A stretch of 64,000 nt of DNA from a bacterium (GTDB taxonomy: Bacteria > Electryoneota > Electryoneia > Electryoneales > Electryoneaceae): contig OY769902.1 of the NCBI GenBank assembly GCA_963669175.1, forward strand, positions 4,800,001 to 4,864,000. Reading direction: 5' to 3'. This document shows, in pieces, positions 1 to 64,000 of this stretch. Numbering within the stretch: position 1 is the stretch's first letter; each line of letters begins with the position of its first letter. The position numbers and the translations under genes were made by a program. The notes below the pieces were generated by a model. That model did no database searches, was not told where the DNA came from, and was given only the letters and a program-made list of their open reading frames with translations.

Positions 1-73
1 TGTTTGCGCCCCCGATGTAGAGCAAAGTGACAGTATCAGCAACGCAAACAGTATCGCAGCTATGTGAATTCGT

Positions 74-1723
74 CTAGTTTGCATGTTGCTCGCTCCCGGT
101 TTGTTGCGATTGTTTATCGGATTTGTCTGATGTTTTCTCTTTGCCTGTACCGGATGAAGGGAACTCGACCGGCAGATGACGCACATCATCTTCCGCATCT
201 TTCAGGAAGAGTTTTTGACGAAGTTTTTGCTTATCCTGTGTTGCGATGTCCTTGATCTCACCCGGCGCGGAATGGTGACTGGTGCGAGGTTCGACAAAGA
301 GAATATCCTCGCGCAGCTCATAGGCGCGATTCTGCCAGTATGCCTTGGTGCGGTAGGGATCACGTTCCGATTGTCCGAAGAACCAGGCCATGTTCAGACC
401 GAAACTGAACCCTTTGCTGTTGCTGATCAGACCACGTTCCCAGGAAACCCCGATATCCGTTTTCCATCTCTTTCGATGGGTTCCGTAACCGATGCCAAAT
501 GTGCTTCCACGTCTGCCTCCTACGCCAAATCCGGCACGAAGCAGCTTGGTTCGACTGAACAACCACTCCATGCCACCGCTGAGACGAGTGGTGGATTCGT
601 TCCCGGGCGCATCATCCAACGCCTGCCTGAGCGCACCGACAACCTGCACATTCTGCACCAGCCACCAACCAGCGCTCAAACGCAAGTCTGTGGGGAGATC
701 ACCGGTCACACTGACATCTTCCTGCAGGGAATCGACTGAATCGAAGTTGCGTTCCCAATACGCTTCGAAATCGTCCATGCCTTCGAGTGGAATGCCATTC
801 AGGGTTTGCAGGGCATAAATCCTGCGATCCGCTTTGGACCAGTTGATCTGCCCGAGCAGGTTGGTAAATGCGAGGCTGACTGTACCACGTCGATTTAACA
901 CCTTGGCTGCGACGCCGAAATCGAGTCCATACCCATGTCCGCCGGTCTGCGCGGAAACGACTTCGACATACCCTTCAGCATCAATACTGTCCACGTCCAT
1001 ATAATACCAGCCGGTCATCTCCTCGCTTTTGCCGTATGCGCCGCCGTAGTAGTAACTCATCGTAAATCCGGCCGCCAGTTCATTCAACCAGTTGTATTCG
1101 CGAACATAGTTCCACTCGTTAAAATCCCGGGCAAAGGCAAAGGCCGCACGTCCGGCTGCCATGGTCTCGCCATAGGTCTGATCGAAGTTGCGGCGTTGGC
1201 CGAAATCATCACGAGTCTGTCCTACGAGGCCCAGGTAGTAGATATCCTTGTCCACATGCAACTCACCCCAGGACAACGCATCGAGGCTGACCGCCATCTG
1301 CCAGGGTCCATAAAGCGGACCACTGAAACCAAGCATGGGGACATAGGCATCCAGTCGGGTGGCCAGGTATTCGCCCTGGATTTCATCGACAAGCGTCTGC
1401 TTTTCAGACTCGGTCAGCAACTTGTCTTCTCTGAAGGTTTCTCCCATACGGGATAACGACCACGAGTTGTTTCCCATGTGCAGGCCAAAGTTGACCACCG
1501 GGAAACGCATGGAGGAGACCGGATTATCTTCAAGGCCAAGCAGCGCGGGATTATAGCCGATTACCTCGACACCACGCGGTAGCACCGTCATGTCGCCACC
1601 AAGCGCAATACCCGTTGCATGGGTAGGCGGCATGGCGAAGCCTGATCCTGCGGTCAACAGCAGGAACATCACGCCGGCGACCATTGCGCCGACTAACCAG
1701 TAACGCCATAATTGCCGTGCCAT
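74..1723 (-). CDS. DUF5723-like outer-membrane beta-barrel protein with ~100-aa hydrophilic C-terminal tail
   Basis: ORF 74..1729; likely ATG at 1723 behind GAGGAGGAG, adjacent to the stop of the upstream lipoprotein gene. N-terminal signal peptide, 'GIALGG...NPALLG' motif, 'GYGLDFG' and amphipathic beta-strands typical of DUF5723/FadL-like barrels. Confidence 0.65.
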   Translation of the reverse strand: MARQLWRYWLVGAMVAGVMFLLLTAGSGFAMPPTHATGIALGGDMTVLPRGVEVIGYNPALLGLEDNPVSSMRFPVVNFGLHMGNNSWSLSRMGETFREDKLLTESEKQTLVDEIQGEYLATRLDAYVPMLGFSGPLYGPWQMAVSLDALSWGELHVDKDIYYLGLVGQTRDDFGQRRNFDQTYGETMAAGRAAFAFARDFNEWNYVREYNWLNELAAGFTMSYYYGGAYGKSEEMTGWYYMDVDSIDAEGYVEVVSAQTGGHGYGLDFGVAAKVLNRRGTVSLAFTNLLGQINWSKADRRIYALQTLNGIPLEGMDDFEAYWERNFDSVDSLQEDVSVTGDLPTDLRLSAGWWLVQNVQVVGALRQALDDAPGNESTTRLSGGMEWLFSRTKLLRAGFGVGGRRGSTFGIGYGTHRKRWKTDIGVSWERGLISNSKGFSFGLNMAWFFGQSERDPYRTKAYWQNRAYELREDILFVEPRTSHHSAPGEIKDIATQDKQKLRQKLFLKDAEDDVRHLPVEFPSSGTGKEKTSDKSDKQSQQTGSEQHAN

Positions 1724-1725
1724 GA

Positions 1726-3936
1726 TCACTCCTCCTCGTTTACCCGGTATACCCCTTCAATCACCAGGGCAACGTCAATACCATCCTGCACATAAGCACG
1801 AATGGCGCACGGGGTCGGGTCAATCCGGACAATCTGACGCAAGTACAGGTTATCTTGCTGAAGCAGGTTTATCCCCTGGTCGCTGATAGCTACACCGACT
1901 GTATCAAGAAGCGTGGCAGAAGCTCGTCCTGTTGAAGGATCTACTTCTGGCGCACGAATCGTCATCGGTTCAATCAGGCTGTAGCGGTTGAGGTTATCCA
2001 GCACCAGTTCGCTCTGCGCCATGGCTTCATCGGAAAAACTTCCGGCCAACAGGTAAAGCGTACCACCGAGCGGGACAGTATTGGTGATGTAGGCATACAG
2101 TCCGGCTTCCTGCAGGCCCGGTTCCAGCCCTTCGCTAAGGTCGGCTACAGGGGCGTGCATGGTTGTTGCTTCGTCTACAGTCAGGGATAACGGCGCTTCA
2201 AGGATTGCTTTCCCGATCACCTGGTCGTTCTTATGCAACATGTACGGTTCATAAGGATCCCAGGGGCTATCCATCATGGGCTCACGTCCCATCAGGGCTG
2301 TTCCTTCAATCACCAGTTGATCAGGGAAATGGTTCAACAGGCTGACCACCTTGGCAGAATCTGCATCACCGGCCCCGCCTATGATCGCGTATTGCTGTTC
2401 CGGGTCCAGCCAGCGTTCGAAGTGCTCGGTTATATTCTGGTCGATATCTCCCAACGACGAATTGACTGCCGTGATGTCCAGCACCAGCTTCGCTGGCGCC
2501 TGGAACTGGCTTCCACGTAAATCGATGACGATCTGAGCGGCATCCAGCGCCACATTTCCGGTCAGGTTACGCTGAAGGTCAGGATCTTCGGTGTCTTCCC
2601 AGACATCGATTTCCACCTCTGTGCGATCCAGTTCAACTTCTTCCTCTTTCGCGCTCCCCCATAACCATTCAAAATCAAAGCTCTCAACGGTCATGGTGGT
2701 CACAACAGTGTCTGAGGATGAGACTTCCCGGATAAGCGGATTTCCCTGCGCATCAAAGCCACCGGACAACACAACGATGGTGACCAGAACATCCATGCTT
2801 TGCGGATCTGGAGTGGGTGTGTTGTATCCTTCAGGTAAATCCATCTGGAGATATTTATCATAGACGGTTACAAACGTATCCAGGCAGACACATTCCTGCC
2901 CCAGTTCCGGCGCTGGCAGGTAGAAACCAAGTGTTAAGGTATCCGCATGAGCATCAGCATCGGTAATCGAAGGCAGTTTCACGTATACAGAATCTTCAGT
3001 TTCCGTGTAGTTCTCGATCTGGAAACGCATGGTGACAGCATTCGCCAGCGCTTCGGTTATCCAGTTCTCTTCTTCATCAAAATCAACGAGTGTCGTGTCC
3101 CGTTCCGGGTCCTGTTTGATGATCACGCCCTTATAGAAGGAAGCGTCCAACGGGCTGACACGCGCGACGAACTCCACCCCGTCTTCCGCTTCTACATACA
3201 CACCGGCCTGTTGAGGACCACTTCCTTCCGCGAACAAAACGATGTTCTGCTTCAATGAGGAACCGGAAAGATCTATTGACTGTTGCTGCGACTCGCCCGG
3301 ATGCAGGTTTGTGTAGACCAATGTGCCCAACGAAGGATTGCCGGGATCTGCTGTTGTTACATCTACAGTTATCTCGTTCCAGGTCAGGTTGGTACTGTTG
3401 GTGACTTCGAGATACAGGAAGCCCCCTCCGGGCACGACATCGGCCTGGTGGAAGTTGTTTAAGGGATCAATGTTGATCTGTGTGTTTGCGACAATGAACA
3501 ACGGGGTAAAATCGTAAAAACCTGCACCGTTGAAACCAGGCACAAAGGCATCCAGCGACATCTGACCATGCGCTTCCTGGGTAGAATCAATGGCAATGAT
3601 GCCTAATTCGGAGGTTTCTTTCGTGGTATCTTCCGGTTCATACCGGGTTAAGGAATCTGCCAGCACGACGGAATCGATCGGTTCTTCGTAATAAAAACGA
3701 AGCAAACCGCTTTCGTACACATCAATACCGCCGCCGTTCTCTGCAATCTCGTCAGGGCGAGATACCAGACTGTCCAATCCGTACCATTGCGAATTTAACG
3801 GGACAGCAAAGTTTACATCCCACTTGGGCATACCTGGATTATCCAGTGAGCAGGACGTTACCGCCAGCATCGCAGTTGCAAGCGTTACGATGAGGAAATG
3901 ACGCAATTGGATGCGAAGGGTTTCTCGACTCTTCAT
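1726..3936 (-). CDS. Large acidic beta-rich lipoprotein of unknown function, coupled to the DUF5723-like gene
   Basis: ORF 1726..3972; GGAGG RBS precedes ATG at 3936. Lipobox LAVTSC followed by 'PKWDVNFAVPL'. The stop TGA lies within the downstream gene's RBS/start region. Confidence 0.75.
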   Translation of the reverse strand: MKSRETLRIQLRHFLIVTLATAMLAVTSCSLDNPGMPKWDVNFAVPLNSQWYGLDSLVSRPDEIAENGGGIDVYESGLLRFYYEEPIDSVVLADSLTRYEPEDTTKETSELGIIAIDSTQEAHGQMSLDAFVPGFNGAGFYDFTPLFIVANTQINIDPLNNFHQADVVPGGGFLYLEVTNSTNLTWNEITVDVTTADPGNPSLGTLVYTNLHPGESQQQSIDLSGSSLKQNIVLFAEGSGPQQAGVYVEAEDGVEFVARVSPLDASFYKGVIIKQDPERDTTLVDFDEEENWITEALANAVTMRFQIENYTETEDSVYVKLPSITDADAHADTLTLGFYLPAPELGQECVCLDTFVTVYDKYLQMDLPEGYNTPTPDPQSMDVLVTIVVLSGGFDAQGNPLIREVSSSDTVVTTMTVESFDFEWLWGSAKEEEVELDRTEVEIDVWEDTEDPDLQRNLTGNVALDAAQIVIDLRGSQFQAPAKLVLDITAVNSSLGDIDQNITEHFERWLDPEQQYAIIGGAGDADSAKVVSLLNHFPDQLVIEGTALMGREPMMDSPWDPYEPYMLHKNDQVIGKAILEAPLSLTVDEATTMHAPVADLSEGLEPGLQEAGLYAYITNTVPLGGTLYLLAGSFSDEAMAQSELVLDNLNRYSLIEPMTIRAPEVDPSTGRASATLLDTVGVAISDQGINLLQQDNLYLRQIVRIDPTPCAIRAYVQDGIDVALVIEGVYRVNEEE

Positions 3937-4232
3937 GACGCCTCCTTCACTGTGTCTTCTCCCTCTAAACACAGCTTGTTATGCAGTAAAATGCTCCTGA
4001 AGTGTTTCAAGTCTTCTGAAACAGCTCTGCGTAAATCTCTTCTTGTAACCAGTGTGAGCTTCATCACATTTTCCTGTTTGTTTTAACAAAACAAGCTTTC
4101 CCTTCCCGCGAATAAAGTGCCACCGTCTTCTAATTCCTTCTTTGACTTTTGTCACAATGCGATCATTTCGGAGAGCTAAGGTCCAAATAATGAAACGTTT
4201 CTATATACTTTTTTCTGTCTTTTCGGAATTTC

Positions 4233-4364
4233 GAGGTTTCAGGAAGGGTTTTCTTAGGGTGTTGTTTTTCAACTTTTTGTTTCGGCTTTTTGGAAAAAAA
4301 TGAGGTTTCAGGATTTGCCCCCCGGAATCGGGTGACAGGGCTCACAAAACCAGGTTTTTCAGGA
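4233..4364. promoter_or_regulatory. Direct repeats GAGGTTTCAGGA (4233-4244, 4302-4313, variant 4352-4364) upstream of the lipoprotein operon; possible regulator sites
   Basis: Two exact 12-bp copies 69 bp apart plus AGGTTTTTCAGGA, in an AT-rich intergenic region. Confidence 0.3.
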
Positions 4365-4532
4365 AAACCGGGATGCAAATGCAACAACTCATGGCAAGTC
4401 AGTGAGAGGCATGCGGCGAGAATCAGGCTCTATTGAAGAGGATCATGACGTTTTGATGGATGGCGTGGGGAGAAGTGAAAAAGTAGTCAGTGTAGGAAGT
4501 GAAAAAAGTTGTCAGTGAAAAAAGTGAAAAAT

Positions 4533-4826
4533 GTGCATGGCCCGACCTTGCCGGGAGTGAATAGGGAGTACTCGCCCAATGCGGACTACATCAGCCAAGC
4601 TTCATCCTGTGATGCAGATGATGAGCAAGTCGGGATTGGGAGAGGTTCAGGATCATGCCAGGCCAGCCACAGCGAAAAGGTGCATGGCCCGACCTTGCCG
4701 GGAGTGAATAGGGAGTACTCGCCCAATGCGGACTACATCAGCCAAGCTTCATCCTGCGGTGCGAATGATGAGCAAGTCGGGTTTTGTGAGAGGGTCAGGA
4801 TCATGCCAAGTCATCCACAGCGAAAA
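4533..4826 (+). repeat. Tandem doublet of a 147-bp structured repeat (family also at 23477-23750)
   Basis: Copy 1 is 4533-4679 and copy 2 is 4680-4826; the first ~75 bp are identical. Internal inverted pair CCCGACCTTGC / GCAAGTCGGG and outer pair GCATG / CATGC. Confidence 0.9.
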
Positions 4827-4943
4827 AGCTGTCTCGGAACAGTGTTGACTGGGACAGGAATCTACTCCGGTGGCCGTTTTACCACTGATTGTATCAGGAT
4901 GAACTACAGAGTTGTTTAAAATCCGTTCTACAACAGAGCTCCA

Positions 4944-6521
4944 TCAGGAACGTATCGATTGATGAGTCGGCTTCAGCAGATCATTGACCGTTTTCACCGG
5001 ATTGAATGTTTCAATAGGTGTTTCCACAAATACCGTAATCCAGTCGGCCATGGCGCCATTCCACAGACCGGGTAGTTCCAGCGCCAGTAGTTCACGTCCC
5101 TGGCAGGATTTTTTCGAGATGAATCCGGAAGCCGGATCACGATACTGCATGAGGTCGAACGGTTTCCCTTTCCAGTCCTTGATCGAACAGACCAGATCAA
5201 CAGGATTAAAATGAGTGGCGGATTCGAGAATGGACGCCTGCTCCGGATCATCCTTGTCAATCTGTGAGGTCTCAACGATCTGGAGTGACACCGCGCCGTT
5301 CTTGCCTTTCACCCAGAATGGACCGCCGCCGGGGTCACCTTCATTCTTGACCATGCCACAAACGCGCATCGGGCGATTCAGTTTGTCGGCAAGATAGGTC
5401 CGTTTTTTCGATACAGCATGCGTGGCCCAATCCGACGGACGGTGAATATTCAGTTGATCCTCTGCGATGGTCATGATCTCGTCAAGCCGTGGCCCATCAG
5501 GCTTATCCTGTTTGATTTCACGGATAAAGCCGAAGACCAGCTCCTGCAACTCAACAAGAAGTCCACCGAGTAACCTCTTATATAGAATGGTTGTTTCTGC
5601 TTTTTCAAACGGGACAACATTATCAATATTCTTGACATAGATGATTTCGCCGGGCAATGCGCCCAGGTTCCCCAGCAAAGCCCCGTGTCCCCCAGGCCGG
5701 AATACAAGATGACCATCCTTATCACGGAAAGGAGTTCCATCCGGATTGGCCGCTATGGTTTCAGTCGCAACATCCTGAATAGAGTATTTATGGAAGAGAC
5801 GTAATCCCTGCTTGGACAGCTCACGTTCGAAGCGGCTGATATGAGAACGCACACGTTCTTCATGTTCCGGGGCCACGGTAAAATGCAGGCGTGACATACG
5901 CTTGCTATCCTGAACGTATGCTGTTGCTTCCAGGATATGTTCACCAAATGGCGTACGAATACGTGTGTCAATCTTATGAAAGGGAATGAGTCCCTTGGGG
6001 CGGTTCTGGTAGTCGAGACCCTTACTCGTCAGCAGGTATTTCAGCGCGAGGGAATAGTCGCCCTCATCGAGTAACTCTTCCAGGTCGTGGCCGTCATCCT
6101 CCATCGCTTCGACCAGGTAGGGGTAAAACGCAAACCGCTTCAGGTTATTGAAAAAGCGCAAGCCAAAGATAGCGGCATCATCACCTTCCTCAACATAATC
6201 CGTGAGCTTTTCAGAGGTAATCGTCCCTTTCCTGGTATGCAACGCCAGCAGGTTCTTGAACATCCTGGTCGCTGCCCCGGATGCCGGGACGAATTTCATC
6301 ATGCGTCCACTTGCTGAAGCCTCGCCATGTTTTGCCAGCAGTGAATCCCAACGGTCTTCAGATAGACTGATAATGCCATCACCAAGGGTGCAGGCCCGGT
6401 CCAGGCATACTGGGGCGATTCCTTCACTGATCGTCTGAAGTTGTTGTAATACCGTATTTTCATCTATGCCTTGCTCTTTGATTTGACGACGGTCTTGTGA
6501 CGTGAAATTCCCCTGCCCCAT
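4944..6521 (-). CDS. DUF4301 family protein (nucleotidyltransferase-like fold)
   Basis: Motifs KFVPASGAATRMFK, PKGLIPFH, FRPGGHGALL, KNIDNV, RPMRVCGMVKNEGDPGGGPFWV, THFNPVDLVC, LELPGLWNGAMADW, FNPVKTVNDLL. ATG 6521 follows a GGAG RBS. Confidence 0.9.
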   Translation of the reverse strand: MGQGNFTSQDRRQIKEQGIDENTVLQQLQTISEGIAPVCLDRACTLGDGIISLSEDRWDSLLAKHGEASASGRMMKFVPASGAATRMFKNLLALHTRKGTITSEKLTDYVEEGDDAAIFGLRFFNNLKRFAFYPYLVEAMEDDGHDLEELLDEGDYSLALKYLLTSKGLDYQNRPKGLIPFHKIDTRIRTPFGEHILEATAYVQDSKRMSRLHFTVAPEHEERVRSHISRFERELSKQGLRLFHKYSIQDVATETIAANPDGTPFRDKDGHLVFRPGGHGALLGNLGALPGEIIYVKNIDNVVPFEKAETTILYKRLLGGLLVELQELVFGFIREIKQDKPDGPRLDEIMTIAEDQLNIHRPSDWATHAVSKKRTYLADKLNRPMRVCGMVKNEGDPGGGPFWVKGKNGAVSLQIVETSQIDKDDPEQASILESATHFNPVDLVCSIKDWKGKPFDLMQYRDPASGFISKKSCQGRELLALELPGLWNGAMADWITVFVETPIETFNPVKTVNDLLKPTHQSIRS

Positions 6522-6735
6522 AACCAACTCCTGCCTTAAAAAGCACCACCCTGAAGACGCTTCACCCCTTAACAGCGAGCCCGCAATTTGCTACGTTGGA
6601 ATCTCTACAATAATAACAAAAGACAAGAGGTATGTCCATGCTGAGAATAATGCTGTGCCCCTGATGCCCCAATTCTCAGGAACTGATCTGAGGTATAACC
6701 TTCTCGGTTTTTTTCCGACATAATAGAGATTGTCG

Positions 6736-6819
6736 GGAAAAGGGGACGGGATCCTTTTCCTCGCGCTTATGCAGAATATTCGTGAAGTATTCCTGGAAAA
6801 GGAAACTGTCCCCTTTTCC
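6736..6819. repeat. Short REP-like palindromes GGAAAAGG-N9-CCTTTTCC (6736-6760, 6795-6819; relatives at 7444-7468 and 23439-23460)
   Basis: Visible imperfect palindromes; AAAAGGAAACTGTCCCCTTTTC (6797-6818) matches AAAAGGAAACTGCACCCTTTTC (23439-23460) at 20 of 22 positions. Confidence 0.7.
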
Positions 6820-7033
6820 ACGCGCCAGAGCCTCAACGCATACTTGTACCGAGGTAGTATTTCGAGCTGTTGCCTGGAATTTGAAACGAGTCACAGTCCC
6901 GACTCACTCGAAGCTGCGCCATGAAATGAAACAGCACAACAGTATCCATCTTGATACTATAGCGTCAGATACATCACTTGTGAATCGGGCCACCCGCCCT
7001 GCCTGCTCTCAAGAAAGCGGGAAGGCTTTACCC

Positions 7034-7430
7034 CTGTCTCTTGCTCACATCTTCGTGTTTCTGCCACCCCAGAGGGGGTGGTATATTTTAGCGTAGGGTT
7101 GACGCTGTCTGTTTAGCGTCTACCCTACGAAAAAGATTAAACCTTATCTCAACCCTGGAAGGGTTGCATAAAGTATAATTTACACCCAATTGGTTTGTAT
7201 AGAATATAAAATGCGTTAATTCCTTGTATTTATTGAACGTACTAATATAAATCGCGTATTATGCAACCCTTCCAGGGTTGATTATTCGTTAGAATACCTG
7301 ACATAGTGTACAGGCCAAACAGACGGCCTGTACACTATGCTAAAATAGGGAATCCCGCCGGGATTCTAAAAATGCTATGTCCACAACTCTTTTACTGATA
7401 CAGCTTTCAGAAGATGTGGGTAAGAGACAG
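7034..7430. mobile_element. Non-autonomous IS4-family (IS50/Tn5-like) MITE, 397 bp
   Basis: Terminal inverted repeats CTGTCTCTTGCTCACATCT (7034-7052) and CTGTCTCTTACCCACATCT (reverse complement of 7412-7430) resemble IS50/Tn5 19-bp ends. Flanked by exact 10-bp direct repeat GGCTTTACCC (7024-7033, 7431-7440). No transposase ORF. Confidence 0.88.
7064..7366. repeat. REP/REPIN-like symmetric hairpin element nested inside the IS50-like MITE
   Basis: Perfect 23-bp inverted repeat TCAACCCTGGAAGGGTTGCATAA (7149-7171 / 7259-7281). Mirror hairpins 7092-7129 and 7302-7339 share the loop GTCTGTTT and flank ATTTTAGC but differ in stem sequence. Outer small hairpins at 7064-7081 and 7350-7366. Confidence 0.8.
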
Positions 7431-8090
7431 GGCTTTACCCCGGGGAAAGGAGGCAGTCCCCTTTTTCCATATCCTTTCTTTCAACCATAAAAGGATCTTT
7501 CACTGATATAGCAAATGACCCTATGACGGACTAATAATGGGAATCGCTATATTTTCTACGAACTGTTTCGAATTCCCCTGTCTGTCCTTTTGATGGACCT
7601 TTTCAGCAAGAGAAATAAATCTGGGAGTTGTATCCTGGTTCAATACATGGCTTTTAAACTTGCCCATATTGGCAAGCAAACAGAGGCAAAGTGTCGGTGG
7701 ATCAGTCGGTATATCAAAGGACAGGTTGCTTGTTGTTCCATTCTTTGGTTATACCGGCATCAGAATAGTTACCTTGACAACAATTTATGCTTTGGCAGCG
7801 ATCTACCCCGAAGAGGTGATCCATGATCAAAGACAACCGGCCTACCGCCCCCTTAACCCGTCTCTATTCTCCGTTTTACCCGCAGCACAACTCTGTTCAC
7901 TCCTGTAGTTTTACACCTACTTTCCATGGATGTACACAGGCTCTTCCAGGCAAACAGACCTGCAATTCTAATGAAGACCTTGCAGGCATGCTGTATATAG
8001 ATGTGGAGAGTTTCCCGGAATTTATCCACATGGTTTTGACGGGAGAACCTGTTCAGTTCATCAAGACAACAAGATTGAAGGGAGAATAGC

Positions 8091-8288
8091 ATGCAGGAGA
8101 AGATTGGAACTGCTGCCGGCGAAGTCTGGACCTTTTTGAAGACAAATGGTGAGACCAGCGCCGCAAACCTGAAGAAAGAACTTGGTATGCCGCAAAGCAT
8201 GGTTGACCGTGCTATAGGGTGGCTTGCCCGTGAAGACAAGGTTGAAGAAACCATGAAAGGGCGTTGCGCGAATTATTCTGCCAAGTAA
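8091..8288 (+). CDS. Small winged helix-turn-helix protein (DUF2582 family)
   Basis: Signature 'IGTAAGEVWTFL...AIGWLAREDKV'; GGGAGA RBS. Confidence 0.9.
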   Translation: MQEKIGTAAGEVWTFLKTNGETSAANLKKELGMPQSMVDRAIGWLAREDKVEETMKGRCANYSAK

Positions 8289-8302
8289 TTCCTTCCGCTT
8301 TC

Positions 8303-8336
8303 AAATCCCTGCAAATTGGCTTGCAGGGATTTTTTT
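8303..8336 (+). terminator. Rho-independent terminator
   Basis: AAATCCCTGCAA-attggc-TTGCAGGGATTT followed by a T tract, just after the DUF2582 gene. Confidence 0.8.
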
Positions 8337-8340
8337 ATTT

Positions 8341-8663
8341 GGTTCCTCACAAGAATTTGTGCATCCGGGCAATGTTGTGGCAGGTCTTGACGCGACATTC
8401 TGTCTTCGGCTTTAGCAATGTTTTCCTGAATAACGATGATACAGAAACCGCCTCTCGCCCTGTTTTTGTCGCGTTTTGACCTGCCACAGATATCAGCATT
8501 CTCGCGTCACAACACGATGCCTGACGACGAACTATCATGTAAAATTGCAGGCGTTAAGTCGGACAGGTGTCTGAAATTGCGGTGAAAAACAAGAAAAAGG
8601 CATCGTGTCAAGACCTGACGAAACGTGCTCGTCGATAATATGCACAAATTCTTGTGAGCAGCC
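8341..8663. mobile_element. MITE copy 1 (323 bp; same family as 17300-17632)
   Basis: 24-bp terminal inverted repeats GGTTCCTCACAAGAATTTGTGCAT / GGCTGCTCACAAGAATTTGTGCAT. Colinear with copy 2. Flanks TTTTATTT / TTTTGTAT (6 of 8 match, possibly a decayed TSD). Confidence 0.88.
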
Positions 8664-8838
8664 TTTTGTATAAATGAGGGTCAGATACTGAATTCGATTC
8701 TCCAGCGTCTCTCGCACTTGTTATCTCTAACTTGATTCCTTATCGCAATAGTGTATCTTTCGCAGGCTGACACGGGCACTAACAAACTGTGCGCCGTGGT
8801 GTTTCTTCTCTACGAAAAAATACTGAACATATATTCAG

Positions 8839-11800
8839 ATGCCAAAACAAAAACGAACCCACACACCGGTTACAGCCCTTGAACATGTCAAGGAGCTGAT
8901 ATTTGATTCAACCTCCCTGCACCAGTTATTTAAAGGATTGCAGCAGGACTCACGGGTCGAGTTTGTCCGTGCCCCCGGTTCACTGCCCGCATTTGTTGCG
9001 GCAGGGATTGTTGCCCGGCTAGGTCGCCAACTGCTTTATATAGCGCCGGATATCACAACCGCGGAGCAGATCCGTGATGACCTCCGCACCCTTGTTGATG
9101 AAGAAAATGTCGTTCTCCTCCCTGCCCGGTCAGCCATTCCCTACGATCCGCTTCATCAGAACCCACGTTTTGACGAACGTGCCGGCGCATTTGAAAGACT
9201 TGTCGCAGGTGATTACCAGATCATTATCACGATTGCCCAGGCGCTGGTAGAACGTGTTGAGAAGCTGACTGTTCACAAGGAGCGCCTGGTACGATTCACC
9301 GAAGGCGATGAGATTGACCGTGAAGCGCTGGCGCTTATCCTGACGGAAGCCGGCATGCACCGTGAGGTCCGTGCAGAAGAACCGGGGCAGTTTGCGCTAC
9401 GTGGTTCAGTCATTGATATCTATCCCCCATCCTCCGCCAACCCGGTCCGTCTTGACCTCTGGGGGGATGAAATAACCGACATTCGCTTTTACGATCCCGT
9501 AACCCAGCGTTCACTCGGCAAAACACCGGAGCTTGCTTTTTACGCCGGTGAACAACAAGCCGCAAAACGTGAGGTCGGACTCTGGGAACTGCTGAAGAAG
9601 AATACGGCTGTCTTTGTTGATGACCCGGATTTATTGGATACCAACCTGGATCGTTCCTGGGAAGAGATTGAATACCAGTTTGATCGTAGACGTGAGCTGG
9701 AAAAAGATGTTCGTACACCACGTCCCGACGAACTCTATATATCAACAGAAGAAGTAAAAAAAGCACTCTATGCACGTCCGGTCGCCATCCATCGCGGCCC
9801 TGCTGCGCCAACTGAGGGCGCGATCAACTTTGACGCGCGCAATCACGACACCTATCTCGGAGACCTTCAGCGTGTCATCCAGCACCTGAATCAGCAATCC
9901 ATTGACGGCTATAACAATGTCATCCTGTGCGACCGTGAGCACCAGGTCGAGCGCATGGAAGACATGCTGGAGGACCAGGGATATGACCTGTCCGGCGTGC
10001 GCCTGACCCTCGGCGCTCTGACCAGCGGTTTTGTCTGGCCGGACGCTCGTATCTCCGTTTTCACCGATCACCAGATATTCGGACGTCATAAACGAACCCG
10101 CCCCTACCGTCATCGTAAACATCGCACCGACCCAACAGCCTTTGAGAAACTTCAGAAAGGCGATTTCGTCGTACACACCGATTTTGGTGTGGGACGCTAT
10201 ATCGGGCTGAAGACCATCCAGGTGAAAGGGATGGAACGTGAAACGGTACAGATCGAGTACCGTGATGGCGTAAAAGTCTACGTTCGTCTTGATCAGTTCG
10301 ACCGTCTTCAGAAATACCAGGGCACTGAAAGCTCACCGCCCGTCTTGTCCAAGATCGGCGGCAAGGACTGGTCACGCGCGCGCAGCAAGGCGGAAGCGGC
10401 CGTTCTCGAAATGGCAAAGGAAATCGTTGAACTCTATGCCCGTAGAAAGGTTGAGGGCGGCAAAGCATTCAGCGATGACACTCGCTGGCAGCGTGAGATG
10501 GAAGCGGCGTTTGACTTCGAAGACACCCCGGACCAGGCGCGAGCCGCAGAAGAAATCAAACGTGATATGGAAAAACCGGTTGCCATGGATCGTCTACTTT
10601 GCGGGGATGTGGGATTCGGCAAAACTGAAGTCGCAATCCGTGCCGCCTTTAAAGCGGTTCAGGATTCGACACAGGTGGCTGTCCTGGTACCGACTACTAT
10701 CCTGGCACAGCAGCATTTTGAGACCTTCACTGAACGAATGCGAAGATATCCGATACGGATCGAAGTGTTGAGCCGCTTCCGTTCACGCAAAGAACAGAAA
10801 TCAACCCTGGAAGGTCTGATAACCGGAAAAGTTGACATTGTCATCGGCACTCATCGTCTGATCTCCAAAGATGTGGCCTTCAAAAACCTTGGACTTCTGA
10901 TTATTGATGAAGAGCATCGTTTCGGCGTCAAGCACAAGCAGCGAATCAAGCAGCTTCGAGCCACGGTAGATGTACTGACCATGTCCGCCACCCCGATTCC
11001 ACGCACCCTGCACAAAGCGTTGTCGGGCGCTAAAGACATGTCAATGATCTCCACACCGCCGCATGACCGTCTGCCAATCCAGACTGAAATCGCTCCTGCG
11101 GATGATCGCGTCATTCGTGAAGCAATCGTGCGAGAAATTGCACGTGGTGGCCAGGTGTATTTCCTGCATAACCGCGTTCAGACGATTGACGCTATTAAAA
11201 CTCAGATCAAGAAACTGGTGCCGGGAATCAAGGTTGGCATAGCACATGGCCAGATGCGGGAAGGGGAACTTGAAAAGGTCATGCACGAGTTCCTGATGGG
11301 TGAACACCAGGTTTTATTGTGTACCATGATCATCGAATCCGGGCTGGATATTCCCAATGTGAACACGCTGATTGTCAACCGTGCTGACAAATTGGGGCTG
11401 GCACAACTTTACCAGGTACGTGGACGAATTGGCCGCAGCCACAGGCAGGCATATGCATACATGTTGACTCCGCCACGCATGCTGCTGCAACCCGATGCAC
11501 GCAAGCGGCTGGAAACCCTTGCCGAAAACACACGTCTGGGCAGTGGCTTCCAGATCGCCATGCGCGACCTGGAAATCCGTGGAGCAGGCAACATCCTGGG
11601 CGCTCAGCAGAGCGGACATATCAATAGTGTCGGGTTCGAACTCTATACGGAAATGCTGGCGGATGCGGTGAAACAGCTTAGCGAGGAACGTGAAACCGAA
11701 TTACCGGCCCTCAAAGCCGGACCACATGTTAAAGATGTCAAGATCGATGTGAAAGTCGACGCGGTTCTGCCGGAAGATTATATCTCGGATGCGGTTGAAC

Positions 11801-12204
11801 GTGTTGAGCTGTATCGTCGTCTTAGTCATGCAGAAACTCGTAGCGAGATTCGTGAACTCAGGGAAGAACTGGTTGATCGTTTCGGTACTCTGCCACGCGC
11901 CGGCAACAACCTGCTGCATATGGTGGAAACACGTATTCTCGCAGCCGATGTCGGTGTCCTGAAAGTTGATATTTTCGACGATGCGGCATTCTTCCAGTTT
12001 GAGGACGATTGGGGTGGCGAGCATTTCCCGATCTACGTTGCACAGATTGCAGAATTGACCAATGATTATCCGCTGGAATTGAAAGGCGCCGGGGCGCTGG
12101 GGCTGAAGCTATCCCTTCAGGAGTGCAAAACCTGGGACGAACGCTGGACGCTTCTACAGGAACTCCTGGAAAGATTGCCGCAACCGAACACGCATGGCGA
12201 CTGA
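8839..12204 (+). CDS. mfd: Transcription-repair coupling factor
   Basis: UvrB-like N-terminus (PGQFALRGSVIDIYP), CarD/TRCF RID (GDFVVHTDFGVGRY), helicase motifs CGDVGFGKTEVA, DEEHRFG, MSATPIPRT, QLYQVRGRIGRS, DLEIRGAGNILG, and a C-terminal TRCF domain. Confidence 0.98.
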   Translation: MPKQKRTHTPVTALEHVKELIFDSTSLHQLFKGLQQDSRVEFVRAPGSLPAFVAAGIVARLGRQLLYIAPDITTAEQIRDDLRTLVDEENVVLLPARSAIPYDPLHQNPRFDERAGAFERLVAGDYQIIITIAQALVERVEKLTVHKERLVRFTEGDEIDREALALILTEAGMHREVRAEEPGQFALRGSVIDIYPPSSANPVRLDLWGDEITDIRFYDPVTQRSLGKTPELAFYAGEQQAAKREVGLWELLKKNTAVFVDDPDLLDTNLDRSWEEIEYQFDRRRELEKDVRTPRPDELYISTEEVKKALYARPVAIHRGPAAPTEGAINFDARNHDTYLGDLQRVIQHLNQQSIDGYNNVILCDREHQVERMEDMLEDQGYDLSGVRLTLGALTSGFVWPDARISVFTDHQIFGRHKRTRPYRHRKHRTDPTAFEKLQKGDFVVHTDFGVGRYIGLKTIQVKGMERETVQIEYRDGVKVYVRLDQFDRLQKYQGTESSPPVLSKIGGKDWSRARSKAEAAVLEMAKEIVELYARRKVEGGKAFSDDTRWQREMEAAFDFEDTPDQARAAEEIKRDMEKPVAMDRLLCGDVGFGKTEVAIRAAFKAVQDSTQVAVLVPTTILAQQHFETFTERMRRYPIRIEVLSRFRSRKEQKSTLEGLITGKVDIVIGTHRLISKDVAFKNLGLLIIDEEHRFGVKHKQRIKQLRATVDVLTMSATPIPRTLHKALSGAKDMSMISTPPHDRLPIQTEIAPADDRVIREAIVREIARGGQVYFLHNRVQTIDAIKTQIKKLVPGIKVGIAHGQMREGELEKVMHEFLMGEHQVLLCTMIIESGLDIPNVNTLIVNRADKLGLAQLYQVRGRIGRSHRQAYAYMLTPPRMLLQPDARKRLETLAENTRLGSGFQIAMRDLEIRGAGNILGAQQSGHINSVGFELYTEMLADAVKQLSEERETELPALKAGPHVKDVKIDVKVDAVLPEDYISDAVERVELYRRLSHAETRSEIRELREELVDRFGTLPRAGNNLLHMVETRILAADVGVLKVDIFDDAAFFQFEDDWGGEHFPIYVAQIAELTNDYPLELKGAGALGLKLSLQECKTWDERWTLLQELLERLPQPNTHGD

Positions 12205-12247
12205 GGATTGGATACACTGGTTTGATGAGATGTTTATCAGGATCAGT

Positions 12248-15200
12248 CTACTCCCCGACAATCATCCGAACCTGTTCCCGCAAGTCGCGCATTTTGAATG
12301 GTTTCAGGAGTAATCCGCTGACATTGAGGTCTTTAAAGCGGGCATTCATATCGATAGCGCCGTCGCCACTGATGATCAGTACCGGCAGAGTCTGGTTGAC
12401 TTTCCGAATTTCCTCGAGGACTTTTGGTGCATCGCCCTTAGGCATGTGGTTATCCAGCAGTAACAGGTCAAACCTGTTCGGATCAGCAGAGAAGATTCGG
12501 ATCGCTTCCTCTCCATTCAGCGCAGTTGTGATATCATATCCATCGACTTTCAGCATTCTGACAGCAACTTCCAGAACAGCCGTATCATCATCAACAATCA
12601 TGATATGGTTATTTTCGCTTGAAGATACAGTTACAACACTTGCCTTCTTTCTTTCTGCCTGGTCTGCCGCCCCGTTGGACATACCATTCTGTTTATCAAC
12701 AGGAAGACAGATCTGGAAAGTAGTGCCTTTTTGTAACTGGCTGATCACATTGATAGCGCCATGATGCGCATGGATAATCCCCATCATGGCCGACAGCCCC
12801 AACCCGCGTCCGGTAAATTTGGTGGTGAAGAAAGGTTCGAAAATTTTGGACAGGGTTTCTTCACTCATGCCACTTCCGGTGTCGGATACCTGCATACAGA
12901 TAAACTCACCCGGTTCCGCCTCATTTCCATTCGTCATTCCCAGCAGATCATGCGCAGAGAAGTTCTCAACAGTGGTGCTTACAGTAATGCTTCCTTCTTC
13001 CTCTCCGATAGCTTCAGCCGCATTCGTGATCAGGTTCAGCGTTACTTGTTGAAGTTGTGCTTTGTCAGCAGTGACTCTTGGCAAGTCTTCTTCCAGATTC
13101 ATGGTCACTTTGACATGTTTCGGAATAGATACCCGGATTAGTTGCAGCATTTCCCGCAGATGTTCTGAAATATCAACCGGTTCAATAACATATCGCCCTT
13201 GTCCGGAATAGGCGAGAAGCTGACGTGTCAGTTCAGCGGCTTTTTCACTGACCCGAACAATCGCTGAAAGAGATTTTTGTACAGAACTGTCCATTTGCGA
13301 AGCGCTCTTGGCAAGCTCTGCATTACCCATTATCGCCCCAAGCATGTTATTAAAATCGTGAGCGATACCACCAGCCAGCATCCCAACGCTTTCCAGTCGT
13401 TGCGCCTGAAGCATTTTTTCTGACGTTAATTTCTGTTCTGTGACATCTTCGGCAATGACTTCAATTTCCTGGTGGTCATTTTTTGTCTGAAGGATACGTC
13501 CGCCGAGACGAACAATGATTATTTCTCCATCCTGACGTTTCCATTCTGTTTCGACGCCTTCAAAGACACCAAAAGAACTGGAGGATTCCAGCAACTGTTT
13601 CCAATGCGCATTATCAACAAAAACATCATTTTCCAGCGAAAGTTTATTCAGATCCTCACGTTCTGCCAGTCCCAGCATCTCTACCAGGGCAATATTCCCT
13701 TCCAGTATTCTGCCGTGATTGTCCGCACGGAAAATACCAAGCACAGCTCGTTCAACCAGGTTCCGGTATTTATCCATGGCCTCACGCAATTCACGCGTTT
13801 TCACCATGACTTCTGACTGAAGCGACTGCGAGTACTTTCTTGTCGATATGTAATTGATCAGGAACAGGATGCCGCCAATGACACCTATTCCCATCAATAT
13901 CAAAAACCAGATCTGCAAATAGATGGGTCTGTTCACCTTGAAGGTATTTGATTTTACAGGTTGGCTGACACGTCCCCACGCATCTATGGCCTGTATCTCG
14001 AGATGGTATTTTCCACCACTTAAATTCGAGAAGTGCATATAGCGTGAATGCGGATCAACAGTGGAGGTTTTCGAAGAGCCGTGCTTTACCAGGGTAATCT
14101 CATAGAAAGGTTGTCTTTCATCCAGGAAGCTTATTGCCCTGTATTTGAACGACAGATCGAATTTGGCCGGTAGAACAATGGATTCATTCGGTGAATACAG
14201 TATCCCATTTGTTGTTATGGACAGGATTTGCACTTCGGGATCGGGGAATTCCCATGGATTGCGGTCATTATTTTCAAGGTATCGTGAAAGTCCAGAATTG
14301 GTTCCGATCCAAAGCAAGTCATTTTCATCAATGAATCCTGCCGCACGATTTACTTCCATACCGGCCAGGCCATTGTATACAGTGAAATGTACAACGTGTT
14401 CGCCGTCCCACCGGTAAACACCATTGTCGGTACCGATCCATAACCGGTCCAGATGATCACAAACCAGGAAGTAGACCGGGCGGTCTATCTGCGTATGGTT
14501 TATCCTGTAAGGCGCCAGGCTGTCACCCTGAACTTCAGCAAGCCCGGTAAGCGTACCAACCAGGATTTGGCCCGTTGTTTCATTTTTCGTTGCACAGTAT
14601 ACGGCGTTGAGATCAGGCGAGCTTGTGGACTGTATAAATCTGACTTGATCACCTGTTACCCAAATCAATCCTCCAGACAAGGTCGATAGCAACAGTTCAT
14701 CATCCTGTGTAACACTGATGTTTCTAATTGTTGTATCCTGGAGACGCGGATCAGGTACTATTCGATTATTTTTCAGCAAAGATAAACCACTTCCTGTCCC
14801 AATATAGATTTGCCCATGACTATCTTTACCAAGCGCATTCAGAGATCTGCATTCCGAACAGTTGATATACTCAATTCCGCCGTTGACATCGACTTTCGCC
14901 AGGCCAGCAATCGAGATTGCGGCCAGCAGATTGCCATCAGCATCAAACTCGAAATCCATTACTCGTGCATTAGAGAAATTCTGAATACTTTTGCTGAAAG
15001 TGACTCGTTTGAACGCATGCCCGGTGTTTATTGTTATCCCTGCATTATGACCGAAATACATGTTTCCCTGGCTATCCTGCGCGATAGCTGTTACCTCATC
15101 ATCGAGCAATCCATCCTGGGTAGAATAGTTCTGGAACCGCAGGCTGGGGATTCGGGTGGCGCCACGAACCGTAGCAAACCAATAGCCTCCTTCATGGTCC

Positions 15201-16162
15201 CTGCTTGCTCCAGTATAGCCTTGAGCGGCAAGACCGGAACTTGGACCCATTGCATGAAGACATCCATTCTGCAGGTATTGGTAGGAGATAAAGTTGTATC
15301 CGAAGAAAACACCGCCACCACCATCCGGCAGCATGGGGGGTATATTCCGAATCGGTTCCGCCGGGAAAGCAGGAATGGAGCGTAATACCTTGACCCTACT
15401 GCCATCCAGTTGCCCCACCCAGTCCTTGCCAAAGCTCCAGATACAAGGCTGACCGGCCTGACTGCTATCAATTGCCAGACCATAGATTGCTCTGGAAGAA
15501 CGGCCCGTAACAGCGTCCGGGTAGGTTATCAGTGTCCCTTCTTTCAGGCAGGCAAGACCTTGATCAGAACCTATCAGAAGGCTGTCACCGAGCGCCAGAA
15601 CGGCGTAAACTCTATCAGCGCCTGATTGCTTTTCACCGAAGGAAACCCACTCCCCATCCTGATAAATCAATAATCCAATCATTGGACTGGCAATGATAAC
15701 GGTTTGCTCACCATTCAGCTCGACAACCTGGAACTGGCTTACAACGATAGGTTCATCATATACAGGGTGGCGTTGCTCAAAAGAAAACAGTTTCCAACCT
15801 TCGCTGGTATGTTTGCAGACCTGAAGAACAGAATTAATTCCCCAGGCATTGCCTTCCTGATCAATCGTCAATCTGATAATGTTCTTTACCGGCATACGGT
15901 CAGGATACAGATAATGCTCCCATTCCAGGCCATCATATGAAGCTACAATGCCACGCGCTGAGAACCAGAGCAGACGTTCTTTATCCTGAACCACGCTCCA
16001 GATTTCGGTATTTGGCAGACCATCCAGCTCGGTATAGGTACGGGTGGGGTATTGAAAAGCGTAAACGGATTGCGCAAGGGCAGATATAGCCAGCCAGACG
16101 ACCAGCGCTCCCCCCCCAGACAACGAAATTGAACAATGGTTGAAGATCTTTTTTGTAAACAT
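12248..16162 (-). CDS. Hybrid sensor histidine kinase/response regulator with periplasmic Reg_prop beta-propellers, Y_Y_Y, TM, PAS, HisKA, HATPase and REC domains
   Basis: Repeats 'YTELDGLP', 'YSTQDGLL', 'LWIGTDNG'; H-box GGIAHDFNN; NLITNA, DTGSGM, FFTTKFTGRGLGL; C-terminal receiver (IVDDD, LLDNHMP, LKPF). Probable ATG at 16162 (ORF track start 16198). Confidence 0.93.
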   Translation of the reverse strand: MFTKKIFNHCSISLSGGGALVVWLAISALAQSVYAFQYPTRTYTELDGLPNTEIWSVVQDKERLLWFSARGIVASYDGLEWEHYLYPDRMPVKNIIRLTIDQEGNAWGINSVLQVCKHTSEGWKLFSFEQRHPVYDEPIVVSQFQVVELNGEQTVIIASPMIGLLIYQDGEWVSFGEKQSGADRVYAVLALGDSLLIGSDQGLACLKEGTLITYPDAVTGRSSRAIYGLAIDSSQAGQPCIWSFGKDWVGQLDGSRVKVLRSIPAFPAEPIRNIPPMLPDGGGGVFFGYNFISYQYLQNGCLHAMGPSSGLAAQGYTGASRDHEGGYWFATVRGATRIPSLRFQNYSTQDGLLDDEVTAIAQDSQGNMYFGHNAGITINTGHAFKRVTFSKSIQNFSNARVMDFEFDADGNLLAAISIAGLAKVDVNGGIEYINCSECRSLNALGKDSHGQIYIGTGSGLSLLKNNRIVPDPRLQDTTIRNISVTQDDELLLSTLSGGLIWVTGDQVRFIQSTSSPDLNAVYCATKNETTGQILVGTLTGLAEVQGDSLAPYRINHTQIDRPVYFLVCDHLDRLWIGTDNGVYRWDGEHVVHFTVYNGLAGMEVNRAAGFIDENDLLWIGTNSGLSRYLENNDRNPWEFPDPEVQILSITTNGILYSPNESIVLPAKFDLSFKYRAISFLDERQPFYEITLVKHGSSKTSTVDPHSRYMHFSNLSGGKYHLEIQAIDAWGRVSQPVKSNTFKVNRPIYLQIWFLILMGIGVIGGILFLINYISTRKYSQSLQSEVMVKTRELREAMDKYRNLVERAVLGIFRADNHGRILEGNIALVEMLGLAEREDLNKLSLENDVFVDNAHWKQLLESSSSFGVFEGVETEWKRQDGEIIIVRLGGRILQTKNDHQEIEVIAEDVTEQKLTSEKMLQAQRLESVGMLAGGIAHDFNNMLGAIMGNAELAKSASQMDSSVQKSLSAIVRVSEKAAELTRQLLAYSGQGRYVIEPVDISEHLREMLQLIRVSIPKHVKVTMNLEEDLPRVTADKAQLQQVTLNLITNAAEAIGEEEGSITVSTTVENFSAHDLLGMTNGNEAEPGEFICMQVSDTGSGMSEETLSKIFEPFFTTKFTGRGLGLSAMMGIIHAHHGAINVISQLQKGTTFQICLPVDKQNGMSNGAADQAERKKASVVTVSSSENNHIMIVDDDTAVLEVAVRMLKVDGYDITTALNGEEAIRIFSADPNRFDLLLLDNHMPKGDAPKVLEEIRKVNQTLPVLIISGDGAIDMNARFKDLNVSGLLLKPFKMRDLREQVRMIVGE

Positions 16163-16342
16163 GGTTCCTGATTGTAAAGCATTTATAACAAGATACAATT
16201 GCTTAATCTCACATTCATCTAAAAATATTATTCAGGACTCTCCAATGAGTATCTTTACTTATCAGCCATCTCTTTTCTTTCTCCGCGTCATAATCCCTAT
16301 ATTGGCGAACGGGAAAGAAACACACATCTCTGCGAGGTTGAT

Positions 16343-17293
16343 ATGGGTCGATACCGTGAACTGGACCTTTCTGGAGTTCGCACCTATTCTGCAACAGTAC
16401 GTCCTTCTAAAGTACAAACCAGGGAAGAAGCGATTCCACCACATGCCGGGATGACACTGAAGGAATTTCTCGATGGACTGCCTGATATCCTGAAAGCCCG
16501 GGATTTGAAGACAGTTGCCAAAGCGGTTGTGGAAGCTCGTTCACTTGGCAAGCCGGTCATCGTCATGCTGGGCGGCCATGTAATAAAAACAGGATGCGCT
16601 CCCGTTCTGGCCGATCTGGCTCGTCATGGCTTTATCACACATTTTGCCTCAAATGGCAGTGCAGCGATACATGATACTGAACTTGCCCGGTTCGGTCATA
16701 CCAGTGAAGATGTAGCCGCGCAACTTGAGGACGGCAGTTTTGGCATGGCCGCCGATACGGCTGCGTTGGTGAATGAAGCTGCAAAGCGTGCCGCAAAAAC
16801 TGATACAGGGTTCGGTGAGACCGTTGGCAGTATGTTACTTGAGGAAAACGCTCCCCACCTTGACCGCGCCTTGCTCGCAAGCTGCTACAAACTGGAGATT
16901 CCATACACCCTGCATGTTGCCCTTGGCACAGATATTGTCCATCAGCACCCTTCTGCCGATGGCGCTGCAATCGGAGCTGCAAGCCTGCGTGATTTCCGCA
17001 TCCTTGCCGCAACTGTGAGTACCCTGGGCCATGGCGGTGTGATCCTTAACCTGGGCAGCGCGGTTGTAATGCCGGAAGTTTTCCTGAAAGCTATCGCCGT
17101 TGCACGAAACCTGGGACATGATGTTACAGATTTTACTACAGCGAATTTTGACATGATCCAGCATTATCGTCCGACTGTAAATGTTGTGCAGCGTCCTGTC
17201 TTGCCCGGTGGCGCAGGCTACGCTATTACCGGACACCATGAGATCATGATACCACTGCTTGCAGCTACAATACTGGAATATGCGAAGCATTGA
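16343..17293 (+). CDS. Deoxyhypusine-synthase-like protein (GSU2086-type family)
   Basis: Motifs MLGGHVIKTG, NGSAAIHDTELA, DGSFGMA, HVALGTDIVHQHP, GSAVVMPEVFLKA, GHHEIMIPLL; GAGG RBS. Confidence 0.75.
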   Translation: MGRYRELDLSGVRTYSATVRPSKVQTREEAIPPHAGMTLKEFLDGLPDILKARDLKTVAKAVVEARSLGKPVIVMLGGHVIKTGCAPVLADLARHGFITHFASNGSAAIHDTELARFGHTSEDVAAQLEDGSFGMAADTAALVNEAAKRAAKTDTGFGETVGSMLLEENAPHLDRALLASCYKLEIPYTLHVALGTDIVHQHPSADGAAIGAASLRDFRILAATVSTLGHGGVILNLGSAVVMPEVFLKAIAVARNLGHDVTDFTTANFDMIQHYRPTVNVVQRPVLPGGAGYAITGHHEIMIPLLAATILEYAKH

Positions 17294-17299
17294 GCTTTC

Positions 17300-17632
17300 G
17301 GTTCCTCACAAGAATTTGTGCATCCGGGCAAAGTTGTGGCAGGTCTTGACGCGACATTCCGTTTTCGGCTTTCGCAATGTATTTCTGAATGCACGATGAT
17401 ACTGAAACCACCTCTCGTCCTGTTATTGTCGCGTTGTGACCTGCCACCAGTATCAGCACTCTCGCTGTCGTCAGGTCACAATGTGATGCCTGATGACGAT
17501 CTATCATGCGAAATAGCAGCTGTGAAGTCGGACAGGTGTCTGAAATTGCGGAGAAGAACAAGAAAAAGGCATCACGTCAAGACCTGACGAAACGTGCTCG
17601 TCGATAATATGCACAAATTCTTGTGAGCAGCC
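17300..17632. mobile_element. MITE copy 2 (333 bp) with perfect 8-bp target-site duplication
   Basis: Same TIRs as 8341-8663; flanked by GAGCTTTC at 17292-17299 and 17633-17640. Confidence 0.92.
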
Positions 17633-17751
17633 GAGCTTTCTGCGCATTTCCATTAGCTGATCTTGCTTTTTATCATTTCGTTTCAGAAGTTTCCTGAACC
17701 TTTTGACATACTTCGTCTTTTACCAGGAGCCATTCATTTTCGGGGTGAGAA

Positions 17752-19272
17752 ATGAAGATCCGCATACCTGCACTACTCTTTTCATTCGTCCTCATCGTAT
17801 GCTTTGTAGTAGCTGGCTGTGAAGAAGATGACGATTCTCCTGACAACATCATTACGCCAGAGACAACCTGGTCACTGGAACCGATCTCGCCGGCACAGAA
17901 TGAGTTGCAGACAACAATAACGCCATCACTATCATGGAGTTACACACCTGAAGATTCAAGTATACAGTATTGTTATCGTCTCTATTTCGGTACAAATGCC
18001 AACTCCTTTCCCATCTTTGCTGACAGCTTGCAATCCCCCTCTTATACCATTTCTTCGCCATTGGAATATGATACACAGTATTATTGGAAAATTGTGGTTT
18101 TGAATGCCGATGGTTCCAGGAATATGGGTGAATTATGGTATTTCCGCACTGTTACAAACCAGGCCCCCAGTGTGCCAGAACTGGTTTTGCCGGAGGATGG
18201 CGATCAAACCGTCTCGCCACCGATCAGGCTTTTCTGGCAAAGCGAAGACTTGGAGAATGACAGCCTTACCTACAAAGTACAACTTGGTTTTAATGATAAT
18301 CCGGATGATATGGAAACTGTAGCTGACCGCCTTGATGCGACTACAGTTTTACTGCGAGACATGTATCCCTTGACAACCTATTACTGGCGTGTTCTTGTCT
18401 CAGATACTTACGGTCATACGACAACGGGACCGATATGGACATTTCGTACCAGGAGTAACTCCCCTCCCGGCGCCGTGGTTCTGTATGAACCTGCGGATCT
18501 CAGCAGGTATACGGATCTGAGTATGACCTTCCAGTGGGATGGCACCGATCCTGACAGGGATTCACTGATCTACGATTTCTACTTCAGTGATCAGCAAAAT
18601 AACCTTACGCTTTTCCGTCCGGGATTGCTGGATACATTTGTGACCATAAACTCTCTTGAACCAAGGACAACCTATTTCTGGCAGGTTGTTGGCTATGATG
18701 GACTTGGCAGTTCTGTTTCAAGTGATATTTTTGAGTTTTCTACTACGTTTGACATGTTGTTCCCGCTCGCTGTCGGAAACCGTTGGGAATACCTTTCCGA
18801 TGATGAAGTAATGCTCCAATGGGAATGCCTCACAAGTATTAGCAACGACGGTTATACCTGGTATGATATTCACACCAATGACACCCTTCACCTCGGTCTG
18901 ACCAATAAGTCCAACGGAACCTATGAAATAGACCCGGCCTATTTTGGCCCGGATACGTTGAAGCAACTGAAATGGAAATATCCTGTTACTCCCGGTGATT
19001 CCTGGGCGTATAGAGATGAAACGGGACACATGTATACGATCACCTGTCTTGCTACCGACGATAATATTATTACCTATATCGGATCTTATGATAACTGCAT
19101 CTGCTACCAGATGGCCTCCAACAGCTCTTCCGAGAGATTCTATTACTGGATCAAACAGGGCGTAGGTATTGTGCGAATTCGCCATCATAACGACGTTTAT
19201 GATCTCTATTCCTTACGTCTCATGGATACTTCCGCAACCGGCAAGCATGCTTTCCCACCTGGCAGCGAATAG
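17752..19272 (+). CDS. Lipoprotein with three FN3-like modules and a C-terminal 'FPLAVGNRWEY' beta-rich domain
   Basis: Lipobox VVAGC. Three ~97-aa modules ending YYWKIV / YYWRVL / YFWQVV, each followed by a W/F-x-F-x-T motif. C-terminal domain ending 'WIKQGVGIVR'. Confidence 0.8.
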   Translation: MKIRIPALLFSFVLIVCFVVAGCEEDDDSPDNIITPETTWSLEPISPAQNELQTTITPSLSWSYTPEDSSIQYCYRLYFGTNANSFPIFADSLQSPSYTISSPLEYDTQYYWKIVVLNADGSRNMGELWYFRTVTNQAPSVPELVLPEDGDQTVSPPIRLFWQSEDLENDSLTYKVQLGFNDNPDDMETVADRLDATTVLLRDMYPLTTYYWRVLVSDTYGHTTTGPIWTFRTRSNSPPGAVVLYEPADLSRYTDLSMTFQWDGTDPDRDSLIYDFYFSDQQNNLTLFRPGLLDTFVTINSLEPRTTYFWQVVGYDGLGSSVSSDIFEFSTTFDMLFPLAVGNRWEYLSDDEVMLQWECLTSISNDGYTWYDIHTNDTLHLGLTNKSNGTYEIDPAYFGPDTLKQLKWKYPVTPGDSWAYRDETGHMYTITCLATDDNIITYIGSYDNCICYQMASNSSSERFYYWIKQGVGIVRIRHHNDVYDLYSLRLMDTSATGKHAFPPGSE

Positions 19273-19522
19273 ACTGATGCTCAGGAAAAGCTTATCAAGC
19301 GGACCGAATCACCGCTGACGCTCCAGGGGTATTTTTTCTCTACAGGTAATGCAACTCTTCTCCAGAAAACTGTACCATTCTTGCGTTAGACTGGCAGACC
19401 AATCATGTAGCGTTTCTCCTGAATTGACCGATACTGCGCCAAGCAGTGTCAATATGAGCACACCAGTGGCAATGGGCTTGTTGCGCTAACGTCAACACCT
19501 TGAGTAAAAGCAGGAGGATTGG

Positions 19523-20311
19523 ATGAGTGATAAACTTACAGAAGCATTTCGGTTGTATTTTCACAATATCGTGTTAATTGGCGCCGTTATCTTGACAATA
19601 TACCTGCCACTCAACCTGGCTTCTGAAGCGGCTTCTCCCAGTATTGGTTTTGATATGACCGAATTCCAGCGTCAATTGGAGAAGGGAGATATCGATCCCG
19701 AATATTTTCTGAACAATATGAGTAACATGAACAGGTTTGGTGTTGGTGCAGGCGTTCGCATCCTGTCTGGCCTGATCTTGATGCTTCTGGCCCCAGCCCT
19801 GATGGGCGCCTTTATTCATATCATTGCCAATAGCCGCCAGGGACTTGAAACTACGTATAAATCAGCCTTTCAAACAGGATTTCAATTCTGGTGGAAAATG
19901 ATGTGGGTGCAGGTTCTTGCTTTTCCCATTGTTGCCATTGGCACACTGTTCTGTATAATACCGGGTATACTCGTCGGGATTTACTTCGCCTTTATCCCCG
20001 CAATGGTCATCCTGGAAGGAGCAGACAATCCGGTAGATGTCTTGTCAAGGAGTACTCAATTAACCAGGGGATACAGGTGGGAACTTTTAGGCGCGCTTAT
20101 TATCCTGGGGATTGTGTCTGTTACACTTAGTATGGCAATAGAAATATCCGCCTTCTTCCCGTTTGGCGAAATTTTCGTTCTGAAAGCTCTGACAAGTTCA
20201 ATCAGTAGCGTGATTGGTTACCTGCCCCTTACTGTAGTTGTTCTGTACTACATGGATGCACGTATTGCGGAGGCGGAGGCTGAAACCAAAGCGGGGATGG
20301 CGATGGAGTGA
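19523..20311 (+). CDS. Integral membrane protein (YciC/DUF975/GDPD-membrane-domain-like)
   Basis: About 6 hydrophobic segments; 'LFCIIPGI...LSRSTQLTRGYRW...YYMD' pattern; strong AGGAGG RBS. Confidence 0.75.
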   Translation: MSDKLTEAFRLYFHNIVLIGAVILTIYLPLNLASEAASPSIGFDMTEFQRQLEKGDIDPEYFLNNMSNMNRFGVGAGVRILSGLILMLLAPALMGAFIHIIANSRQGLETTYKSAFQTGFQFWWKMMWVQVLAFPIVAIGTLFCIIPGILVGIYFAFIPAMVILEGADNPVDVLSRSTQLTRGYRWELLGALIILGIVSVTLSMAIEISAFFPFGEIFVLKALTSSISSVIGYLPLTVVVLYYMDARIAEAEAETKAGMAME

Positions 20312-20337
20312 ATCTCACGTTGCGAAGACATCAACCG

Positions 20338-20368
20338 GGGAGCATGAAGAAATCATGCTCCCTTTTTT
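20338..20368 (+). terminator. Rho-independent terminator between convergent genes
   Basis: GGGAGCATGA-agaaa-TCATGCTCCC followed by TTTTTT. Confidence 0.8.
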
Positions 20369-22989
20369 CATCCGATCATCTCAACTGAATCCGAATTATC
20401 CATGACGGCGCGAACATTGGTCAGCAGTGTTTCCGGTCCAAATGGTTTTGGCAGGAATGGAATGCCCTGCTTTAATACACTTTGCAGGTGCATCGAGTCT
20501 TCCGTGTATCCGGACATAAGCAGCACTCTGATTCTGCTGTACTTCTCCCTGATTATGGAAGCCAGCTCACCGCCGTTCATGCCCGGCATGACAACATCAG
20601 AGATCACAAGATCTATCAGACTCGATTTATCTTCAAGTATTCCCAGGGCAACCTCAGCATTATCAGCGGGAAAAACCTGGTAGCCATACTGCTTCAAACT
20701 GTGTTCAAGAACATCACGGATATAAGACTCATCTTCAACAACCAGGATAGTCTCTTTCCCGGCCAGACGTTCGCTCTTATCCGTCTCTTTTTCACTGCTT
20801 GTTTCTATTTCATTGACACGCGGGAAGAAAATTGAGAATACAGTGCCCTTTCCTTCTTCGCTTGTCACACGAATTTCCGCTTCCGCCTGCTTAACAATCC
20901 CATATACAGTGGATAACCCCAGGCCTGTTCCCTGCCCCTCACGCTTTGTGGTAAAGAAAGGTTCAAAGATATGCTCCATGGTTTCTTCTGACATGCCAAG
21001 CCCCGAATCTTCAATCCGCATGATGACATAGTCACCGGCATTGAGATGTCCGTATTCCGCTCTGTCTATATCGGTGATACAAATGTTACTAAGCGATATC
21101 CTGATATCACCGCCATTCGGCATGGCATCACGGGCGTTTACAATAAGATTCAGCGCAATCTGTTCGAACTGAGTCGGGTCTATCTTGATTGGCCACACAC
21201 CTTCTTCGATCTCGGCATGCAAAAGAATATCCTCGCCGATAATCCTTCTGAGCAGTTTTTCCATATTCAGAAGCCGTGATGAGATATTGATTGTTTTCGG
21301 CGAAGTGGCTTGTCTACGGCTGAATGCGAGCAACTGACGGGTCAGTTCGGAAGCACGTTCCGATGTTTCCAGAATCTCCTGGAATTCGGAACGTAACGGG
21401 TGATCTTCTTTCAGCTTGAGCAGGTTCAGTTCGCACCGGCTGATAATGATGGTCAAGAGGTTGTTGAAATCGTGAGCCACACCGCCTGCAACACGACCAA
21501 TCGCTTCAATCTTCTGTGATTGAAGCAACTGATCTTCCAACGCTTTGTGTTCAGTAACATCCCGAATCGTCCCCTGGAAGAACATATGCCCCTCGTCGTC
21601 GCGAAAGATGGACGTACTGACAAGGACATATATTTTCCTGCCATCCTTCCTCTTCAGGACTTCCGGAAAATCACGTGTAAATCCAAATGTCAACAGCTTC
21701 TCTTCAAACTCATCGTGTTCACGCTTATCAACATATAAATCCGTTATTTGTGTCCCAATCAGATCTTCCTTGTTGACGAGAAACAAATCCGCCATTGCCT
21801 GGTTGCAGTCAAGGATTTCTCCTTCAGCAGAACGGATATACATGGCATCGAGCATGTTTTCATACAAGGAACGATATTTTTCCTCACTCCTGACTATCTG
21901 CTTGTCCTTGCGTTTAAGATTATCAATATCAATTGTGATGGCCAAAAATCGTTCGGGTTCCTGCGCTTCATTTCGAACTAAACGCCCCACAATTTGTACC
22001 CAGAAATCGTTGCCATTCGCCCGGTACATCCTGACTTCTATGGACAAGGTTTCATTCTCTGCTATGGCTGTTTCCATTGTACGTGAAAATCTATCTCTGT
22101 CCGCAGGATGTACACGTTCAAGCAGAGAGCTGAGCCGGTGATCGCAAGATGTTGTATCAATCCCCAACAACACCCGGAGCTGCTCCGAGCAGGTCAAATA
22201 ATCCTTTTCAATACTCCAATCCCAGATCCCGAAACTGGCCGCCTGTTGCGCTAGCATGGAACGTATCTGGCTATCCTTCAGTTCAGCCATGATCTTCTGT
22301 TGACAACTTTCAACCTTATACGCACGATAGATAATCAGAAATGACAGTATGAGTATTACAAGCAGGATTAACAGAAACGCACGATTCAGCCTGGCAACAA
22401 CTTTCTCAACTTCATGGTTGACCTCATCAAGGTAAAAACCGGTCCCAACCTGCCACCCCCAAGGGGCGAAATTTTTTACATAAGATAGCTTGTCCTGCAC
22501 TTTTGATGTTTCATCACGCAACTGCCACTGGTATGTGTTAAAGCCTTCTCCTGAATCGGACGCAGCCTGGAGGAAAGACAAGTGCAGAATCACTTCAGTC
22601 CCGCTGTCTGCCTCGCTTCGCCTGATGTTCTCAAGATCAGGCCGATAAGGATGCATTACCAAGTAGGTGTCGACACTGCTGATATAGAAATAGTCCTTGT
22701 TGTCTTTTCCATAACGCATTGCCCGAATTCGATCTTTTGCGGATTCCTGGGCCTGTTCCAGCTCAAGTTCACCGGACTCGACACGGTTGTTATAGTCGTC
22801 AAGCACTTCCCAAACGACATAAGTCAGTTCACGCATCATGAGCTTGCGACTCTCGAGTATGCTCTTCTCAATAGCAGGAATTGCAATCAACTGCGTGGCG
22901 AGGACGAATAGAATGATCGTCAGCATCACGGGGATCATGATGCGGATGGATAAAACCGGCAAAGTTCTGTTGAAAAGACGAACTTGCAC
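20368..22989 (-). CDS. Hybrid sensor kinase with single Cache_2 domain, two PAS domains, HisKA, HATPase and REC
   Basis: sCache_2 motifs (MRYGKDNKDYF, MHPYRPDL, KLSYVKNFAPWGWQVGTGFY), PAS3 (GIWDW, VHPADR), GGVAHDFNN, NARDAM, GTGLGL, receiver SDVVMPGMNG. Probable GTG start at 22989 after GGAG (ORF track start 23001). Confidence 0.94.
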   Translation of the reverse strand: MQVRLFNRTLPVLSIRIMIPVMLTIILFVLATQLIAIPAIEKSILESRKLMMRELTYVVWEVLDDYNNRVESGELELEQAQESAKDRIRAMRYGKDNKDYFYISSVDTYLVMHPYRPDLENIRRSEADSGTEVILHLSFLQAASDSGEGFNTYQWQLRDETSKVQDKLSYVKNFAPWGWQVGTGFYLDEVNHEVEKVVARLNRAFLLILLVILILSFLIIYRAYKVESCQQKIMAELKDSQIRSMLAQQAASFGIWDWSIEKDYLTCSEQLRVLLGIDTTSCDHRLSSLLERVHPADRDRFSRTMETAIAENETLSIEVRMYRANGNDFWVQIVGRLVRNEAQEPERFLAITIDIDNLKRKDKQIVRSEEKYRSLYENMLDAMYIRSAEGEILDCNQAMADLFLVNKEDLIGTQITDLYVDKREHDEFEEKLLTFGFTRDFPEVLKRKDGRKIYVLVSTSIFRDDEGHMFFQGTIRDVTEHKALEDQLLQSQKIEAIGRVAGGVAHDFNNLLTIIISRCELNLLKLKEDHPLRSEFQEILETSERASELTRQLLAFSRRQATSPKTINISSRLLNMEKLLRRIIGEDILLHAEIEEGVWPIKIDPTQFEQIALNLIVNARDAMPNGGDIRISLSNICITDIDRAEYGHLNAGDYVIMRIEDSGLGMSEETMEHIFEPFFTTKREGQGTGLGLSTVYGIVKQAEAEIRVTSEEGKGTVFSIFFPRVNEIETSSEKETDKSERLAGKETILVVEDESYIRDVLEHSLKQYGYQVFPADNAEVALGILEDKSSLIDLVISDVVMPGMNGGELASIIREKYSRIRVLLMSGYTEDSMHLQSVLKQGIPFLPKPFGPETLLTNVRAVMDNSDSVEMIG

Positions 22990-23373
22990 AACATACTCCA
23001 AGGTTGAAAGTCAACCCCTCCCAGACTGACCCCAAACTAATCAATGCTCTTGTGGTAGAATAATAAAAGGATATACAGGCTACTCGATGGCTTCCTCTTA
23101 CAGTTCTTCCAGTCCCCTTCCCCAATGGTAAGATACTTTCGGTACTTTGACCATCTCAAGACTTAAAAAGACACAAGGTTGTAAAAGAGTACCTCCAATC
23201 AGAGATTTTGCCAGTTGCTGTTTGCAGAAATAAAATAACACTCAATTCATTGAAAACTCTTACCGCCCTGCAGGTTCTATACCTGTACACGCCTAACTAT
23301 AATTATTTCTATAATTTACTTTCCCACTCGACACCTCAAGCAGAATAGCATTTTTTTACATACCCTATTCCTT

Positions 23374-23771
23374 CAGGCAAAGGGGGACAGCCACCTCTTC
23401 AATTCCCGCATCACATCTCATTCCACCTCCGCGCGACAAAAAGGAAACTGCACCCTTTTCGCAGCGTTGAAGCATGATTGTTCTCCGGATCCCGACTTGC
23501 TCATTCAGTACATCACAGAGGCAGGAACCGCTAACATAGCCAATAGTGCAAAGTATGTATCATAATCCGTAGCAAATCGGGCCATGCAGGCAAGAGCGTA
23601 TAAAGACTTCACAATTGTTCTCCGGATCCCGACTTGCTCATTCAGTACATCACAGCGATAGGATCGCCAACGTAGCCAATACTGGAAAAGTATCAATTAT
23701 AACACGTAGCAAATCGGGCCATGCATTCGAGAGCGTGTAATAATCTCACAGGCAAAGGGAGACAGCCACCT
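23374..23771 (-). repeat. Composite repeat: 137-bp tandem doublet (23477-23613, 23614-23750) bracketed by 23-bp direct repeats (23374-23396, 23749-23771)
   Basis: ATTGTTCTCCGGATCCCGACTTGCTCATTCAGTACATCACAG and CGTAGCAAATCGGGCCATGCA each occur twice; CAGGCAAAGGG(G/A)GACAGCCACCT occurs twice. The reverse complement matches the 4533-4826 units. Confidence 0.88.
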
Positions 23772-23912
23772 TTGCTCGTCTATCTCCATTAACCCGGCAC
23801 TCAATCGAGAACAACAATAGTACTCCCTACTTGGCAAACGATCGTACAATAGCCTATACTTTGATATAGAGCGTAATTCAAACGAGATAACATTGTATTC
23901 CAGGAGGTCGCG

Positions 23913-25295
23913 ATGTCATCAAAGCGCCTGGTATTCACTTTGGTTTTGTTTGGCGTGTTTGCGTTTCTGGTGCAAGCCGAAGACCACAGCGAACATATCG
24001 AAGGACCATTTGAGTCCCCGCAGGAAGTAACGGCCACTTGTATAATGTGCCATGACAATGTTGCGGACGAAATCATGGCGACCCGTCACTGGAACTGGCA
24101 GGGTGAAGCCTTTAATGGTGATGGGAAAGAAAAAGTTCGCCTGGGCAAAATTAACATGATTAACAACTTTTGTATCGCGGTGCCCTCCAACTGGCCACGA
24201 TGCACAAGTTGTCATATCGGCTATGGCTGGAAGGACGAGACTTTTGATCATTCCAACCCGGAAAACATTGACTGCCTGGTATGCCATGACCGTACCGGCA
24301 CCTATTCCAAGACAGCTACAGCAGCCGGGATGCCGGCGCCGGATGTTGACCTGGTGGCAGTTGCTCAAAGTGTAGGATTTACCAGCCGTCAGACCTGTGG
24401 CAAGTGTCACTACGATGGCGGTGGCGGCGCTGGTGTAAAACATGGCGATATGGACCCCAGCCTGCTGGAACCGCCGGAAGACCTTGACGTACACATGGGC
24501 ATGTATGATTTCCAGTGTGCGGATTGTCATGCTGAAGAAGGGCATAAGATTCGTGGCGCCGGACATGCGTCCATGGCGGCGAACACCAATCATTTCGACT
24601 GCACGACCTGCCATGAGATGCCGATTCATGACAAATCACGCTTGAACGACCACACGGAACACATCGCCTGCGAGACCTGCCATATCCCCAGCTTTGCACG
24701 TATCGAACCGACCAAGGTCTGGTGGGACTGGTCAACAGCCGGACAGGATCGTAAGGCCAGTCGTGACCAGTTCGGGCACGAGAATTACAACAAGAAGAAA
24801 GGCGATTTCGTCTGGAAAAAGGATGTTCAACCGGAGTATCGCTGGCATAACGGCGGCGTCGAGTATTATATGTTCGGAGATAAAATCGACACAACCGCGA
24901 TTGTCGTGTTGAACGAGCTGAATGGCAGTATCGAGGACACCAACTCCAAGATCACCCCGTTCAAGGTAATGCACGCGAAGCAGCCCTTTGATCCGGTTAA
25001 TATGACGTTAATCGTGCCCCACCTGTTCGGACCTGAAGGTTACTGGAAAACCTTCAACTGGGAGCAGGCGGCGCAGATCGGGATGGAAGCGGTCGGCTTG
25101 CCCTTCAGCGGCAATGTTGAGTTTGTTGAGACGGACATGTACTGGCCGATCAACCATATGGTCGCCCCTTCTGAGCAGGCGCTGCGTTGTACGGATTGTC
25201 ACGGCAAGAAGTCCCGTTTCGATTGGGAAGCCCTTGGTTACCCGGGCGATCCCATGAAAAAAGGTGGACGTGCGGAACACTTCGATTTGAAATAG
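23913..25295 (+). CDS. otr: Octaheme tetrathionate-reductase-family c-type cytochrome
   Basis: Signal peptide; eight CxxCH (CIMCH, CTSCH, CLVCH, CGKCH, CADCH, CTTCH, CETCH, CTDCH); OTR motifs LGKINMINNFCI, GGGGAGVKHGD, TKVWWDWSTAG, WPINHMVAP, LGYPGDP; AGGAGG RBS. Confidence 0.93.
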   Translation: MSSKRLVFTLVLFGVFAFLVQAEDHSEHIEGPFESPQEVTATCIMCHDNVADEIMATRHWNWQGEAFNGDGKEKVRLGKINMINNFCIAVPSNWPRCTSCHIGYGWKDETFDHSNPENIDCLVCHDRTGTYSKTATAAGMPAPDVDLVAVAQSVGFTSRQTCGKCHYDGGGGAGVKHGDMDPSLLEPPEDLDVHMGMYDFQCADCHAEEGHKIRGAGHASMAANTNHFDCTTCHEMPIHDKSRLNDHTEHIACETCHIPSFARIEPTKVWWDWSTAGQDRKASRDQFGHENYNKKKGDFVWKKDVQPEYRWHNGGVEYYMFGDKIDTTAIVVLNELNGSIEDTNSKITPFKVMHAKQPFDPVNMTLIVPHLFGPEGYWKTFNWEQAAQIGMEAVGLPFSGNVEFVETDMYWPINHMVAPSEQALRCTDCHGKKSRFDWEALGYPGDPMKKGGRAEHFDLK

Positions 25296-25367
25296 CTTAT
25301 CGCACAAACTGTGTCTTGAGAAAGACGCCTCATACTATAGTGACATTCAAGAGGAATGCCGGATACA

Positions 25368-25394
25368 GTCATCCCTAGCGAAGGCGGGGATGAC
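25368..25394. repeat. Isolated REP-like hairpin GTCATCCC...GGGATGAC
   Basis: GTCATCCCTAGCGAAGGCGGGGATGAC imperfect palindrome downstream of otr; single copy in the window. Confidence 0.35.
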
Positions 25395-25426
25395 AGAATG
25401 GGAAATCTCTTTCGAGTCACAAACAG

Positions 25427-25461
25427 ACGACAAAGCCCCGGTTAAACCGGGGCATTGTCGT
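25427..25461. terminator. Hairpin between convergent otr and YVTN genes (probable bidirectional terminator)
   Basis: ACGACAAAGCCCCGG-ttaaa-CCGGGGCATTGTCGT. Confidence 0.7.
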
Positions 25462-25479
25462 TGAAAAGCTATCTTTTCC

Positions 25480-26751
25480 TTACGGTTGCAACTCTATCAC
25501 ACTGACTGTACCGTCCATGTTGTTTGCGACAACCGCATAATTGCCGTGTGGACTGATGGCGATCCCGACCGGCCCCATGCCGACATTGATTGTAGACACT
25601 ACCTCACCGGTCCAGGTGCGTACGATTGAAACCGTATTATCGTCAAAATTGGTTACATACACGTAGTACCCGCCTTTGCCACAGGCGATTTCCGAGGGTT
25701 TCCGTCCCACTTCAATCGTCTCTGTCACCTGGTTCACATACGTGTCAATCACGGAAACGGTGCCATCGTTGGCGTTGGCCACATAAACAACTTCACCTAT
25801 CGGGTCCATGGCCAGCCCCTGGGGACCGAAACCTACTGGAATCGTCGCCACAAGACTGTTGTCCGATTGGTTCAGGACTGTGACATCATGATCGGAAATA
25901 CTGCTGATGTATACATAATCACCAAAGGGACCGGCGATAGCGTCGAACGGCACCTTGTTGAATGTCAACGAACCCGTAATGGAGACGTCTGCACCATCCA
26001 GCGAAAGCACAGTCACAGACGAATCACCCGCACAGGTAACCCAACCAAGTTCACCACCGGGGGCAAGATTGATGTGCAACGGGAGGGCATCAACTGCTGT
26101 TGCCTGCACCACATCATTCGTCTCTGTTGAGACTGAAGTAATGCTCCCATCTTCCCCATTGGCCACATACGCCAGTATACTATCCTCGGCGGCAACAATA
26201 CCATATGGGGAATTCAGACCGGCAATCTCAGCTTCCACAGTCCAATCGAGTGCAGAAATGACAGAAACCGTGTTGGACCCGGTATTGGTCACAAGCACCT
26301 TTTCACCGTCCGGGAGAAAAGCAACACCGAAGGGTTGGTCCCCAACATTGACAGTTTCAACGATGTTCCAGCTCATGGTTGAAACCGCACGCATGCCGGA
26401 TAATTCGGAAGTGAATCCGTCAATATCCTCTACAATCATGTAGAGATAATAGCGCGTTGCCGGTTCCAGCCCATCAACGGTTGCCATCGTATCCGCCTGA
26501 TCCGTGTAGTCAATGCTTTCGAACAACTCCGAATCGAATTCCGGATTTGTTCCCACATACAGGCGATAGGCAACAAAATCATCATCGAAATTGGAAGTCC
26601 ACGCGATATCCACAGATGTTTCTGTAGGATTATGAACCTCCAGGATCTGAGGTGCGAGCGGTTCGGGGCCACGTCCCTCCAGGCATCCCATCATCAGGAT
26701 GCCGATTACCAGTACCGCGAGCAGTCGCACATATGGGGTTCTTCTCTGCAT
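25480..26751 (-). CDS. Lipoprotein with FN3 domain and YVTN/YncE seven-bladed beta-propeller
   Basis: Lipobox LMMGC; FN3 (GLEPATRYY); repeats LVTNTGSNTVSVI, YVANANDGTVSVID, YVTNFDDNTVSIV. Likely ATG at 26751 (ORF track start 26763). Confidence 0.88.
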   Translation of the reverse strand: MQRRTPYVRLLAVLVIGILMMGCLEGRGPEPLAPQILEVHNPTETSVDIAWTSNFDDDFVAYRLYVGTNPEFDSELFESIDYTDQADTMATVDGLEPATRYYLYMIVEDIDGFTSELSGMRAVSTMSWNIVETVNVGDQPFGVAFLPDGEKVLVTNTGSNTVSVISALDWTVEAEIAGLNSPYGIVAAEDSILAYVANGEDGSITSVSTETNDVVQATAVDALPLHINLAPGGELGWVTCAGDSSVTVLSLDGADVSITGSLTFNKVPFDAIAGPFGDYVYISSISDHDVTVLNQSDNSLVATIPVGFGPQGLAMDPIGEVVYVANANDGTVSVIDTYVNQVTETIEVGRKPSEIACGKGGYYVYVTNFDDNTVSIVRTWTGEVVSTINVGMGPVGIAISPHGNYAVVANNMDGTVSVIELQP

Positions 26752-26819
26752 CTCAACCCCCAACTATGAAAAGGTTGTTGTGTCTTCGAAACGTATCGTA
26801 TTTCATACGGAATACCTGT

Positions 26820-29800
26820 TTACCGTACCAGTACAGCCTTACGGGTCATGACACTCCCGCCGTGCTGCACCTGGATGAAGTACACACCGCTGACCAGTTC
26901 CTGGCCTGCATCGAACATGTACCTGTGATACCCTGCCGTGAGATAACGGTTCTCTTCGTGAACCAGTCGGCCCAGCAGGTTGAATACGCGCACATGAACA
27001 TCACCCTCGGACGGAAGCCCGAACTGCATGTGAACCGTACTGTTGAACGGGTTCGGATACAGGCTGCCGACCATGAATTCTGTCGGTAACGCAATCGCAC
27101 GTTCCAGGGTCAGCTCAGCGAAACCACCTGAGGTAAATCGTGTCGGACCATCAATGATGTCACTGGCAATAACACCGCCGGAAGCATCCACAAGCTGCAC
27201 GGTTACCGGATTGCCGGGCTGGAATCCCGGAAGCCTCATCTTCGGCATTCCCTGCCAGATGGTAATCTTCGTGCGCCCGCCATCGCTGATATTGGCGCGT
27301 CCCACCATCAGGTCGCCGTCCAACACCTCGATAGCATCAGCGCCCATTCCGGCAAGTTCTGCATTCAGGCTTACAACCATCGTAAACGGCAGACCTGTGC
27401 GGGTAACACCTTCCGGGATACGCATCGGCTTGCGAAGTTGGGGCTTGCCTGCTGTCGCAACGGTCCAGCCACCGGAACTGAAGCTGAAGGTCACATCTTC
27501 CGACACGAAGACTTCATAGCCTTCACCGGGGAACAAGGTCACCAGGTCGCTCAGCTCTGCGTCACCCGGAATCCAGGTATAACCGTCATCGTTACGAACC
27601 AGCTCAACCACATCCATAATGGCTTCGAAGCCGGTTTCAACCGGCACGGCGAAGTCGAACGGATAACCGACCAGGTTCAGCTTGTCCGCCTGCAGGGTGT
27701 ACTCAATGGACGGGTCCATCGGGCTGCCGGTGATAGCGAACCGCGAATCGGAAGAGGTCAGCACACGGAAGCCTTCGGTCAGATCCACATCACCGATAGT
27801 ATTCACTGCCGGTGGGATCGCCATGCGGACATCGTCCTGGTAAACCAGCAACAGGTCATCAATCTCGTTGAACAGAGCCAGCGCATCGCTTTCCAGCGGT
27901 TGCAGGTAGAAGCTGATCAATTCGAAACCTTCCGATGACAACGGCAGGTTCATCTCAACCACATCACTCAGAACGACATCCATCTCCAGGATATCACCGC
28001 CAACGATCTGTACATCTTCCTGTACGAAGGTCGCGTATTCCGTATGGGTTACACGCAGGTCGTATACACCGTCAGGAACTTCGAAGAATGTGTATGCGCC
28101 TTCACTGTCCGTGTAAACCGCCCAGATGTTGTCGGTATCATCCACCAGGGACAACCGTGCGCCATCCACTGCAAGGCCACCTTCCGATGCGGTAACCATA
28201 CCGGTCAATTCCGGGATATCCGTGGTGAAGGACCAGACTTCCGAGGACCAGGTGCCATCGGTGTTGGTATCCTGCGCACGAACCTTCCACCAGTATTCAA
28301 CACCGTCCAGGATATCTTCCAGCAGGACGTTATCATCTTCAGTAGACAGTGAATCAAGGTTTTCGGTAAACAGAGCGTCAGTAGCGAACCAGACCCAGTA
28401 AATCAGTGTATCGCCCGGATCACTGTCCGTGGTGAGGTTCCACTGTACCAGCGCGTCTTCCCCGTTGAGCACCTCTGTGTCAGCCGGAGATGCCAGGCTG
28501 AAGGCTTCCGGGGTGTCGTACTGGTATACATCGAACGCCCAGCCATCCAACGGATTCGCCTGTGTCTGCAATCCGAACAGGTCGGTTGCGGTAACACGCC
28601 AGTAGACCGTGATGTCATCCGGCAATTCATCCAGTTCGCTTTCCGGACCGCCGAATAGGGCCTGTCCCAGGCCACCAACAAGTGCAAGGGCTGCTTCCGG
28701 ACCACGACTGCGTCCGGATTCCATCATCACGCCACTCTTGCCGGAAGACCGTTCCATCCGAACACGTCCGCCCAGGCTTCCCTGCGGGTGACTGGCAACC
28801 ACTGCCGCCAGTTCGTCGATGACGAAGAAGGTGTCAGAAGTGACAGCGCTGAAGGCGTCTGTAAAGGTTGGATCCAGTGACCACTCAACCGTGTATTCAA
28901 GCGTATCTGACGGATCAGGATCATCGGCACGATCCCAGTAAACTTCTGCGAATTCCTCATGTACCACAAATCCACTGTCAGGGCCGGCCAGTTCGAACGC
29001 TATCGGCGCTTCCGGGATGTAAACATCGAAGCTCCAGACATCGTCCGTCCAGGTGCCTTCCGTGTTGGTATCCTGGGCACGAACCTTCCAGTATATGGTC
29101 TGGTCGTCATCCATGCCGGTAAAGGTGTAGGTTGTATCGTTTACTTCAACAGAATCACGATCCGCGAAGTCAACATCGTTGGACCAGTACAGCCAGTAGC
29201 TGAAGCTGTCGCCAGGATCGGGATCAATCGTGGATTGCCAGACGACCGTGGTATCACCGGTACGGATAACTGCGCCGCTGTCCGGGCCAACCAGGGTGAA
29301 GGCTTCCGGCGGATCGAACAGGTAAACATCAAAGGACCAGCCAGTTTCTTCTTCCGTAGACCAGGCCTCCAGGGTGAAGCTGTCGATCGCCTTCACACGC
29401 CAGTAGATCGTGGTGTTATCCGGCAATTCATCCAGACCAACTTCACCACCTTCGATGATCGGGGACGCGTTGGAAGAACCTCCCAGTGCGTTCGAGTTGT
29501 TCTTTTCGCCCTTATCACGATCCTGATCCTGATTCACTTTGAAGGAACCGGTAGCCATAAAGGTCTCATCACTACCGTCATCCGTCGGTTTGTTGTTTCG
29601 TCCGATTCCCATCGCCATCGCTTCTTCAAGGCTGCTTACCTCGAAGAATGTGTCAGCAGTGGTTGCGCTCAGGAAATCAGTAAATGTCGCATCGCCTGAC
29701 CACTGGATCTCGTATCCGATTACATCACCGGGATCGGGATCAAGTGCGGTGTTCCAGACAACATTGATGGTATCGTTGTTGACTTCTGCGCCATCTTCCG

Positions 29801-32800
29801 GCTCAAGCAGTGCGAACGGTACTGGCGGATCCGGGATGTACACGTTCAGGGTCAGCACGTTGGAAGACCAGGTGCCTAACGTATTCGTATCCTGCGCCCG
29901 GACCTTCCACCAATAGGTGACGTCATCCATCATCCCGGTCAGATCGAACGAAGTTTCTGTTACGGTTGCCGAGTCAAGATCTGTGGTAAACGCTGCATCT
30001 GTCGCCCACCAGACCACGTAGGAAATGTCATCATCCGGGTCGGGATCAGTGGCTGCATTCCAGACCAGGGTAGTATCACCGGTCCAGACGGTTTCACCGT
30101 CAGCCGGGCCGGTCAGATCGAAAGCATTCGGCGCTTCCGGTACTTCAACGTGGAACCAGCGACCGTTTTCACCGGCATCCGCCCAGGTGGACAATCCGTA
30201 ACTGTCTTCCGCCCAGACACGCCAGTAGACGGTAGTATTATCCGGAAGTTCATCCAGCTCGTTTTCGCCTGCGCTTTCGCCCGGCGCCTGTTCGCCACCA
30301 CCACTCACTTCACCCTGGCTGATCACCTTTCCGTTCGGAATTCCGGCAAGTTCATTGCCTCCCGAAGGATTGTCACTATTAACACGTGCGCCGATTCCCA
30401 TCAGCACATCCGCCAAGTCGTGAATGATGTAAGATGTTTCAGCGGTCAGCGTATCGTACAGGGTTGCGAACGTCGGGTCGTTTGACCATTCCACGTGATA
30501 CTCGATCACGTCGGCCGGGTCGATATCCGTAGCCGCGTCCCATGCAACCGCCACGGTATCGTTTTCAACCGTGTCTTCATCAGCCGGTGTCAACAGGGCG
30601 AAGGATTCCGGTGCGATGGGTACGTAGATCGACCAGGTTTCGTTCGACCATGTACCGGTCGTGTTGGTATCCTGCGCGCGCACCTTCCAGTACCAGCTCT
30701 GGCCCTGGGTCAAGGCGCTCAACTGTGTTGTGGCTGAGGTCAGACCGGTGATCGAGTCGAGATCGGTTGCAAACGCCATGTCAGACGCATACCAGACTAC
30801 GTATTCAATTACGTCGCCCGGATCCGGATCAGTTGTCGTTTCCCAGGTCAGGTCGATATCCGCTTCCGTATGCGCCGATTCATCATCCGGGGTCAACAAG
30901 CTGAAGGCGGCCGGCGGTTCTGCGACCGCGACAAAGAAGCTGTGTCCGGTTTCACCGGCATCCGCCCAAGTGCTGTCATCTTCGGAGTCAACCGCGACGA
31001 CTCGCCAGTATACCCAGGCGTCATCGGGCAACTCATCCAGCTCATCCTCACCACCATTTTCGCCAGCCTCATCATCCGCGCCTGTCTCCATACCTTCCCC
31101 GAAGCCTTCTCCGGGATTGACACGAATCTTTCCACCGGCAACGGCGCCGTTCATGGCAATTCCGCCGGTCTCTTCATTGCCGCCGTCATCACCACCTTCA
31201 TTGCCCATGGCCATCACTTCGGTGATATCCGTAATGATATAGAAGGTATCGGTCGTCGTCGCGTTCAATAGCTCACTGAAGTCGGATTGAGCTGACCATT
31301 CCACAGTGTAAGTAACATCGTCACCATCAGGATCAACCGCCGTATGCCAGTTGACGGTAATGGTGTCGTTGTATACGGTAGCCTCGTCTGCCGGATCAAT
31401 CAGGGCAAATGCGTTTGGCGGTTCATTGGTCCAGACAGTGAAGCTCCAGGTCTGGGTTGACCATGTGCCGACCGTGTTATCATCCTGCGCCCTGACTTTC
31501 CACCAATAATCAGTTTCATCGGTCAAACCAACCAATGTTGTAGTGGTGTCGAGCAGGCCGACTATGGAATCCAGATCTGTCGTAAAGGCCTGATCCGTAG
31601 CATACCACAGAACATACTCGATAGTATCATCCGGGTCTTCATCCGTGGTTGAACGCCAGTGCAGCTCAACATCAAGCTCACGGCTCCGGTATCCACTATC
31701 AGGTAATGCCAGGTTAAATGCTAACGGTGCATTCGGGATACGCACCACGAAGGAATAGACTGAACTCGACCAGGTACCGCCCGTATTGGTATCCTGTGCC
31801 CAGACCTTCCAGTAGTAGGTGCTGTCATCCTGCAATCCGGTCAACGTGACAAAAGCATCTTCCGTATCGGTTGAATCGTAGGATTCCGCTCCGAATTCGG
31901 AATCAAAGCCCCAGTAGATCCAATAGATGACCGAATCACCCGGATCGTTTTCAACAGCAGTTTCCCACTCGAAGAGTTCGTTGGCCGTGTAAACCGTATC
32001 CTCATCTTCCGGTGTCAGCAGGTCGAAGACCAGCGGTTCATCGTAGATATAGACATCGAAGCTCCAGGTTTCTGTAGACCAGGTGCCGTTCGTATTGCTG
32101 TCCTGCGCCCAGACTTTCCAGTAGTATGTACTGTCATCATCCAGCTCATGCAGAACAAGTGTCGTATCCAGTGTGCTTACCGAATCGTAGCTTTCCGCTT
32201 CGAAGGACGGGTTCTGGCTCCAGTATACCCAGTAGGTCAGGATCTCATCGGCCGGGTCGGGATCGGTTGTGCCGTTCCAGACCAGTTGGACCGTATCCGC
32301 GTGGGTTGAATCCAGATCGGCAGGACTGACAAGGCTGAACTCTTCCGGCGATTCAAGGATGTTGACATGAAGCTGGAAGGTGCTGCTTGACCAGGTGCCC
32401 TCGGTGTTCGTATCAAACGCCCAGACCTTCCAGTAATACGTGCTGTCATCCATCAGGTCGGTCAGGGTTGCCGATGTTTCTTCAGTATCGACTGAATCCA
32501 CAGTATCCGTGCTGAACAGGGCGTCGTAGCTCCAATAGACACGGTAGATCACCGAGTCGCCCGGATCAGTTTCTACCGCGACTTCCCATTCAGCAGTTGC
32601 CGATGTCGAATACGTAGTATCTTCATCTTCCGGTGTCAGCAGGTCGAAGGCCAGCGGTTCATCGTAGATGTATACGTCGAAGTACCAGGTCTCCGTGGAC
32701 CAAGTGCCATCGGTATTGGCATCCTGCGCCAGGACTTTCCAGTAGTACCGGGTGTCGTCTACCAGATCACGGATGACACTTGAAGTGTCGTTGCCAACCG

Positions 32801-35800
32801 AAGCCTCAAACACGCCTTCGTTGAAAGTCGGATCTTCGCTCCAGTAAACTGTGTAGTTCAGTTCAACGTCAACCGGGTCGGGGTCGTAAGTACGTTCCCA
32901 GGTTACCAGAACCGTATCCACACGAACCGAATCCGTATCCAACGGACTCAACAGGCTGAACTCTTCCGGGGATTCGAGGATGTTGACATGAAGCTGGAAG
33001 ACGCTGCTTGACCAGGTGCCCTCGGTGTTCGTGTCAAACGCCCAGACCTTCCAGTAATACGTGCTGTCATCCATCAGGTCGGTCAGGGTTGCCGATGTTT
33101 CTTCGGTATCCACAGAATCCACGGTATCCGTGCTGAACAGGGCGTCGTAGCTCCAGTAAACCCGATAGATCACCGAGTCGCCCGGATCAGTTTCTACCGC
33201 GACTTCCCATTCGACATTTGCCGATGTCGAATACGTGGTATCCTCATCTTCAGGTGTCAGCAGATCGAAGGCCAGCGGTTCATCGTAGATGTATACGTCG
33301 AAGTACCAGGTCTCCGTGGACCAGGTGCCATCGGTATTGGCATCCTGCGCCAGGACTTTCCAGTAGTACCGGGTGTCGTCTACCAGATCACGGATGACAC
33401 TTGAAGTGTCGTTGCCAACCGAAGCCTCAAACACGCCTTCGTTGAAAGTCGGATCTTCGCTCCAGTAAACTGTGTAGTTCAGTTCAACGTCAACCGGGTC
33501 GGGGTCGTAAGTACGTTCCCAGGTTACCAGAACCGTATCCACACGAACCGAATCCGTATCCAACGGACTCAACAGGCTGAACTCTTCCGGGGATTCGAGG
33601 ATGTTGACATGAAGCTGGAAGACGCTGCTTGACCAGGTGCCCTCGGTGTTCGTGTCAAACGCCCAGACCTTCCAGTAATACGTGCTGTCATCCATCAGGT
33701 CGGTCAGGGTTGCCGATGTTTCTTCGGTATCCACAGAATCCACGGTATCCGTGCTGAACAGGGCGTCGTAGCTCCAGTAGACTCGATAGATCACCGAATC
33801 GCCCGGATCAGTTTCTACCGCGACTTCCCATTCGACATTTGCCGATGTCGAATACGTGGTATCCTCATCTTCAGGTGTCAGCAGATCGAAGGCCAGCGGT
33901 TCATCGTAGATATAGACATCGAAGCTCCAGGTTTCCGTAGACCAGGTGCCGTTCGTATTGCTGTCCTGCGCCCAGACTTTCCAGTAGTATGTACTGTCAT
34001 CATCCAGCTCATGCAGGACCAGCGTGGTATCCAGTGTGCTTACGGAATCGTAGCTTTCCGCTTCGAAGGACGGGTTCTGGCTCCAGTATACCCAGTAGGT
34101 CAGGATCTCATCGGCCGGGTCGGGATCGGTTGTGCCGTTCCAGACCAGTTGGACCGTATCCGCGTGGGTTGAATCCAGATCGGCAGGACTGACAAGGCTG
34201 AACTCTTCCGGCGCTTCGTAGAACTCTGTATCGAAGTACCAGACTTCTTCGCTCTTCAACGTATCACCGTTCTCGTCATAGGCTACAGCATACCAGTAAT
34301 ACCGGGTATCATCCTGCAGCATACCGGCGGGAATTGTGTAATGCTGCCCGGCCGACATGACATAGTATGGATCGTTTTCGAAGGTGGGATCATCTGACCA
34401 GAAATAACCATAGTACACATAGTCGCCAGGATCGGGATCAGTGACTGATTCAGCGCTAAGCTGCAAGTCCTGATCTGCGAGCATGACGTAGCCGCTTTCC
34501 GGTTGCGCCAGGGTAAACGGCGCGACATTACGATACCACCGTATAGTACCGTTATTCACAGACGGCACCACAAGATCCGGCGCAAAGTCACCGTCAAGGT
34601 CGCCTACCAGTACGGCATGCCCATAACCGAAGTTGGAATCACCGCTCACATGCGGCCAGGGCGCTTCCCACGGGCCTCCCTGGTTCAACCAGCCCCAAAG
34701 CATGTTACCGTCAGCGATATTGGCAACCACATCCATTTCTCTATCAAGGTCAAAGTCACCGGAACCGATACCACGCGCTGGGCCTGTAGCATCATCCAGG
34801 GTATGAGCGGTCCAGACTTGACCGCTATTCTGATACCAGGTCAGATCGTAGTTCGCTGCATCCATGCTTACGACATCAAGAAGGCCATCCCAATTGATAT
34901 CAACAGCATGCGCCGCCTGAACACCGCTAAGACCAGTCACGATATCGGTTACTGCTGCTCCGCCCTGCGCCAAGTTGGCAATGTTGAAGAAGGAGATCGC
35001 ATCATTGAAGGGTACCAGCACATCCAGCGTACCATCGTTGTCAATATCGACAACATGGAAAGCGCCATTGTTCGATACTTCGTTCAACAACGGGTAGGCA
35101 TTAAATACACCACCAGTGTTCTCGAAGAAATAAATAGTACCGCCACTTTCGCCGGTGACGATGTCCAGGTAGCCGTTGTTGTCCAGGTCACCCAGTCCGA
35201 TATAGCCCTGTCCCGAAACATCCAGTACGATAGGATGCTGAGTGAAGTTCTGCGCACCATCGTTCTCCAACCAGACAACGCCATTTCCACCGGGTGTGGC
35301 AACCAGGTCGATATCGCCGTCACCATCCATGTCGCCAGCTTTTACATCATGAGCATTCGGCACCCCTGGCGAGATTGTATGATCGGTAAAGTTGCCGAAC
35401 CCGTCGTTTTCGTACCAGTGCAAATCTGAACCGATGCGCTGGTTGACCACGACATCCAGATCGCCATCCTGATCAAGGTCTACCAGTTGTCCCTGGTCTG
35501 GCTGGGAAAGCCCTGTACCCATATCCTCGACATAAACAAAATCGGTGGTCTCACCTCGTGGCGTGTTCTGGATGTAGGTATCCAACGTCCAGACTTCGTT
35601 GGACCATGTGCCAGTTGTGATGCCATCGTTGGCCTTGACTTTCCAGTACCATGTCCTGTCATCCATCAAGTCGGCTACAGTAACGGAAGTACCCAGCGTC
35701 GAGAACGTCCTGACATTCTGGGTGAAGCCGGTATTGGTTGCCAACCACAGGGTATAGACGATGACATCTTCCGGGTCGGGATCAGTTGTTTCCGCCCAGG

Positions 35801-38800
35801 TAAAGGTTGCGCTACCCGTGTGCGATGTGTCTTCATCTGTCGGACTGAGCAGGCTGAAGGCAAGTGGCGCTTCAGGCTGACCGACAAGGAAAGACCAGGT
35901 ATCTGTTGCGAATGTTGAATCCTGCGGGTCTCGCGCAATCACGTACCAGTAGATTGTCGCATCATCCGGCAAGTCACCGGCAAAGGTGTACTGTGTCGCG
36001 GAGATACCTGACGCCATCTGAGGATCGCCGAACCGGTCGTCGTTAATCGACCAGATCACGTCATAGCTGAGTTCTTCACCCGGATCGGGATCGGTTGCTT
36101 CTTCCCAGATCAAGGTCGGACGCAAGGTTACAACCGTATCCTCATCCGCAGGTTCGATCAGTGTAAAGGAATTCGGCGGCTGATAGATGTACACGCTGAA
36201 TTCGAAGGTTTCTGACGACCAGGTACCATCCGTGTTGCTGTCCTGCGCGTGAACCTTCCAATAGTAGGTATTGTCATCTGCCAGTTCCGGTATGGTAAAT
36301 GACGTATCGTTGCCGACATTCGTTTCAAACACACCTTCTATGAAGTTCGGGTCCATCGTCCAGTAGACGGTATACGCGAGTTCCGCGTCAACCGGATCAG
36401 GATCGACTGCACGATACCAGCTCACCACAGTCGTAACATCATGAATCTCTTCACCGTTGGCCGGGCTGTTCAGGCTGAAGGCAGACGGTGGTTCGAGAAT
36501 ACTGACGTGGAACTGGAAGTCTTCTGACGACCAGGTTCCTTCCGTGTTGGTGTCCTGTGCCCAGACCTTCCAGTAGTACGTGCTGTCATCCATCAGCTCA
36601 TGTAGCACCAGGGTGGTGTCTTCAGTGCTGAGTGAATCGTAGGAATCTGCTGCGAACAAGATATCCTGACCATAATAGACCCAGTAGATCACCGAATCGC
36701 CGGGATCGACTTCAAGCGCGGTATTCCATTCAACTGTCGCGCTGTCGGTATAAACCGTAACCTCGTTGTTCGGGGTCAGCAGGCTGAACTCACCCGGTGC
36801 ATCGAAGATATAAACATCGAAGCTCCAGGTCTCAGTTGACCAGACGCCATCCGTGTTGCTGTCCTGCGCATGCACCTTCCAGTAGTAGGTCATGTCATCT
36901 TCAAGACCGCGCAACACCAGCGTAGTATCGTTTCCGACCGTGGAGTCAAACACACCTTCCACAAACGCCGGATCGAATGACCAGTAGACAGTGTAGGCAA
37001 GTGTTGTATCGGCCGGGTCGGGATCAATGGCACGGTTCCAGCTCACGGCCATGGTATCTGCATGAGTTGTGTCGGTATCAACCGGCAGGTTCAAGCTGAA
37101 GGCGGACGGCGGCTCAAGGATATTGATATGGAACTGGAATGTGCTGTCAGACCAGACACCTTCGGTATTGGTGTCCTGTGCCAAGACCTTCCAGTAGTAG
37201 GTGCTGTCATCCATCAGCTCATACAGCGCCATGGTAGTGTCTTCGGTACTGAGTGAATCGTAGGTTTCCGCTGTGAACAACGCATCCAGACCGTAGTAGA
37301 CCCAGTAGATCACCGAGTCACCGGGATCTGCCTCAAAAGCCGTGTTCCAAACAACAGTCGCGCTATCGGCGTAAACGGTATCTTCATCCGTTGGTGTCAG
37401 CAGGTTGAACGCGAACGGTTCATCATAGATATAGACGTCGAAGCTCCGTGTTTCCGAAGACCAGGTGCCGTCTGTGTTGCTGTCCTGCGCATGGACCTTC
37501 CAGTAAATCGTTGTATCATCCTTGTAGTTGCGCAAGACCAGCGTGGTATCGTTGCCAACGGTTGAATCCTGAACTCCAATTCCGAACGCGGGATCTTCAC
37601 TCCAGTAAACGGTATAGCTTAGTGTAGTATCCGCCGGGTCGGGATCAACCGCACGGTTCCAGCTTACGGCTACAGTATCGGCTCGGACGGTATCTTCATC
37701 AACCGGCAGGTTCAGGCTGAATGCCGCCGGCGGTTCAAGAATGTTGATGAAGAACTGGAAGGTCTCTGTAGACCAGGTTCCTTCCGTATTGGTATCCTGA
37801 GCCCAGACTTTCCAGTAGTAAGTACTGTCATCCATCAGCTCATGCAGCACCAGGGTAGTGTCTTCTGTACTGACTGAATCGTAGGTCTCAGCAGTAAATG
37901 CGGCATCCAATCCGTAGTACACCCAGTAGATCACCGAGTCTCCCGGATCGATTTCCAGCGCTGTATTCCATTCCACAGTCGCGCTGTCGGCATAGACAGT
38001 ATCTGTATCCGTTGGCGTCAGCAGGCTGAATTCACCCGGCACATCGTAGATGTAAACGGCGAAGCTCCAGGTTTCCGTGGATTCAGTACCCTCCGTATTG
38101 CTGTCCTGGGCCAACACTTTCCAGTAGTAGATGGAATCATCACTCAGTTCACGTATGACCAATGTTGTATCGTCGCCAACTGTGGAATCGAAGACTACTT
38201 CCGAGAAGGTGGGATCTTGGCTCCAGAACACTGTATAGCTTAGAGTCGTATCTGCCGGGTCGGGATCAATCGCACGATTCCAGCTTACTGCGACGGTATC
38301 GGCTCGAACGGTATCTTCATCAACCGGCAGGTTCAGGCTGAATGCTGCAGGCGGCTCGGAATAATCGGTTTCGAACCAGAAGACATTTTCACTGGTCAAG
38401 CCGTCAGTATTGGTATCCAACGCCTGTACATACCAGTAATATGTCTGGTCGTCAGCGAATGATCCGGTTACGAAGGAGAAAGACGTATCCGCGATGGAAT
38501 CCAGTGTGTCAGCCGTTTCGAATGTTGGATCCGTGCTGTAGATAAGCGAATAGGTTACTTCGTCGCCGGGGTCAGGATCGGTTACCGATTGCCAGGTGAA
38601 GACCCGTTCCTCATCCACGAGCATGACAGTTGCTGTATCCGGGGATATTGGTGAGAACGGTGAGGTGTTGGACCACCACATCACCTCATCACCATAGTAG
38701 TCCATTCCAACCAGATCAGGTGCATGATCTCCAGTCAGATCCACAGCCCGTATGGCGGAAGCAAGATCGAGCCCGGTAACAAACTCATGTGCCGTCCAGG

Positions 38801-41800
38801 AAGTCCCGGTTCCGTCATCATTGGAATACCAGACCATGTCGCCATCCTGCGCGCCGGATACAATAATATCCAGGTCGCCATCGACATCCAGGTCGGCCAG
38901 TTCACCATCCCAGGCCAACCCTGTATTGAGAGCGACTTCGTGTTCAACATAACTCTCGGCATTCTGATTTTCGTACCAGACAATCTTGTTTTGCGGATCA
39001 TCGATTGGCACTACGAAGTCCCGCCATCCATCTCCGTTGATATCGCCAACCATAACATCAGCAGCTCCAACCACAGCCGTCGTTACGGTATTGGATGTCA
39101 GGGCGCTGAAATCTCCGTCGGGAACTTCATACCAGGTCACACTTCCCGGGTTTCCGCCATGCTGGTAAACGATATCACGTATACCATCATTGTTGACGTC
39201 AACCAGCTCAATAGCCCCAACCAACCCCGGGCCCTGGTCATATTCGGTAAATGTTCCATCTCCATTGTTTTCAAAGACCTTGCCCCAAGACGTGTAGGCT
39301 CCTGCAACAATATCAATATCGCCATCATTGTCCAGGTCGCCGACTTCGATGTGGCTGGGTGCCGTGAAATCCGTGGACAGATCATGCCTGGTGAACGTCT
39401 GTGATCCATCATTCTCAAACCAACTCACTTCGTTAGCATTGGTCACAGCAGCAACATCCAGGTCGCCATCATCATCCAAATCGGCAATGGAAACATCATT
39501 TACGCCGCCGTATTCTGAGGCAATTACCGTTTCAGTGAAATTGTTTGATCCATCATTGTCCAGCCAGGTCAACTCAGATGCTCCATCACCGCAAACCACA
39601 AGGTCGCTGTCGCCATCCTGGTCAAGATCCACAACTTTCACATCCCTGGCGTTGGTCAGACCACTAAGGATCACACCCTCCGGTAAAAGCTCAATTTCCG
39701 GTCCCTGCGGCAAGTCCGGGATATTGACGTCAATGGACCAGGTCTCTGTTGACCAGGTTTCAGCGCCCCACTCATCTACTGCCCGGACTTTCCAGTACCA
39801 TGTCGTGTTGTCAAGCAGTCCGGACACGCTAAATGACGTATTGTCCGTTGCATACGTGAACAGGTTATCGGTGAAGGAGGCGTCCGTCGCCAGCCACAGG
39901 GTGTAGACGACATGATCACCCGGCGGCATGTCATCAACCGCTTCTTCCCAGGAGAAGGTTGTATCGGGTGTGTCAAGTGTGATCCCGTTTTCCGGGGACA
40001 GCAGTGCGAAGGCGCCCGGTGCGCTGTTGTAGTTCACCAGGAAGTGCAGTGTATCCGACCAGACACCGCCCGAATTCACGTCATGCGCCATGACAGCCCA
40101 ATAGTAATTCTGGCTGTTGGTCAGGTCGGCAAGCTTGTGGAAGGGCGAGTAGGTCAGGAAACTGTCAACATTGACTGTCAGATACGGGTCTTCCGCCGAT
40201 CTGACTACATAGTAAAGGCGATCCGTTACATCCTGATCTTCCGGCACATCCCATGTCAGCACAACAGCCATTTCTTCGACTGTAGCATCTGCTTCCGGAT
40301 AGGTCAGCAGTGGCGCTGCCGGGTAATGAGGATTCACCGGGGTTTCAATCAGGTTATCGTACCAGCGAGCCAAACCACCCGATTGTTCCATGACCAGCAC
40401 ATCCGGCATGTGATCACCGTTGAAATCAGCCCAGTCAAGCGATGCCGGGAATGAATAGAATTCTGCTATGGGTTGACGGTCAAGAGTCAGCGGCACATTC
40501 TGCATCCACAGTGTCACTTCTTCATCAGCGTTATAATCACTGCTGGTAAGCAGATCAACATCACCGTCCCAGTCAATATCTACTGCGACAATATCAGTAA
40601 CACCAGTGTAGCTCTCATCAATCAGGTAAAGGGTATAACTGAATACGCCTGTATAGTCCAACCAGGCAAGTCCATCGTCACTACCGACAACAATATCCTC
40701 ATTACCATCGTCATCGAAATCGACTATTTCAAGCGACGTCGGGTTATTCATGCTGCCGAGAACAGTATTGGACGTATACCCGGAACCTTCAACATAGGTC
40801 CAGCCGATAACATTGTCGTTCGCATTCACCACCATGACAATATCATCGTACCCATCATTATTCAGATCGGTGACTTCAACTTCCGAACCGCCGATCACAT
40901 CGGAAATGATGGTTCCAGTAACAACACCTTCTCCATCACTGACACCCAACCGCACTGTTGAAGGCCCGACAGCGACAAAGTCCAGGTCGCCATCACCCTG
41001 GTAATCGAAGACCTCGAAATCAGTTACACCTGACACTGTCAACAGTGCTATCGGCGCCCCGAAGTTGCCATCTCCTTCGTTCTCGAAGATATCCACGAAG
41101 TTGGTGTTCAGATTGAGGATATCCATATCCTCATCGCCGTCAAAGTCAACCACGATGTATTTCTTCGGATCGGCGTAATAATTTGGAAACGCTACATCCT
41201 GCGTGAAGTTGCCCATGCCGTCGTTATATTGAATCAGGAGTTGATCAGCATCGGGATCGATATAGATCAGGTCCTCGGTGCCGTTCTGATCAACATCGCC
41301 TCTTCCGATTGCATTCACCGGGCCTTCGGCGAAGAATATCTGATGACTGGTAAACGCGGCATCCAGATTCACCACAAACATGCTGGTGTCGGAAGCGATT
41401 TCGTTGTCCTGGGTGTCAGTCGCATAAACAGCCCAGTAAACCTCATCTCCATTTGCCAGATCGCCATAAGGGAATGTGTATTCCGTATCCCAGATTGGTG
41501 AAACTGTAGTAGCTTCTTCCAAGTTGGGATCGCTATATGCATAGACCAGGCTGTAGAAAACGGAATCATCCGGGTCGGTTTCAAGGACTTCTTCCCATGT
41601 GATCGTGGGTTGCAGCGTTTGAACACTGTCCGCCCAGCCCGGGTACGTCGTGGCAAAGCGTGAACTGCGATTGTACTGGTACAAACCGTTATACTGGTCG
41701 GCAGCAACAATGTCAATCCAGCCATCACCGTTGAAGTCACCGCTGATAACCGCACGACCGTTGCCCTCTGCATACGTATCCAGGGTATCCGCAGTAAAGT

Positions 41801-44800
41801 TCTGGTAGCCATCGTTTTGGTAAACGCAGATAATCCCATCGTTATATCCCGGAACGAAGACATCCTTGTCACCGTCTTCGTCGTAGTCGGCTACCCAAAC
41901 CTGCGGAATACCATTATAGTTTCCGGGCAGTGTAGACTGACTACTGAATGTTCCGCCTCCAGCATTTTCATACCAGGTAATGAAACCGGTCGCATCATTG
42001 TTTGCTGTCAGAACATCCAGATCGCCGTCAGCATCCATATCTTCTACAACGATGTCCTGGGCGAAGTTGAACGGATTCTGCAGATCATGCTGCGTCCAGA
42101 TATCGCCAGCGTCAAAGCCAGTGTTTTCCATCCAGCCGACAGCGCCGTGAGCTCCGACTGCGATATCCAGATCGCCATCATCGTCGATGTCACCGGCGTC
42201 CAGCGACAGGGGATTACTGTAGGTCGGAATGATGACAAACGTGAAGCTCGGAGGATACTGACCGTCACCAAGGCAAATGACCAGGCTGTCCCCGGTATTG
42301 GAGCCGACCGCAATATCCAACGCGCCGTCCAGGTTGAAGTCGCCAGTAGCAATTCCAGTCGCGCCAACGATCTCTTCTGTAACAGTAAGAGGTGTGTGGT
42401 TACCGGTCCCATCACCAAGGTACAGTTTGACCGTGTGATCATTCCGGCTGATAATCACAATATCTTCGACCAGGTCGTTGTTGAAATCACCAATCGCAAA
42501 TTCCGGTGGCGATGAAAGGTCCGTGTTGCCGGGAATTCCCCCATCATCCCAGAAACCGTTATTGTTGGTGAACCTTAGCGCCTTGTTAAAATCATCCAAA
42601 CCGGCAGCGCCGATGATGTCGATGTCACTGTCCTCGTCAAAGTCCATCGGCAGCATGTCGTTGTATTCGTTGTTGTCATTATCGATAACGCTCTTCGTCC
42701 AGAACATTTCCGAACCGACCGGTGGCTCATCCAGCTCAATGTCGAAGGTCCAGGTCTCGCCGGACGGTGTGATGTTGCCCTGGGTATCCATGGCACGCAC
42801 CCGCCATGAATAAGTCAGTTCATCCATCAACCCGGTAATGCGCAGACTGTCGTTGTCTGTGGTGGCCCAGTGCAGATCTGTGTTAAAGGTCGGATCGCTG
42901 GACCACTGAACGATATACACTTCCACAGAGTCGCCGACATCCGGGTCCGTAGTCAGATCCCAACTGACCACAACACTGCGTGACGCAAATTCTGACTGGT
43001 TCGCCGGGGCCGCGAGACTGAAGGGGTTGGGCGAATCAACATTCTCATAAATAAAGGAGAGGGTATCCTGCGCCCAGAGCTGATGCTGGTAGGTATTATC
43101 ACGTGCAATAACAGACCAGTAGGTGGTCTCACCTTCTTCCCAGCTATTATAGGTGTAGAAGGTGTCGGAAATTACCGTTGTCCAGACATTCGCCTGCCAG
43201 GTCGGGTCAGTTGTGTACTGGAGAACGTATTCAATCGTCTGCCCCGGATCCGGATCGGTTACTGTCTGCCAGGTCAGTTCAGTTGAATTGATGATGCTTC
43301 CATCTTCCGGTCCCAGGAGGGCAAACGGATAGGATTGTTCATACCAATAGGCGCCAAAGGCGATTTCAGATACCACGATGTCGATGTCACCGTCACCGTC
43401 AAGATCGGACCAGCGATTCGACATGCTCTGATGCCCGGACTGAACATCAATCTCCGATTGGGTAAAGGTATTTGTACCGTCGTTTGTGTAGAGATAGTAC
43501 GTGTTATCGATATACGATCCCGTCAGCAGGTCAAGATCATCATCTGCATCATAGTCCGCAGCGTCAATCATGCTTGGAGTGTCTACAGTCCCTGGCAAGG
43601 CGTAAGCTGTAAACGCAAAGTTGTCGTTGTTCTGTGCCCAGAAAACGGTACTGTTGCCGTTGTTTGCAACAAGAATATCCAGTTTACCATCATCGTTCAC
43701 ATCGGCAAGGTTCAGGCCACTGGGTGAGTTCACCGAAAGCGCTGTATGCTCTGTGAAACCAAATCCATCATACAGGTTATTCTCGGCGATGATGACATAC
43801 CCGGAACCGCCACTGCTTGTCTTCTGGATAACCAGGTCCAAGTCGCCATCCCGGTCCATGTCACCGGCAACAACCTTGTTGAAGTAGTAGTTATCCTCAC
43901 CATCCAGTATCAACTGGGAGCTGAAGGAAGGCGGATCTGTTCCATCATTTATCAACAGGACAGCGTCATTGGTACCTTCGTTTGTAACCGCGAGGTCCAT
44001 ATCGCCATCAAGGTCGAAGTCGCCTGCGATTGCACTGTTCGGCTGTGACAATCCAGCTAACAAAGGCTGACTCGTGCTGAAGTATCCTGAAGCGTCACCC
44101 CAGTAGATGTAAAGCCTGTTGTTGGATTTGTCTACAACTACAAAGTCGATATAGTCATCGGGATCGAGGTATACTGGCACTGCACCGTAGGTGGTACTAA
44201 GCGCCGTTCCATTGGGCACATCGTATTCGTTGAATACTCCACTGGCATTCTGGCGCAGCAGGTGGAAACGGTTTGCTTCATCGGTATCATGCGTTGTAGC
44301 GATATCAATATCGCCATCACCATCAACATCAACCGGTAAAGCATCCCTCAGCGATATCAACTCATCATTGAGCGTACTGCGACTCCAAACCATTTCCGGA
44401 CCACGCGGCGCATCCGGCACAGAGATATCGAAAGACCAGGTCTGGTCGGACCAGGTTTCATTCCCTTCATCATCAAACGCCAGCACCTTCCAGTACAGAG
44501 TCTGATCATCCTGCTGCCAGGGCAGAGTAAATGAGGTACCCGCCAGGATTACCGAATCCACATCAGCATCAAAGCTTGCGCTGAAGGACCAGAACAGGGC
44601 ATACAGGAAGGTCGGCGAATCGGGATCTTCCGTTTCGTTCCAACTCAGCTCAGGTGTATGAGTCGTAACCGTTGCTTCATTCGCCGGTGAAACCAGGCTG
44701 AAAGCATTGGGCGGATCGAATTCTGTCGTCGGGAAGTTTTCCCACAACTTCACAACATTGCCTGCGAATCCAAGACCGACAATATCGGCATCCATATCCA

Positions 44801-47800
44801 GGTCAAAGTCACCGGATATGATATCCGCAGCCCCGGTCAAACTTCCGATAGTCCTCATAGTAAAGCTGGGCGCCGGGTTTCCGTCATTTTCCCACCAGCG
44901 AATTTCACCGCTGCCCTGTGCCGCACCAAGAATGTCCACATCACCGTCGGCATCGAAGTCAAACGCTTTAACATCAGTCGCTTCCAGGAAACCGTTGGTA
45001 ATTGTTACACCGTTGGAGAAGTTTGGAGGTGTTGCGCCATCACTGGCCCACCACTTGATGTTGCCATCGCCATCGGAAGTAGTCAGGAGGTCGTTATAAC
45101 CATCTCCATCCACATCCGCGATGAAAACATGCTGAGTGTAGTTATTACTCGTGGTAACTGAGTGAGCACTGAAGTTGCCGCTACCATCGTTTTCGTACCA
45201 GGCAACATTGCCCCCTTCAGACTGCGCGCCTGCCAGGATATCTTTGTCACCATCACCGTCAATATCATCAATCGCCAGACTGAACGCGTTTGCCTGTGAA
45301 GCGACTAAATGGAATGTCCACGAAGGCGGACTTGCCTGGCTATGTTCATACCAGCCAACCTGGCCAGTGGTATAGGATGCAGCGACAATATCCGGATAAC
45401 TGTCCCCGTTCATGTCGACAGCACGTACTGAAAAGACATTGGGGAAGCCATCGTCAATAAAGTATTCGGTCCAGACGATTGGTGCGCCGGATCCATTCCT
45501 GAACCAGACCAGGTGATCCTGGCCAAGAGTCGAGTTGGAACAGCCTGCAACCAGGTCCGGACGACCATCTTGATCCACGTCCACGACAGACAGAGTCTGT
45601 ACCAGGTCCAGGCTGGTGGTTACATCCTGCGTTGTGAAAGAACCTGTACCATCATTGAAGTAGACACGAATCGTATTCGAACCATTCCAGGCTACCGCGA
45701 AATCAAGGTAACCATCACGGTTGAAGTCTCCCTTGACACCGTCTGATGCCATGACCAGTGAATTGTCAACGGTTGTTTCACCATTCGGGAATGTGGGACG
45801 GCCTGAATATTCAAGGTCACGAACGAAGACATACCTCAAAGATGCCGGTTCCAGCCTGCCACCATTCTGATCAACTGCCGTAACCGACCAGAACCAGGTG
45901 TTCATGTTGCTGAGGTTTTCCAGCGTAGCCGTTGTATCGTACACCAGCATGGAGTCCACGTTCAAGTCAAACGCGGCATTGGTGGCCCACTTGAGCCAGT
46001 AACCTATGTTGTCCAGTGGGTCAGGATCTGTAACCTCTTCCCATTCCAGCGTAACGGATTCGCCGTCGGACCATGATCCGACTGGCGGAGAAGTCAGCTT
46101 GAAGGTAGATGTGTTGCTGTTTACTACGAGTTCGTTCAAGCCTGCGTTAAACGTAATTACATCCTTGTAGCCGGTATCAAACAGGTCAGCAGTCGCAAAG
46201 ACACCATTGGTCTGTGTAACAGAAATACCGTAAACCTGGAAACCTGTCAACATGCCATCAAGGTTATACAAACAGTAGAGCACGTCACTTCGGTTAAAGA
46301 GCAGATCTTCGTGACCATCGCGATCAATATCAGCCGTCTCGATATCAGTATACCCTGTTCCTCCTCCAAACAAATGATGGTACGTGAAGTTCATACTACC
46401 ATCATTTTCCCACCATACCGAACCGCTGGTCGCTGGATTCACTCCGGCAATATGCCAGTTATCAGATCCATCAAGCTTGAGCATGCTGATGTCGGGAATA
46501 CTGGTTTGCGAATATTCGATCCCGTGCTCGATCATTTCATCACCAGTGCCCTCCATCCACCAGACACTCGGTTCGCCAGCGTCTGCCGTACCGTTACAGA
46601 CAATATCCAGGTAACCGTCCTGATCAAAGTCCAACACCTCGATATTGTCCACCGGCCAATCGGCGTGTATAAACTGGACGTTATCGCCGATGAAGAACAG
46701 GGAATCGTCGGTGCAACCCAGTACTAACTGAATACTACTGTTTCCCAGGAAATAGCCGACTTCAAAATCCGTAATCGGTCCGGGAACTTCTCCAACCGGA
46801 ACGCCGGTAAATGAACCTGCTCCATCGTTAACATAGGCGATGAGGTAGGGGAATGTATCCCTGCCAATCAAAATGTCGTCGATTCCATCTCCACTGATAT
46901 CACCAAGTTTTACAACGGTTGCGCTGGCCTCGGTGTCATCAATGAGATGATACGTCCATGTCTCTGAATCACTGTCATATTCGTACCAGCCAATCGTACT
47001 GTTTGTATACGAAACGGCAATCATATCCACATCGCCGTCAAAGTCTACATCCTCTGGCAACAGGTCTGAGGCAGCATTGAAGGCGCCCATGATACTGGAT
47101 GCAAATTCGGTTGTCCGTCCTCGCGGATCATTCGGCATGTTGATGGAGAAGCTCTCTTCGCTGTTAGCTTCCATTTCCAGGCCGCTTTCCGCGATAGCGG
47201 TAACATTCCAGTAGTAAAGGCTGTCGTCTTCCAGCCCCGCAAGGTAGAATGAGTCTGCCGGAGTATAGGCAACCTGCCAGGGATCGTACTCGTCACCCGT
47301 AGTCCACTGCACCTTGTAAGTGATGCCGCCAAAGCCCTGTGGGTCCATAGAACTCTGCCAGCGCAGCCAGGTTGAGGATTCCTGAATAACTGAGCCCGCC
47401 AATGGGTAGGTCAGGTCAAACCCGGTGGGCAGGAAATCGCTGGCATCGTTCTCCCACATACTCAGCTTGTTTTCAGACTTCGCTACCGCAAGAAAATCAA
47501 GATCAAGGTCGTTGTCGATATCGGCAAGGAGAACATCTTCCGGCCCACTATCAAATGCAGTATAGACAATACGTGTGAATTCCATATTGCCGTTGTTCCG
47601 GAATTCCATCACGAGATTATCCAGATTAGCACCGGCAAACAGGTCGATGTCACCGTCAAGGTCCGTATCGCCACCATAGACAACGCTGGCGCCGTTCAAT
47701 TGATCTTCGACCAGGTGGTATGTGAAGCTCTCTGATCCATCATTCTCGAACCAGGCGAGAACATCACTCACGAACGCAACAACGGCAAAGTCGACATCAC

Positions 47801-50800
47801 CGTCACCATCCATATCACCAGGCCAGATGCGAGACGGCCTGTTCAGAGAATGAGTAATGGCATGCGTGGTAAAGCTGCCTGAACCGTCGTTTTCATACCA
47901 GTTCAGATCATTGTTTGTTTCTCCTGTCGCCAGGATGTCCACATCGCCATCGTCATCCATGTCGACCGGTTCCAGAGAAGTCGCCCCTTCAAGTCCGGCA
48001 TCAATTGTCAATGTTGTCCAGGATGAGCCATTGCCATCATTACGGAACCAGATCAATTCTCCATCCGTGGCCTGGTTGGGAGATCCATTGATCGTCGCCG
48101 CCACGTCAATATCACCATCACCGTCAAAGTCAGCGCCTCGCGCATCTGTTGGCGAATTCAGAGTGCTGTTGATGGAATGGAAGGAGAAGGTTCCACCCTG
48201 GTTTTCCAGCCAGGCGACGGAACCGGCCGCGTTGGGCGCTCTGCCAACGAACAGGATATCATCGTAGGTATCGCCGTTGAGATCACTGACACAAACGTCA
48301 TTTTCAGAGCTTGTCAGGTTGTACAGAAGCTCCTGGCTGCCGAAATAGCCACCGTCGTTTTCGTACCAGACAACGCCATTGCTGGCGCCAGTCGCAACAA
48401 TATCAATGTCGCCGTCATGATCGACATCGCCTGTGCTGACTGCCGTGCCATAGTGCAAGTCCGCATCCACAACTGTCAGCGGATCATTCACGACACCATT
48501 AAGATTGAGGTATAAGCTGTGGGAAGTTTCCGATTCAATACCAAGTCCACTCGGATCATATGCTCTTACTTTCCAGTACCAGAAATTCCGGTCAGCGAGA
48601 TCGATCAGGACGCTCGAGGTATTGGTCAATCCTTCAGTAGAATCCACATTGGAGCTGAACGTGGGCGAGGTGGACCAGATCAGGGTATAGGTTACATCAT
48701 CACCATCCGGATCAATAGAAGCATCCCATGAGCAGGCGATACTGGTCATATCAGTGAGATACTCATCAGCAGGTGAAATTAGCGCAAAGGTAGCAGGCGC
48801 TGTATTGCTGATACCGCCCTGCAAGAACCAGTAGACACCGGCAGTTGTGGTTACCAGCATGTCATCATCACCATCGGCGTCTGCGTCAATTATCTGGATT
48901 TCCGTACAGTTTTCCCCACTCAGCAGGGGATGCCAGGTCATAACGCTGCCATCAATGTTTTCATACCACCCGGCCACCGCTTCATTCCAACTTCCGGCCG
49001 CGATATCAGTATCGCCATCTCCGTCAAAATCGCCGACATTTACACAAGAATAGGAACCACTGCTGAGTTGATGAGAATTGTAGAATGACAACCCGCCATC
49101 ATTTTCGAACCAGATCACCTGGCTACCATTGTAATCCGGGAAACTGCCTTCGCATGCAACCACGATATCTTTATAGGTATCCAAGTTGAAGTCTGCAACT
49201 GCAACGCTGTGTGGCGCTATCAACGTGGCAATATCCGTATAACCAAAGGTTTCGGCATCGTCATTCTGGAACCAGCCGAGGGTATTTCCAACATAATCCG
49301 GCACGATGATATCTACACCACCCGCGCCATCAAAATCGATCGCTTCGCAATCCCAGGGACCGCTCACATCCCCCGCGTTGCCAACCATGTATTCGGTGAA
49401 GTTTGGCGGTGTTGAGCCATCGTTTTCATACCAGTACACACCACTGGCAGTCTCAAAGGCCGCAATAATATCCAGGTCGCTGTCTTCATCCACATCCCTG
49501 ACTTCGACCCACTGACCGCTCGCGTGCGCACCTAACTCATGGAAAGTGAATGTGCCTGGTGCAGTCTGTTCATACCAACCAACATTTTCGGCAGAGAAGG
49601 AGATAACAGCTACATCGCCATCGCCATCGCCGTCAATGTCATCCACCCAGACGTTTTCGCCAAAGTAAGCATCGATGGTGTGTTCAGTGAAGTTGAAAGC
49701 GCCGTCATTCTCGTACCATGACAGGGAATGTGAGCTTTCCGAGATAACAACAGCATCCATATCGCCATCGCCATCCATATCGAATGGACTGGCGCCGGAA
49801 TGAGTCCCCGGGGTTTCCATAACCAAATACTCATCCAGCAGGACACCCTGGCCAAATTCAGTAGTGAAGGAACGTGCTTCAGATTCCGTCCAGTAGCCCT
49901 GCTCATCGACCGCACGTACTTTCCAGTAGTATGTGGTGAAGTCTTCCAGCGCATAGAGTGGATACTGAAGCTGATCAAGTTGATCAGCATACCCCACGCC
50001 AGTCGTGAATCCTGCATCTAACGCCCAGATCACGGTATAATCAACAGCCTGTCCCTGCGGGTCGATTGATTCTCCCCACTGAAGCGTGACAACGTCATAC
50101 CCGAATGTTTCACCGTTGGTGGGATAGACAAGTGCAGGTACACCAGGCGCCTGTTCCGGAGGTTCGGGGAAGTCATTCAGATAAAGCCTGATGGAATCCG
50201 TTTCCGTACCCACAAGGATATCCAGTGACCCATCATCATCCCAGTCAACCAGGTCCAGCGCAACCGGCGATCCAATCGAACCAAGAGACTCCCTGGTCCA
50301 ACTTAATCCGGTACCATCATTTAAATAGACCGCGACTTCATCAATATCATAGCCTGTGGCAACGATATCGAGATAGGCATCATCGTTAATCAAACCGGTA
50401 CGTACACGCTTGCCGCGCATTCCGGTATCGACCAAAACCGGAATCCAGGATTCATTTCTGTGCATGTAAACAACAAGGCCGGTTCCCGGGGTTGTGGAAA
50501 TCGCAGCCGCATCTGTCACGCCATCCTGGTCGAAATCGCCACCGGCAATATCGTATCCATTGACAAAAGTATCGCAAATGGTTTCAACGGTGAATCCGCC
50601 GGGCTCGTATTGTTCGTAGTATTTCAGGACATTTGATTCATCATAGCCGGACGTTACGACTTCCAGAAGACCGCTCAGGTTCCAGTCGCCGATATCCATC
50701 CCGTAAGCATCGCTTTCACCGATATCTGTCTGGGTCAATCCACCTTCGCCATCAGGTGAAAGTTGTGTAAGTGCACCCTCCAGTGTGGCAACGATATCCA

Positions 50801-53800
50801 TCGTGTTGTCAGCGTCAATGTCGACAAACTGGCATTCGAAGGTTCGGCTGCTGCTGATGCTTGTTGACTGATAGGAACCATCACCATTATTGGAATAGTA
50901 AGTATAGAAGCCAACAGCTTGAGTCTTGCCGGCGATTATATCTGTATCACCATCACCGTCGAAGTCTGCTGCATCAACTGAAGTTGCATGTGAAAGGTTA
51001 CCGACACTCTGGAAGGTGAGGAGGCCCTCGTTGTTGATATACCACTGAACCGAGTTGCCCGTGTAATCCGCGGTCAATACATCCAGATCGCCATCAGAAT
51101 CCTCGTCATACCCGACGAGATTGATTATATCACCACCATCATCTACCAGGTCCTGCTGGGTGAAGTGGGATACATCCATATTGAAGAAGTAGATCTGGCT
51201 CGATTGCTGTACATCGCCGCTTGGGTCTTCTGCCACAACCGTCCAGTAATAGGTTCCGTTTGCAAGACCGGTCAATGTGGCGGATGTATCAGAACCGACA
51301 CCTGTCCAGCCAACAGCCTGGGCAAAGGTTGCCAGCGGCGAATAGAACACAGTGTAGCTGGCAGTTTCGCCGTCAGGATCGGATGAACGATCCCAGGTAA
51401 GTGTCACTTCTGAAGTTGTGATGGTTTGATCCGGATACGGTGTTGCCAATTCCGGAATGGATGGCGGGGCGCCATTAACTTCGTCGGTCAGGTTTTCCCA
51501 CCAGTAAACTGCATTGTCCCCAAAGGAAGAAGCCGCAATATCGGCGTCACCATCGGAATCGAAGTCATCAATAACAATATCCATCGGGGAAGCAATTCCG
51601 CCGATGTTATGGGCAGTATACTGGTAGTCCGGCGATCCGAGATTCTCATACCAGTAGACTGAGTTCTGGCTTGGCCACAGAGCGACAATGTCAACGTCGC
51701 CATCTTCGTCAACATCATAAGCTGCCGCCCTGCTGATCCCTGTAGTAATATCATAACAGAGAATCTGATCAACACCAAAGTCGGCATTCCCGGATTCATA
51801 ATACTGGATTGTCATCTTCCCTTCTTCAGGATTAATCAGAAGGGCGTCCAGGAAACCATCCTGGTTCATATCAACCAGGTCACACCAGGTCACACTGGAT
51901 TGCAAGCCATTCGTTGACTGCAGTTCACTAAATGTGCCATCGCCATAATTTTCAATCCAGGCAACAGCAGGGTAATCATTACCACCAAGAAGAATATCCT
52001 CATCACCATCGTTGTCGATATCACCGGCAGCCCCGTACTGGCATCGATAATCTTCCACCAGGTAGTGCTCTATATACTGGGGAACACCATCGATAGACCC
52101 GATGTTCTCCTGCCAGTACACATCGGTAATTTCCATCGAGCTGTTATGAATGATATCCCAGTCGCCATCGAGGTCAAGGTCTGCAACGGCGACAAAAGTA
52201 GGAGCAAATGCGAAAGCAACATCAAAATCATAGAAACTCATCTGACCACTGCTTATGAACTGGTGAACCAGCCCTACTTCGCCCCCCAGCTCATCGGCAA
52301 TAACAATATCTGGCTGGTTGTTGAAATCCAGGTCAATGATTGCAGGATCCCAGGGCATTGCCATAGAACCTGAAATGGCATCCAATGTCATGGCCATATT
52401 GTCATTGGTATAGGCATGCAGATAGCCTTCATCCTGGCTGGTAACCAGGAGGTCTCTGTCGCCATCGAGATCGATATCACCTGCCGTCAGATAGCCTGGC
52501 GCAGTTGCCGTAAACATGGTCTGCATGGCGAACAACCCGGTCCAGGTAGTGAAGGAAAGCGTATCGCTGGCCCAAGTCATCCCTGTCGACAGGCCATCAG
52601 TGGCCAATACCGTCCAGTGATAGGTCTGGCCGTTTGCAAATTCAGACAGATCTATGGGATACGAATAGCTGTAGACATGAATACTATCCCGATCCGCGGT
52701 CATATCCGGTGAGGTTGACAGGTAGAGCCACCAGGAGAGTGGATCTCCATCCGGATCACCCAGGTTTTCCCAGTTGAATGTTACCGGATCATCTGTGACA
52801 ACAGCCTCATCAAATGGTGAAATCAGGGCGAAATTCCGTGGAGCGTTGTTCGGCGGATCCAAGTCATTCTCGAGGACATAAATGGTGTAGATATCCCCAT
52901 ATCCCCCGGCATAATCACCGAAGAACAGGTCGATATCGCCATCCGAATCGGCATCGCCATGAACAGCCATTTGCGCTGTTCCACCCATTACCATGCCTGC
53001 CATATGCGGTACCCAGGCAGAACCGGAGAGGCTCTGATACCAGACAACAAAAGGCGCCGCAGGTGAAGCAGAATAAGCATCCAGGTAACCATCACCATCA
53101 AGATCAGCTACGCCTATGCTGTTCATGTACGGCATTTCAGCGAAGAAATTCTGGGTGAAACTTTCATTTCCATCGTTTTCCAGCCAGTACATGTATCCTT
53201 CAGAGTCATACTCGGCGACAACGATATCCATGTCGCCATCATCATCCATATCCCCGACAGCCAGTCCCTGAGGCATCGAAAGCGAAGAAGATGGGAGTAC
53301 CTGGTAATAGGAGAATGAACTGCCATTGCTGTTCTGCAGCCAGGCCACGGTTTCGTAACCGTAATCCGTCAGAACGATATCGTTCCAGCCATCTCCGTCC
53401 AGATCTTCGATAACAACAGTGTTGGGAATGCTGATGTTGTAGTCAAGCGATGTGCCCGAGAAGTTGCCGGAGCCATCATTCATCCATCTCGTGAAGGAAC
53501 CACCCATCGCGGTTGTAACCAGGTCGGGATACCCGTCGTTGTCCAGGTCGCCCGTATCAATAGATCGAACTGTGTACTCTCCTTCAATCTGCGACGGGGT
53601 AAATGTCATGTCCTGATCGTTGGTGTACAGGAACATTCCTGAAGCGTCATCTGAAGTCGCAACAATATCCGGGTAGCCATCCTGGTTGACATCCACCGCT
53701 TTAACAAAACGGCCGCTTGGCAGGGAAGGTGTTACCTGAACGTCTGCGTAGCCACCCTGACCATCATTCACATAGACCAGGACATAACCGACCAGGCCCG

Positions 53801-56800
53801 CCGGGTTTGTTGCAACAACATCCAGCCAACCGTCCTGGTTAAAGTCGGCGACATCAATAAACGCGGTCGAATCCTGTTCGGCTTGCACAATAGATTGCGC
53901 AAAACTGATGGATGGATCTTCGATTGTGAAAGGATCGCTACTGACAAAATCACCAGACGGAGAAGCCGTGACAGTAATGACATAATCGGATGCTGCGACA
54001 ATTGTATAGTCGTTCATCAATTCCGAGACGTTCCAGGGATACACACCATCTTCAACAGCGATGTCTGAAACCATCGGTGCATCGCTGACTTCTCCCCCAC
54101 TCAGGGTAAAGGTCAGCAGGTCACCCGTAGCCCCGCCGGTCCAGGTAATGGGAACAGTCTGGTCAAAGACGAAGGTTTCACCGCCAGTGGGGTAGGTAAG
54201 CGTAAGAGGATCGTAATCCCCGTTCCAACCGCCTTCCGTATAAATGGCTTCCACCTCGGCAGCGGTCAGCACATCATTGTAGAACCGAACCCCATCAATG
54301 GCGCCGTTGAAGAATTGCATGGCGCCATTACCGTCATCCGAAGTCGCGCCAACGACAAAGTCCGAAGATCCGGTACCCGGTGCGAAGCCGAAGGTATCGG
54401 AAGCATCCAGAACGCCATCAACATACAACAATACCGCACCTGTGCTACCATCAACTGTAGCGGTAACCAGATGCCAACGGTCGAAGCTGACAGGATTAGA
54501 CCCGCCAACAGTACCGGATGCGGCGTTGTTCTGGCTTTCGATATGCACACTCGGGAAACCTTCACCGTCGATGCAGAGACGGAAGGGATCATAAGGCGGG
54601 TTGGTTCCGGAACCACACGTGGACATGATGTAGTTGAAACTGGCATCCGGCAGGGATTCGACTTTCACCCAAGCCGAAGCAGACAGGCTGGTGGGATAAA
54701 ATGCCGCATCGTATGACGTGCGGATCTGGTCATCCGTACCATCGAAATAATAGGCGGCGTCAGTATTGCCGAAACGGTCTTCAACCAGAACCGGGCCACC
54801 GTATTCAGTGGCGTGGCGTTCGTGCCCGCTTGCGTCGTCTGCATCTCCGCTGTAGGGGTAGAAAGCGACCAGATTGATATAAGGGTTGTCTTCAATCGTG
54901 AATGACAACGTATCACTGGCCCAGGTATCGCCACCTATATAACCATCACTCGCCAACACAGTCCAGTAATAAGTCTGGTCAAGAATCATGGTGTCGATGG
55001 CGATTGAGATGTATTCAACATCCGTTGAAATACTGTCACGATCTGTCAACAGATCAGATGTGGTTGAGAAATACACCCACCAGGTGAGGGCATGCCCGTC
55101 CGGGTCACTGTTGTCTTCCCATGTGAAGGAATGTGGGCTATCGGAAATAGTAGCGCCATCAGCCGGACTGATCATGGAAAAAGCTGTCGGCGCGTTATTC
55201 ACCGGATCCAGATCATTTTCATAGCTGTAGATGGTGTACCCCTGCCCCCCACCCATGCTATAATCACCCAGGAACAGATCGAGGTCGATATCATTGTCCA
55301 TGTCACCGGCAGCCATCCAGACCGGCATGCCCATAATGGCGGCTTCGCCTGCCGCATGAGCTACCCATGTAGTATCGCCAAGCCCTTGGAACCACAAGGG
55401 TATGGGCGCGGACGTGGAGGTTCCGTAAAAATCCGGAATCCCGTCCGCATTCAGGTCGGCAATCCGGAAACAGAACATGTTCGGTACAGCCATGATCATA
55501 TGTGGTGTAAAATTCTCTGAACCATCGTTTTCCATCCAGAAGGGGCCGCCTGTTTCGGCCATAAGCACCAGGCTTATGTCCAGGTCGCCGTCCTGATCCA
55601 AGTCCGCCACATCGGGTGATACCAGGTAGGGGATTTCCAGGCCCGCAAGGAGATCATGCTGCGTGAAGACCTGCCCGCCGCTATGGGAATACCAGTACAT
55701 CGTAAGATTGGAAATGTCAGTCACCAGGATATCCTGGTAGCCGTTTTCATCCAGGTCGGCTACGGCCACGCTGTAAGGCATACCGAGACCACTGGCAACC
55801 TCTGTATAAGAGAACGTCTCGCCATCATCATTCAACCAGAGATCCAGTGTTCCCTGATCAGGATTAGCAGCCACGATATCCGGATAGCTGTTCCCGTCAA
55901 AATCGCCAGTGGCAATACTTTCAGAGGCATACTCCGCTGCAATTTCCAATGACGTGAAAGTGGTATCATGGTTGTTGTAATAGGCGTGTAAACCGAAACT
56001 AAACTCTGTTGATGCAACGATATCCGGGTAGCCATCCTGGTTCAAGTCTACGGTATGGATGAACCGTCCGTTCAGTAACGAGTTTGTAACTTCGTTTTCC
56101 GAATAGCTTCCATCACCATTATTTAAATAGAGGTAGATATAGCCGTCGTTGCCTGCAGGATTTGTGGCAACCACGTCCAACCAGCCATCCTGGTTAAAAT
56201 CACCCACGTCAATAAATGCGGTGGAGTCATGCTCCATCTGGACAATACCGCCAGCAAAGGAGATGGGGATATCGGTAATGGAAAATGTACCGCTGTTGGC
56301 TGAAATACGGGAACCATTCTCAACGATAGTAATCACGTAATCCGATGCCGCAATCGTCTCGGTTTCGTTGAGTGCGTCGGGAATTGACCAGTTGTACGGC
56401 GCTGAATTGACCGACACTCCTGACTCGATTACTTCACCACTGAAGTTCCCCCCGCTGACCATGATGGTCAGGGTTTCACCAGGCGTCGCATTGGACCAGG
56501 TTATCGGGATGAGCTGATTAATGACGAAGCTTTCGCCGCCGATGGGATAATTAACGGTGATGTTTTCGTTAAGTTCGCCGCCTGTTGTATTTTCCCACAT
56601 GGCGATGGCGTTGTCCAACCGCGCCGCGCCCAGCACATCATTGTCACCATCGTTATCGATATCGTCAGCAAAAACACAACGTGCTCCGTTGAAAGTATTG
56701 CTCAGTACATGCTCTGTCCAGTTTTCTACATTATTGGTACCGTCATTCTCCCACCAGGCAACAGTGTTATCCGTAATAGCCGCACCTAGAATATCAACAT

Positions 56801-59800
56801 CACCGTCACCATCCATATCCTTCGCATGAATGCCACGTGCATCAGTGAAAGTGCTGGTAACCGTATGCTCGGTCCAGTTGGAAACGACATTGGTACCATC
56901 ATTCTCCCACCATGTTATGGAGTTTGCGTATCGTGCCGCTCCCATTACGTCTACATCACTGTCGCCGTCCATATCTGTCGCGTATACGTGGCGGACTCCA
57001 TCAAAGGCGGCATCAACCGAATGGCCGATCCAGGCAGTACCGTTACCGCCATCGTTTTCCCACCATTTGATTTCATCGCCATACCAGGCGCCGCCCAGAA
57101 CATCCACATCGCCATCGCCATCGATGTCCGTTGCATACACGGTACCGGCTTCTCCGAATGAAGTACCGATGGTATGCTCAGTCCAGTTGGCGACAACATT
57201 CGTGCCGTCATTTTCCCACCAGGTAACACTGCCCACGCCGTCCGGACCACCTCCTGCACCCACGATATCCATATAGGTATCGCCATTGACATCAGCGGCA
57301 TAAACAGCACGTGCCTCATCATATGCACCATCTACATTGTGCGTGATCCATGTCGTACCTGCCCCACCATCGTTTTCCCACCAGGTAATCTGGTCGCCAA
57401 GGGTAGCTGCGCCAAGGATATCAATATCTCCGTCGTTGTCCATATCGGCTGCATGGACACTACGGGTTTCATCGAAGACATTATCTACGGTGTGTTTGGT
57501 CCAGTTAGCGACATCCAGTGTGCCATCATTCTCCCACCAGGCAATCTCATCTCCCAGCAACGCAGCGCCGATGACATCTTTGTCGCCGTCACCGTTGACA
57601 TCGGCTGTGTACACACTTACTGGTTCACTAAAGCTGTTGTCAATTACATGTTCCAGGAAATCAGCATCTGATACGATAAATGACCAGGTTTCTGTTGAAT
57701 AGGTAAGTCCGCCATTCTCATCTTCGGCAAGAATGCGCCAGTAGCGAGTGCCATTTTCCCACCCGGGCAGAGTCCAGCTTGTGCCTTCACCGGCATTTGC
57801 GGAATCCCTCGTGGTAAAGCCCGGATCAGTCGCCCAGACTACCCAGTAGGAAACGGTCGTCTGATCGGGATCGGAGGTTGCTTCCCAGGTTAATGTCGCA
57901 TCATCTGCAACAGTTTGCCCATCTGAAGGTGACAGCAGGCTGAATGCAAACGGATCCGCGCCCTGAACTTCGCCGCCGCCAGTCTGGTTCTCATACCAGT
58001 AGATTGTTTCTTCAAATTGGCCACCACCGTAGTCACCAAGGAATAAATCCATGTTGGAATCGCCATCGGCATCGCCGTGCACCATCCAGACTGCAGTACC
58101 ACTTGGACTGTTAATGGCGTGGGGTGCAAAGCTCATTGAGCCAGTATTCTCAATCCAGTACACATCGTTATAGTCTGAAACAGCGTAGAGATCCTTGTCG
58201 CCATCGCCGTCCAGGTCCGCTGCGTCTACCATATAAATAAAGCCCGGGCCGGGGAGTGTATGATTGGTGAAGTTTTCTGAACCGTCATTTTCCAGCCAAC
58301 TGACTCCGGTTGAACTCGAGACCTGGCTATAGAGGACATCGAGGTCTCCATCTTGGTCCAAGTCTACTGCCCGGACAGAATAAGCGCCTGACACACCGGA
58401 TTGTAGAACGGTTCCTGAATACGTCCATGGGTCGGAGCCCTGGTACCAAATAATAGCGTGGTCGCCAAGCGAGGTGGCCAGTACGTCCATGATGCCGTCT
58501 TCATCCAAGTCGCAATAGTCAACCGAAGACGGAATATTGATGGTATTCGACACTGTAACCTGAATGAAGCTACCTTCACCATCATACGAGTGGATCAAGA
58601 CTTCATTGTTGTCCGGGTCGACGCTGACGATTCGTTGACGACTATAGTGATCTTCCCCACTGTTGTCGATATAGGTCGCATTGTGGGAGCCGGAAATGGT
58701 CTGTAAGGTGAATGTATCGTCACCGTTATTGATATAGGCCCAGATCCCATCCGTTGTCGAGCAGTATACGATGTCCATCCAACCATCGAAGTCCATATCG
58801 ACCGCGAGCACCTGACGTTCATTCCCCGCAGTTGTAGCTATCGGGTGATATGTCCAGCTCCCCTGGCCATCCCCTTCGTACCATGCCAGATATCCCATCC
58901 CTTCACCGGACGGTGACGTTGCTACGATGTCCAGGTCACCATCGTTATTGAAGTCGGCCACATCAATGAAGCCGGTTGAATCGTTAGTTTGGTCTGCAAT
59001 GTGTTGCGTAAAATCCAGGGGAAGGATAATACCAAAAACACCACTGTTGAATGTTCCACCACCACTCGATGTCAAAGTCAGAACATAATCGAAAGCTTCA
59101 GCCAGGCTGGTGCCGTTTAAGGATTCAGCAATCTGCCAGTTATACACTCCACTTTCGGCATCCACACCGGATGCAATCTGCTCATTGGTGTAATTACCGC
59201 CGGTCAGACTGATGTCAACTGTCTCACCATACTCGCCGCCAGTCCATTCGATGGACACAGTTTGGTCCTGGACAAACATGGCTTCTGCAACAGGAGAAGT
59301 AAAAACCAGAGGTTCATCCAGCTCGAAGCCCCAATTCTCAGTTGAATATGTTGCCGCGCCGAAGCTGTCGACTGCTTTCACATACCATGTGTAGTAGGAA
59401 TACAGGAGACCCGTCAACGTATACGTGGTGTCGGTCCCGACGTAAACAGAATCTGCCTCGCCGTAGAAAAACTCATCCAAACCGCCGCCACCGCCTGCAT
59501 TTTCCTCGTATATGACCCAATACTCCACATTGTCGCCTTCAGGGTCAGTGGAGGAGTACCAAGCCAGATCGGCGCTGTAAACGGTGGATCCATCACTTGG
59601 CGATGCCAGGCTGAACGCGCCGGGGGACAGGTTTGAATCAATCTCCCAGAAATCGACACTGCCACCAAATGTACAGGTTAACAGATCCTGGGTACCATTC
59701 CCATCCACGTCGCAGATTGTCAATCCAGTTGGACCGGAATAAGCATTGTCCAGGGTATGTTCCACGAATGACGCATAACCATCATTTTCCCACCAGGATA

Positions 59801-61601
59801 GCGATGCGCCTGTACGTGCAATCGCCGCGATATCAACATCACCGTCATTATCAAAGTCAGCCGGCAGCGCAATTTCAGCCCAGGAGAAGCTGGATGTCAG
59901 AGTGTATTCATTGAATACGTAATCGCCCTGGTTCAGCCAGTAGAAGACCGAATTCAGTGAACGGGAAGTTGCAATAATATCCAGGTTGCCATCTGAATCG
60001 AGATGAGCAGCAGAAACACTATTCAGGCCGGAAAGAACTGAACTGACTACAGTTTCTGTGAAGTCCTGGGCTCCGCCATTGACCCACAAACTGACCTTGC
60101 TACCGGTCATGGACGCGGCAAGCACATCCATATCGTCGTCATCATCAATGTCAACGATATAAACATAATTATACGGTACTGAGCCATCGTCGAATTCATG
60201 CTCAGTGAAAACCTGGTCCCCATCATTTTCCCACCATGACAGCCCACTGGTTGTAGCTTTCGCGCTGACAATGTCCATGTCTCCATCATTGTCCATATCC
60301 GCGGCAACTGCGTGGTACGCGCTGGCATAGGAGTTGGAAATGGTATTCTCTGTGAATTGTCCGGCGCCGTCATTCGCCCACCAGGCAAGCTCACCGCCCA
60401 GGTAGGCTGCGCTGATAATGTCCAGGTCACCATCAAGGTCCACATCAGCCAATGACGTGGAGATAACACCGCTGAAAGTGGAGGTCACAATATTCGCTGT
60501 GAACCCCTGTCCGTTTCCGGGATTCTCCCACCATTGGATCGTATTGCCGGAGTAGCCGGCGGTGACAAAATCGAGATCTCCATCCCCATCAATATCGCCA
60601 GCCACTACATCTTCAGCACCGTCAACACCGAATGCAATTTGTGAAGAGGTCCAGTTGGATGCATCTACCGTTTCGGCCGTAGTAAAGGACCAGATTGGTC
60701 CTTCAACTGTCATGCCGTCAAAGGATGAGACGATCTGCCAGTAATAGGTCGTGTTGGCATCCAACGCTGCATAGGTAATTCCGAATACGTCCTGACTGTT
60801 GGAGGTTCTTTCCCAAATCTGGGTAGAGGGTGGGTAAGAGGTTCCAAAGCAGATATTATAATAGACAGTTGAACCTTCCAGGCGTCCGCCCAGCCAGCTT
60901 AGATCGAAGAATCGGGGTACACCGGTCGCGCCATCTGCCGGGTACGGAGTATTCGGAATATTGATGTCGGTAATAAAGAAGGAACCACTTTCAGCATAAC
61001 CTCCATAATAATCAGAGATCCACAGGGCATAAGAACCGTATTCAGTTAAATCTTCAACACTTATGGTCCATGTAAAAGAAGTTTCCGTTAATCCTGTTGC
61101 AATCATCGTTTCGTTGCTGAGCATAATATCGTAGGGACTTGATCCTCCCGTCCATTCAATTGTTACTTCATCACCGACAGCGTAGGTTTCTTCACCTACT
61201 GGCGAGATGATATTGATATCACCTCCAGTAATGGAAAACCAGAAAGTGGACATGGACTGCGTTTCATTCCATTCCTCATCACGTGCCCGGACATACCAGC
61301 TATGCTCACCGGCTGAGACGGTCAATTCGGCATATGGATCCGAGAGACCACTTTCCCAAAGTGCGTCGTCAATGTACAGGTCGTAAACGATTGATCCTTC
61401 TTCAGGGTCAGTCGAAATACCCCATTCAAAATAGACAGCGTTGCTCTCCAGGTTCGCACCATTGGCAGGCGACAGCAAATCAAATTCTGTCGGGAACTGG
61501 GCAAATGCACCTCCGGCCCACCCCAACACCATCGCCATCACCGTGAACCCGGTGACCAACATTCTCTTTTGCGTGCTGTACTTCTTCATAAGTCGACTCA
61601 C
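26820..61601 (-). CDS. Giant (11,593 aa) T9SS-type secreted surface protein: ~16 FG-GAP/VCBS propellers, ~45 FN3-like modules, 4 Ig-like modules, LamG, carboxypeptidase-regulatory-like domain and type A C-terminal sorting domain
   Basis: Uninterrupted 34.8-kb ORF; signal peptide ending GAFA-Q (start GTG 61601 or ATG 61589). About 100 DxDxDGDxD...W(W/Y)END blades; FxLxxP...YYWKVxAxD...WSF modules; LamG at ~54225-54880; CTD 'YPNPFNS...VFNLLGRLV...SGVYFIQV...RKAVLVR'. Domain counts are manual. Confidence 0.93.
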   Translation of the reverse strand: MSRLMKKYSTQKRMLVTGFTVMAMVLGWAGGAFAQFPTEFDLLSPANGANLESNAVYFEWGISTDPEEGSIVYDLYIDDALWESGLSDPYAELTVSAGEHSWYVRARDEEWNETQSMSTFWFSITGGDINIISPVGEETYAVGDEVTIEWTGGSSPYDIMLSNETMIATGLTETSFTWTISVEDLTEYGSYALWISDYYGGYAESGSFFITDINIPNTPYPADGATGVPRFFDLSWLGGRLEGSTVYYNICFGTSYPPSTQIWERTSNSQDVFGITYAALDANTTYYWQIVSSFDGMTVEGPIWSFTTAETVDASNWTSSQIAFGVDGAEDVVAGDIDGDGDLDFVTAGYSGNTIQWWENPGNGQGFTANIVTSTFSGVISTSLADVDLDGDLDIISAAYLGGELAWWANDGAGQFTENTISNSYASAYHAVAADMDNDGDMDIVSAKATTSGLSWWENDGDQVFTEHEFDDGSVPYNYVYIVDIDDDDDMDVLAASMTGSKVSLWVNGGAQDFTETVVSSVLSGLNSVSAAHLDSDGNLDIIATSRSLNSVFYWLNQGDYVFNEYTLTSSFSWAEIALPADFDNDGDVDIAAIARTGASLSWWENDGYASFVEHTLDNAYSGPTGLTICDVDGNGTQDLLTCTFGGSVDFWEIDSNLSPGAFSLASPSDGSTVYSADLAWYSSTDPEGDNVEYWVIYEENAGGGGGLDEFFYGEADSVYVGTDTTYTLTGLLYSYYTWYVKAVDSFGAATYSTENWGFELDEPLVFTSPVAEAMFVQDQTVSIEWTGGEYGETVDISLTGGNYTNEQIASGVDAESGVYNWQIAESLNGTSLAEAFDYVLTLTSSGGGTFNSGVFGIILPLDFTQHIADQTNDSTGFIDVADFNNDGDLDIVATSPSGEGMGYLAWYEGDGQGSWTYHPIATTAGNERQVLAVDMDFDGWMDIVYCSTTDGIWAYINNGDDTFTLQTISGSHNATYIDNSGEDHYSRQRIVSVDPDNNEVLIHSYDGEGSFIQVTVSNTINIPSSVDYCDLDEDGIMDVLATSLGDHAIIWYQGSDPWTYSGTVLQSGVSGAYSVRAVDLDQDGDLDVLYSQVSSSTGVSWLENDGSENFTNHTLPGPGFIYMVDAADLDGDGDKDLYAVSDYNDVYWIENTGSMSFAPHAINSPSGTAVWMVHGDADGDSNMDLFLGDYGGGQFEETIYWYENQTGGGEVQGADPFAFSLLSPSDGQTVADDATLTWEATSDPDQTTVSYWVVWATDPGFTTRDSANAGEGTSWTLPGWENGTRYWRILAEDENGGLTYSTETWSFIVSDADFLEHVIDNSFSEPVSVYTADVNGDGDKDVIGAALLGDEIAWWENDGTLDVANWTKHTVDNVFDETRSVHAADMDNDGDIDILGAATLGDQITWWENDGGAGTTWITHNVDGAYDEARAVYAADVNGDTYMDIVGAGGGPDGVGSVTWWENDGTNVVANWTEHTIGTSFGEAGTVYATDIDGDGDVDVLGGAWYGDEIKWWENDGGNGTAWIGHSVDAAFDGVRHVYATDMDGDSDVDVMGAARYANSITWWENDGTNVVSNWTEHTVTSTFTDARGIHAKDMDGDGDVDILGAAITDNTVAWWENDGTNNVENWTEHVLSNTFNGARCVFADDIDNDGDNDVLGAARLDNAIAMWENTTGGELNENITVNYPIGGESFVINQLIPITWSNATPGETLTIMVSGGNFSGEVIESGVSVNSAPYNWSIPDALNETETIAASDYVITIVENGSRISANSGTFSITDIPISFAGGIVQMEHDSTAFIDVGDFNQDGWLDVVATNPAGNDGYIYLYLNNGDGSYSENEVTNSLLNGRFIHTVDLNQDGYPDIVASTEFSFGLHAYYNNHDTTFTSLEIAAEYASESIATGDFDGNSYPDIVAANPDQGTLDLWLNDDGETFSYTEVASGLGMPYSVAVADLDENGYQDILVTDISNLTMYWYSHSGGQVFTQHDLLAGLEIPYLVSPDVADLDQDGDLDISLVLMAETGGPFWMENDGSENFTPHMIMAVPNMFCFRIADLNADGIPDFYGTSTSAPIPLWFQGLGDTTWVAHAAGEAAIMGMPVWMAAGDMDNDIDLDLFLGDYSMGGGQGYTIYSYENDLDPVNNAPTAFSMISPADGATISDSPHSFTWEDNSDPDGHALTWWVYFSTTSDLLTDRDSISTDVEYISIAIDTMILDQTYYWTVLASDGYIGGDTWASDTLSFTIEDNPYINLVAFYPYSGDADDASGHERHATEYGGPVLVEDRFGNTDAAYYFDGTDDQIRTSYDAAFYPTSLSASAWVKVESLPDASFNYIMSTCGSGTNPPYDPFRLCIDGEGFPSVHIESQNNAASGTVGGSNPVSFDRWHLVTATVDGSTGAVLLYVDGVLDASDTFGFAPGTGSSDFVVGATSDDGNGAMQFFNGAIDGVRFYNDVLTAAEVEAIYTEGGWNGDYDPLTLTYPTGGETFVFDQTVPITWTGGATGDLLTFTLSGGEVSDAPMVSDIAVEDGVYPWNVSELMNDYTIVAASDYVITVTASPSGDFVSSDPFTIEDPSISFAQSIVQAEQDSTAFIDVADFNQDGWLDVVATNPAGLVGYVLVYVNDGQGGYADVQVTPSLPSGRFVKAVDVNQDGYPDIVATSDDASGMFLYTNDQDMTFTPSQIEGEYTVRSIDTGDLDNDGYPDLVTTAMGGSFTRWMNDGSGNFSGTSLDYNISIPNTVVIEDLDGDGWNDIVLTDYGYETVAWLQNSNGSSFSYYQVLPSSSLSMPQGLAVGDMDDDGDMDIVVAEYDSEGYMYWLENDGNESFTQNFFAEMPYMNSIGVADLDGDGYLDAYSASPAAPFVVWYQSLSGSAWVPHMAGMVMGGTAQMAVHGDADSDGDIDLFFGDYAGGYGDIYTIYVLENDLDPPNNAPRNFALISPFDEAVVTDDPVTFNWENLGDPDGDPLSWWLYLSTSPDMTADRDSIHVYSYSYPIDLSEFANGQTYHWTVLATDGLSTGMTWASDTLSFTTWTGLFAMQTMFTATAPGYLTAGDIDLDGDRDLLVTSQDEGYLHAYTNDNMAMTLDAISGSMAMPWDPAIIDLDFNNQPDIVIADELGGEVGLVHQFISSGQMSFYDFDVAFAFAPTFVAVADLDLDGDWDIIHNSSMEITDVYWQENIGSIDGVPQYIEHYLVEDYRCQYGAAGDIDNDGDEDILLGGNDYPAVAWIENYGDGTFSELQSTNGLQSSVTWCDLVDMNQDGFLDALLINPEEGKMTIQYYESGNADFGVDQILCYDITTGISRAAAYDVDEDGDVDIVALWPSQNSVYWYENLGSPDYQYTAHNIGGIASPMDIVIDDFDSDGDADIAASSFGDNAVYWWENLTDEVNGAPPSIPELATPYPDQTITTSEVTLTWDRSSDPDGETASYTVFYSPLATFAQAVGWTGVGSDTSATLTGLANGTYYWTVVAEDPSGDVQQSSQIYFFNMDVSHFTQQDLVDDGGDIINLVGYDEDSDGDLDVLTADYTGNSVQWYINNEGLLTFQSVGNLSHATSVDAADFDGDGDTDIIAGKTQAVGFYTYYSNNGDGSYQSTSISSSRTFECQFVDIDADNTMDIVATLEGALTQLSPDGEGGLTQTDIGESDAYGMDIGDWNLSGLLEVVTSGYDESNVLKYYEQYEPGGFTVETICDTFVNGYDIAGGDFDQDGVTDAAAISTTPGTGLVVYMHRNESWIPVLVDTGMRGKRVRTGLINDDAYLDIVATGYDIDEVAVYLNDGTGLSWTRESLGSIGSPVALDLVDWDDDGSLDILVGTETDSIRLYLNDFPEPPEQAPGVPALVYPTNGETFGYDVVTLQWGESIDPQGQAVDYTVIWALDAGFTTGVGYADQLDQLQYPLYALEDFTTYYWKVRAVDEQGYWTESEARSFTTEFGQGVLLDEYLVMETPGTHSGASPFDMDGDGDMDAVVISESSHSLSWYENDGAFNFTEHTIDAYFGENVWVDDIDGDGDGDVAVISFSAENVGWYEQTAPGTFTFHELGAHASGQWVEVRDVDEDSDLDIIAAFETASGVYWYENDGSTPPNFTEYMVGNAGDVSGPWDCEAIDFDGAGGVDIIVPDYVGNTLGWFQNDDAETFGYTDIATLIAPHSVAVADFNLDTYKDIVVACEGSFPDYNGSQVIWFENDGGLSFYNSHQLSSGSYSCVNVGDFDGDGDTDIAAGSWNEAVAGWYENIDGSVMTWHPLLSGENCTEIQIIDADADGDDDMLVTTTAGVYWFLQGGISNTAPATFALISPADEYLTDMTSIACSWDASIDPDGDDVTYTLIWSTSPTFSSNVDSTEGLTNTSSVLIDLADRNFWYWKVRAYDPSGLGIESETSHSLYLNLNGVVNDPLTVVDADLHYGTAVSTGDVDHDGDIDIVATGASNGVVWYENDGGYFGSQELLYNLTSSENDVCVSDLNGDTYDDILFVGRAPNAAGSVAWLENQGGTFSFHSINSTLNSPTDARGADFDGDGDIDVAATINGSPNQATDGELIWFRNDGNGSSWTTLTIDAGLEGATSLEPVDMDDDGDVDILATGETNNDLNWYENDGSGSFTTHAITHSLNRPSRIWPGDMDGDGDVDFAVVAFVSDVLAWFENDGSESFTYHLVEDQLNGASVVYGGDTDLDGDIDLFAGANLDNLVMEFRNNGNMEFTRIVYTAFDSGPEDVLLADIDNDLDLDFLAVAKSENKLSMWENDASDFLPTGFDLTYPLAGSVIQESSTWLRWQSSMDPQGFGGITYKVQWTTGDEYDPWQVAYTPADSFYLAGLEDDSLYYWNVTAIAESGLEMEANSEESFSINMPNDPRGRTTEFASSIMGAFNAASDLLPEDVDFDGDVDMIAVSYTNSTIGWYEYDSDSETWTYHLIDDTEASATVVKLGDISGDGIDDILIGRDTFPYLIAYVNDGAGSFTGVPVGEVPGPITDFEVGYFLGNSSIQLVLGCTDDSLFFIGDNVQFIHADWPVDNIEVLDFDQDGYLDIVCNGTADAGEPSVWWMEGTGDEMIEHGIEYSQTSIPDISMLKLDGSDNWHIAGVNPATSGSVWWENDGSMNFTYHHLFGGGTGYTDIETADIDRDGHEDLLFNRSDVLYCLYNLDGMLTGFQVYGISVTQTNGVFATADLFDTGYKDVITFNAGLNELVVNSNTSTFKLTSPPVGSWSDGESVTLEWEEVTDPDPLDNIGYWLKWATNAAFDLNVDSMLVYDTTATLENLSNMNTWFWSVTAVDQNGGRLEPASLRYVFVRDLEYSGRPTFPNGETTVDNSLVMASDGVKGDFNRDGYLDFAVAWNGSNTIRVYFNDGTGSFTTQDVTTSLDLVQTLSVVDVDQDGRPDLVAGCSNSTLGQDHLVWFRNGSGAPIVWTEYFIDDGFPNVFSVRAVDMNGDSYPDIVAASYTTGQVGWYEHSQASPPSWTFHLVASQANAFSLAIDDIDGDGDKDILAGAQSEGGNVAWYENDGSGNFSAHSVTTSNNYTQHVFIADVDGDGYNDLLTTSDGDGNIKWWASDGATPPNFSNGVTITNGFLEATDVKAFDFDADGDVDILGAAQGSGEIRWWENDGNPAPSFTMRTIGSLTGAADIISGDFDLDMDADIVGLGFAGNVVKLWENFPTTEFDPPNAFSLVSPANEATVTTHTPELSWNETEDPDSPTFLYALFWSFSASFDADVDSVILAGTSFTLPWQQDDQTLYWKVLAFDDEGNETWSDQTWSFDISVPDAPRGPEMVWSRSTLNDELISLRDALPVDVDGDGDIDIATTHDTDEANRFHLLRQNASGVFNEYDVPNGTALSTTYGAVPVYLDPDDYIDFVVVDKSNNRLYIYWGDASGYFSTSQPLLAGLSQPNSAIAGDFDLDGDMDLAVTNEGTNDAVLLINDGTDPPSFSSQLILDGEDNYYFNKVVAGDMDRDGDLDLVIQKTSSGGSGYVIIAENNLYDGFGFTEHTALSVNSPSGLNLADVNDDGKLDILVANNGNSTVFWAQNNDNFAFTAYALPGTVDTPSMIDAADYDADDDLDLLTGSYIDNTYYLYTNDGTNTFTQSEIDVQSGHQSMSNRWSDLDGDGDIDIVVSEIAFGAYWYEQSYPFALLGPEDGSIINSTELTWQTVTDPDPGQTIEYVLQYTTDPTWQANVWTTVISDTFYTYNSWEEGETTYWSVIARDNTYQHQLWAQDTLSFIYENVDSPNPFSLAAPANQSEFASRSVVVSWDLTTDPDVGDSVEVYIVQWSSDPTFNTDLHWATTDNDSLRITGLMDELTYSWRVRAMDTQGNITPSGETWTFDIELDEPPVGSEMFWTKSVIDNDNNEYNDMLPMDFDEDSDIDIIGAAGLDDFNKALRFTNNNGFWDDGGIPGNTDLSSPPEFAIGDFNNDLVEDIVIISRNDHTVKLYLGDGTGNHTPLTVTEEIVGATGIATGDFNLDGALDIAVGSNTGDSLVICLGDGQYPPSFTFVIIPTYSNPLSLDAGDIDDDGDLDIAVGAHGAVGWMENTGFDAGDIWTQHDLQNPFNFAQDIVVEDMDADGDLDVLTANNDATGFITWYENAGGGTFSSQSTLPGNYNGIPQVWVADYDEDGDKDVFVPGYNDGIICVYQNDGYQNFTADTLDTYAEGNGRAVISGDFNGDGWIDIVAADQYNGLYQYNRSSRFATTYPGWADSVQTLQPTITWEEVLETDPDDSVFYSLVYAYSDPNLEEATTVSPIWDTEYTFPYGDLANGDEVYWAVYATDTQDNEIASDTSMFVVNLDAAFTSHQIFFAEGPVNAIGRGDVDQNGTEDLIYIDPDADQLLIQYNDGMGNFTQDVAFPNYYADPKKYIVVDFDGDEDMDILNLNTNFVDIFENEGDGNFGAPIALLTVSGVTDFEVFDYQGDGDLDFVAVGPSTVRLGVSDGEGVVTGTIISDVIGGSEVEVTDLNNDGYDDIVMVVNANDNVIGWTYVEGSGYTSNTVLGSMNNPTSLEIVDFDDDGNEDIVVGSDDGLAWLDYTGVFSYTLYLIDESYTGVTDIVAVDIDWDGDVDLLTSSDYNADEEVTLWMQNVPLTLDRQPIAEFYSFPASLDWADFNGDHMPDVLVMEQSGGLARWYDNLIETPVNPHYPAAPLLTYPEADATVEEMAVVLTWDVPEDQDVTDRLYYVVRSAEDPYLTVNVDSFLTYSPFHKLADLTNSQNYYWAVMAHDVNSGGVWSDTLHFLVNYNSAPGAFALLSPENGITLDTPDTTFSWEEAVDDMPPGDHVVYTLWLATDASFTDNLFTYATDNTSFSVSGLLDNTTWYWKVRAVDEWGAETWSTETWSIDVNIPDLPQGPEIELLPEGVILSGLTNARDVKVVDLDQDGDSDLVVCGDGASELTWLDNDGSNNFTETVIASEYGGVNDVSIADLDDDGDLDVAAVTNANEVSWFENDGSQTFTRHDLSTDFTAPSHIEVGDLDNDGDIDIVAGAYTSWGKVFENNGDGTFTEYDQGPGLVGAIELVDVNNDGIRDIVYQHGGNPGSVTWYEVPDGDFSALTSNTVTTAVVGAADVMVGDINGDGWRDFVVPIDDPQNKIVWYENQNAESYVEHEVALNTGLAWDGELADLDVDGDLDIIVSGAQDGDMVWYSNDDGTGTSWTAHEFVTGLDLASAIRAVDLTGDHAPDLVGMDYYGDEVMWWSNTSPFSPISPDTATVMLVDEERVFTWQSVTDPDPGDEVTYSLIYSTDPTFETADTLDSIADTSFSFVTGSFADDQTYYWYVQALDTNTDGLTSENVFWFETDYSEPPAAFSLNLPVDEDTVRADTVAVSWNRAIDPDPADTTLSYTVFWSQDPTFSEVVFDSTVGDDTTLVIRELSDDSIYYWKVLAQDSNTEGTESTETWSFAVYIYDVPGEFSLLTPTDTDTVYADSATVEWNTALEIDPGDSVIYWVYYGLDAAFTAETYDSVSTEDTTLVLHELMDDSTYYWKVWAQDTNTEGTWSTETFQFFINILEPPAAFSLNLPVDEDTVRADTVAVSWNRAVDPDPADTTLSYTVYWSEDPAFGIGVQDSTVGNDTTLVLRNYKDDTTIYWKVHAQDSNTDGTWSSETRSFDVYIYDEPFAFNLLTPTDEDTVYADSATVVWNTAFEADPGDSVIYWVYYGLDALFTAETYDSLSTEDTTMALYELMDDSTYYWKVLAQDTNTEGVWSDSTFQFHINILEPPSAFSLNLPVDTDTTHADTMAVSWNRAIDPDPADTTLAYTVYWSFDPAFVEGVFDSTVGNDTTLVLRGLEDDMTYYWKVHAQDSNTDGVWSTETWSFDVYIFDAPGEFSLLTPNNEVTVYTDSATVEWNTALEVDPGDSVIYWVYYGQDILFAADSYDSLSTEDTTLVLHELMDDSTYYWKVWAQDTNTEGTWSSEDFQFHVSILEPPSAFSLNSPANGEEIHDVTTVVSWYRAVDPDPVDAELAYTVYWTMDPNFIEGVFETNVGNDTSFTIPELADDNTYYWKVHAQDSNTDGTWSSETFEFSVYIYQPPNSFTLIEPADEDTVVTLRPTLIWEEATDPDPGEELSYDVIWSINDDRFGDPQMASGISATQYTFAGDLPDDATIYWYVIARDPQDSTFATDTWSFLVGQPEAPLAFSLLSPTDEDTSHTGSATFTWAETTDPDPEDVIVYTLWLATNTGFTQNVRTFSTLGTSVTVADLMDDRTWYWKVKANDGITTGTWSNEVWTLDTYIQNTPRGETTDFVYVEDMGTGLSQPDQGQLVDLDQDGDLDVVVNQRIGSDLHWYENDGFGNFTDHTISPGVPNAHDVKAGDMDGDGDIDLVATPGGNGVVWLENDGAQNFTQHPIVLDVSGQGYIGLGDLDNNGYLDIVTGESGGTIYFFENTGGVFNAYPLLNEVSNNGAFHVVDIDNDGTLDVLVPFNDAISFFNIANLAQGGAAVTDIVTGLSGVQAAHAVDINWDGLLDVVSMDAANYDLTWYQNSGQVWTAHTLDDATGPARGIGSGDFDLDREMDVVANIADGNMLWGWLNQGGPWEAPWPHVSGDSNFGYGHAVLVGDLDGDFAPDLVVPSVNNGTIRWYRNVAPFTLAQPESGYVMLADQDLQLSAESVTDPDPGDYVYYGYFWSDDPTFENDPYYVMSAGQHYTIPAGMLQDDTRYYWYAVAYDENGDTLKSEEVWYFDTEFYEAPEEFSLVSPADLDSTHADTVQLVWNGTTDPDPADEILTYWVYWSQNPSFEAESYDSVSTLDTTLVLHELDDDSTYYWKVWAQDSNTNGTWSTETWSFDVYIYDEPLAFDLLTPEDEDTTYSTSANVEWEVAVETDPGDSVIYRVYWSYDALFSTDTVDSVDTEETSATLTDLMDDSTYYWKVWAFDTNTEGTWSSSVFQLHVNILESPEEFSLLSPLDTDSVRVDTVLVTWERTYDPDPVDVELNYTVYWSEDPTFNEGVFEASVGNDTSSVIRDLVDDTRYYWKVLAQDANTDGTWSTETWYFDVYIYDEPLAFDLLTPEDEDTTYSTSANVEWEVAVETDPGDSVIYRVYWSYDALFSTDTVDSVDTEETSATLTDLMDDSTYYWKVWAFDTNTEGTWSSSVFQLHVNILESPEEFSLLSPLDTDSVRVDTVLVTWERTYDPDPVDVELNYTVYWSEDPTFNEGVFEASVGNDTSSVIRDLVDDTRYYWKVLAQDANTDGTWSTETWYFDVYIYDEPLAFDLLTPEDEDTTYSTSATAEWEVAVETDPGDSVIYRVYWSYDALFSTDTVDSVDTEETSATLTDLMDDSTYYWKVWAFDTNTEGTWSSSTFQLHVNILESPEEFSLVSPADLDSTHADTVQLVWNGTTDPDPADEILTYWVYWSQNPSFEAESYDSVSTLDTTLVLHELDDDSTYYWKVWAQDSNTNGTWSTETWSFDVYIYDEPLVFDLLTPEDEDTVYTANELFEWETAVENDPGDSVIYWIYWGFDSEFGAESYDSTDTEDAFVTLTGLQDDSTYYWKVWAQDTNTGGTWSSSVYSFVVRIPNAPLAFNLALPDSGYRSRELDVELHWRSTTDEDPDDTIEYVLWYATDQAFTTDLDSIVGLLDTTTTLVGLTDETDYWWKVRAQDDNTVGTWSTQTWSFTVWTNEPPNAFALIDPADEATVYNDTITVNWHTAVDPDGDDVTYTVEWSAQSDFSELLNATTTDTFYIITDITEVMAMGNEGGDDGGNEETGGIAMNGAVAGGKIRVNPGEGFGEGMETGADDEAGENGGEDELDELPDDAWVYWRVVAVDSEDDSTWADAGETGHSFFVAVAEPPAAFSLLTPDDESAHTEADIDLTWETTTDPDPGDVIEYVVWYASDMAFATDLDSITGLTSATTQLSALTQGQSWYWKVRAQDTNTTGTWSNETWSIYVPIAPESFALLTPADEDTVENDTVAVAWDAATDIDPADVIEYHVEWSNDPTFATLYDTLTAETSYIIHDLADVLMGIGARVNSDNPSGGNELAGIPNGKVISQGEVSGGGEQAPGESAGENELDELPDNTTVYWRVWAEDSYGLSTWADAGENGRWFHVEVPEAPNAFDLTGPADGETVWTGDTTLVWNAATDPDPDDDISYVVWWATDAAFTTDLDSATVTETSFDLTGMMDDVTYWWKVRAQDTNTLGTWSSNVLTLNVYIPDPPVPFALLEPEDGAEVNNDTINVVWNTALDPDPGDVIGYEIQWSGDATFTDFLSATTADTFFEVSSLEEAMAMGIGRNNKPTDDGSDETFMATGSFKVNQDQDRDKGEKNNSNALGGSSNASPIIEGGEVGLDELPDNTTIYWRVKAIDSFTLEAWSTEEETGWSFDVYLFDPPEAFTLVGPDSGAVIRTGDTTVVWQSTIDPDPGDSFSYWLYWSNDVDFADRDSVEVNDTTYTFTGMDDDQTIYWKVRAQDTNTEGTWTDDVWSFDVYIPEAPIAFELAGPDSGFVVHEEFAEVYWDRADDPDPSDTLEYTVEWSLDPTFTDAFSAVTSDTFFVIDELAAVVASHPQGSLGGRVRMERSSGKSGVMMESGRSRGPEAALALVGGLGQALFGGPESELDELPDDITVYWRVTATDLFGLQTQANPLDGWAFDVYQYDTPEAFSLASPADTEVLNGEDALVQWNLTTDSDPGDTLIYWVWFATDALFTENLDSLSTEDDNVLLEDILDGVEYWWKVRAQDTNTDGTWSSEVWSFTTDIPELTGMVTASEGGLAVDGARLSLVDDTDNIWAVYTDSEGAYTFFEVPDGVYDLRVTHTEYATFVQEDVQIVGGDILEMDVVLSDVVEMNLPLSSEGFELISFYLQPLESDALALFNEIDDLLLVYQDDVRMAIPPAVNTIGDVDLTEGFRVLTSSDSRFAITGSPMDPSIEYTLQADKLNLVGYPFDFAVPVETGFEAIMDVVELVRNDDGYTWIPGDAELSDLVTLFPGEGYEVFVSEDVTFSFSSGGWTVATAGKPQLRKPMRIPEGVTRTGLPFTMVVSLNAELAGMGADAIEVLDGDLMVGRANISDGGRTKITIWQGMPKMRLPGFQPGNPVTVQLVDASGGVIASDIIDGPTRFTSGGFAELTLERAIALPTEFMVGSLYPNPFNSTVHMQFGLPSEGDVHVRVFNLLGRLVHEENRYLTAGYHRYMFDAGQELVSGVYFIQVQHGGSVMTRKAVLVR
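32030..34210 (-). repeat. Near-identical intragenic tandem repeats with 621-bp period
   Basis: CCAGCGGTTCATCGTAGAT recurs at about 32030, 32651, 33272 and 33893; protein module order A-B-C-B-C-B-A-B'. Confidence 0.92.
36200..38350 (-). repeat. Older, more diverged two-module FN3 tandem array within the giant gene
   Basis: Alternating 'EPP(A/S)AFSLNLPVD' and 'D(V/E/A)P..F.LLTP' modules with clear DNA similarity. Confidence 0.85.
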
Positions 61602-61733
61602 TGTTTAGGGCCGTCCGGGGTCACTCTTCCCGGCCAGGCATGGCCGGTCTACCCGGGAACGCTCCAACAACGTTGCGGTCCAACCTTCGCCGCCCGGCTG
61701 GTTTCGCTTCAAAACGAAACCTGACGTGCGGCG

Positions 61734-61756
61734 CCACGATATCGTGGACTATATCA
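61734..61756 (-). promoter_or_regulatory. Candidate extended -10 promoter (TGaTATAGT) with adjacent perfect palindrome CCACGATATCGTGG, upstream of the giant gene
   Basis: Minus strand TGATATAGT (61748-61756) is immediately followed by a 14-bp palindrome (61734-61747), ~135-150 bp before the start codon. Confidence 0.4.
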
Positions 61757-61874
61757 AGCGGCGAACTTCTCACCGAACACTTTTTCAACTTCTTCCCGGG
61801 TGCAAGCGCCCGGGCCACACGGTTTTCCTCATCCCGGCCAAGCATGGCCGGGCTACGAAGAACCGAGCGACTAC

Positions 61875-64000
61875 CTAAAACTTGTACGTGTACCTGAGCA
61901 TCATGGTCAGGTCATCACGTTTGAACGACGGTATCGGTTGCGCGAAAGTGACCGTGGTCGTTCCATCCGTATTGGTAACCGTTTCCGATTGCGAACTGAA
62001 TTCCGCGCCATTCCAATACCTTACCCGGTTGGCTTCCGTATAGGCTGACATGCTGACATCCGCCCGTACCAAGTGGTTGGGCATAAATTCCCATTCCACA
62101 CCGCCGATCCAGTCAATTCTCTGGAAATCGAGCAGCAGGTCTTTCGGAGTGGTCAGGTTCAGCGAGTCAATCTGGGCAGCCAGGGTCGGGTCGGTGATGT
62201 CATAACCTTCACGTTCCAGCAATTCCTGCGGACTGTACGGACTGTAGTTCCTTGTACCGACGCCATGAGTCAAACGTGGTCCGACAAACGGGCGCAGGGT
62301 ATTGTTCATGAAGTTGAATTGCAGTCGCAGGTTGAAGGCGTCATACCCGATATCGGTCAAGCCGTCCTGCCCCTGCTGGTTCACTCGGGAATAATAAACC
62401 GTGCTGATGATCGGCAGATCATAGAACGAACTCCTGAATGACAGGTTGTAGTTCTGCTGATCGCTTTGGTTCAGATCGTTGAATTTATCTTCTTTCATGG
62501 ATTGCACGACTTGCAGGGTGAATTCATTGTTGGCGCCAAACATGGCCCGGTTATAGGTCAGGTTTCCCGAATAACGATTCTCGGTATAGTCCTTCCTGTC
62601 ATCGATTTCCAGTGAATCTTCCGGGGCATCCGGATCGCCCTGGGCGATCCAGCGCTGTTCAGCATCGTTGGAGATATGGTCGTTTTGCCAATTGAACGAC
62701 AAATTGGGCAATGACGGATCAGAATAAATGTCAAACCCAAGGTTAAACCTCATTGAGGTCTTGGTGTTCTCATTGCCGCCAATCACGTTATCCCGGAAGA
62801 CATCAATGCCGCCTTTCAGGTGCAGCGCGCTGTCAAACAGCCGCCAGCGATCCCGCAAGCGGACACCTTCACGGTCCTGCGCGAGCGACGGCATGGCAAT
62901 TGATTTAAAGCTCTTGTTGATGCGATATACTTCCGCCTGGATATTGTGGTTGAAGTAACGCAGTCCCAACCGGGTTCTGAAAGACAATGAACGATCCAGA
63001 ACTGTACTCAACGCCTCGCCGAAATCACCAGCCTCATCGGTCAGTACCGGATCAAAATGCTGATTGATATAAATCAGATCCTGATATTGCCTGTAGGAAT
63101 CCATCACCGGATCAGAGATATCATCATTGTACAATGACATGGCAACTGCCGCGGACAGGGTCACTCGTCTGCGATCCGCGAAGGCTTTGAAATCCATACC
63201 TGCAACAAGATTGTCCTTGGGTTTGGTGCCGTAATCGATGGATGATTCATCATCCTTGGCTTTCATCACAGTCAAGCCAAGTGTAAAATATTTTGGGTGC
63301 TGCACATAGGTACGAAAAGCGCCCATCCAGCGACGGTATGTTCCTGAAGTCCAGGATGTATCAGCCATCAGCAGTGGGTTATTCGGGTCGCTCTCGTCGA
63401 TGTAATACGCGAGATACTGCCTTGGATCAACAGCCCTGCGTTGCTCACCATAGATAGCCTTCGCTCCGAAATACTGACCGTTGTAGGCCATTTCCATACC
63501 ACGCGTTCTGCGTCCCCACAGAACCAACTCATTATACATGGGATTGACATCACCCAATTGCAGGGTAACATCTTTGTACTGTACGCTCCCGTGGAAACGA
63601 TGCTGCGGTTGCAGTCGTTTATTCTCTTCGCTGGATATTGTGGTTCTCGCGGAAAACTTCCAATCCCCTCTACGCGCCCCGATTGCAGCCGTTTCCCTGG
63701 CAATGCGAAGCAGATCGTCGTTGACATTCTGGTAAATCAGTTCAACACCGGCGCGCCCGCTTACCTCAGTCCATTCAGTTTTTACGGACGTTTTGCTTTT
63801 TGTCGTATAACTCCAGTTCAGAACGCTTCTTGCCGGTGAATCTGATGTAGCTTTCCGTTGAAGGACGATGTTATGGTTTCCTGATGTAGTCGTCTTCACC
63901 GGAAGAACAACCACTTCATTGGTGATCGTGGCTTCTGAAGTCCTGTCAACCCCATCGACCATTACCATCAGGTTGGCAGGGTTAATCTTGGTCTGACTTG
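61875..64000 (-). CDS. Large outer-membrane beta-barrel protein of unknown function (5' truncated by the window edge)
   Basis: Frame stays open from 63968 to the window end. Many amphipathic beta-strands, 'LQLGDVNPMYNELVLWGRRTRG', C-terminal YTYKF (Bam-type terminal Phe). Confidence 0.75.
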   Translation of the reverse strand, partial: SQTKINPANLMVMVDGVDRTSEATITNEVVVLPVKTTTSGNHNIVLQRKATSDSPARSVLNWSYTTKSKTSVKTEWTEVSGRAGVELIYQNVNDDLLRIARETAAIGARRGDWKFSARTTISSEENKRLQPQHRFHGSVQYKDVTLQLGDVNPMYNELVLWGRRTRGMEMAYNGQYFGAKAIYGEQRRAVDPRQYLAYYIDESDPNNPLLMADTSWTSGTYRRWMGAFRTYVQHPKYFTLGLTVMKAKDDESSIDYGTKPKDNLVAGMDFKAFADRRRVTLSAAVAMSLYNDDISDPVMDSYRQYQDLIYINQHFDPVLTDEAGDFGEALSTVLDRSLSFRTRLGLRYFNHNIQAEVYRINKSFKSIAMPSLAQDREGVRLRDRWRLFDSALHLKGGIDVFRDNVIGGNENTKTSMRFNLGFDIYSDPSLPNLSFNWQNDHISNDAEQRWIAQGDPDAPEDSLEIDDRKDYTENRYSGNLTYNRAMFGANNEFTLQVVQSMKEDKFNDLNQSDQQNYNLSFRSSFYDLPIISTVYYSRVNQQGQDGLTDIGYDAFNLRLQFNFMNNTLRPFVGPRLTHGVGTRNYSPYSPQELLEREGYDITDPTLAAQIDSLNLTTPKDLLLDFQRIDWIGGVEWEFMPNHLVRADVSMSAYTEANRVRYWNGAEFSSQSETVTNTDGTTTVTFAQPIPSFKRDDLTMMLRYTYKF

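Follow-up and report, generated by a model that had tools for sequence, protein, structure and literature searches.

An ELDE tetrapeptide recurs at domain and pro-peptide junctions of T9SS cargo in a bacterial genome

Introduction

Motif-directed proprotein processing is known from the dibasic sites of furin and kexin and from the Glu-specific V8 step in the staphylococcal protease cascade. In the insulin and IGF-1 receptors, the FnIII-2 domain carries a long disordered insert in its C-C' loop. The insert is cleaved at a furin site, and the parts stay together. Fragments of gingipain polyproteins stay associated through split FnIII-like modules. In Porphyromonas gingivalis, maturation concerns gingipain and adhesin polyproteins (RgpA, Kgp, and HagA) and includes prodomain removal from RgpB. 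T9SS cargo of this kind starts out as a zymogen or polyprotein bearing an N-terminal prodomain, and gingipains cleave after Arg or Lys (PMC10202324). The same review reports that PorU participates in prodomain removal, at a site given as undetermined (PMC10202324).

Here, we analyzed a giant ORF in a 64,000-nucleotide window (the whole stretch of DNA under study, to which all positions in Table 1 refer) and followed its recurrent tetrapeptide ELDE through the genome. Like the gingipains, the giant protein is T9SS cargo; ELDE in a C25 paralogue aligns with the mature RgpB N terminus, and a PorU equivalog is present. Unlike in gingipain maturation, the motif consists largely of acidic residues, the catalytic His has no counterpart at the aligned column of most C25 paralogues, and the evidence comes from sequence analysis. 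The likeness to furin/kexin and V8 processing is one of kind only, namely, a short motif found where pro-segment and mature part, or neighboring domains, meet in many unrelated secreted proteins; motif, organism, and secretion route differ. With FnIII-2 of the insulin and IGF-1 receptors, the locus shares an FN3 domain broken by a long disordered insert. However, the receptor insert lies in another loop of a eukaryotic protein and has a dibasic site, and homology is confined to the fold: IGF-1R ectodomain chains appeared among the Foldseek matches at the FN3-fold level only.

Results and Discussion

The giant protein is T9SS cargo with alternating FN3-like modules

Profile searches with the last 2060 aa of the giant ORF gave 38.8 bits for TIGR04183 (cut-off 23) and 35.8 for PF18962 (cut-off 27). 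By this Por_Secre_tail domain above the curated cut-off, the protein is T9SS type A cargo. The genome also encodes an equivalog of the T9SS sortase PorU (NF033707, score 688 bits, cut-off 420; ORF at genome positions 1039231-1043154).

Close to the C terminus, residues 9959-11133 form nine FN3-like modules. Modules 1, 3, 5, 7, and 9 are 101-103 aa long, and modules 2, 4, 6, and 8 measure 160-172 aa. This C-terminal-proximal stalk is a repeated two-module unit, in which an A type alternates with a B type. The extra residues of the longer modules run from strand E (FYIITDI, SYIIHDL, FFEVSSL, and FFVIDEL) to LPD..(V/I)YWRV. The sequence-only reading had described every second FN3-like module as interrupted by an insert ending in (E/G)LDE, and this holds: the loops of 51-63 aa end in EDELDE, ENELDE, EVGLDE, and ESELDE. 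The giant protein has exactly four copies of LDELPD, all of them at these loop ends.

The further claim that the inserts are unrelated was borne out in part. Among the four paralogous modules, identity is low in the loops (0.14-0.28) compared with the cores (0.39-0.55), but all four loops open with D(I/L)xx(V/A)(M/L/V)..G, and a G(K/S)..V island is weakly shared in their middle. The loops diverge fast, and their flanks and the ELDE ending are retained. A same-genus orthologue has all four long-loop modules, with ELNE at one of the four sites. Because the copies are paralogues in a repeated two-module unit, the four ELDE endings are not four independent events.

Table 1. Features of the giant ORF, with positions in the window.
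Feature	Position	Strand	Details	Source
Giant ORF, T9SS cargo	26820..61601	minus	11,593 aa	ORF list and translation
Additional ELDE site	59313..59324	minus	..WGF ELDE PLVF.., between modules	Giant protein
Additional ELDE site	42726..42737	minus	..WTFDI ELDE PPVG.., at module end	Giant protein
A-type module M1	31422..31727	minus	No loop extension, YWWKV type	
B-type module M2i	30918..31421	minus	aa 10061-10228, long E-F loop	
M2i loop	31044..31223	minus	60 aa, net charge -13, 30% Gly, ends EDELDE	
M2i motif	31023..31043	minus	ELDELPD	
A-type module M3	30612..30917	minus		
B-type module M4i	30132..30611	minus	aa 10331-10490	Includes AlphaFold2 model, mean pLDDT 80.2
M4i loop	30261..30413	minus	51 aa, net charge -5, ends ENELDE; 10-residue blocks average pLDDT 44-61	
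M4i motif	30240..30260	minus	ELDELPD	
A-type module M5	29829..30131	minus		
B-type module M6i	29313..29828	minus	aa 10592-10763	
M6i loop	29439..29627	minus	63 aa, net charge -6, ends EVGLDE	
M6i motif	29418..29438	minus	GLDELPD	
A-type module M7	29007..29312	minus		
B-type module M8i	28512..29006	minus	aa 10866-11030	
M8i loop	28638..28808	minus	57 aa, net charge +2, ends ESELDE	
M8i motif	28617..28637	minus	ELDELPD; ELNELPD in same-genus orthologue	
A-type module M9	28203..28511	minus		
CarboxypepD_reg-like domain	27969..28208	minus	Follows module array; residues 1599-1678 of last 2060 aa	PF13620, E=2.5e-12
T9SS type A C-terminal sorting domain	26832..27062	minus	Residues 1981-2057 of last 2060 aa	PF18962 and TIGR04183

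The modules are FN3-like domains, with the motif in a loop

PF00041 (fn3) matched the last 2060 aa of the giant protein with an E value of 1.6e-22. Module M4i was modeled by AlphaFold2 using a 60-sequence alignment. A pLDDT of at least 90 was reached by 91 of its 165 residues, and the 10-residue blocks across positions 71-120 averaged 44-61. The model thus predicts an intact FN3 sandwich around a low-confidence loop, in agreement with the earlier expectation of a disordered loop in an intact domain. In a Foldseek search, it best matched FN3 domains from DCC and neogenin (E about 4e-4). A minimal B module, also modeled by AlphaFold2, had a mean pLDDT of 91.4. In this model, residues 71-80 (DMVQDLDELP) averaged 69 and lacked regular secondary structure, which places the motif in the loop, outside the sandwich core.

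The PF00041 match, the FN3 strand order in both models, and the Foldseek results identify the modules as fibronectin type III-like domains, a seven-strand beta sandwich. They share with PF00041 FN3 domains (conserved Leu/Tyr-corner before strand F) the fold, the strand order, and the PDD..YW alignment. They differ in the B-type E-F loop, which is extended and ends in ELDEL.

The motif belongs to the B-type module

The A type is an ordinary FN3-like module (..LxDLxDDxxYYWKV), and the B type is an A module with a lengthened E-F loop, which ends in (E/G)LDEL directly before PDD..YWRV. PDD..YW of the B type aligns with xDD..YYW of the A type. The B-type extensions, absent from A-type neighbors, span 10 to more than 100 residues; the shortest has about 10 (..ITDL-ADMVQDLDEL-PDD..). 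The four "inserts" are therefore B-type E-F loops grown to 51-63 disordered residues. Genome-wide, LDELPD occurs 27 times in 9 ORFs, and B-type arrays comprise up to 16 modules in one protein.

We classified 59 modules in 15 ORFs of the genome as B type. LD[ED] was present in 28 of 39 modules with short loops and in 17 of the 20 whose loop is long (Fisher p=0.34), in a class whose definition leans toward the motif because it was seeded with motif-selected modules. ELNE variants were seen in three of the 20 long-loop paralogues. The original view of the motif as a property of the inserts was not upheld: ELDELPDD closes the B-type E-F loop as a constant element, and modules lacking a long insert have it about as often.

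That short loops carry the motif equally often fits a structural role, in which ELDEL(P)DD would cap the B-type E-F loop, for example by calcium binding or by packing on the DPDPGD loop of the next module. On this view, ELDE elsewhere would represent domain-start caps that arose by convergence, favored in an acidic exoproteome, and no cutting would occur. The E-F loop of an FN3 domain lies at its C-terminal pole, adjoining the following module, which counts for this role. In wide-family B modules, the best-kept residues are the Leu directly before Pro (118/133) and the Asp (87/133), and the Asp-to-Asn change in the orthologue is conservative for hydrogen bonding. However, even for the minimal module, AlphaFold2 predicted the motif with only moderate confidence and assigned it no regular structure. 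Together with the evidence from other proteins given below, this makes a purely structural role unlikely.

ELDE is enriched in T9SS cargo

A set of 334 ORFs with a T9SS CTD was compiled, and statistics were performed on the 325 non-overlapping ones. In these, ELDE was observed 158 times (8.0 expected) and ELDE[LFIVM] 90 times (2.2 expected); the CTD set is our own crude construct, and the raw counts are inflated by paralogy. The permuted controls EDLE, ELED, DELE, and LEDE reached 0.75-2x in the CTD ORFs. ELDE in non-CTD ORFs amounted to 60 sites, with 35 expected (1.7x). The enrichment over other proteins that the sequence-only reading had anticipated for LD[ED] at linker ends of the secretome was thus found, and strongly, for ELDE.

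Contexts give a fairer figure than counts. We grouped 153 ELDE sites into 41 downstream-context clusters, 17 with at least two members and 24 singletons; since about 8 sites are expected by chance, some of the singletons are noise. The sites are encoded by 27 different codon 12-mers, and selection therefore acts on the protein. Among tetrapeptides occurring in at least 30 CTD ORFs, ELDE ranked 14th. The 13 with higher ranks resemble fragments of the CTD signature, as judged from the giant protein's own CTD. Apart from the sorting domain, ELDE is the tetrapeptide with the strongest over-representation in the T9SS cargo of this genome.

ELDE thus has the enrichment pattern of a secretome-wide short linear motif: the enrichment exceeds composition and permuted controls, spans unrelated contexts, and is restricted to cargo. 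For a structural cap, it is unfavorable that permuted acidic tetrapeptides are not enriched and that ELDE precedes at least 17 unrelated recurrent contexts. Outside the B modules, 68 of 127 sites fall within the N-terminal 20% of the protein, and their distribution peaks at aa 50-100; sites in non-CTD ORFs show no such peak. According to our own crude measure of order, order-promoting residues around these 127 sites were less frequent in the 30 residues upstream (0.317) than in the 30 downstream (0.383; Wilcoxon p=6e-9).

The motif is conserved in relatives and lineage-specific

The module family was found in 40 of 41 genomes of relatives. The organism belongs to an FCB-group lineage whose relatives carry the name Ca. 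Electryoneota. In other genera of the same family, loci contain (E/G)(L/I)DELPDD in modules with a long loop as well as in modules that lack one. Within the top 150 of 840 library matches, ELDE occurred 60 times, compared with 5.3 expected. Conservation of the motif in homologues therefore extends from the same-genus orthologue through other genera to the wide-family library matches.

A NIDO-like GGPD domain had 101 homologues in a wide database. ELDE stands in front of it in only three, all from this genome, and ELDR in four (P0018, P0040, P0078, and P0100), two of which are named Ca. Electryonea clarkiae. In about 92 of the 101, nothing similar to ELDE precedes the domain, and the proteins of the set contain four ELDE in 130,033 aa. 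Because the motif is absent before the same domain in other lineages, the domain needs no ELDE, which again argues against a structural cap. In an S8 alignment, ELDE at the junction is kept in 10 of 12 loci from other genomes of the same family; in more distant families, only DE(I) or LD is retained. This persistence of L-D at the S8 mature N terminus could be structural or calcium-binding and would favor a cap. Taken across these alignments, the ELDE signal is specific to this lineage.

ELDE sites coincide with predicted pro/mature junctions

About a quarter of the surface-secreted proteins of this bacterium carry ELDE at a junction between domains or at the end of a pro-peptide. Among peptidases, four ORFs have it 22-31 aa upstream of the Pfam S8 start, two have it at the C1 model's extrapolated position 1, and one has it 16 aa upstream of the C10 start. 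In C25 paralogues, [ED]LD[ED] lies 8-16 aa upstream of PF01364 position 1 in 18 of 23. When a C25 paralogue was aligned to gingipain R, the mature RgpB N terminus mapped to the E of ELDE (residues counted by hand). Counting against a processing signal, the segment upstream of the C25 motif, LPxYRxxLDW.., is conserved as well; no disordered linker ends here. The placement predicted for a processing site was recovered at the predicted pro/mature junctions of S8, C1, C10, and C25 peptidases.

We propose, with a probability of roughly one half, that ELDE is a short linear signal for a trans-acting factor of the secretion pathway, most likely an endopeptidase. A lineage-specific junction signal, probably proteolytic, is plausible given the secretome enrichment, the 41 contexts, the pro/mature junctions, and the homologues elsewhere that lack the motif. 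The factor would read ELDE, and after export a putative endopeptidase would remove pro-segments and separate or nick modules; B-type modules would serve as FN3 modules presenting the signal on a loop. Possible scissile bonds (arrows) are ELD↓E, ELDE↓x, or the subtilisin-like LDE(L/F)↓x. More tentatively, the lineage may have its own maturation code for T9SS cargo. A dedicated endopeptidase would then recognize (D/N/G/S)-E-L-D-E-(L/F/Y/I), take the pro-segments off S8, C1, C10, and C25-like enzymes, cut the module borders of large multi-domain cargo, and nick the B-type loops with ELDE in giant surface proteins. If so, the cell-proximal stalk would be a chain of non-covalently held pieces that could be shed or remodeled.

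ELDE might instead be recognized without proteolysis. A chaperone, an anchor or receptor at the surface, or a T9SS modifying enzyme could bind it, with B modules displaying many copies on flexible loops. Enrichment, lineage specificity, and loop display fit binding equally well, and cutting arrays of up to 16 B modules into many pieces would seem wasteful. However, placement at the pro/mature junction in four peptidase families is predicted by a cleavage site and not by a binding site, and no candidate binding partner was found. We consider recognition without cleavage quite improbable.

Candidate proteases of the genome

The sequence-only reading had attributed the sites to a caspase-like clan CD enzyme, which would cut xELD↓E and nick the stalk, with the FN3 halves held by strand complementation. 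The Glu two residues before Asp fits the xExD pattern of caspases, and the E/R variation after Asp before the NIDO-like domain in relatives is of a kind that P1' might show. Of the families C25, C11, and C14 suggested at that stage, C25 and C14 were found; the genome search yielded no C11 and no C13 peptidase. C25 gave 23 matches, 22 of them in CTD ORFs, which also suits a clan CD enzyme. However, with catalytic columns mapped via the RgpB alignment and counted by hand, Cys of the dyad is kept in 20 of 22 aligned paralogues but His in only two; the gingipain His211 column holds Y, F, W, L, or V in the other 20. Self-processing of the gingipain type was rejected on this incomplete His-Cys dyad and on the [ED]LD[ED] junction, where Arg or Lys would be needed.

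The two C14 homologues have signal-peptide-like N termini and GHG and DAC motifs, but both ORFs are outside the CTD set. In addition, the C14 enzymes outside animal caspases characterized so far cleave after Arg or Lys (PMC5756287). ELNE at one orthologous site and in paralogues is a further point against a caspase-like code. An invariant Asp at the proposed P1 was likewise rejected, given ELNELPDD in the orthologue, the ELNE paralogues, and the retention of Asp in only 87 of 133 wide-family modules. The caspase reading has little support, and we regard it as quite improbable. No candidate enzyme for cutting at ELDE was singled out in the genome. One of the two C14 genes is located directly upstream of a gene for a 5,250-aa giant protein bearing B modules, a position that speaks in favor of a C14 enzyme.

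The loops of four alternate FN3-like modules share an inherited ending

The giant protein is a T9SS cargo protein whose type A sorting domain matched TIGR04183 with 38.8 bits (cut-off, 23). Its last 2060 aa contain FN3 (PF00041, E=1.6e-22) and a CarboxypepD_reg domain, and nine modules span aa 9959 to 11133. Modules 1, 3, 5, 7, and 9 (A type) are 101-103 aa long and have the C-terminal pattern ..LxxLxDDxxY(Y/W)WKVRAQD. Modules 2, 4, 6, and 8 (B type) are 160-172 aa long, with the pattern ..(E/G)LDELPD(D/N)xx(V/I)YWRV; in these, strand E and the motif are separated by extra residues that form loops of 60, 51, 63, and 57 aa. The giant protein contains LDELPD at four places, each of them the end of one of these loops. 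Thus, the sequence-only reading, which saw four alternate modules interrupted by inserts with a common (E/G)LDE ending, described the region correctly. It had also called the inserts dissimilar to each other, which holds only in part. The net charges of the loops are -13, -5, -6, and +2, and their paralogous identity within the protein is 14-28%, compared with 39-55% for the module cores, but a start of D(I/L)xx(V/A)(M/L/V)..G recurs in them, as does a weak G(K/S)..V island in the middle. All four derive by expansion from a single ancestral loop of a duplicated A-B unit, and the ending they share was inherited and defines the B module. This explains the shared ending without four independent coincidences.

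Upstream, at aa ~9205-9930 (window ~32400-34700, minus strand), two-module runs with identical 55-aa contexts were observed around the YWKV sites at aa 9308/9515/9722 (three times), 9412/9619, and 9205/9826. These runs are recent tandem duplications within the gene.

The motif is predicted to end the E-F loop

An AlphaFold2 model of module 4, based on a 60-sequence alignment, had a mean pLDDT of 80.2 and a complete FN3 strand order. Strand E lies at YIIH and is followed by a short helix, and strand F begins directly after LPDN. Over residues 71-120, the mean pLDDT in 10-residue blocks was 44-61, and so the model shows the intact FN3 domain with a disordered loop that had been anticipated from the sequence. 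The best PDB matches in Foldseek were FN3 domains of DCC and neogenin (E ~4e-4). A second module of this type, which lacks the long loop and comes from another protein of the same genome, was modeled with a pLDDT of 91.4. Its 16-residue E-F loop (TDLADMVQDLDELPDD) lacks regular secondary structure, and residues 71-80 average a pLDDT of 69.

Alternatively, ELDE could be part of an FN3 core strand, since MAFFT pairs LDELPDD with LxxLxDD of the A modules. AlphaFold2 disagrees: in its models, strand E comes earlier (YIIH / TLDI) and the motif lies in coil of moderate confidence. The MAFFT pairing was therefore treated as an arbitrary gap placement. Because the motif is modeled as coil and the E-F loop as irregular, the motif is predicted to be the end of the loop extension and not a core strand.

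B-type modules are widespread in the genome and in the family

Across the genome, 9 large ORFs contain 27 copies of LDELPD, and in many of these only ~6 residues separate ..ITDL from the motif. A profile built from 27 modules of this kind matched 393 FN3-like modules genome-wide. Fifty-nine of them scored at least 10 bits higher with it than with a plain-module profile and were classed as B type, a class that leans toward the motif because its profile was seeded with motif-selected modules. LD[ED] was present in 28/39 short and 17/20 long loops of this class (Fisher p=0.34). A second listing took in all modules whose loop value n was at least 14, irrespective of the motif. Most of the 25 modules with n of at least 21 end in an ELDE-like sequence; a few end otherwise (PSDHLPD, DLTPIQD, ELDVV). 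That ELDE marks the end of long inserts only is ruled out by the presence of ELDE or LD[ED] in short loops too. The mean relative position in the protein was 0.77 for long loops vs 0.52 for short loops (Spearman rho 0.48, with a p-value that overstates the effect because paralogues are not independent). In the 15 ORFs with B modules, those with long loops concentrate in the last fifth of the proteins, which is the cell-proximal part provided that the protein is anchored by its CTD end. Two long-loop B modules, with ~56 and ~89 extra residues, are also found near the C-terminus of a second giant ORF (10,357 aa).

The module family was present in 40 of the 41 related genomes searched. In other genera of the same family, B modules end in (E/G)(L/I)DELPDD, with loops of a few to ~60 extra residues. 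The long-loop modules of more distant genomes end in RRDELPDD, QLVLPDD, DPDSLPDD, or MTVPLPDD. In a same-genus genome, the orthologue of the giant protein (68% identity over 1800 aa) contains all four long loops, of 67, 50, 61, and 57 aa as compared with 60, 51, 63, and 57 aa. Identity between the two proteins was 31-50% in the loops vs 62-77% in the cores, and the motifs of the orthologue are ELDELPD, ELDELPD, GLDELPD, and ELNELPD. Conservation of the motif in homologues is thus supported; one site in the orthologue deviates. At a locus of a same-genus genome (L074, contig 43), the islands AGG(K/R)IRVNP, ATGSF, and VGGLGxALFGG are kept within disordered loops. Since these islands are conserved between two species, the disordered loops may hold short functional elements of their own.

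A search of a 1.84-billion-protein library with the minimal module yielded 840 representatives at E<=1e-3. In the best 150 of these 840 matches, ELDE was observed 60 times vs 5.3 expected, and LD[ED] was present in 23/49 long-loop and 20/55 short-loop modules. Among the 133 B-type anchors in the same best 150, Leu precedes Pro in 118, Asp is found in 87, Leu/Ile in 82, and the two Glu in 62 and 45. The named matches in the genome collection, which are biased toward the motif because the motif itself was the search pattern, were MAGs of Ca. Electryonea clarkiae (FCB group).

ELDE is enriched across the T9SS cargo

An iterated sorting-domain profile retrieved 334 CTD ORFs from the genome. In an independent genome search, 150 of 340 sorting-domain candidates were scored, all above the cut-off. 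With 334 CTD ORFs in 5.45 Mb, 13 of them of at least 2,000 aa, the T9SS cargo set of this organism is unusually large.

A first crude disorder filter returned 2 segments only and was of no use. With a relaxed filter, 11/38 low-order segments of the CTD ORFs ended in LD[ED] vs 1.3 expected (3 of the 11 are not B modules), a result that serves as a pointer only because loop four of the giant protein escaped this filter. We therefore counted motifs directly in 325 non-overlapping CTD ORFs (333,652 aa). ELDE was observed 158 times vs 8.0 expected, and ELDE[LFIVM] 90 times vs 2.2 expected. The controls EDLE, ELED, DELE, and LEDE were observed 6-16 times vs 8.0 expected. In the 2,968 other ORFs, ELDE was observed 60 times vs 35 expected. 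The secretome enrichment of LD[ED] suggested by the sequence-only reading was thus borne out. When the tetrapeptides found in 30 or more CTD ORFs are ranked by enrichment, ELDE comes 14th, and the 13 above it (PNPF, NPFN, YPNP, GVYF, etc.) look like parts of the sorting domain. A DNA-level repeat as the source of ELDE was ruled out, as the sites in CTD ORFs are encoded by 27 different codon 12-mers.

At least one ELDE site was found in 86/325 CTD ORFs. Of the sites, 31 lie within B modules; the other 127 are distributed over 80 ORFs. The residue preceding the motif is preferentially D, N, G, or S, and the one following it L, F, Y, or I. Non-B sites fall within the first fifth of the protein in 68/127 cases and peak at aa 50-100, a peak that is absent among the 60 sites of non-CTD ORFs. 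The fraction of order-promoting residues was 0.317 in the 30 residues upstream vs 0.383 in the 30 downstream (n=127, Wilcoxon p=6e-9).

ELDE precedes the catalytic domains of peptidases

Grouped by similarity of the 90 residues downstream of ELDE, 153 sites (tandem ELDELDE merged) formed 41 clusters, 17 of them with at least two members. Among them are the B modules (27 sites), an RGPxxxxxx-ELDE-(L/R)(W/F)D family and the C25 junction (15 sites each), a NIDO-like GGPDxxGY domain (11), S8 (4), and C1-like (3) peptidases, as well as MAM-like N-termini and others. Several paralogous cargo proteins of 2,100-2,900 aa share ELDE/ELDD sites, three to five per protein, at corresponding positions, a layout that resembles a polyprotein. 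One site in the multi-site cargo has the extended upstream motif (R/G)GP(V/I)x5-6-ELDE-(L/R)(W/F)D.

We then set Pfam domain coordinates against the ELDE positions (see the table). In subtilisins, the mature N-terminus lies ~25 residues ahead of the Pfam model, and the S8 offsets are what one would expect for such a terminus. In C25 peptidases, [ED]LD[ED] lies 8-16 residues ahead of model position 1 in 18 of 23 matches. A phmmer comparison with gingipain R (1cvr, 4ief) paired residue 6 of the mature chain with residue 228 of a C25 paralogue. By manual count, this puts the mature N-terminus at residue 223, the first Glu of the ELDE motif. In an S8 alignment of 30 loci, ELDE was kept at this junction in 10/12 loci of other same-family genomes, where it follows a linker of variable, gapped sequence. 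Another family has xDEIA, and the most distant loci have only L-D or nothing.

Locations of the giant proteins, examples of multi-site cargo, candidate enzymes, and ELDE sites at peptidase junctions
Feature	Location	Strand	Size or domain start
Giant ORF	window 26820..61601	minus	11,593 aa
Example T9SS type A sorting domain	window 26832-27062
Second giant ORF	genome 4378116-4409186	minus	10,357 aa
Multi-site cargo	genome 446625-453617
Multi-site cargo	genome 3030041-3038767
Multi-site cargo	genome 2918434-2924742
Multi-site cargo	genome 3871114-3878064
Multi-site cargo	genome 4746438-4754306
Tandem C25 cluster (C25 also at 16 other places)	genome 651068-681679		six members
PorU	genome 1039231-1043154	+
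Protein with 16 B modules	genome 1023376-1038912	+	5,179 aa
C25 paralogue with His	genome 3259802-3263749
C14 protein	genome 2647347-2650697	minus	1,117 aa
B-module T9SS giant	genome 2631072-2646821	minus	5,250 aa
S8, ELDE site	aa 121		Pfam start aa 152
S8, ELDE site	aa 193		Pfam start aa 216
S8, ELDE site	aa 173		Pfam start aa 196
S8, ELDE site	aa 195		Pfam start aa 218
C1, ELDE site	aa 73		model position 1 extrapolated to ~71
C1, ELDE site	aa 104/107		model position 1 extrapolated to ~108
C10, ELDE site	aa 177		Pfam start aa 193

ELDE as a proposed lineage-specific signal

For the NIDO-like domain, 101 database homologues containing the GGPDxxGY start were compared. ELDE lies ahead of the domain in 3 of them, all from the genome under study. 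At this place, (D/G)ELDR is found in four homologues (P0018, P0040, P0078, and P0100), of which two bear the name Ca. Electryonea clarkiae, and ~92 have unrelated sequence. The 113 foreign proteins of this comparison contain 4 ELDE in 130,033 aa, like permuted controls. Because foreign homologues do without the motif and have ELDE at control level, the NIDO-like domain itself does not need ELDE, whereas something in this lineage seems to need it. Whole-genome counts of a DNA pattern for the motif vs a control were 269/47 in this genome, 289/43 and 167/36 in the genomes G003 and G009, and showed little outside the family; with a crude control, E-F-D-E also matched, and reading frames pooled, these crude counts suggest that ELDE is enriched in several genera of the same family.

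It is plausible, judging from these sequence comparisons, that the B-module ending exemplifies an ELDE signal that is specific to the lineage and extends across the cargo. Since ELDE is placed at pro-enzyme junctions, it is probably a site of proteolytic processing. ELDE may instead have a purely structural or calcium-binding role, or it may be a recognition signal without cleavage. Two sequence signals are known in type IX secretion: a Sec signal peptide and a C-terminal sorting domain. If the processing-signal reading is true, ELDE would be a third, internal T9SS signal in about a quarter of one organism's cargo, one that sits at the junctions of pro-enzymes and is displayed in loops of giant adhesin-like proteins. 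Such a signal would offer a direct handle on surface maturation and organization in an uncultured, protease-rich lineage. A full-text literature search found no paper on an LDELPD or ELDE motif, and the passages on prodomain removal in a 2023 T9SS review give no sequence rule (PMC10202324).

Candidate processing enzymes

According to the same review, folding of T9SS cargo takes place in the periplasm, proteases adopt a zymogen form with an N-terminal prodomain, and PorU contributes to prodomain removal as well, at a site described there as undetermined (PMC10202324). The search for C25, C11, and C14 peptidases, proposed along with the cleavage loops, was successful for two of the three families: the genome encodes 23 C25 matches, 22 of them in CTD ORFs, and two C14 homologues; C11 and also C13 peptidases were not found in it. 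One C25 match is PorU (NF033707, 688 bits), whose gene lies directly downstream of that of a protein with 16 B modules. When 22 C25 sequences were aligned with MAFFT, the column of gingipain His211 contained His only in PorU and one paralogue (see the table); the catalytic Cys was kept in 20/22. Y, F, W, L, or V occupies the catalytic His column in 20/22 (motif xRG[YF]). The His-less paralogues may, from their sequences, be pseudo-peptidases or a divergent subfamily, and the missing His makes the C25 paralogues less likely as the enzyme directed at Asp or Glu. The RgpB specificity residue Asp163 aligns to a stretch absent from the C25 paralogue (manual count), which has no bearing either way.

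Both C14 homologues (genome 543910-545919 and 2647347-2650697) have signal-peptide-like N-termini and apparent His/Cys motifs, and neither is in the CTD set. According to a review of the C14 family, cleavage is after Arg or Lys in all non-caspase members characterized (PMC5756287). Ca. Electryoneota MAGs are described as protease-rich, with many proteases of the subtilisin family, in a report in which a word search found no mention of T9SS, gingipains, or the ELDE motif in the text searched (PMC9324843). One C14 protein, of 1,117 aa, has a signal-peptide-like start, an N-terminal part that is WD40-repeat-like by eye, and a C-terminal caspase-like domain. Its gene lies directly upstream of that of a B-module T9SS giant.
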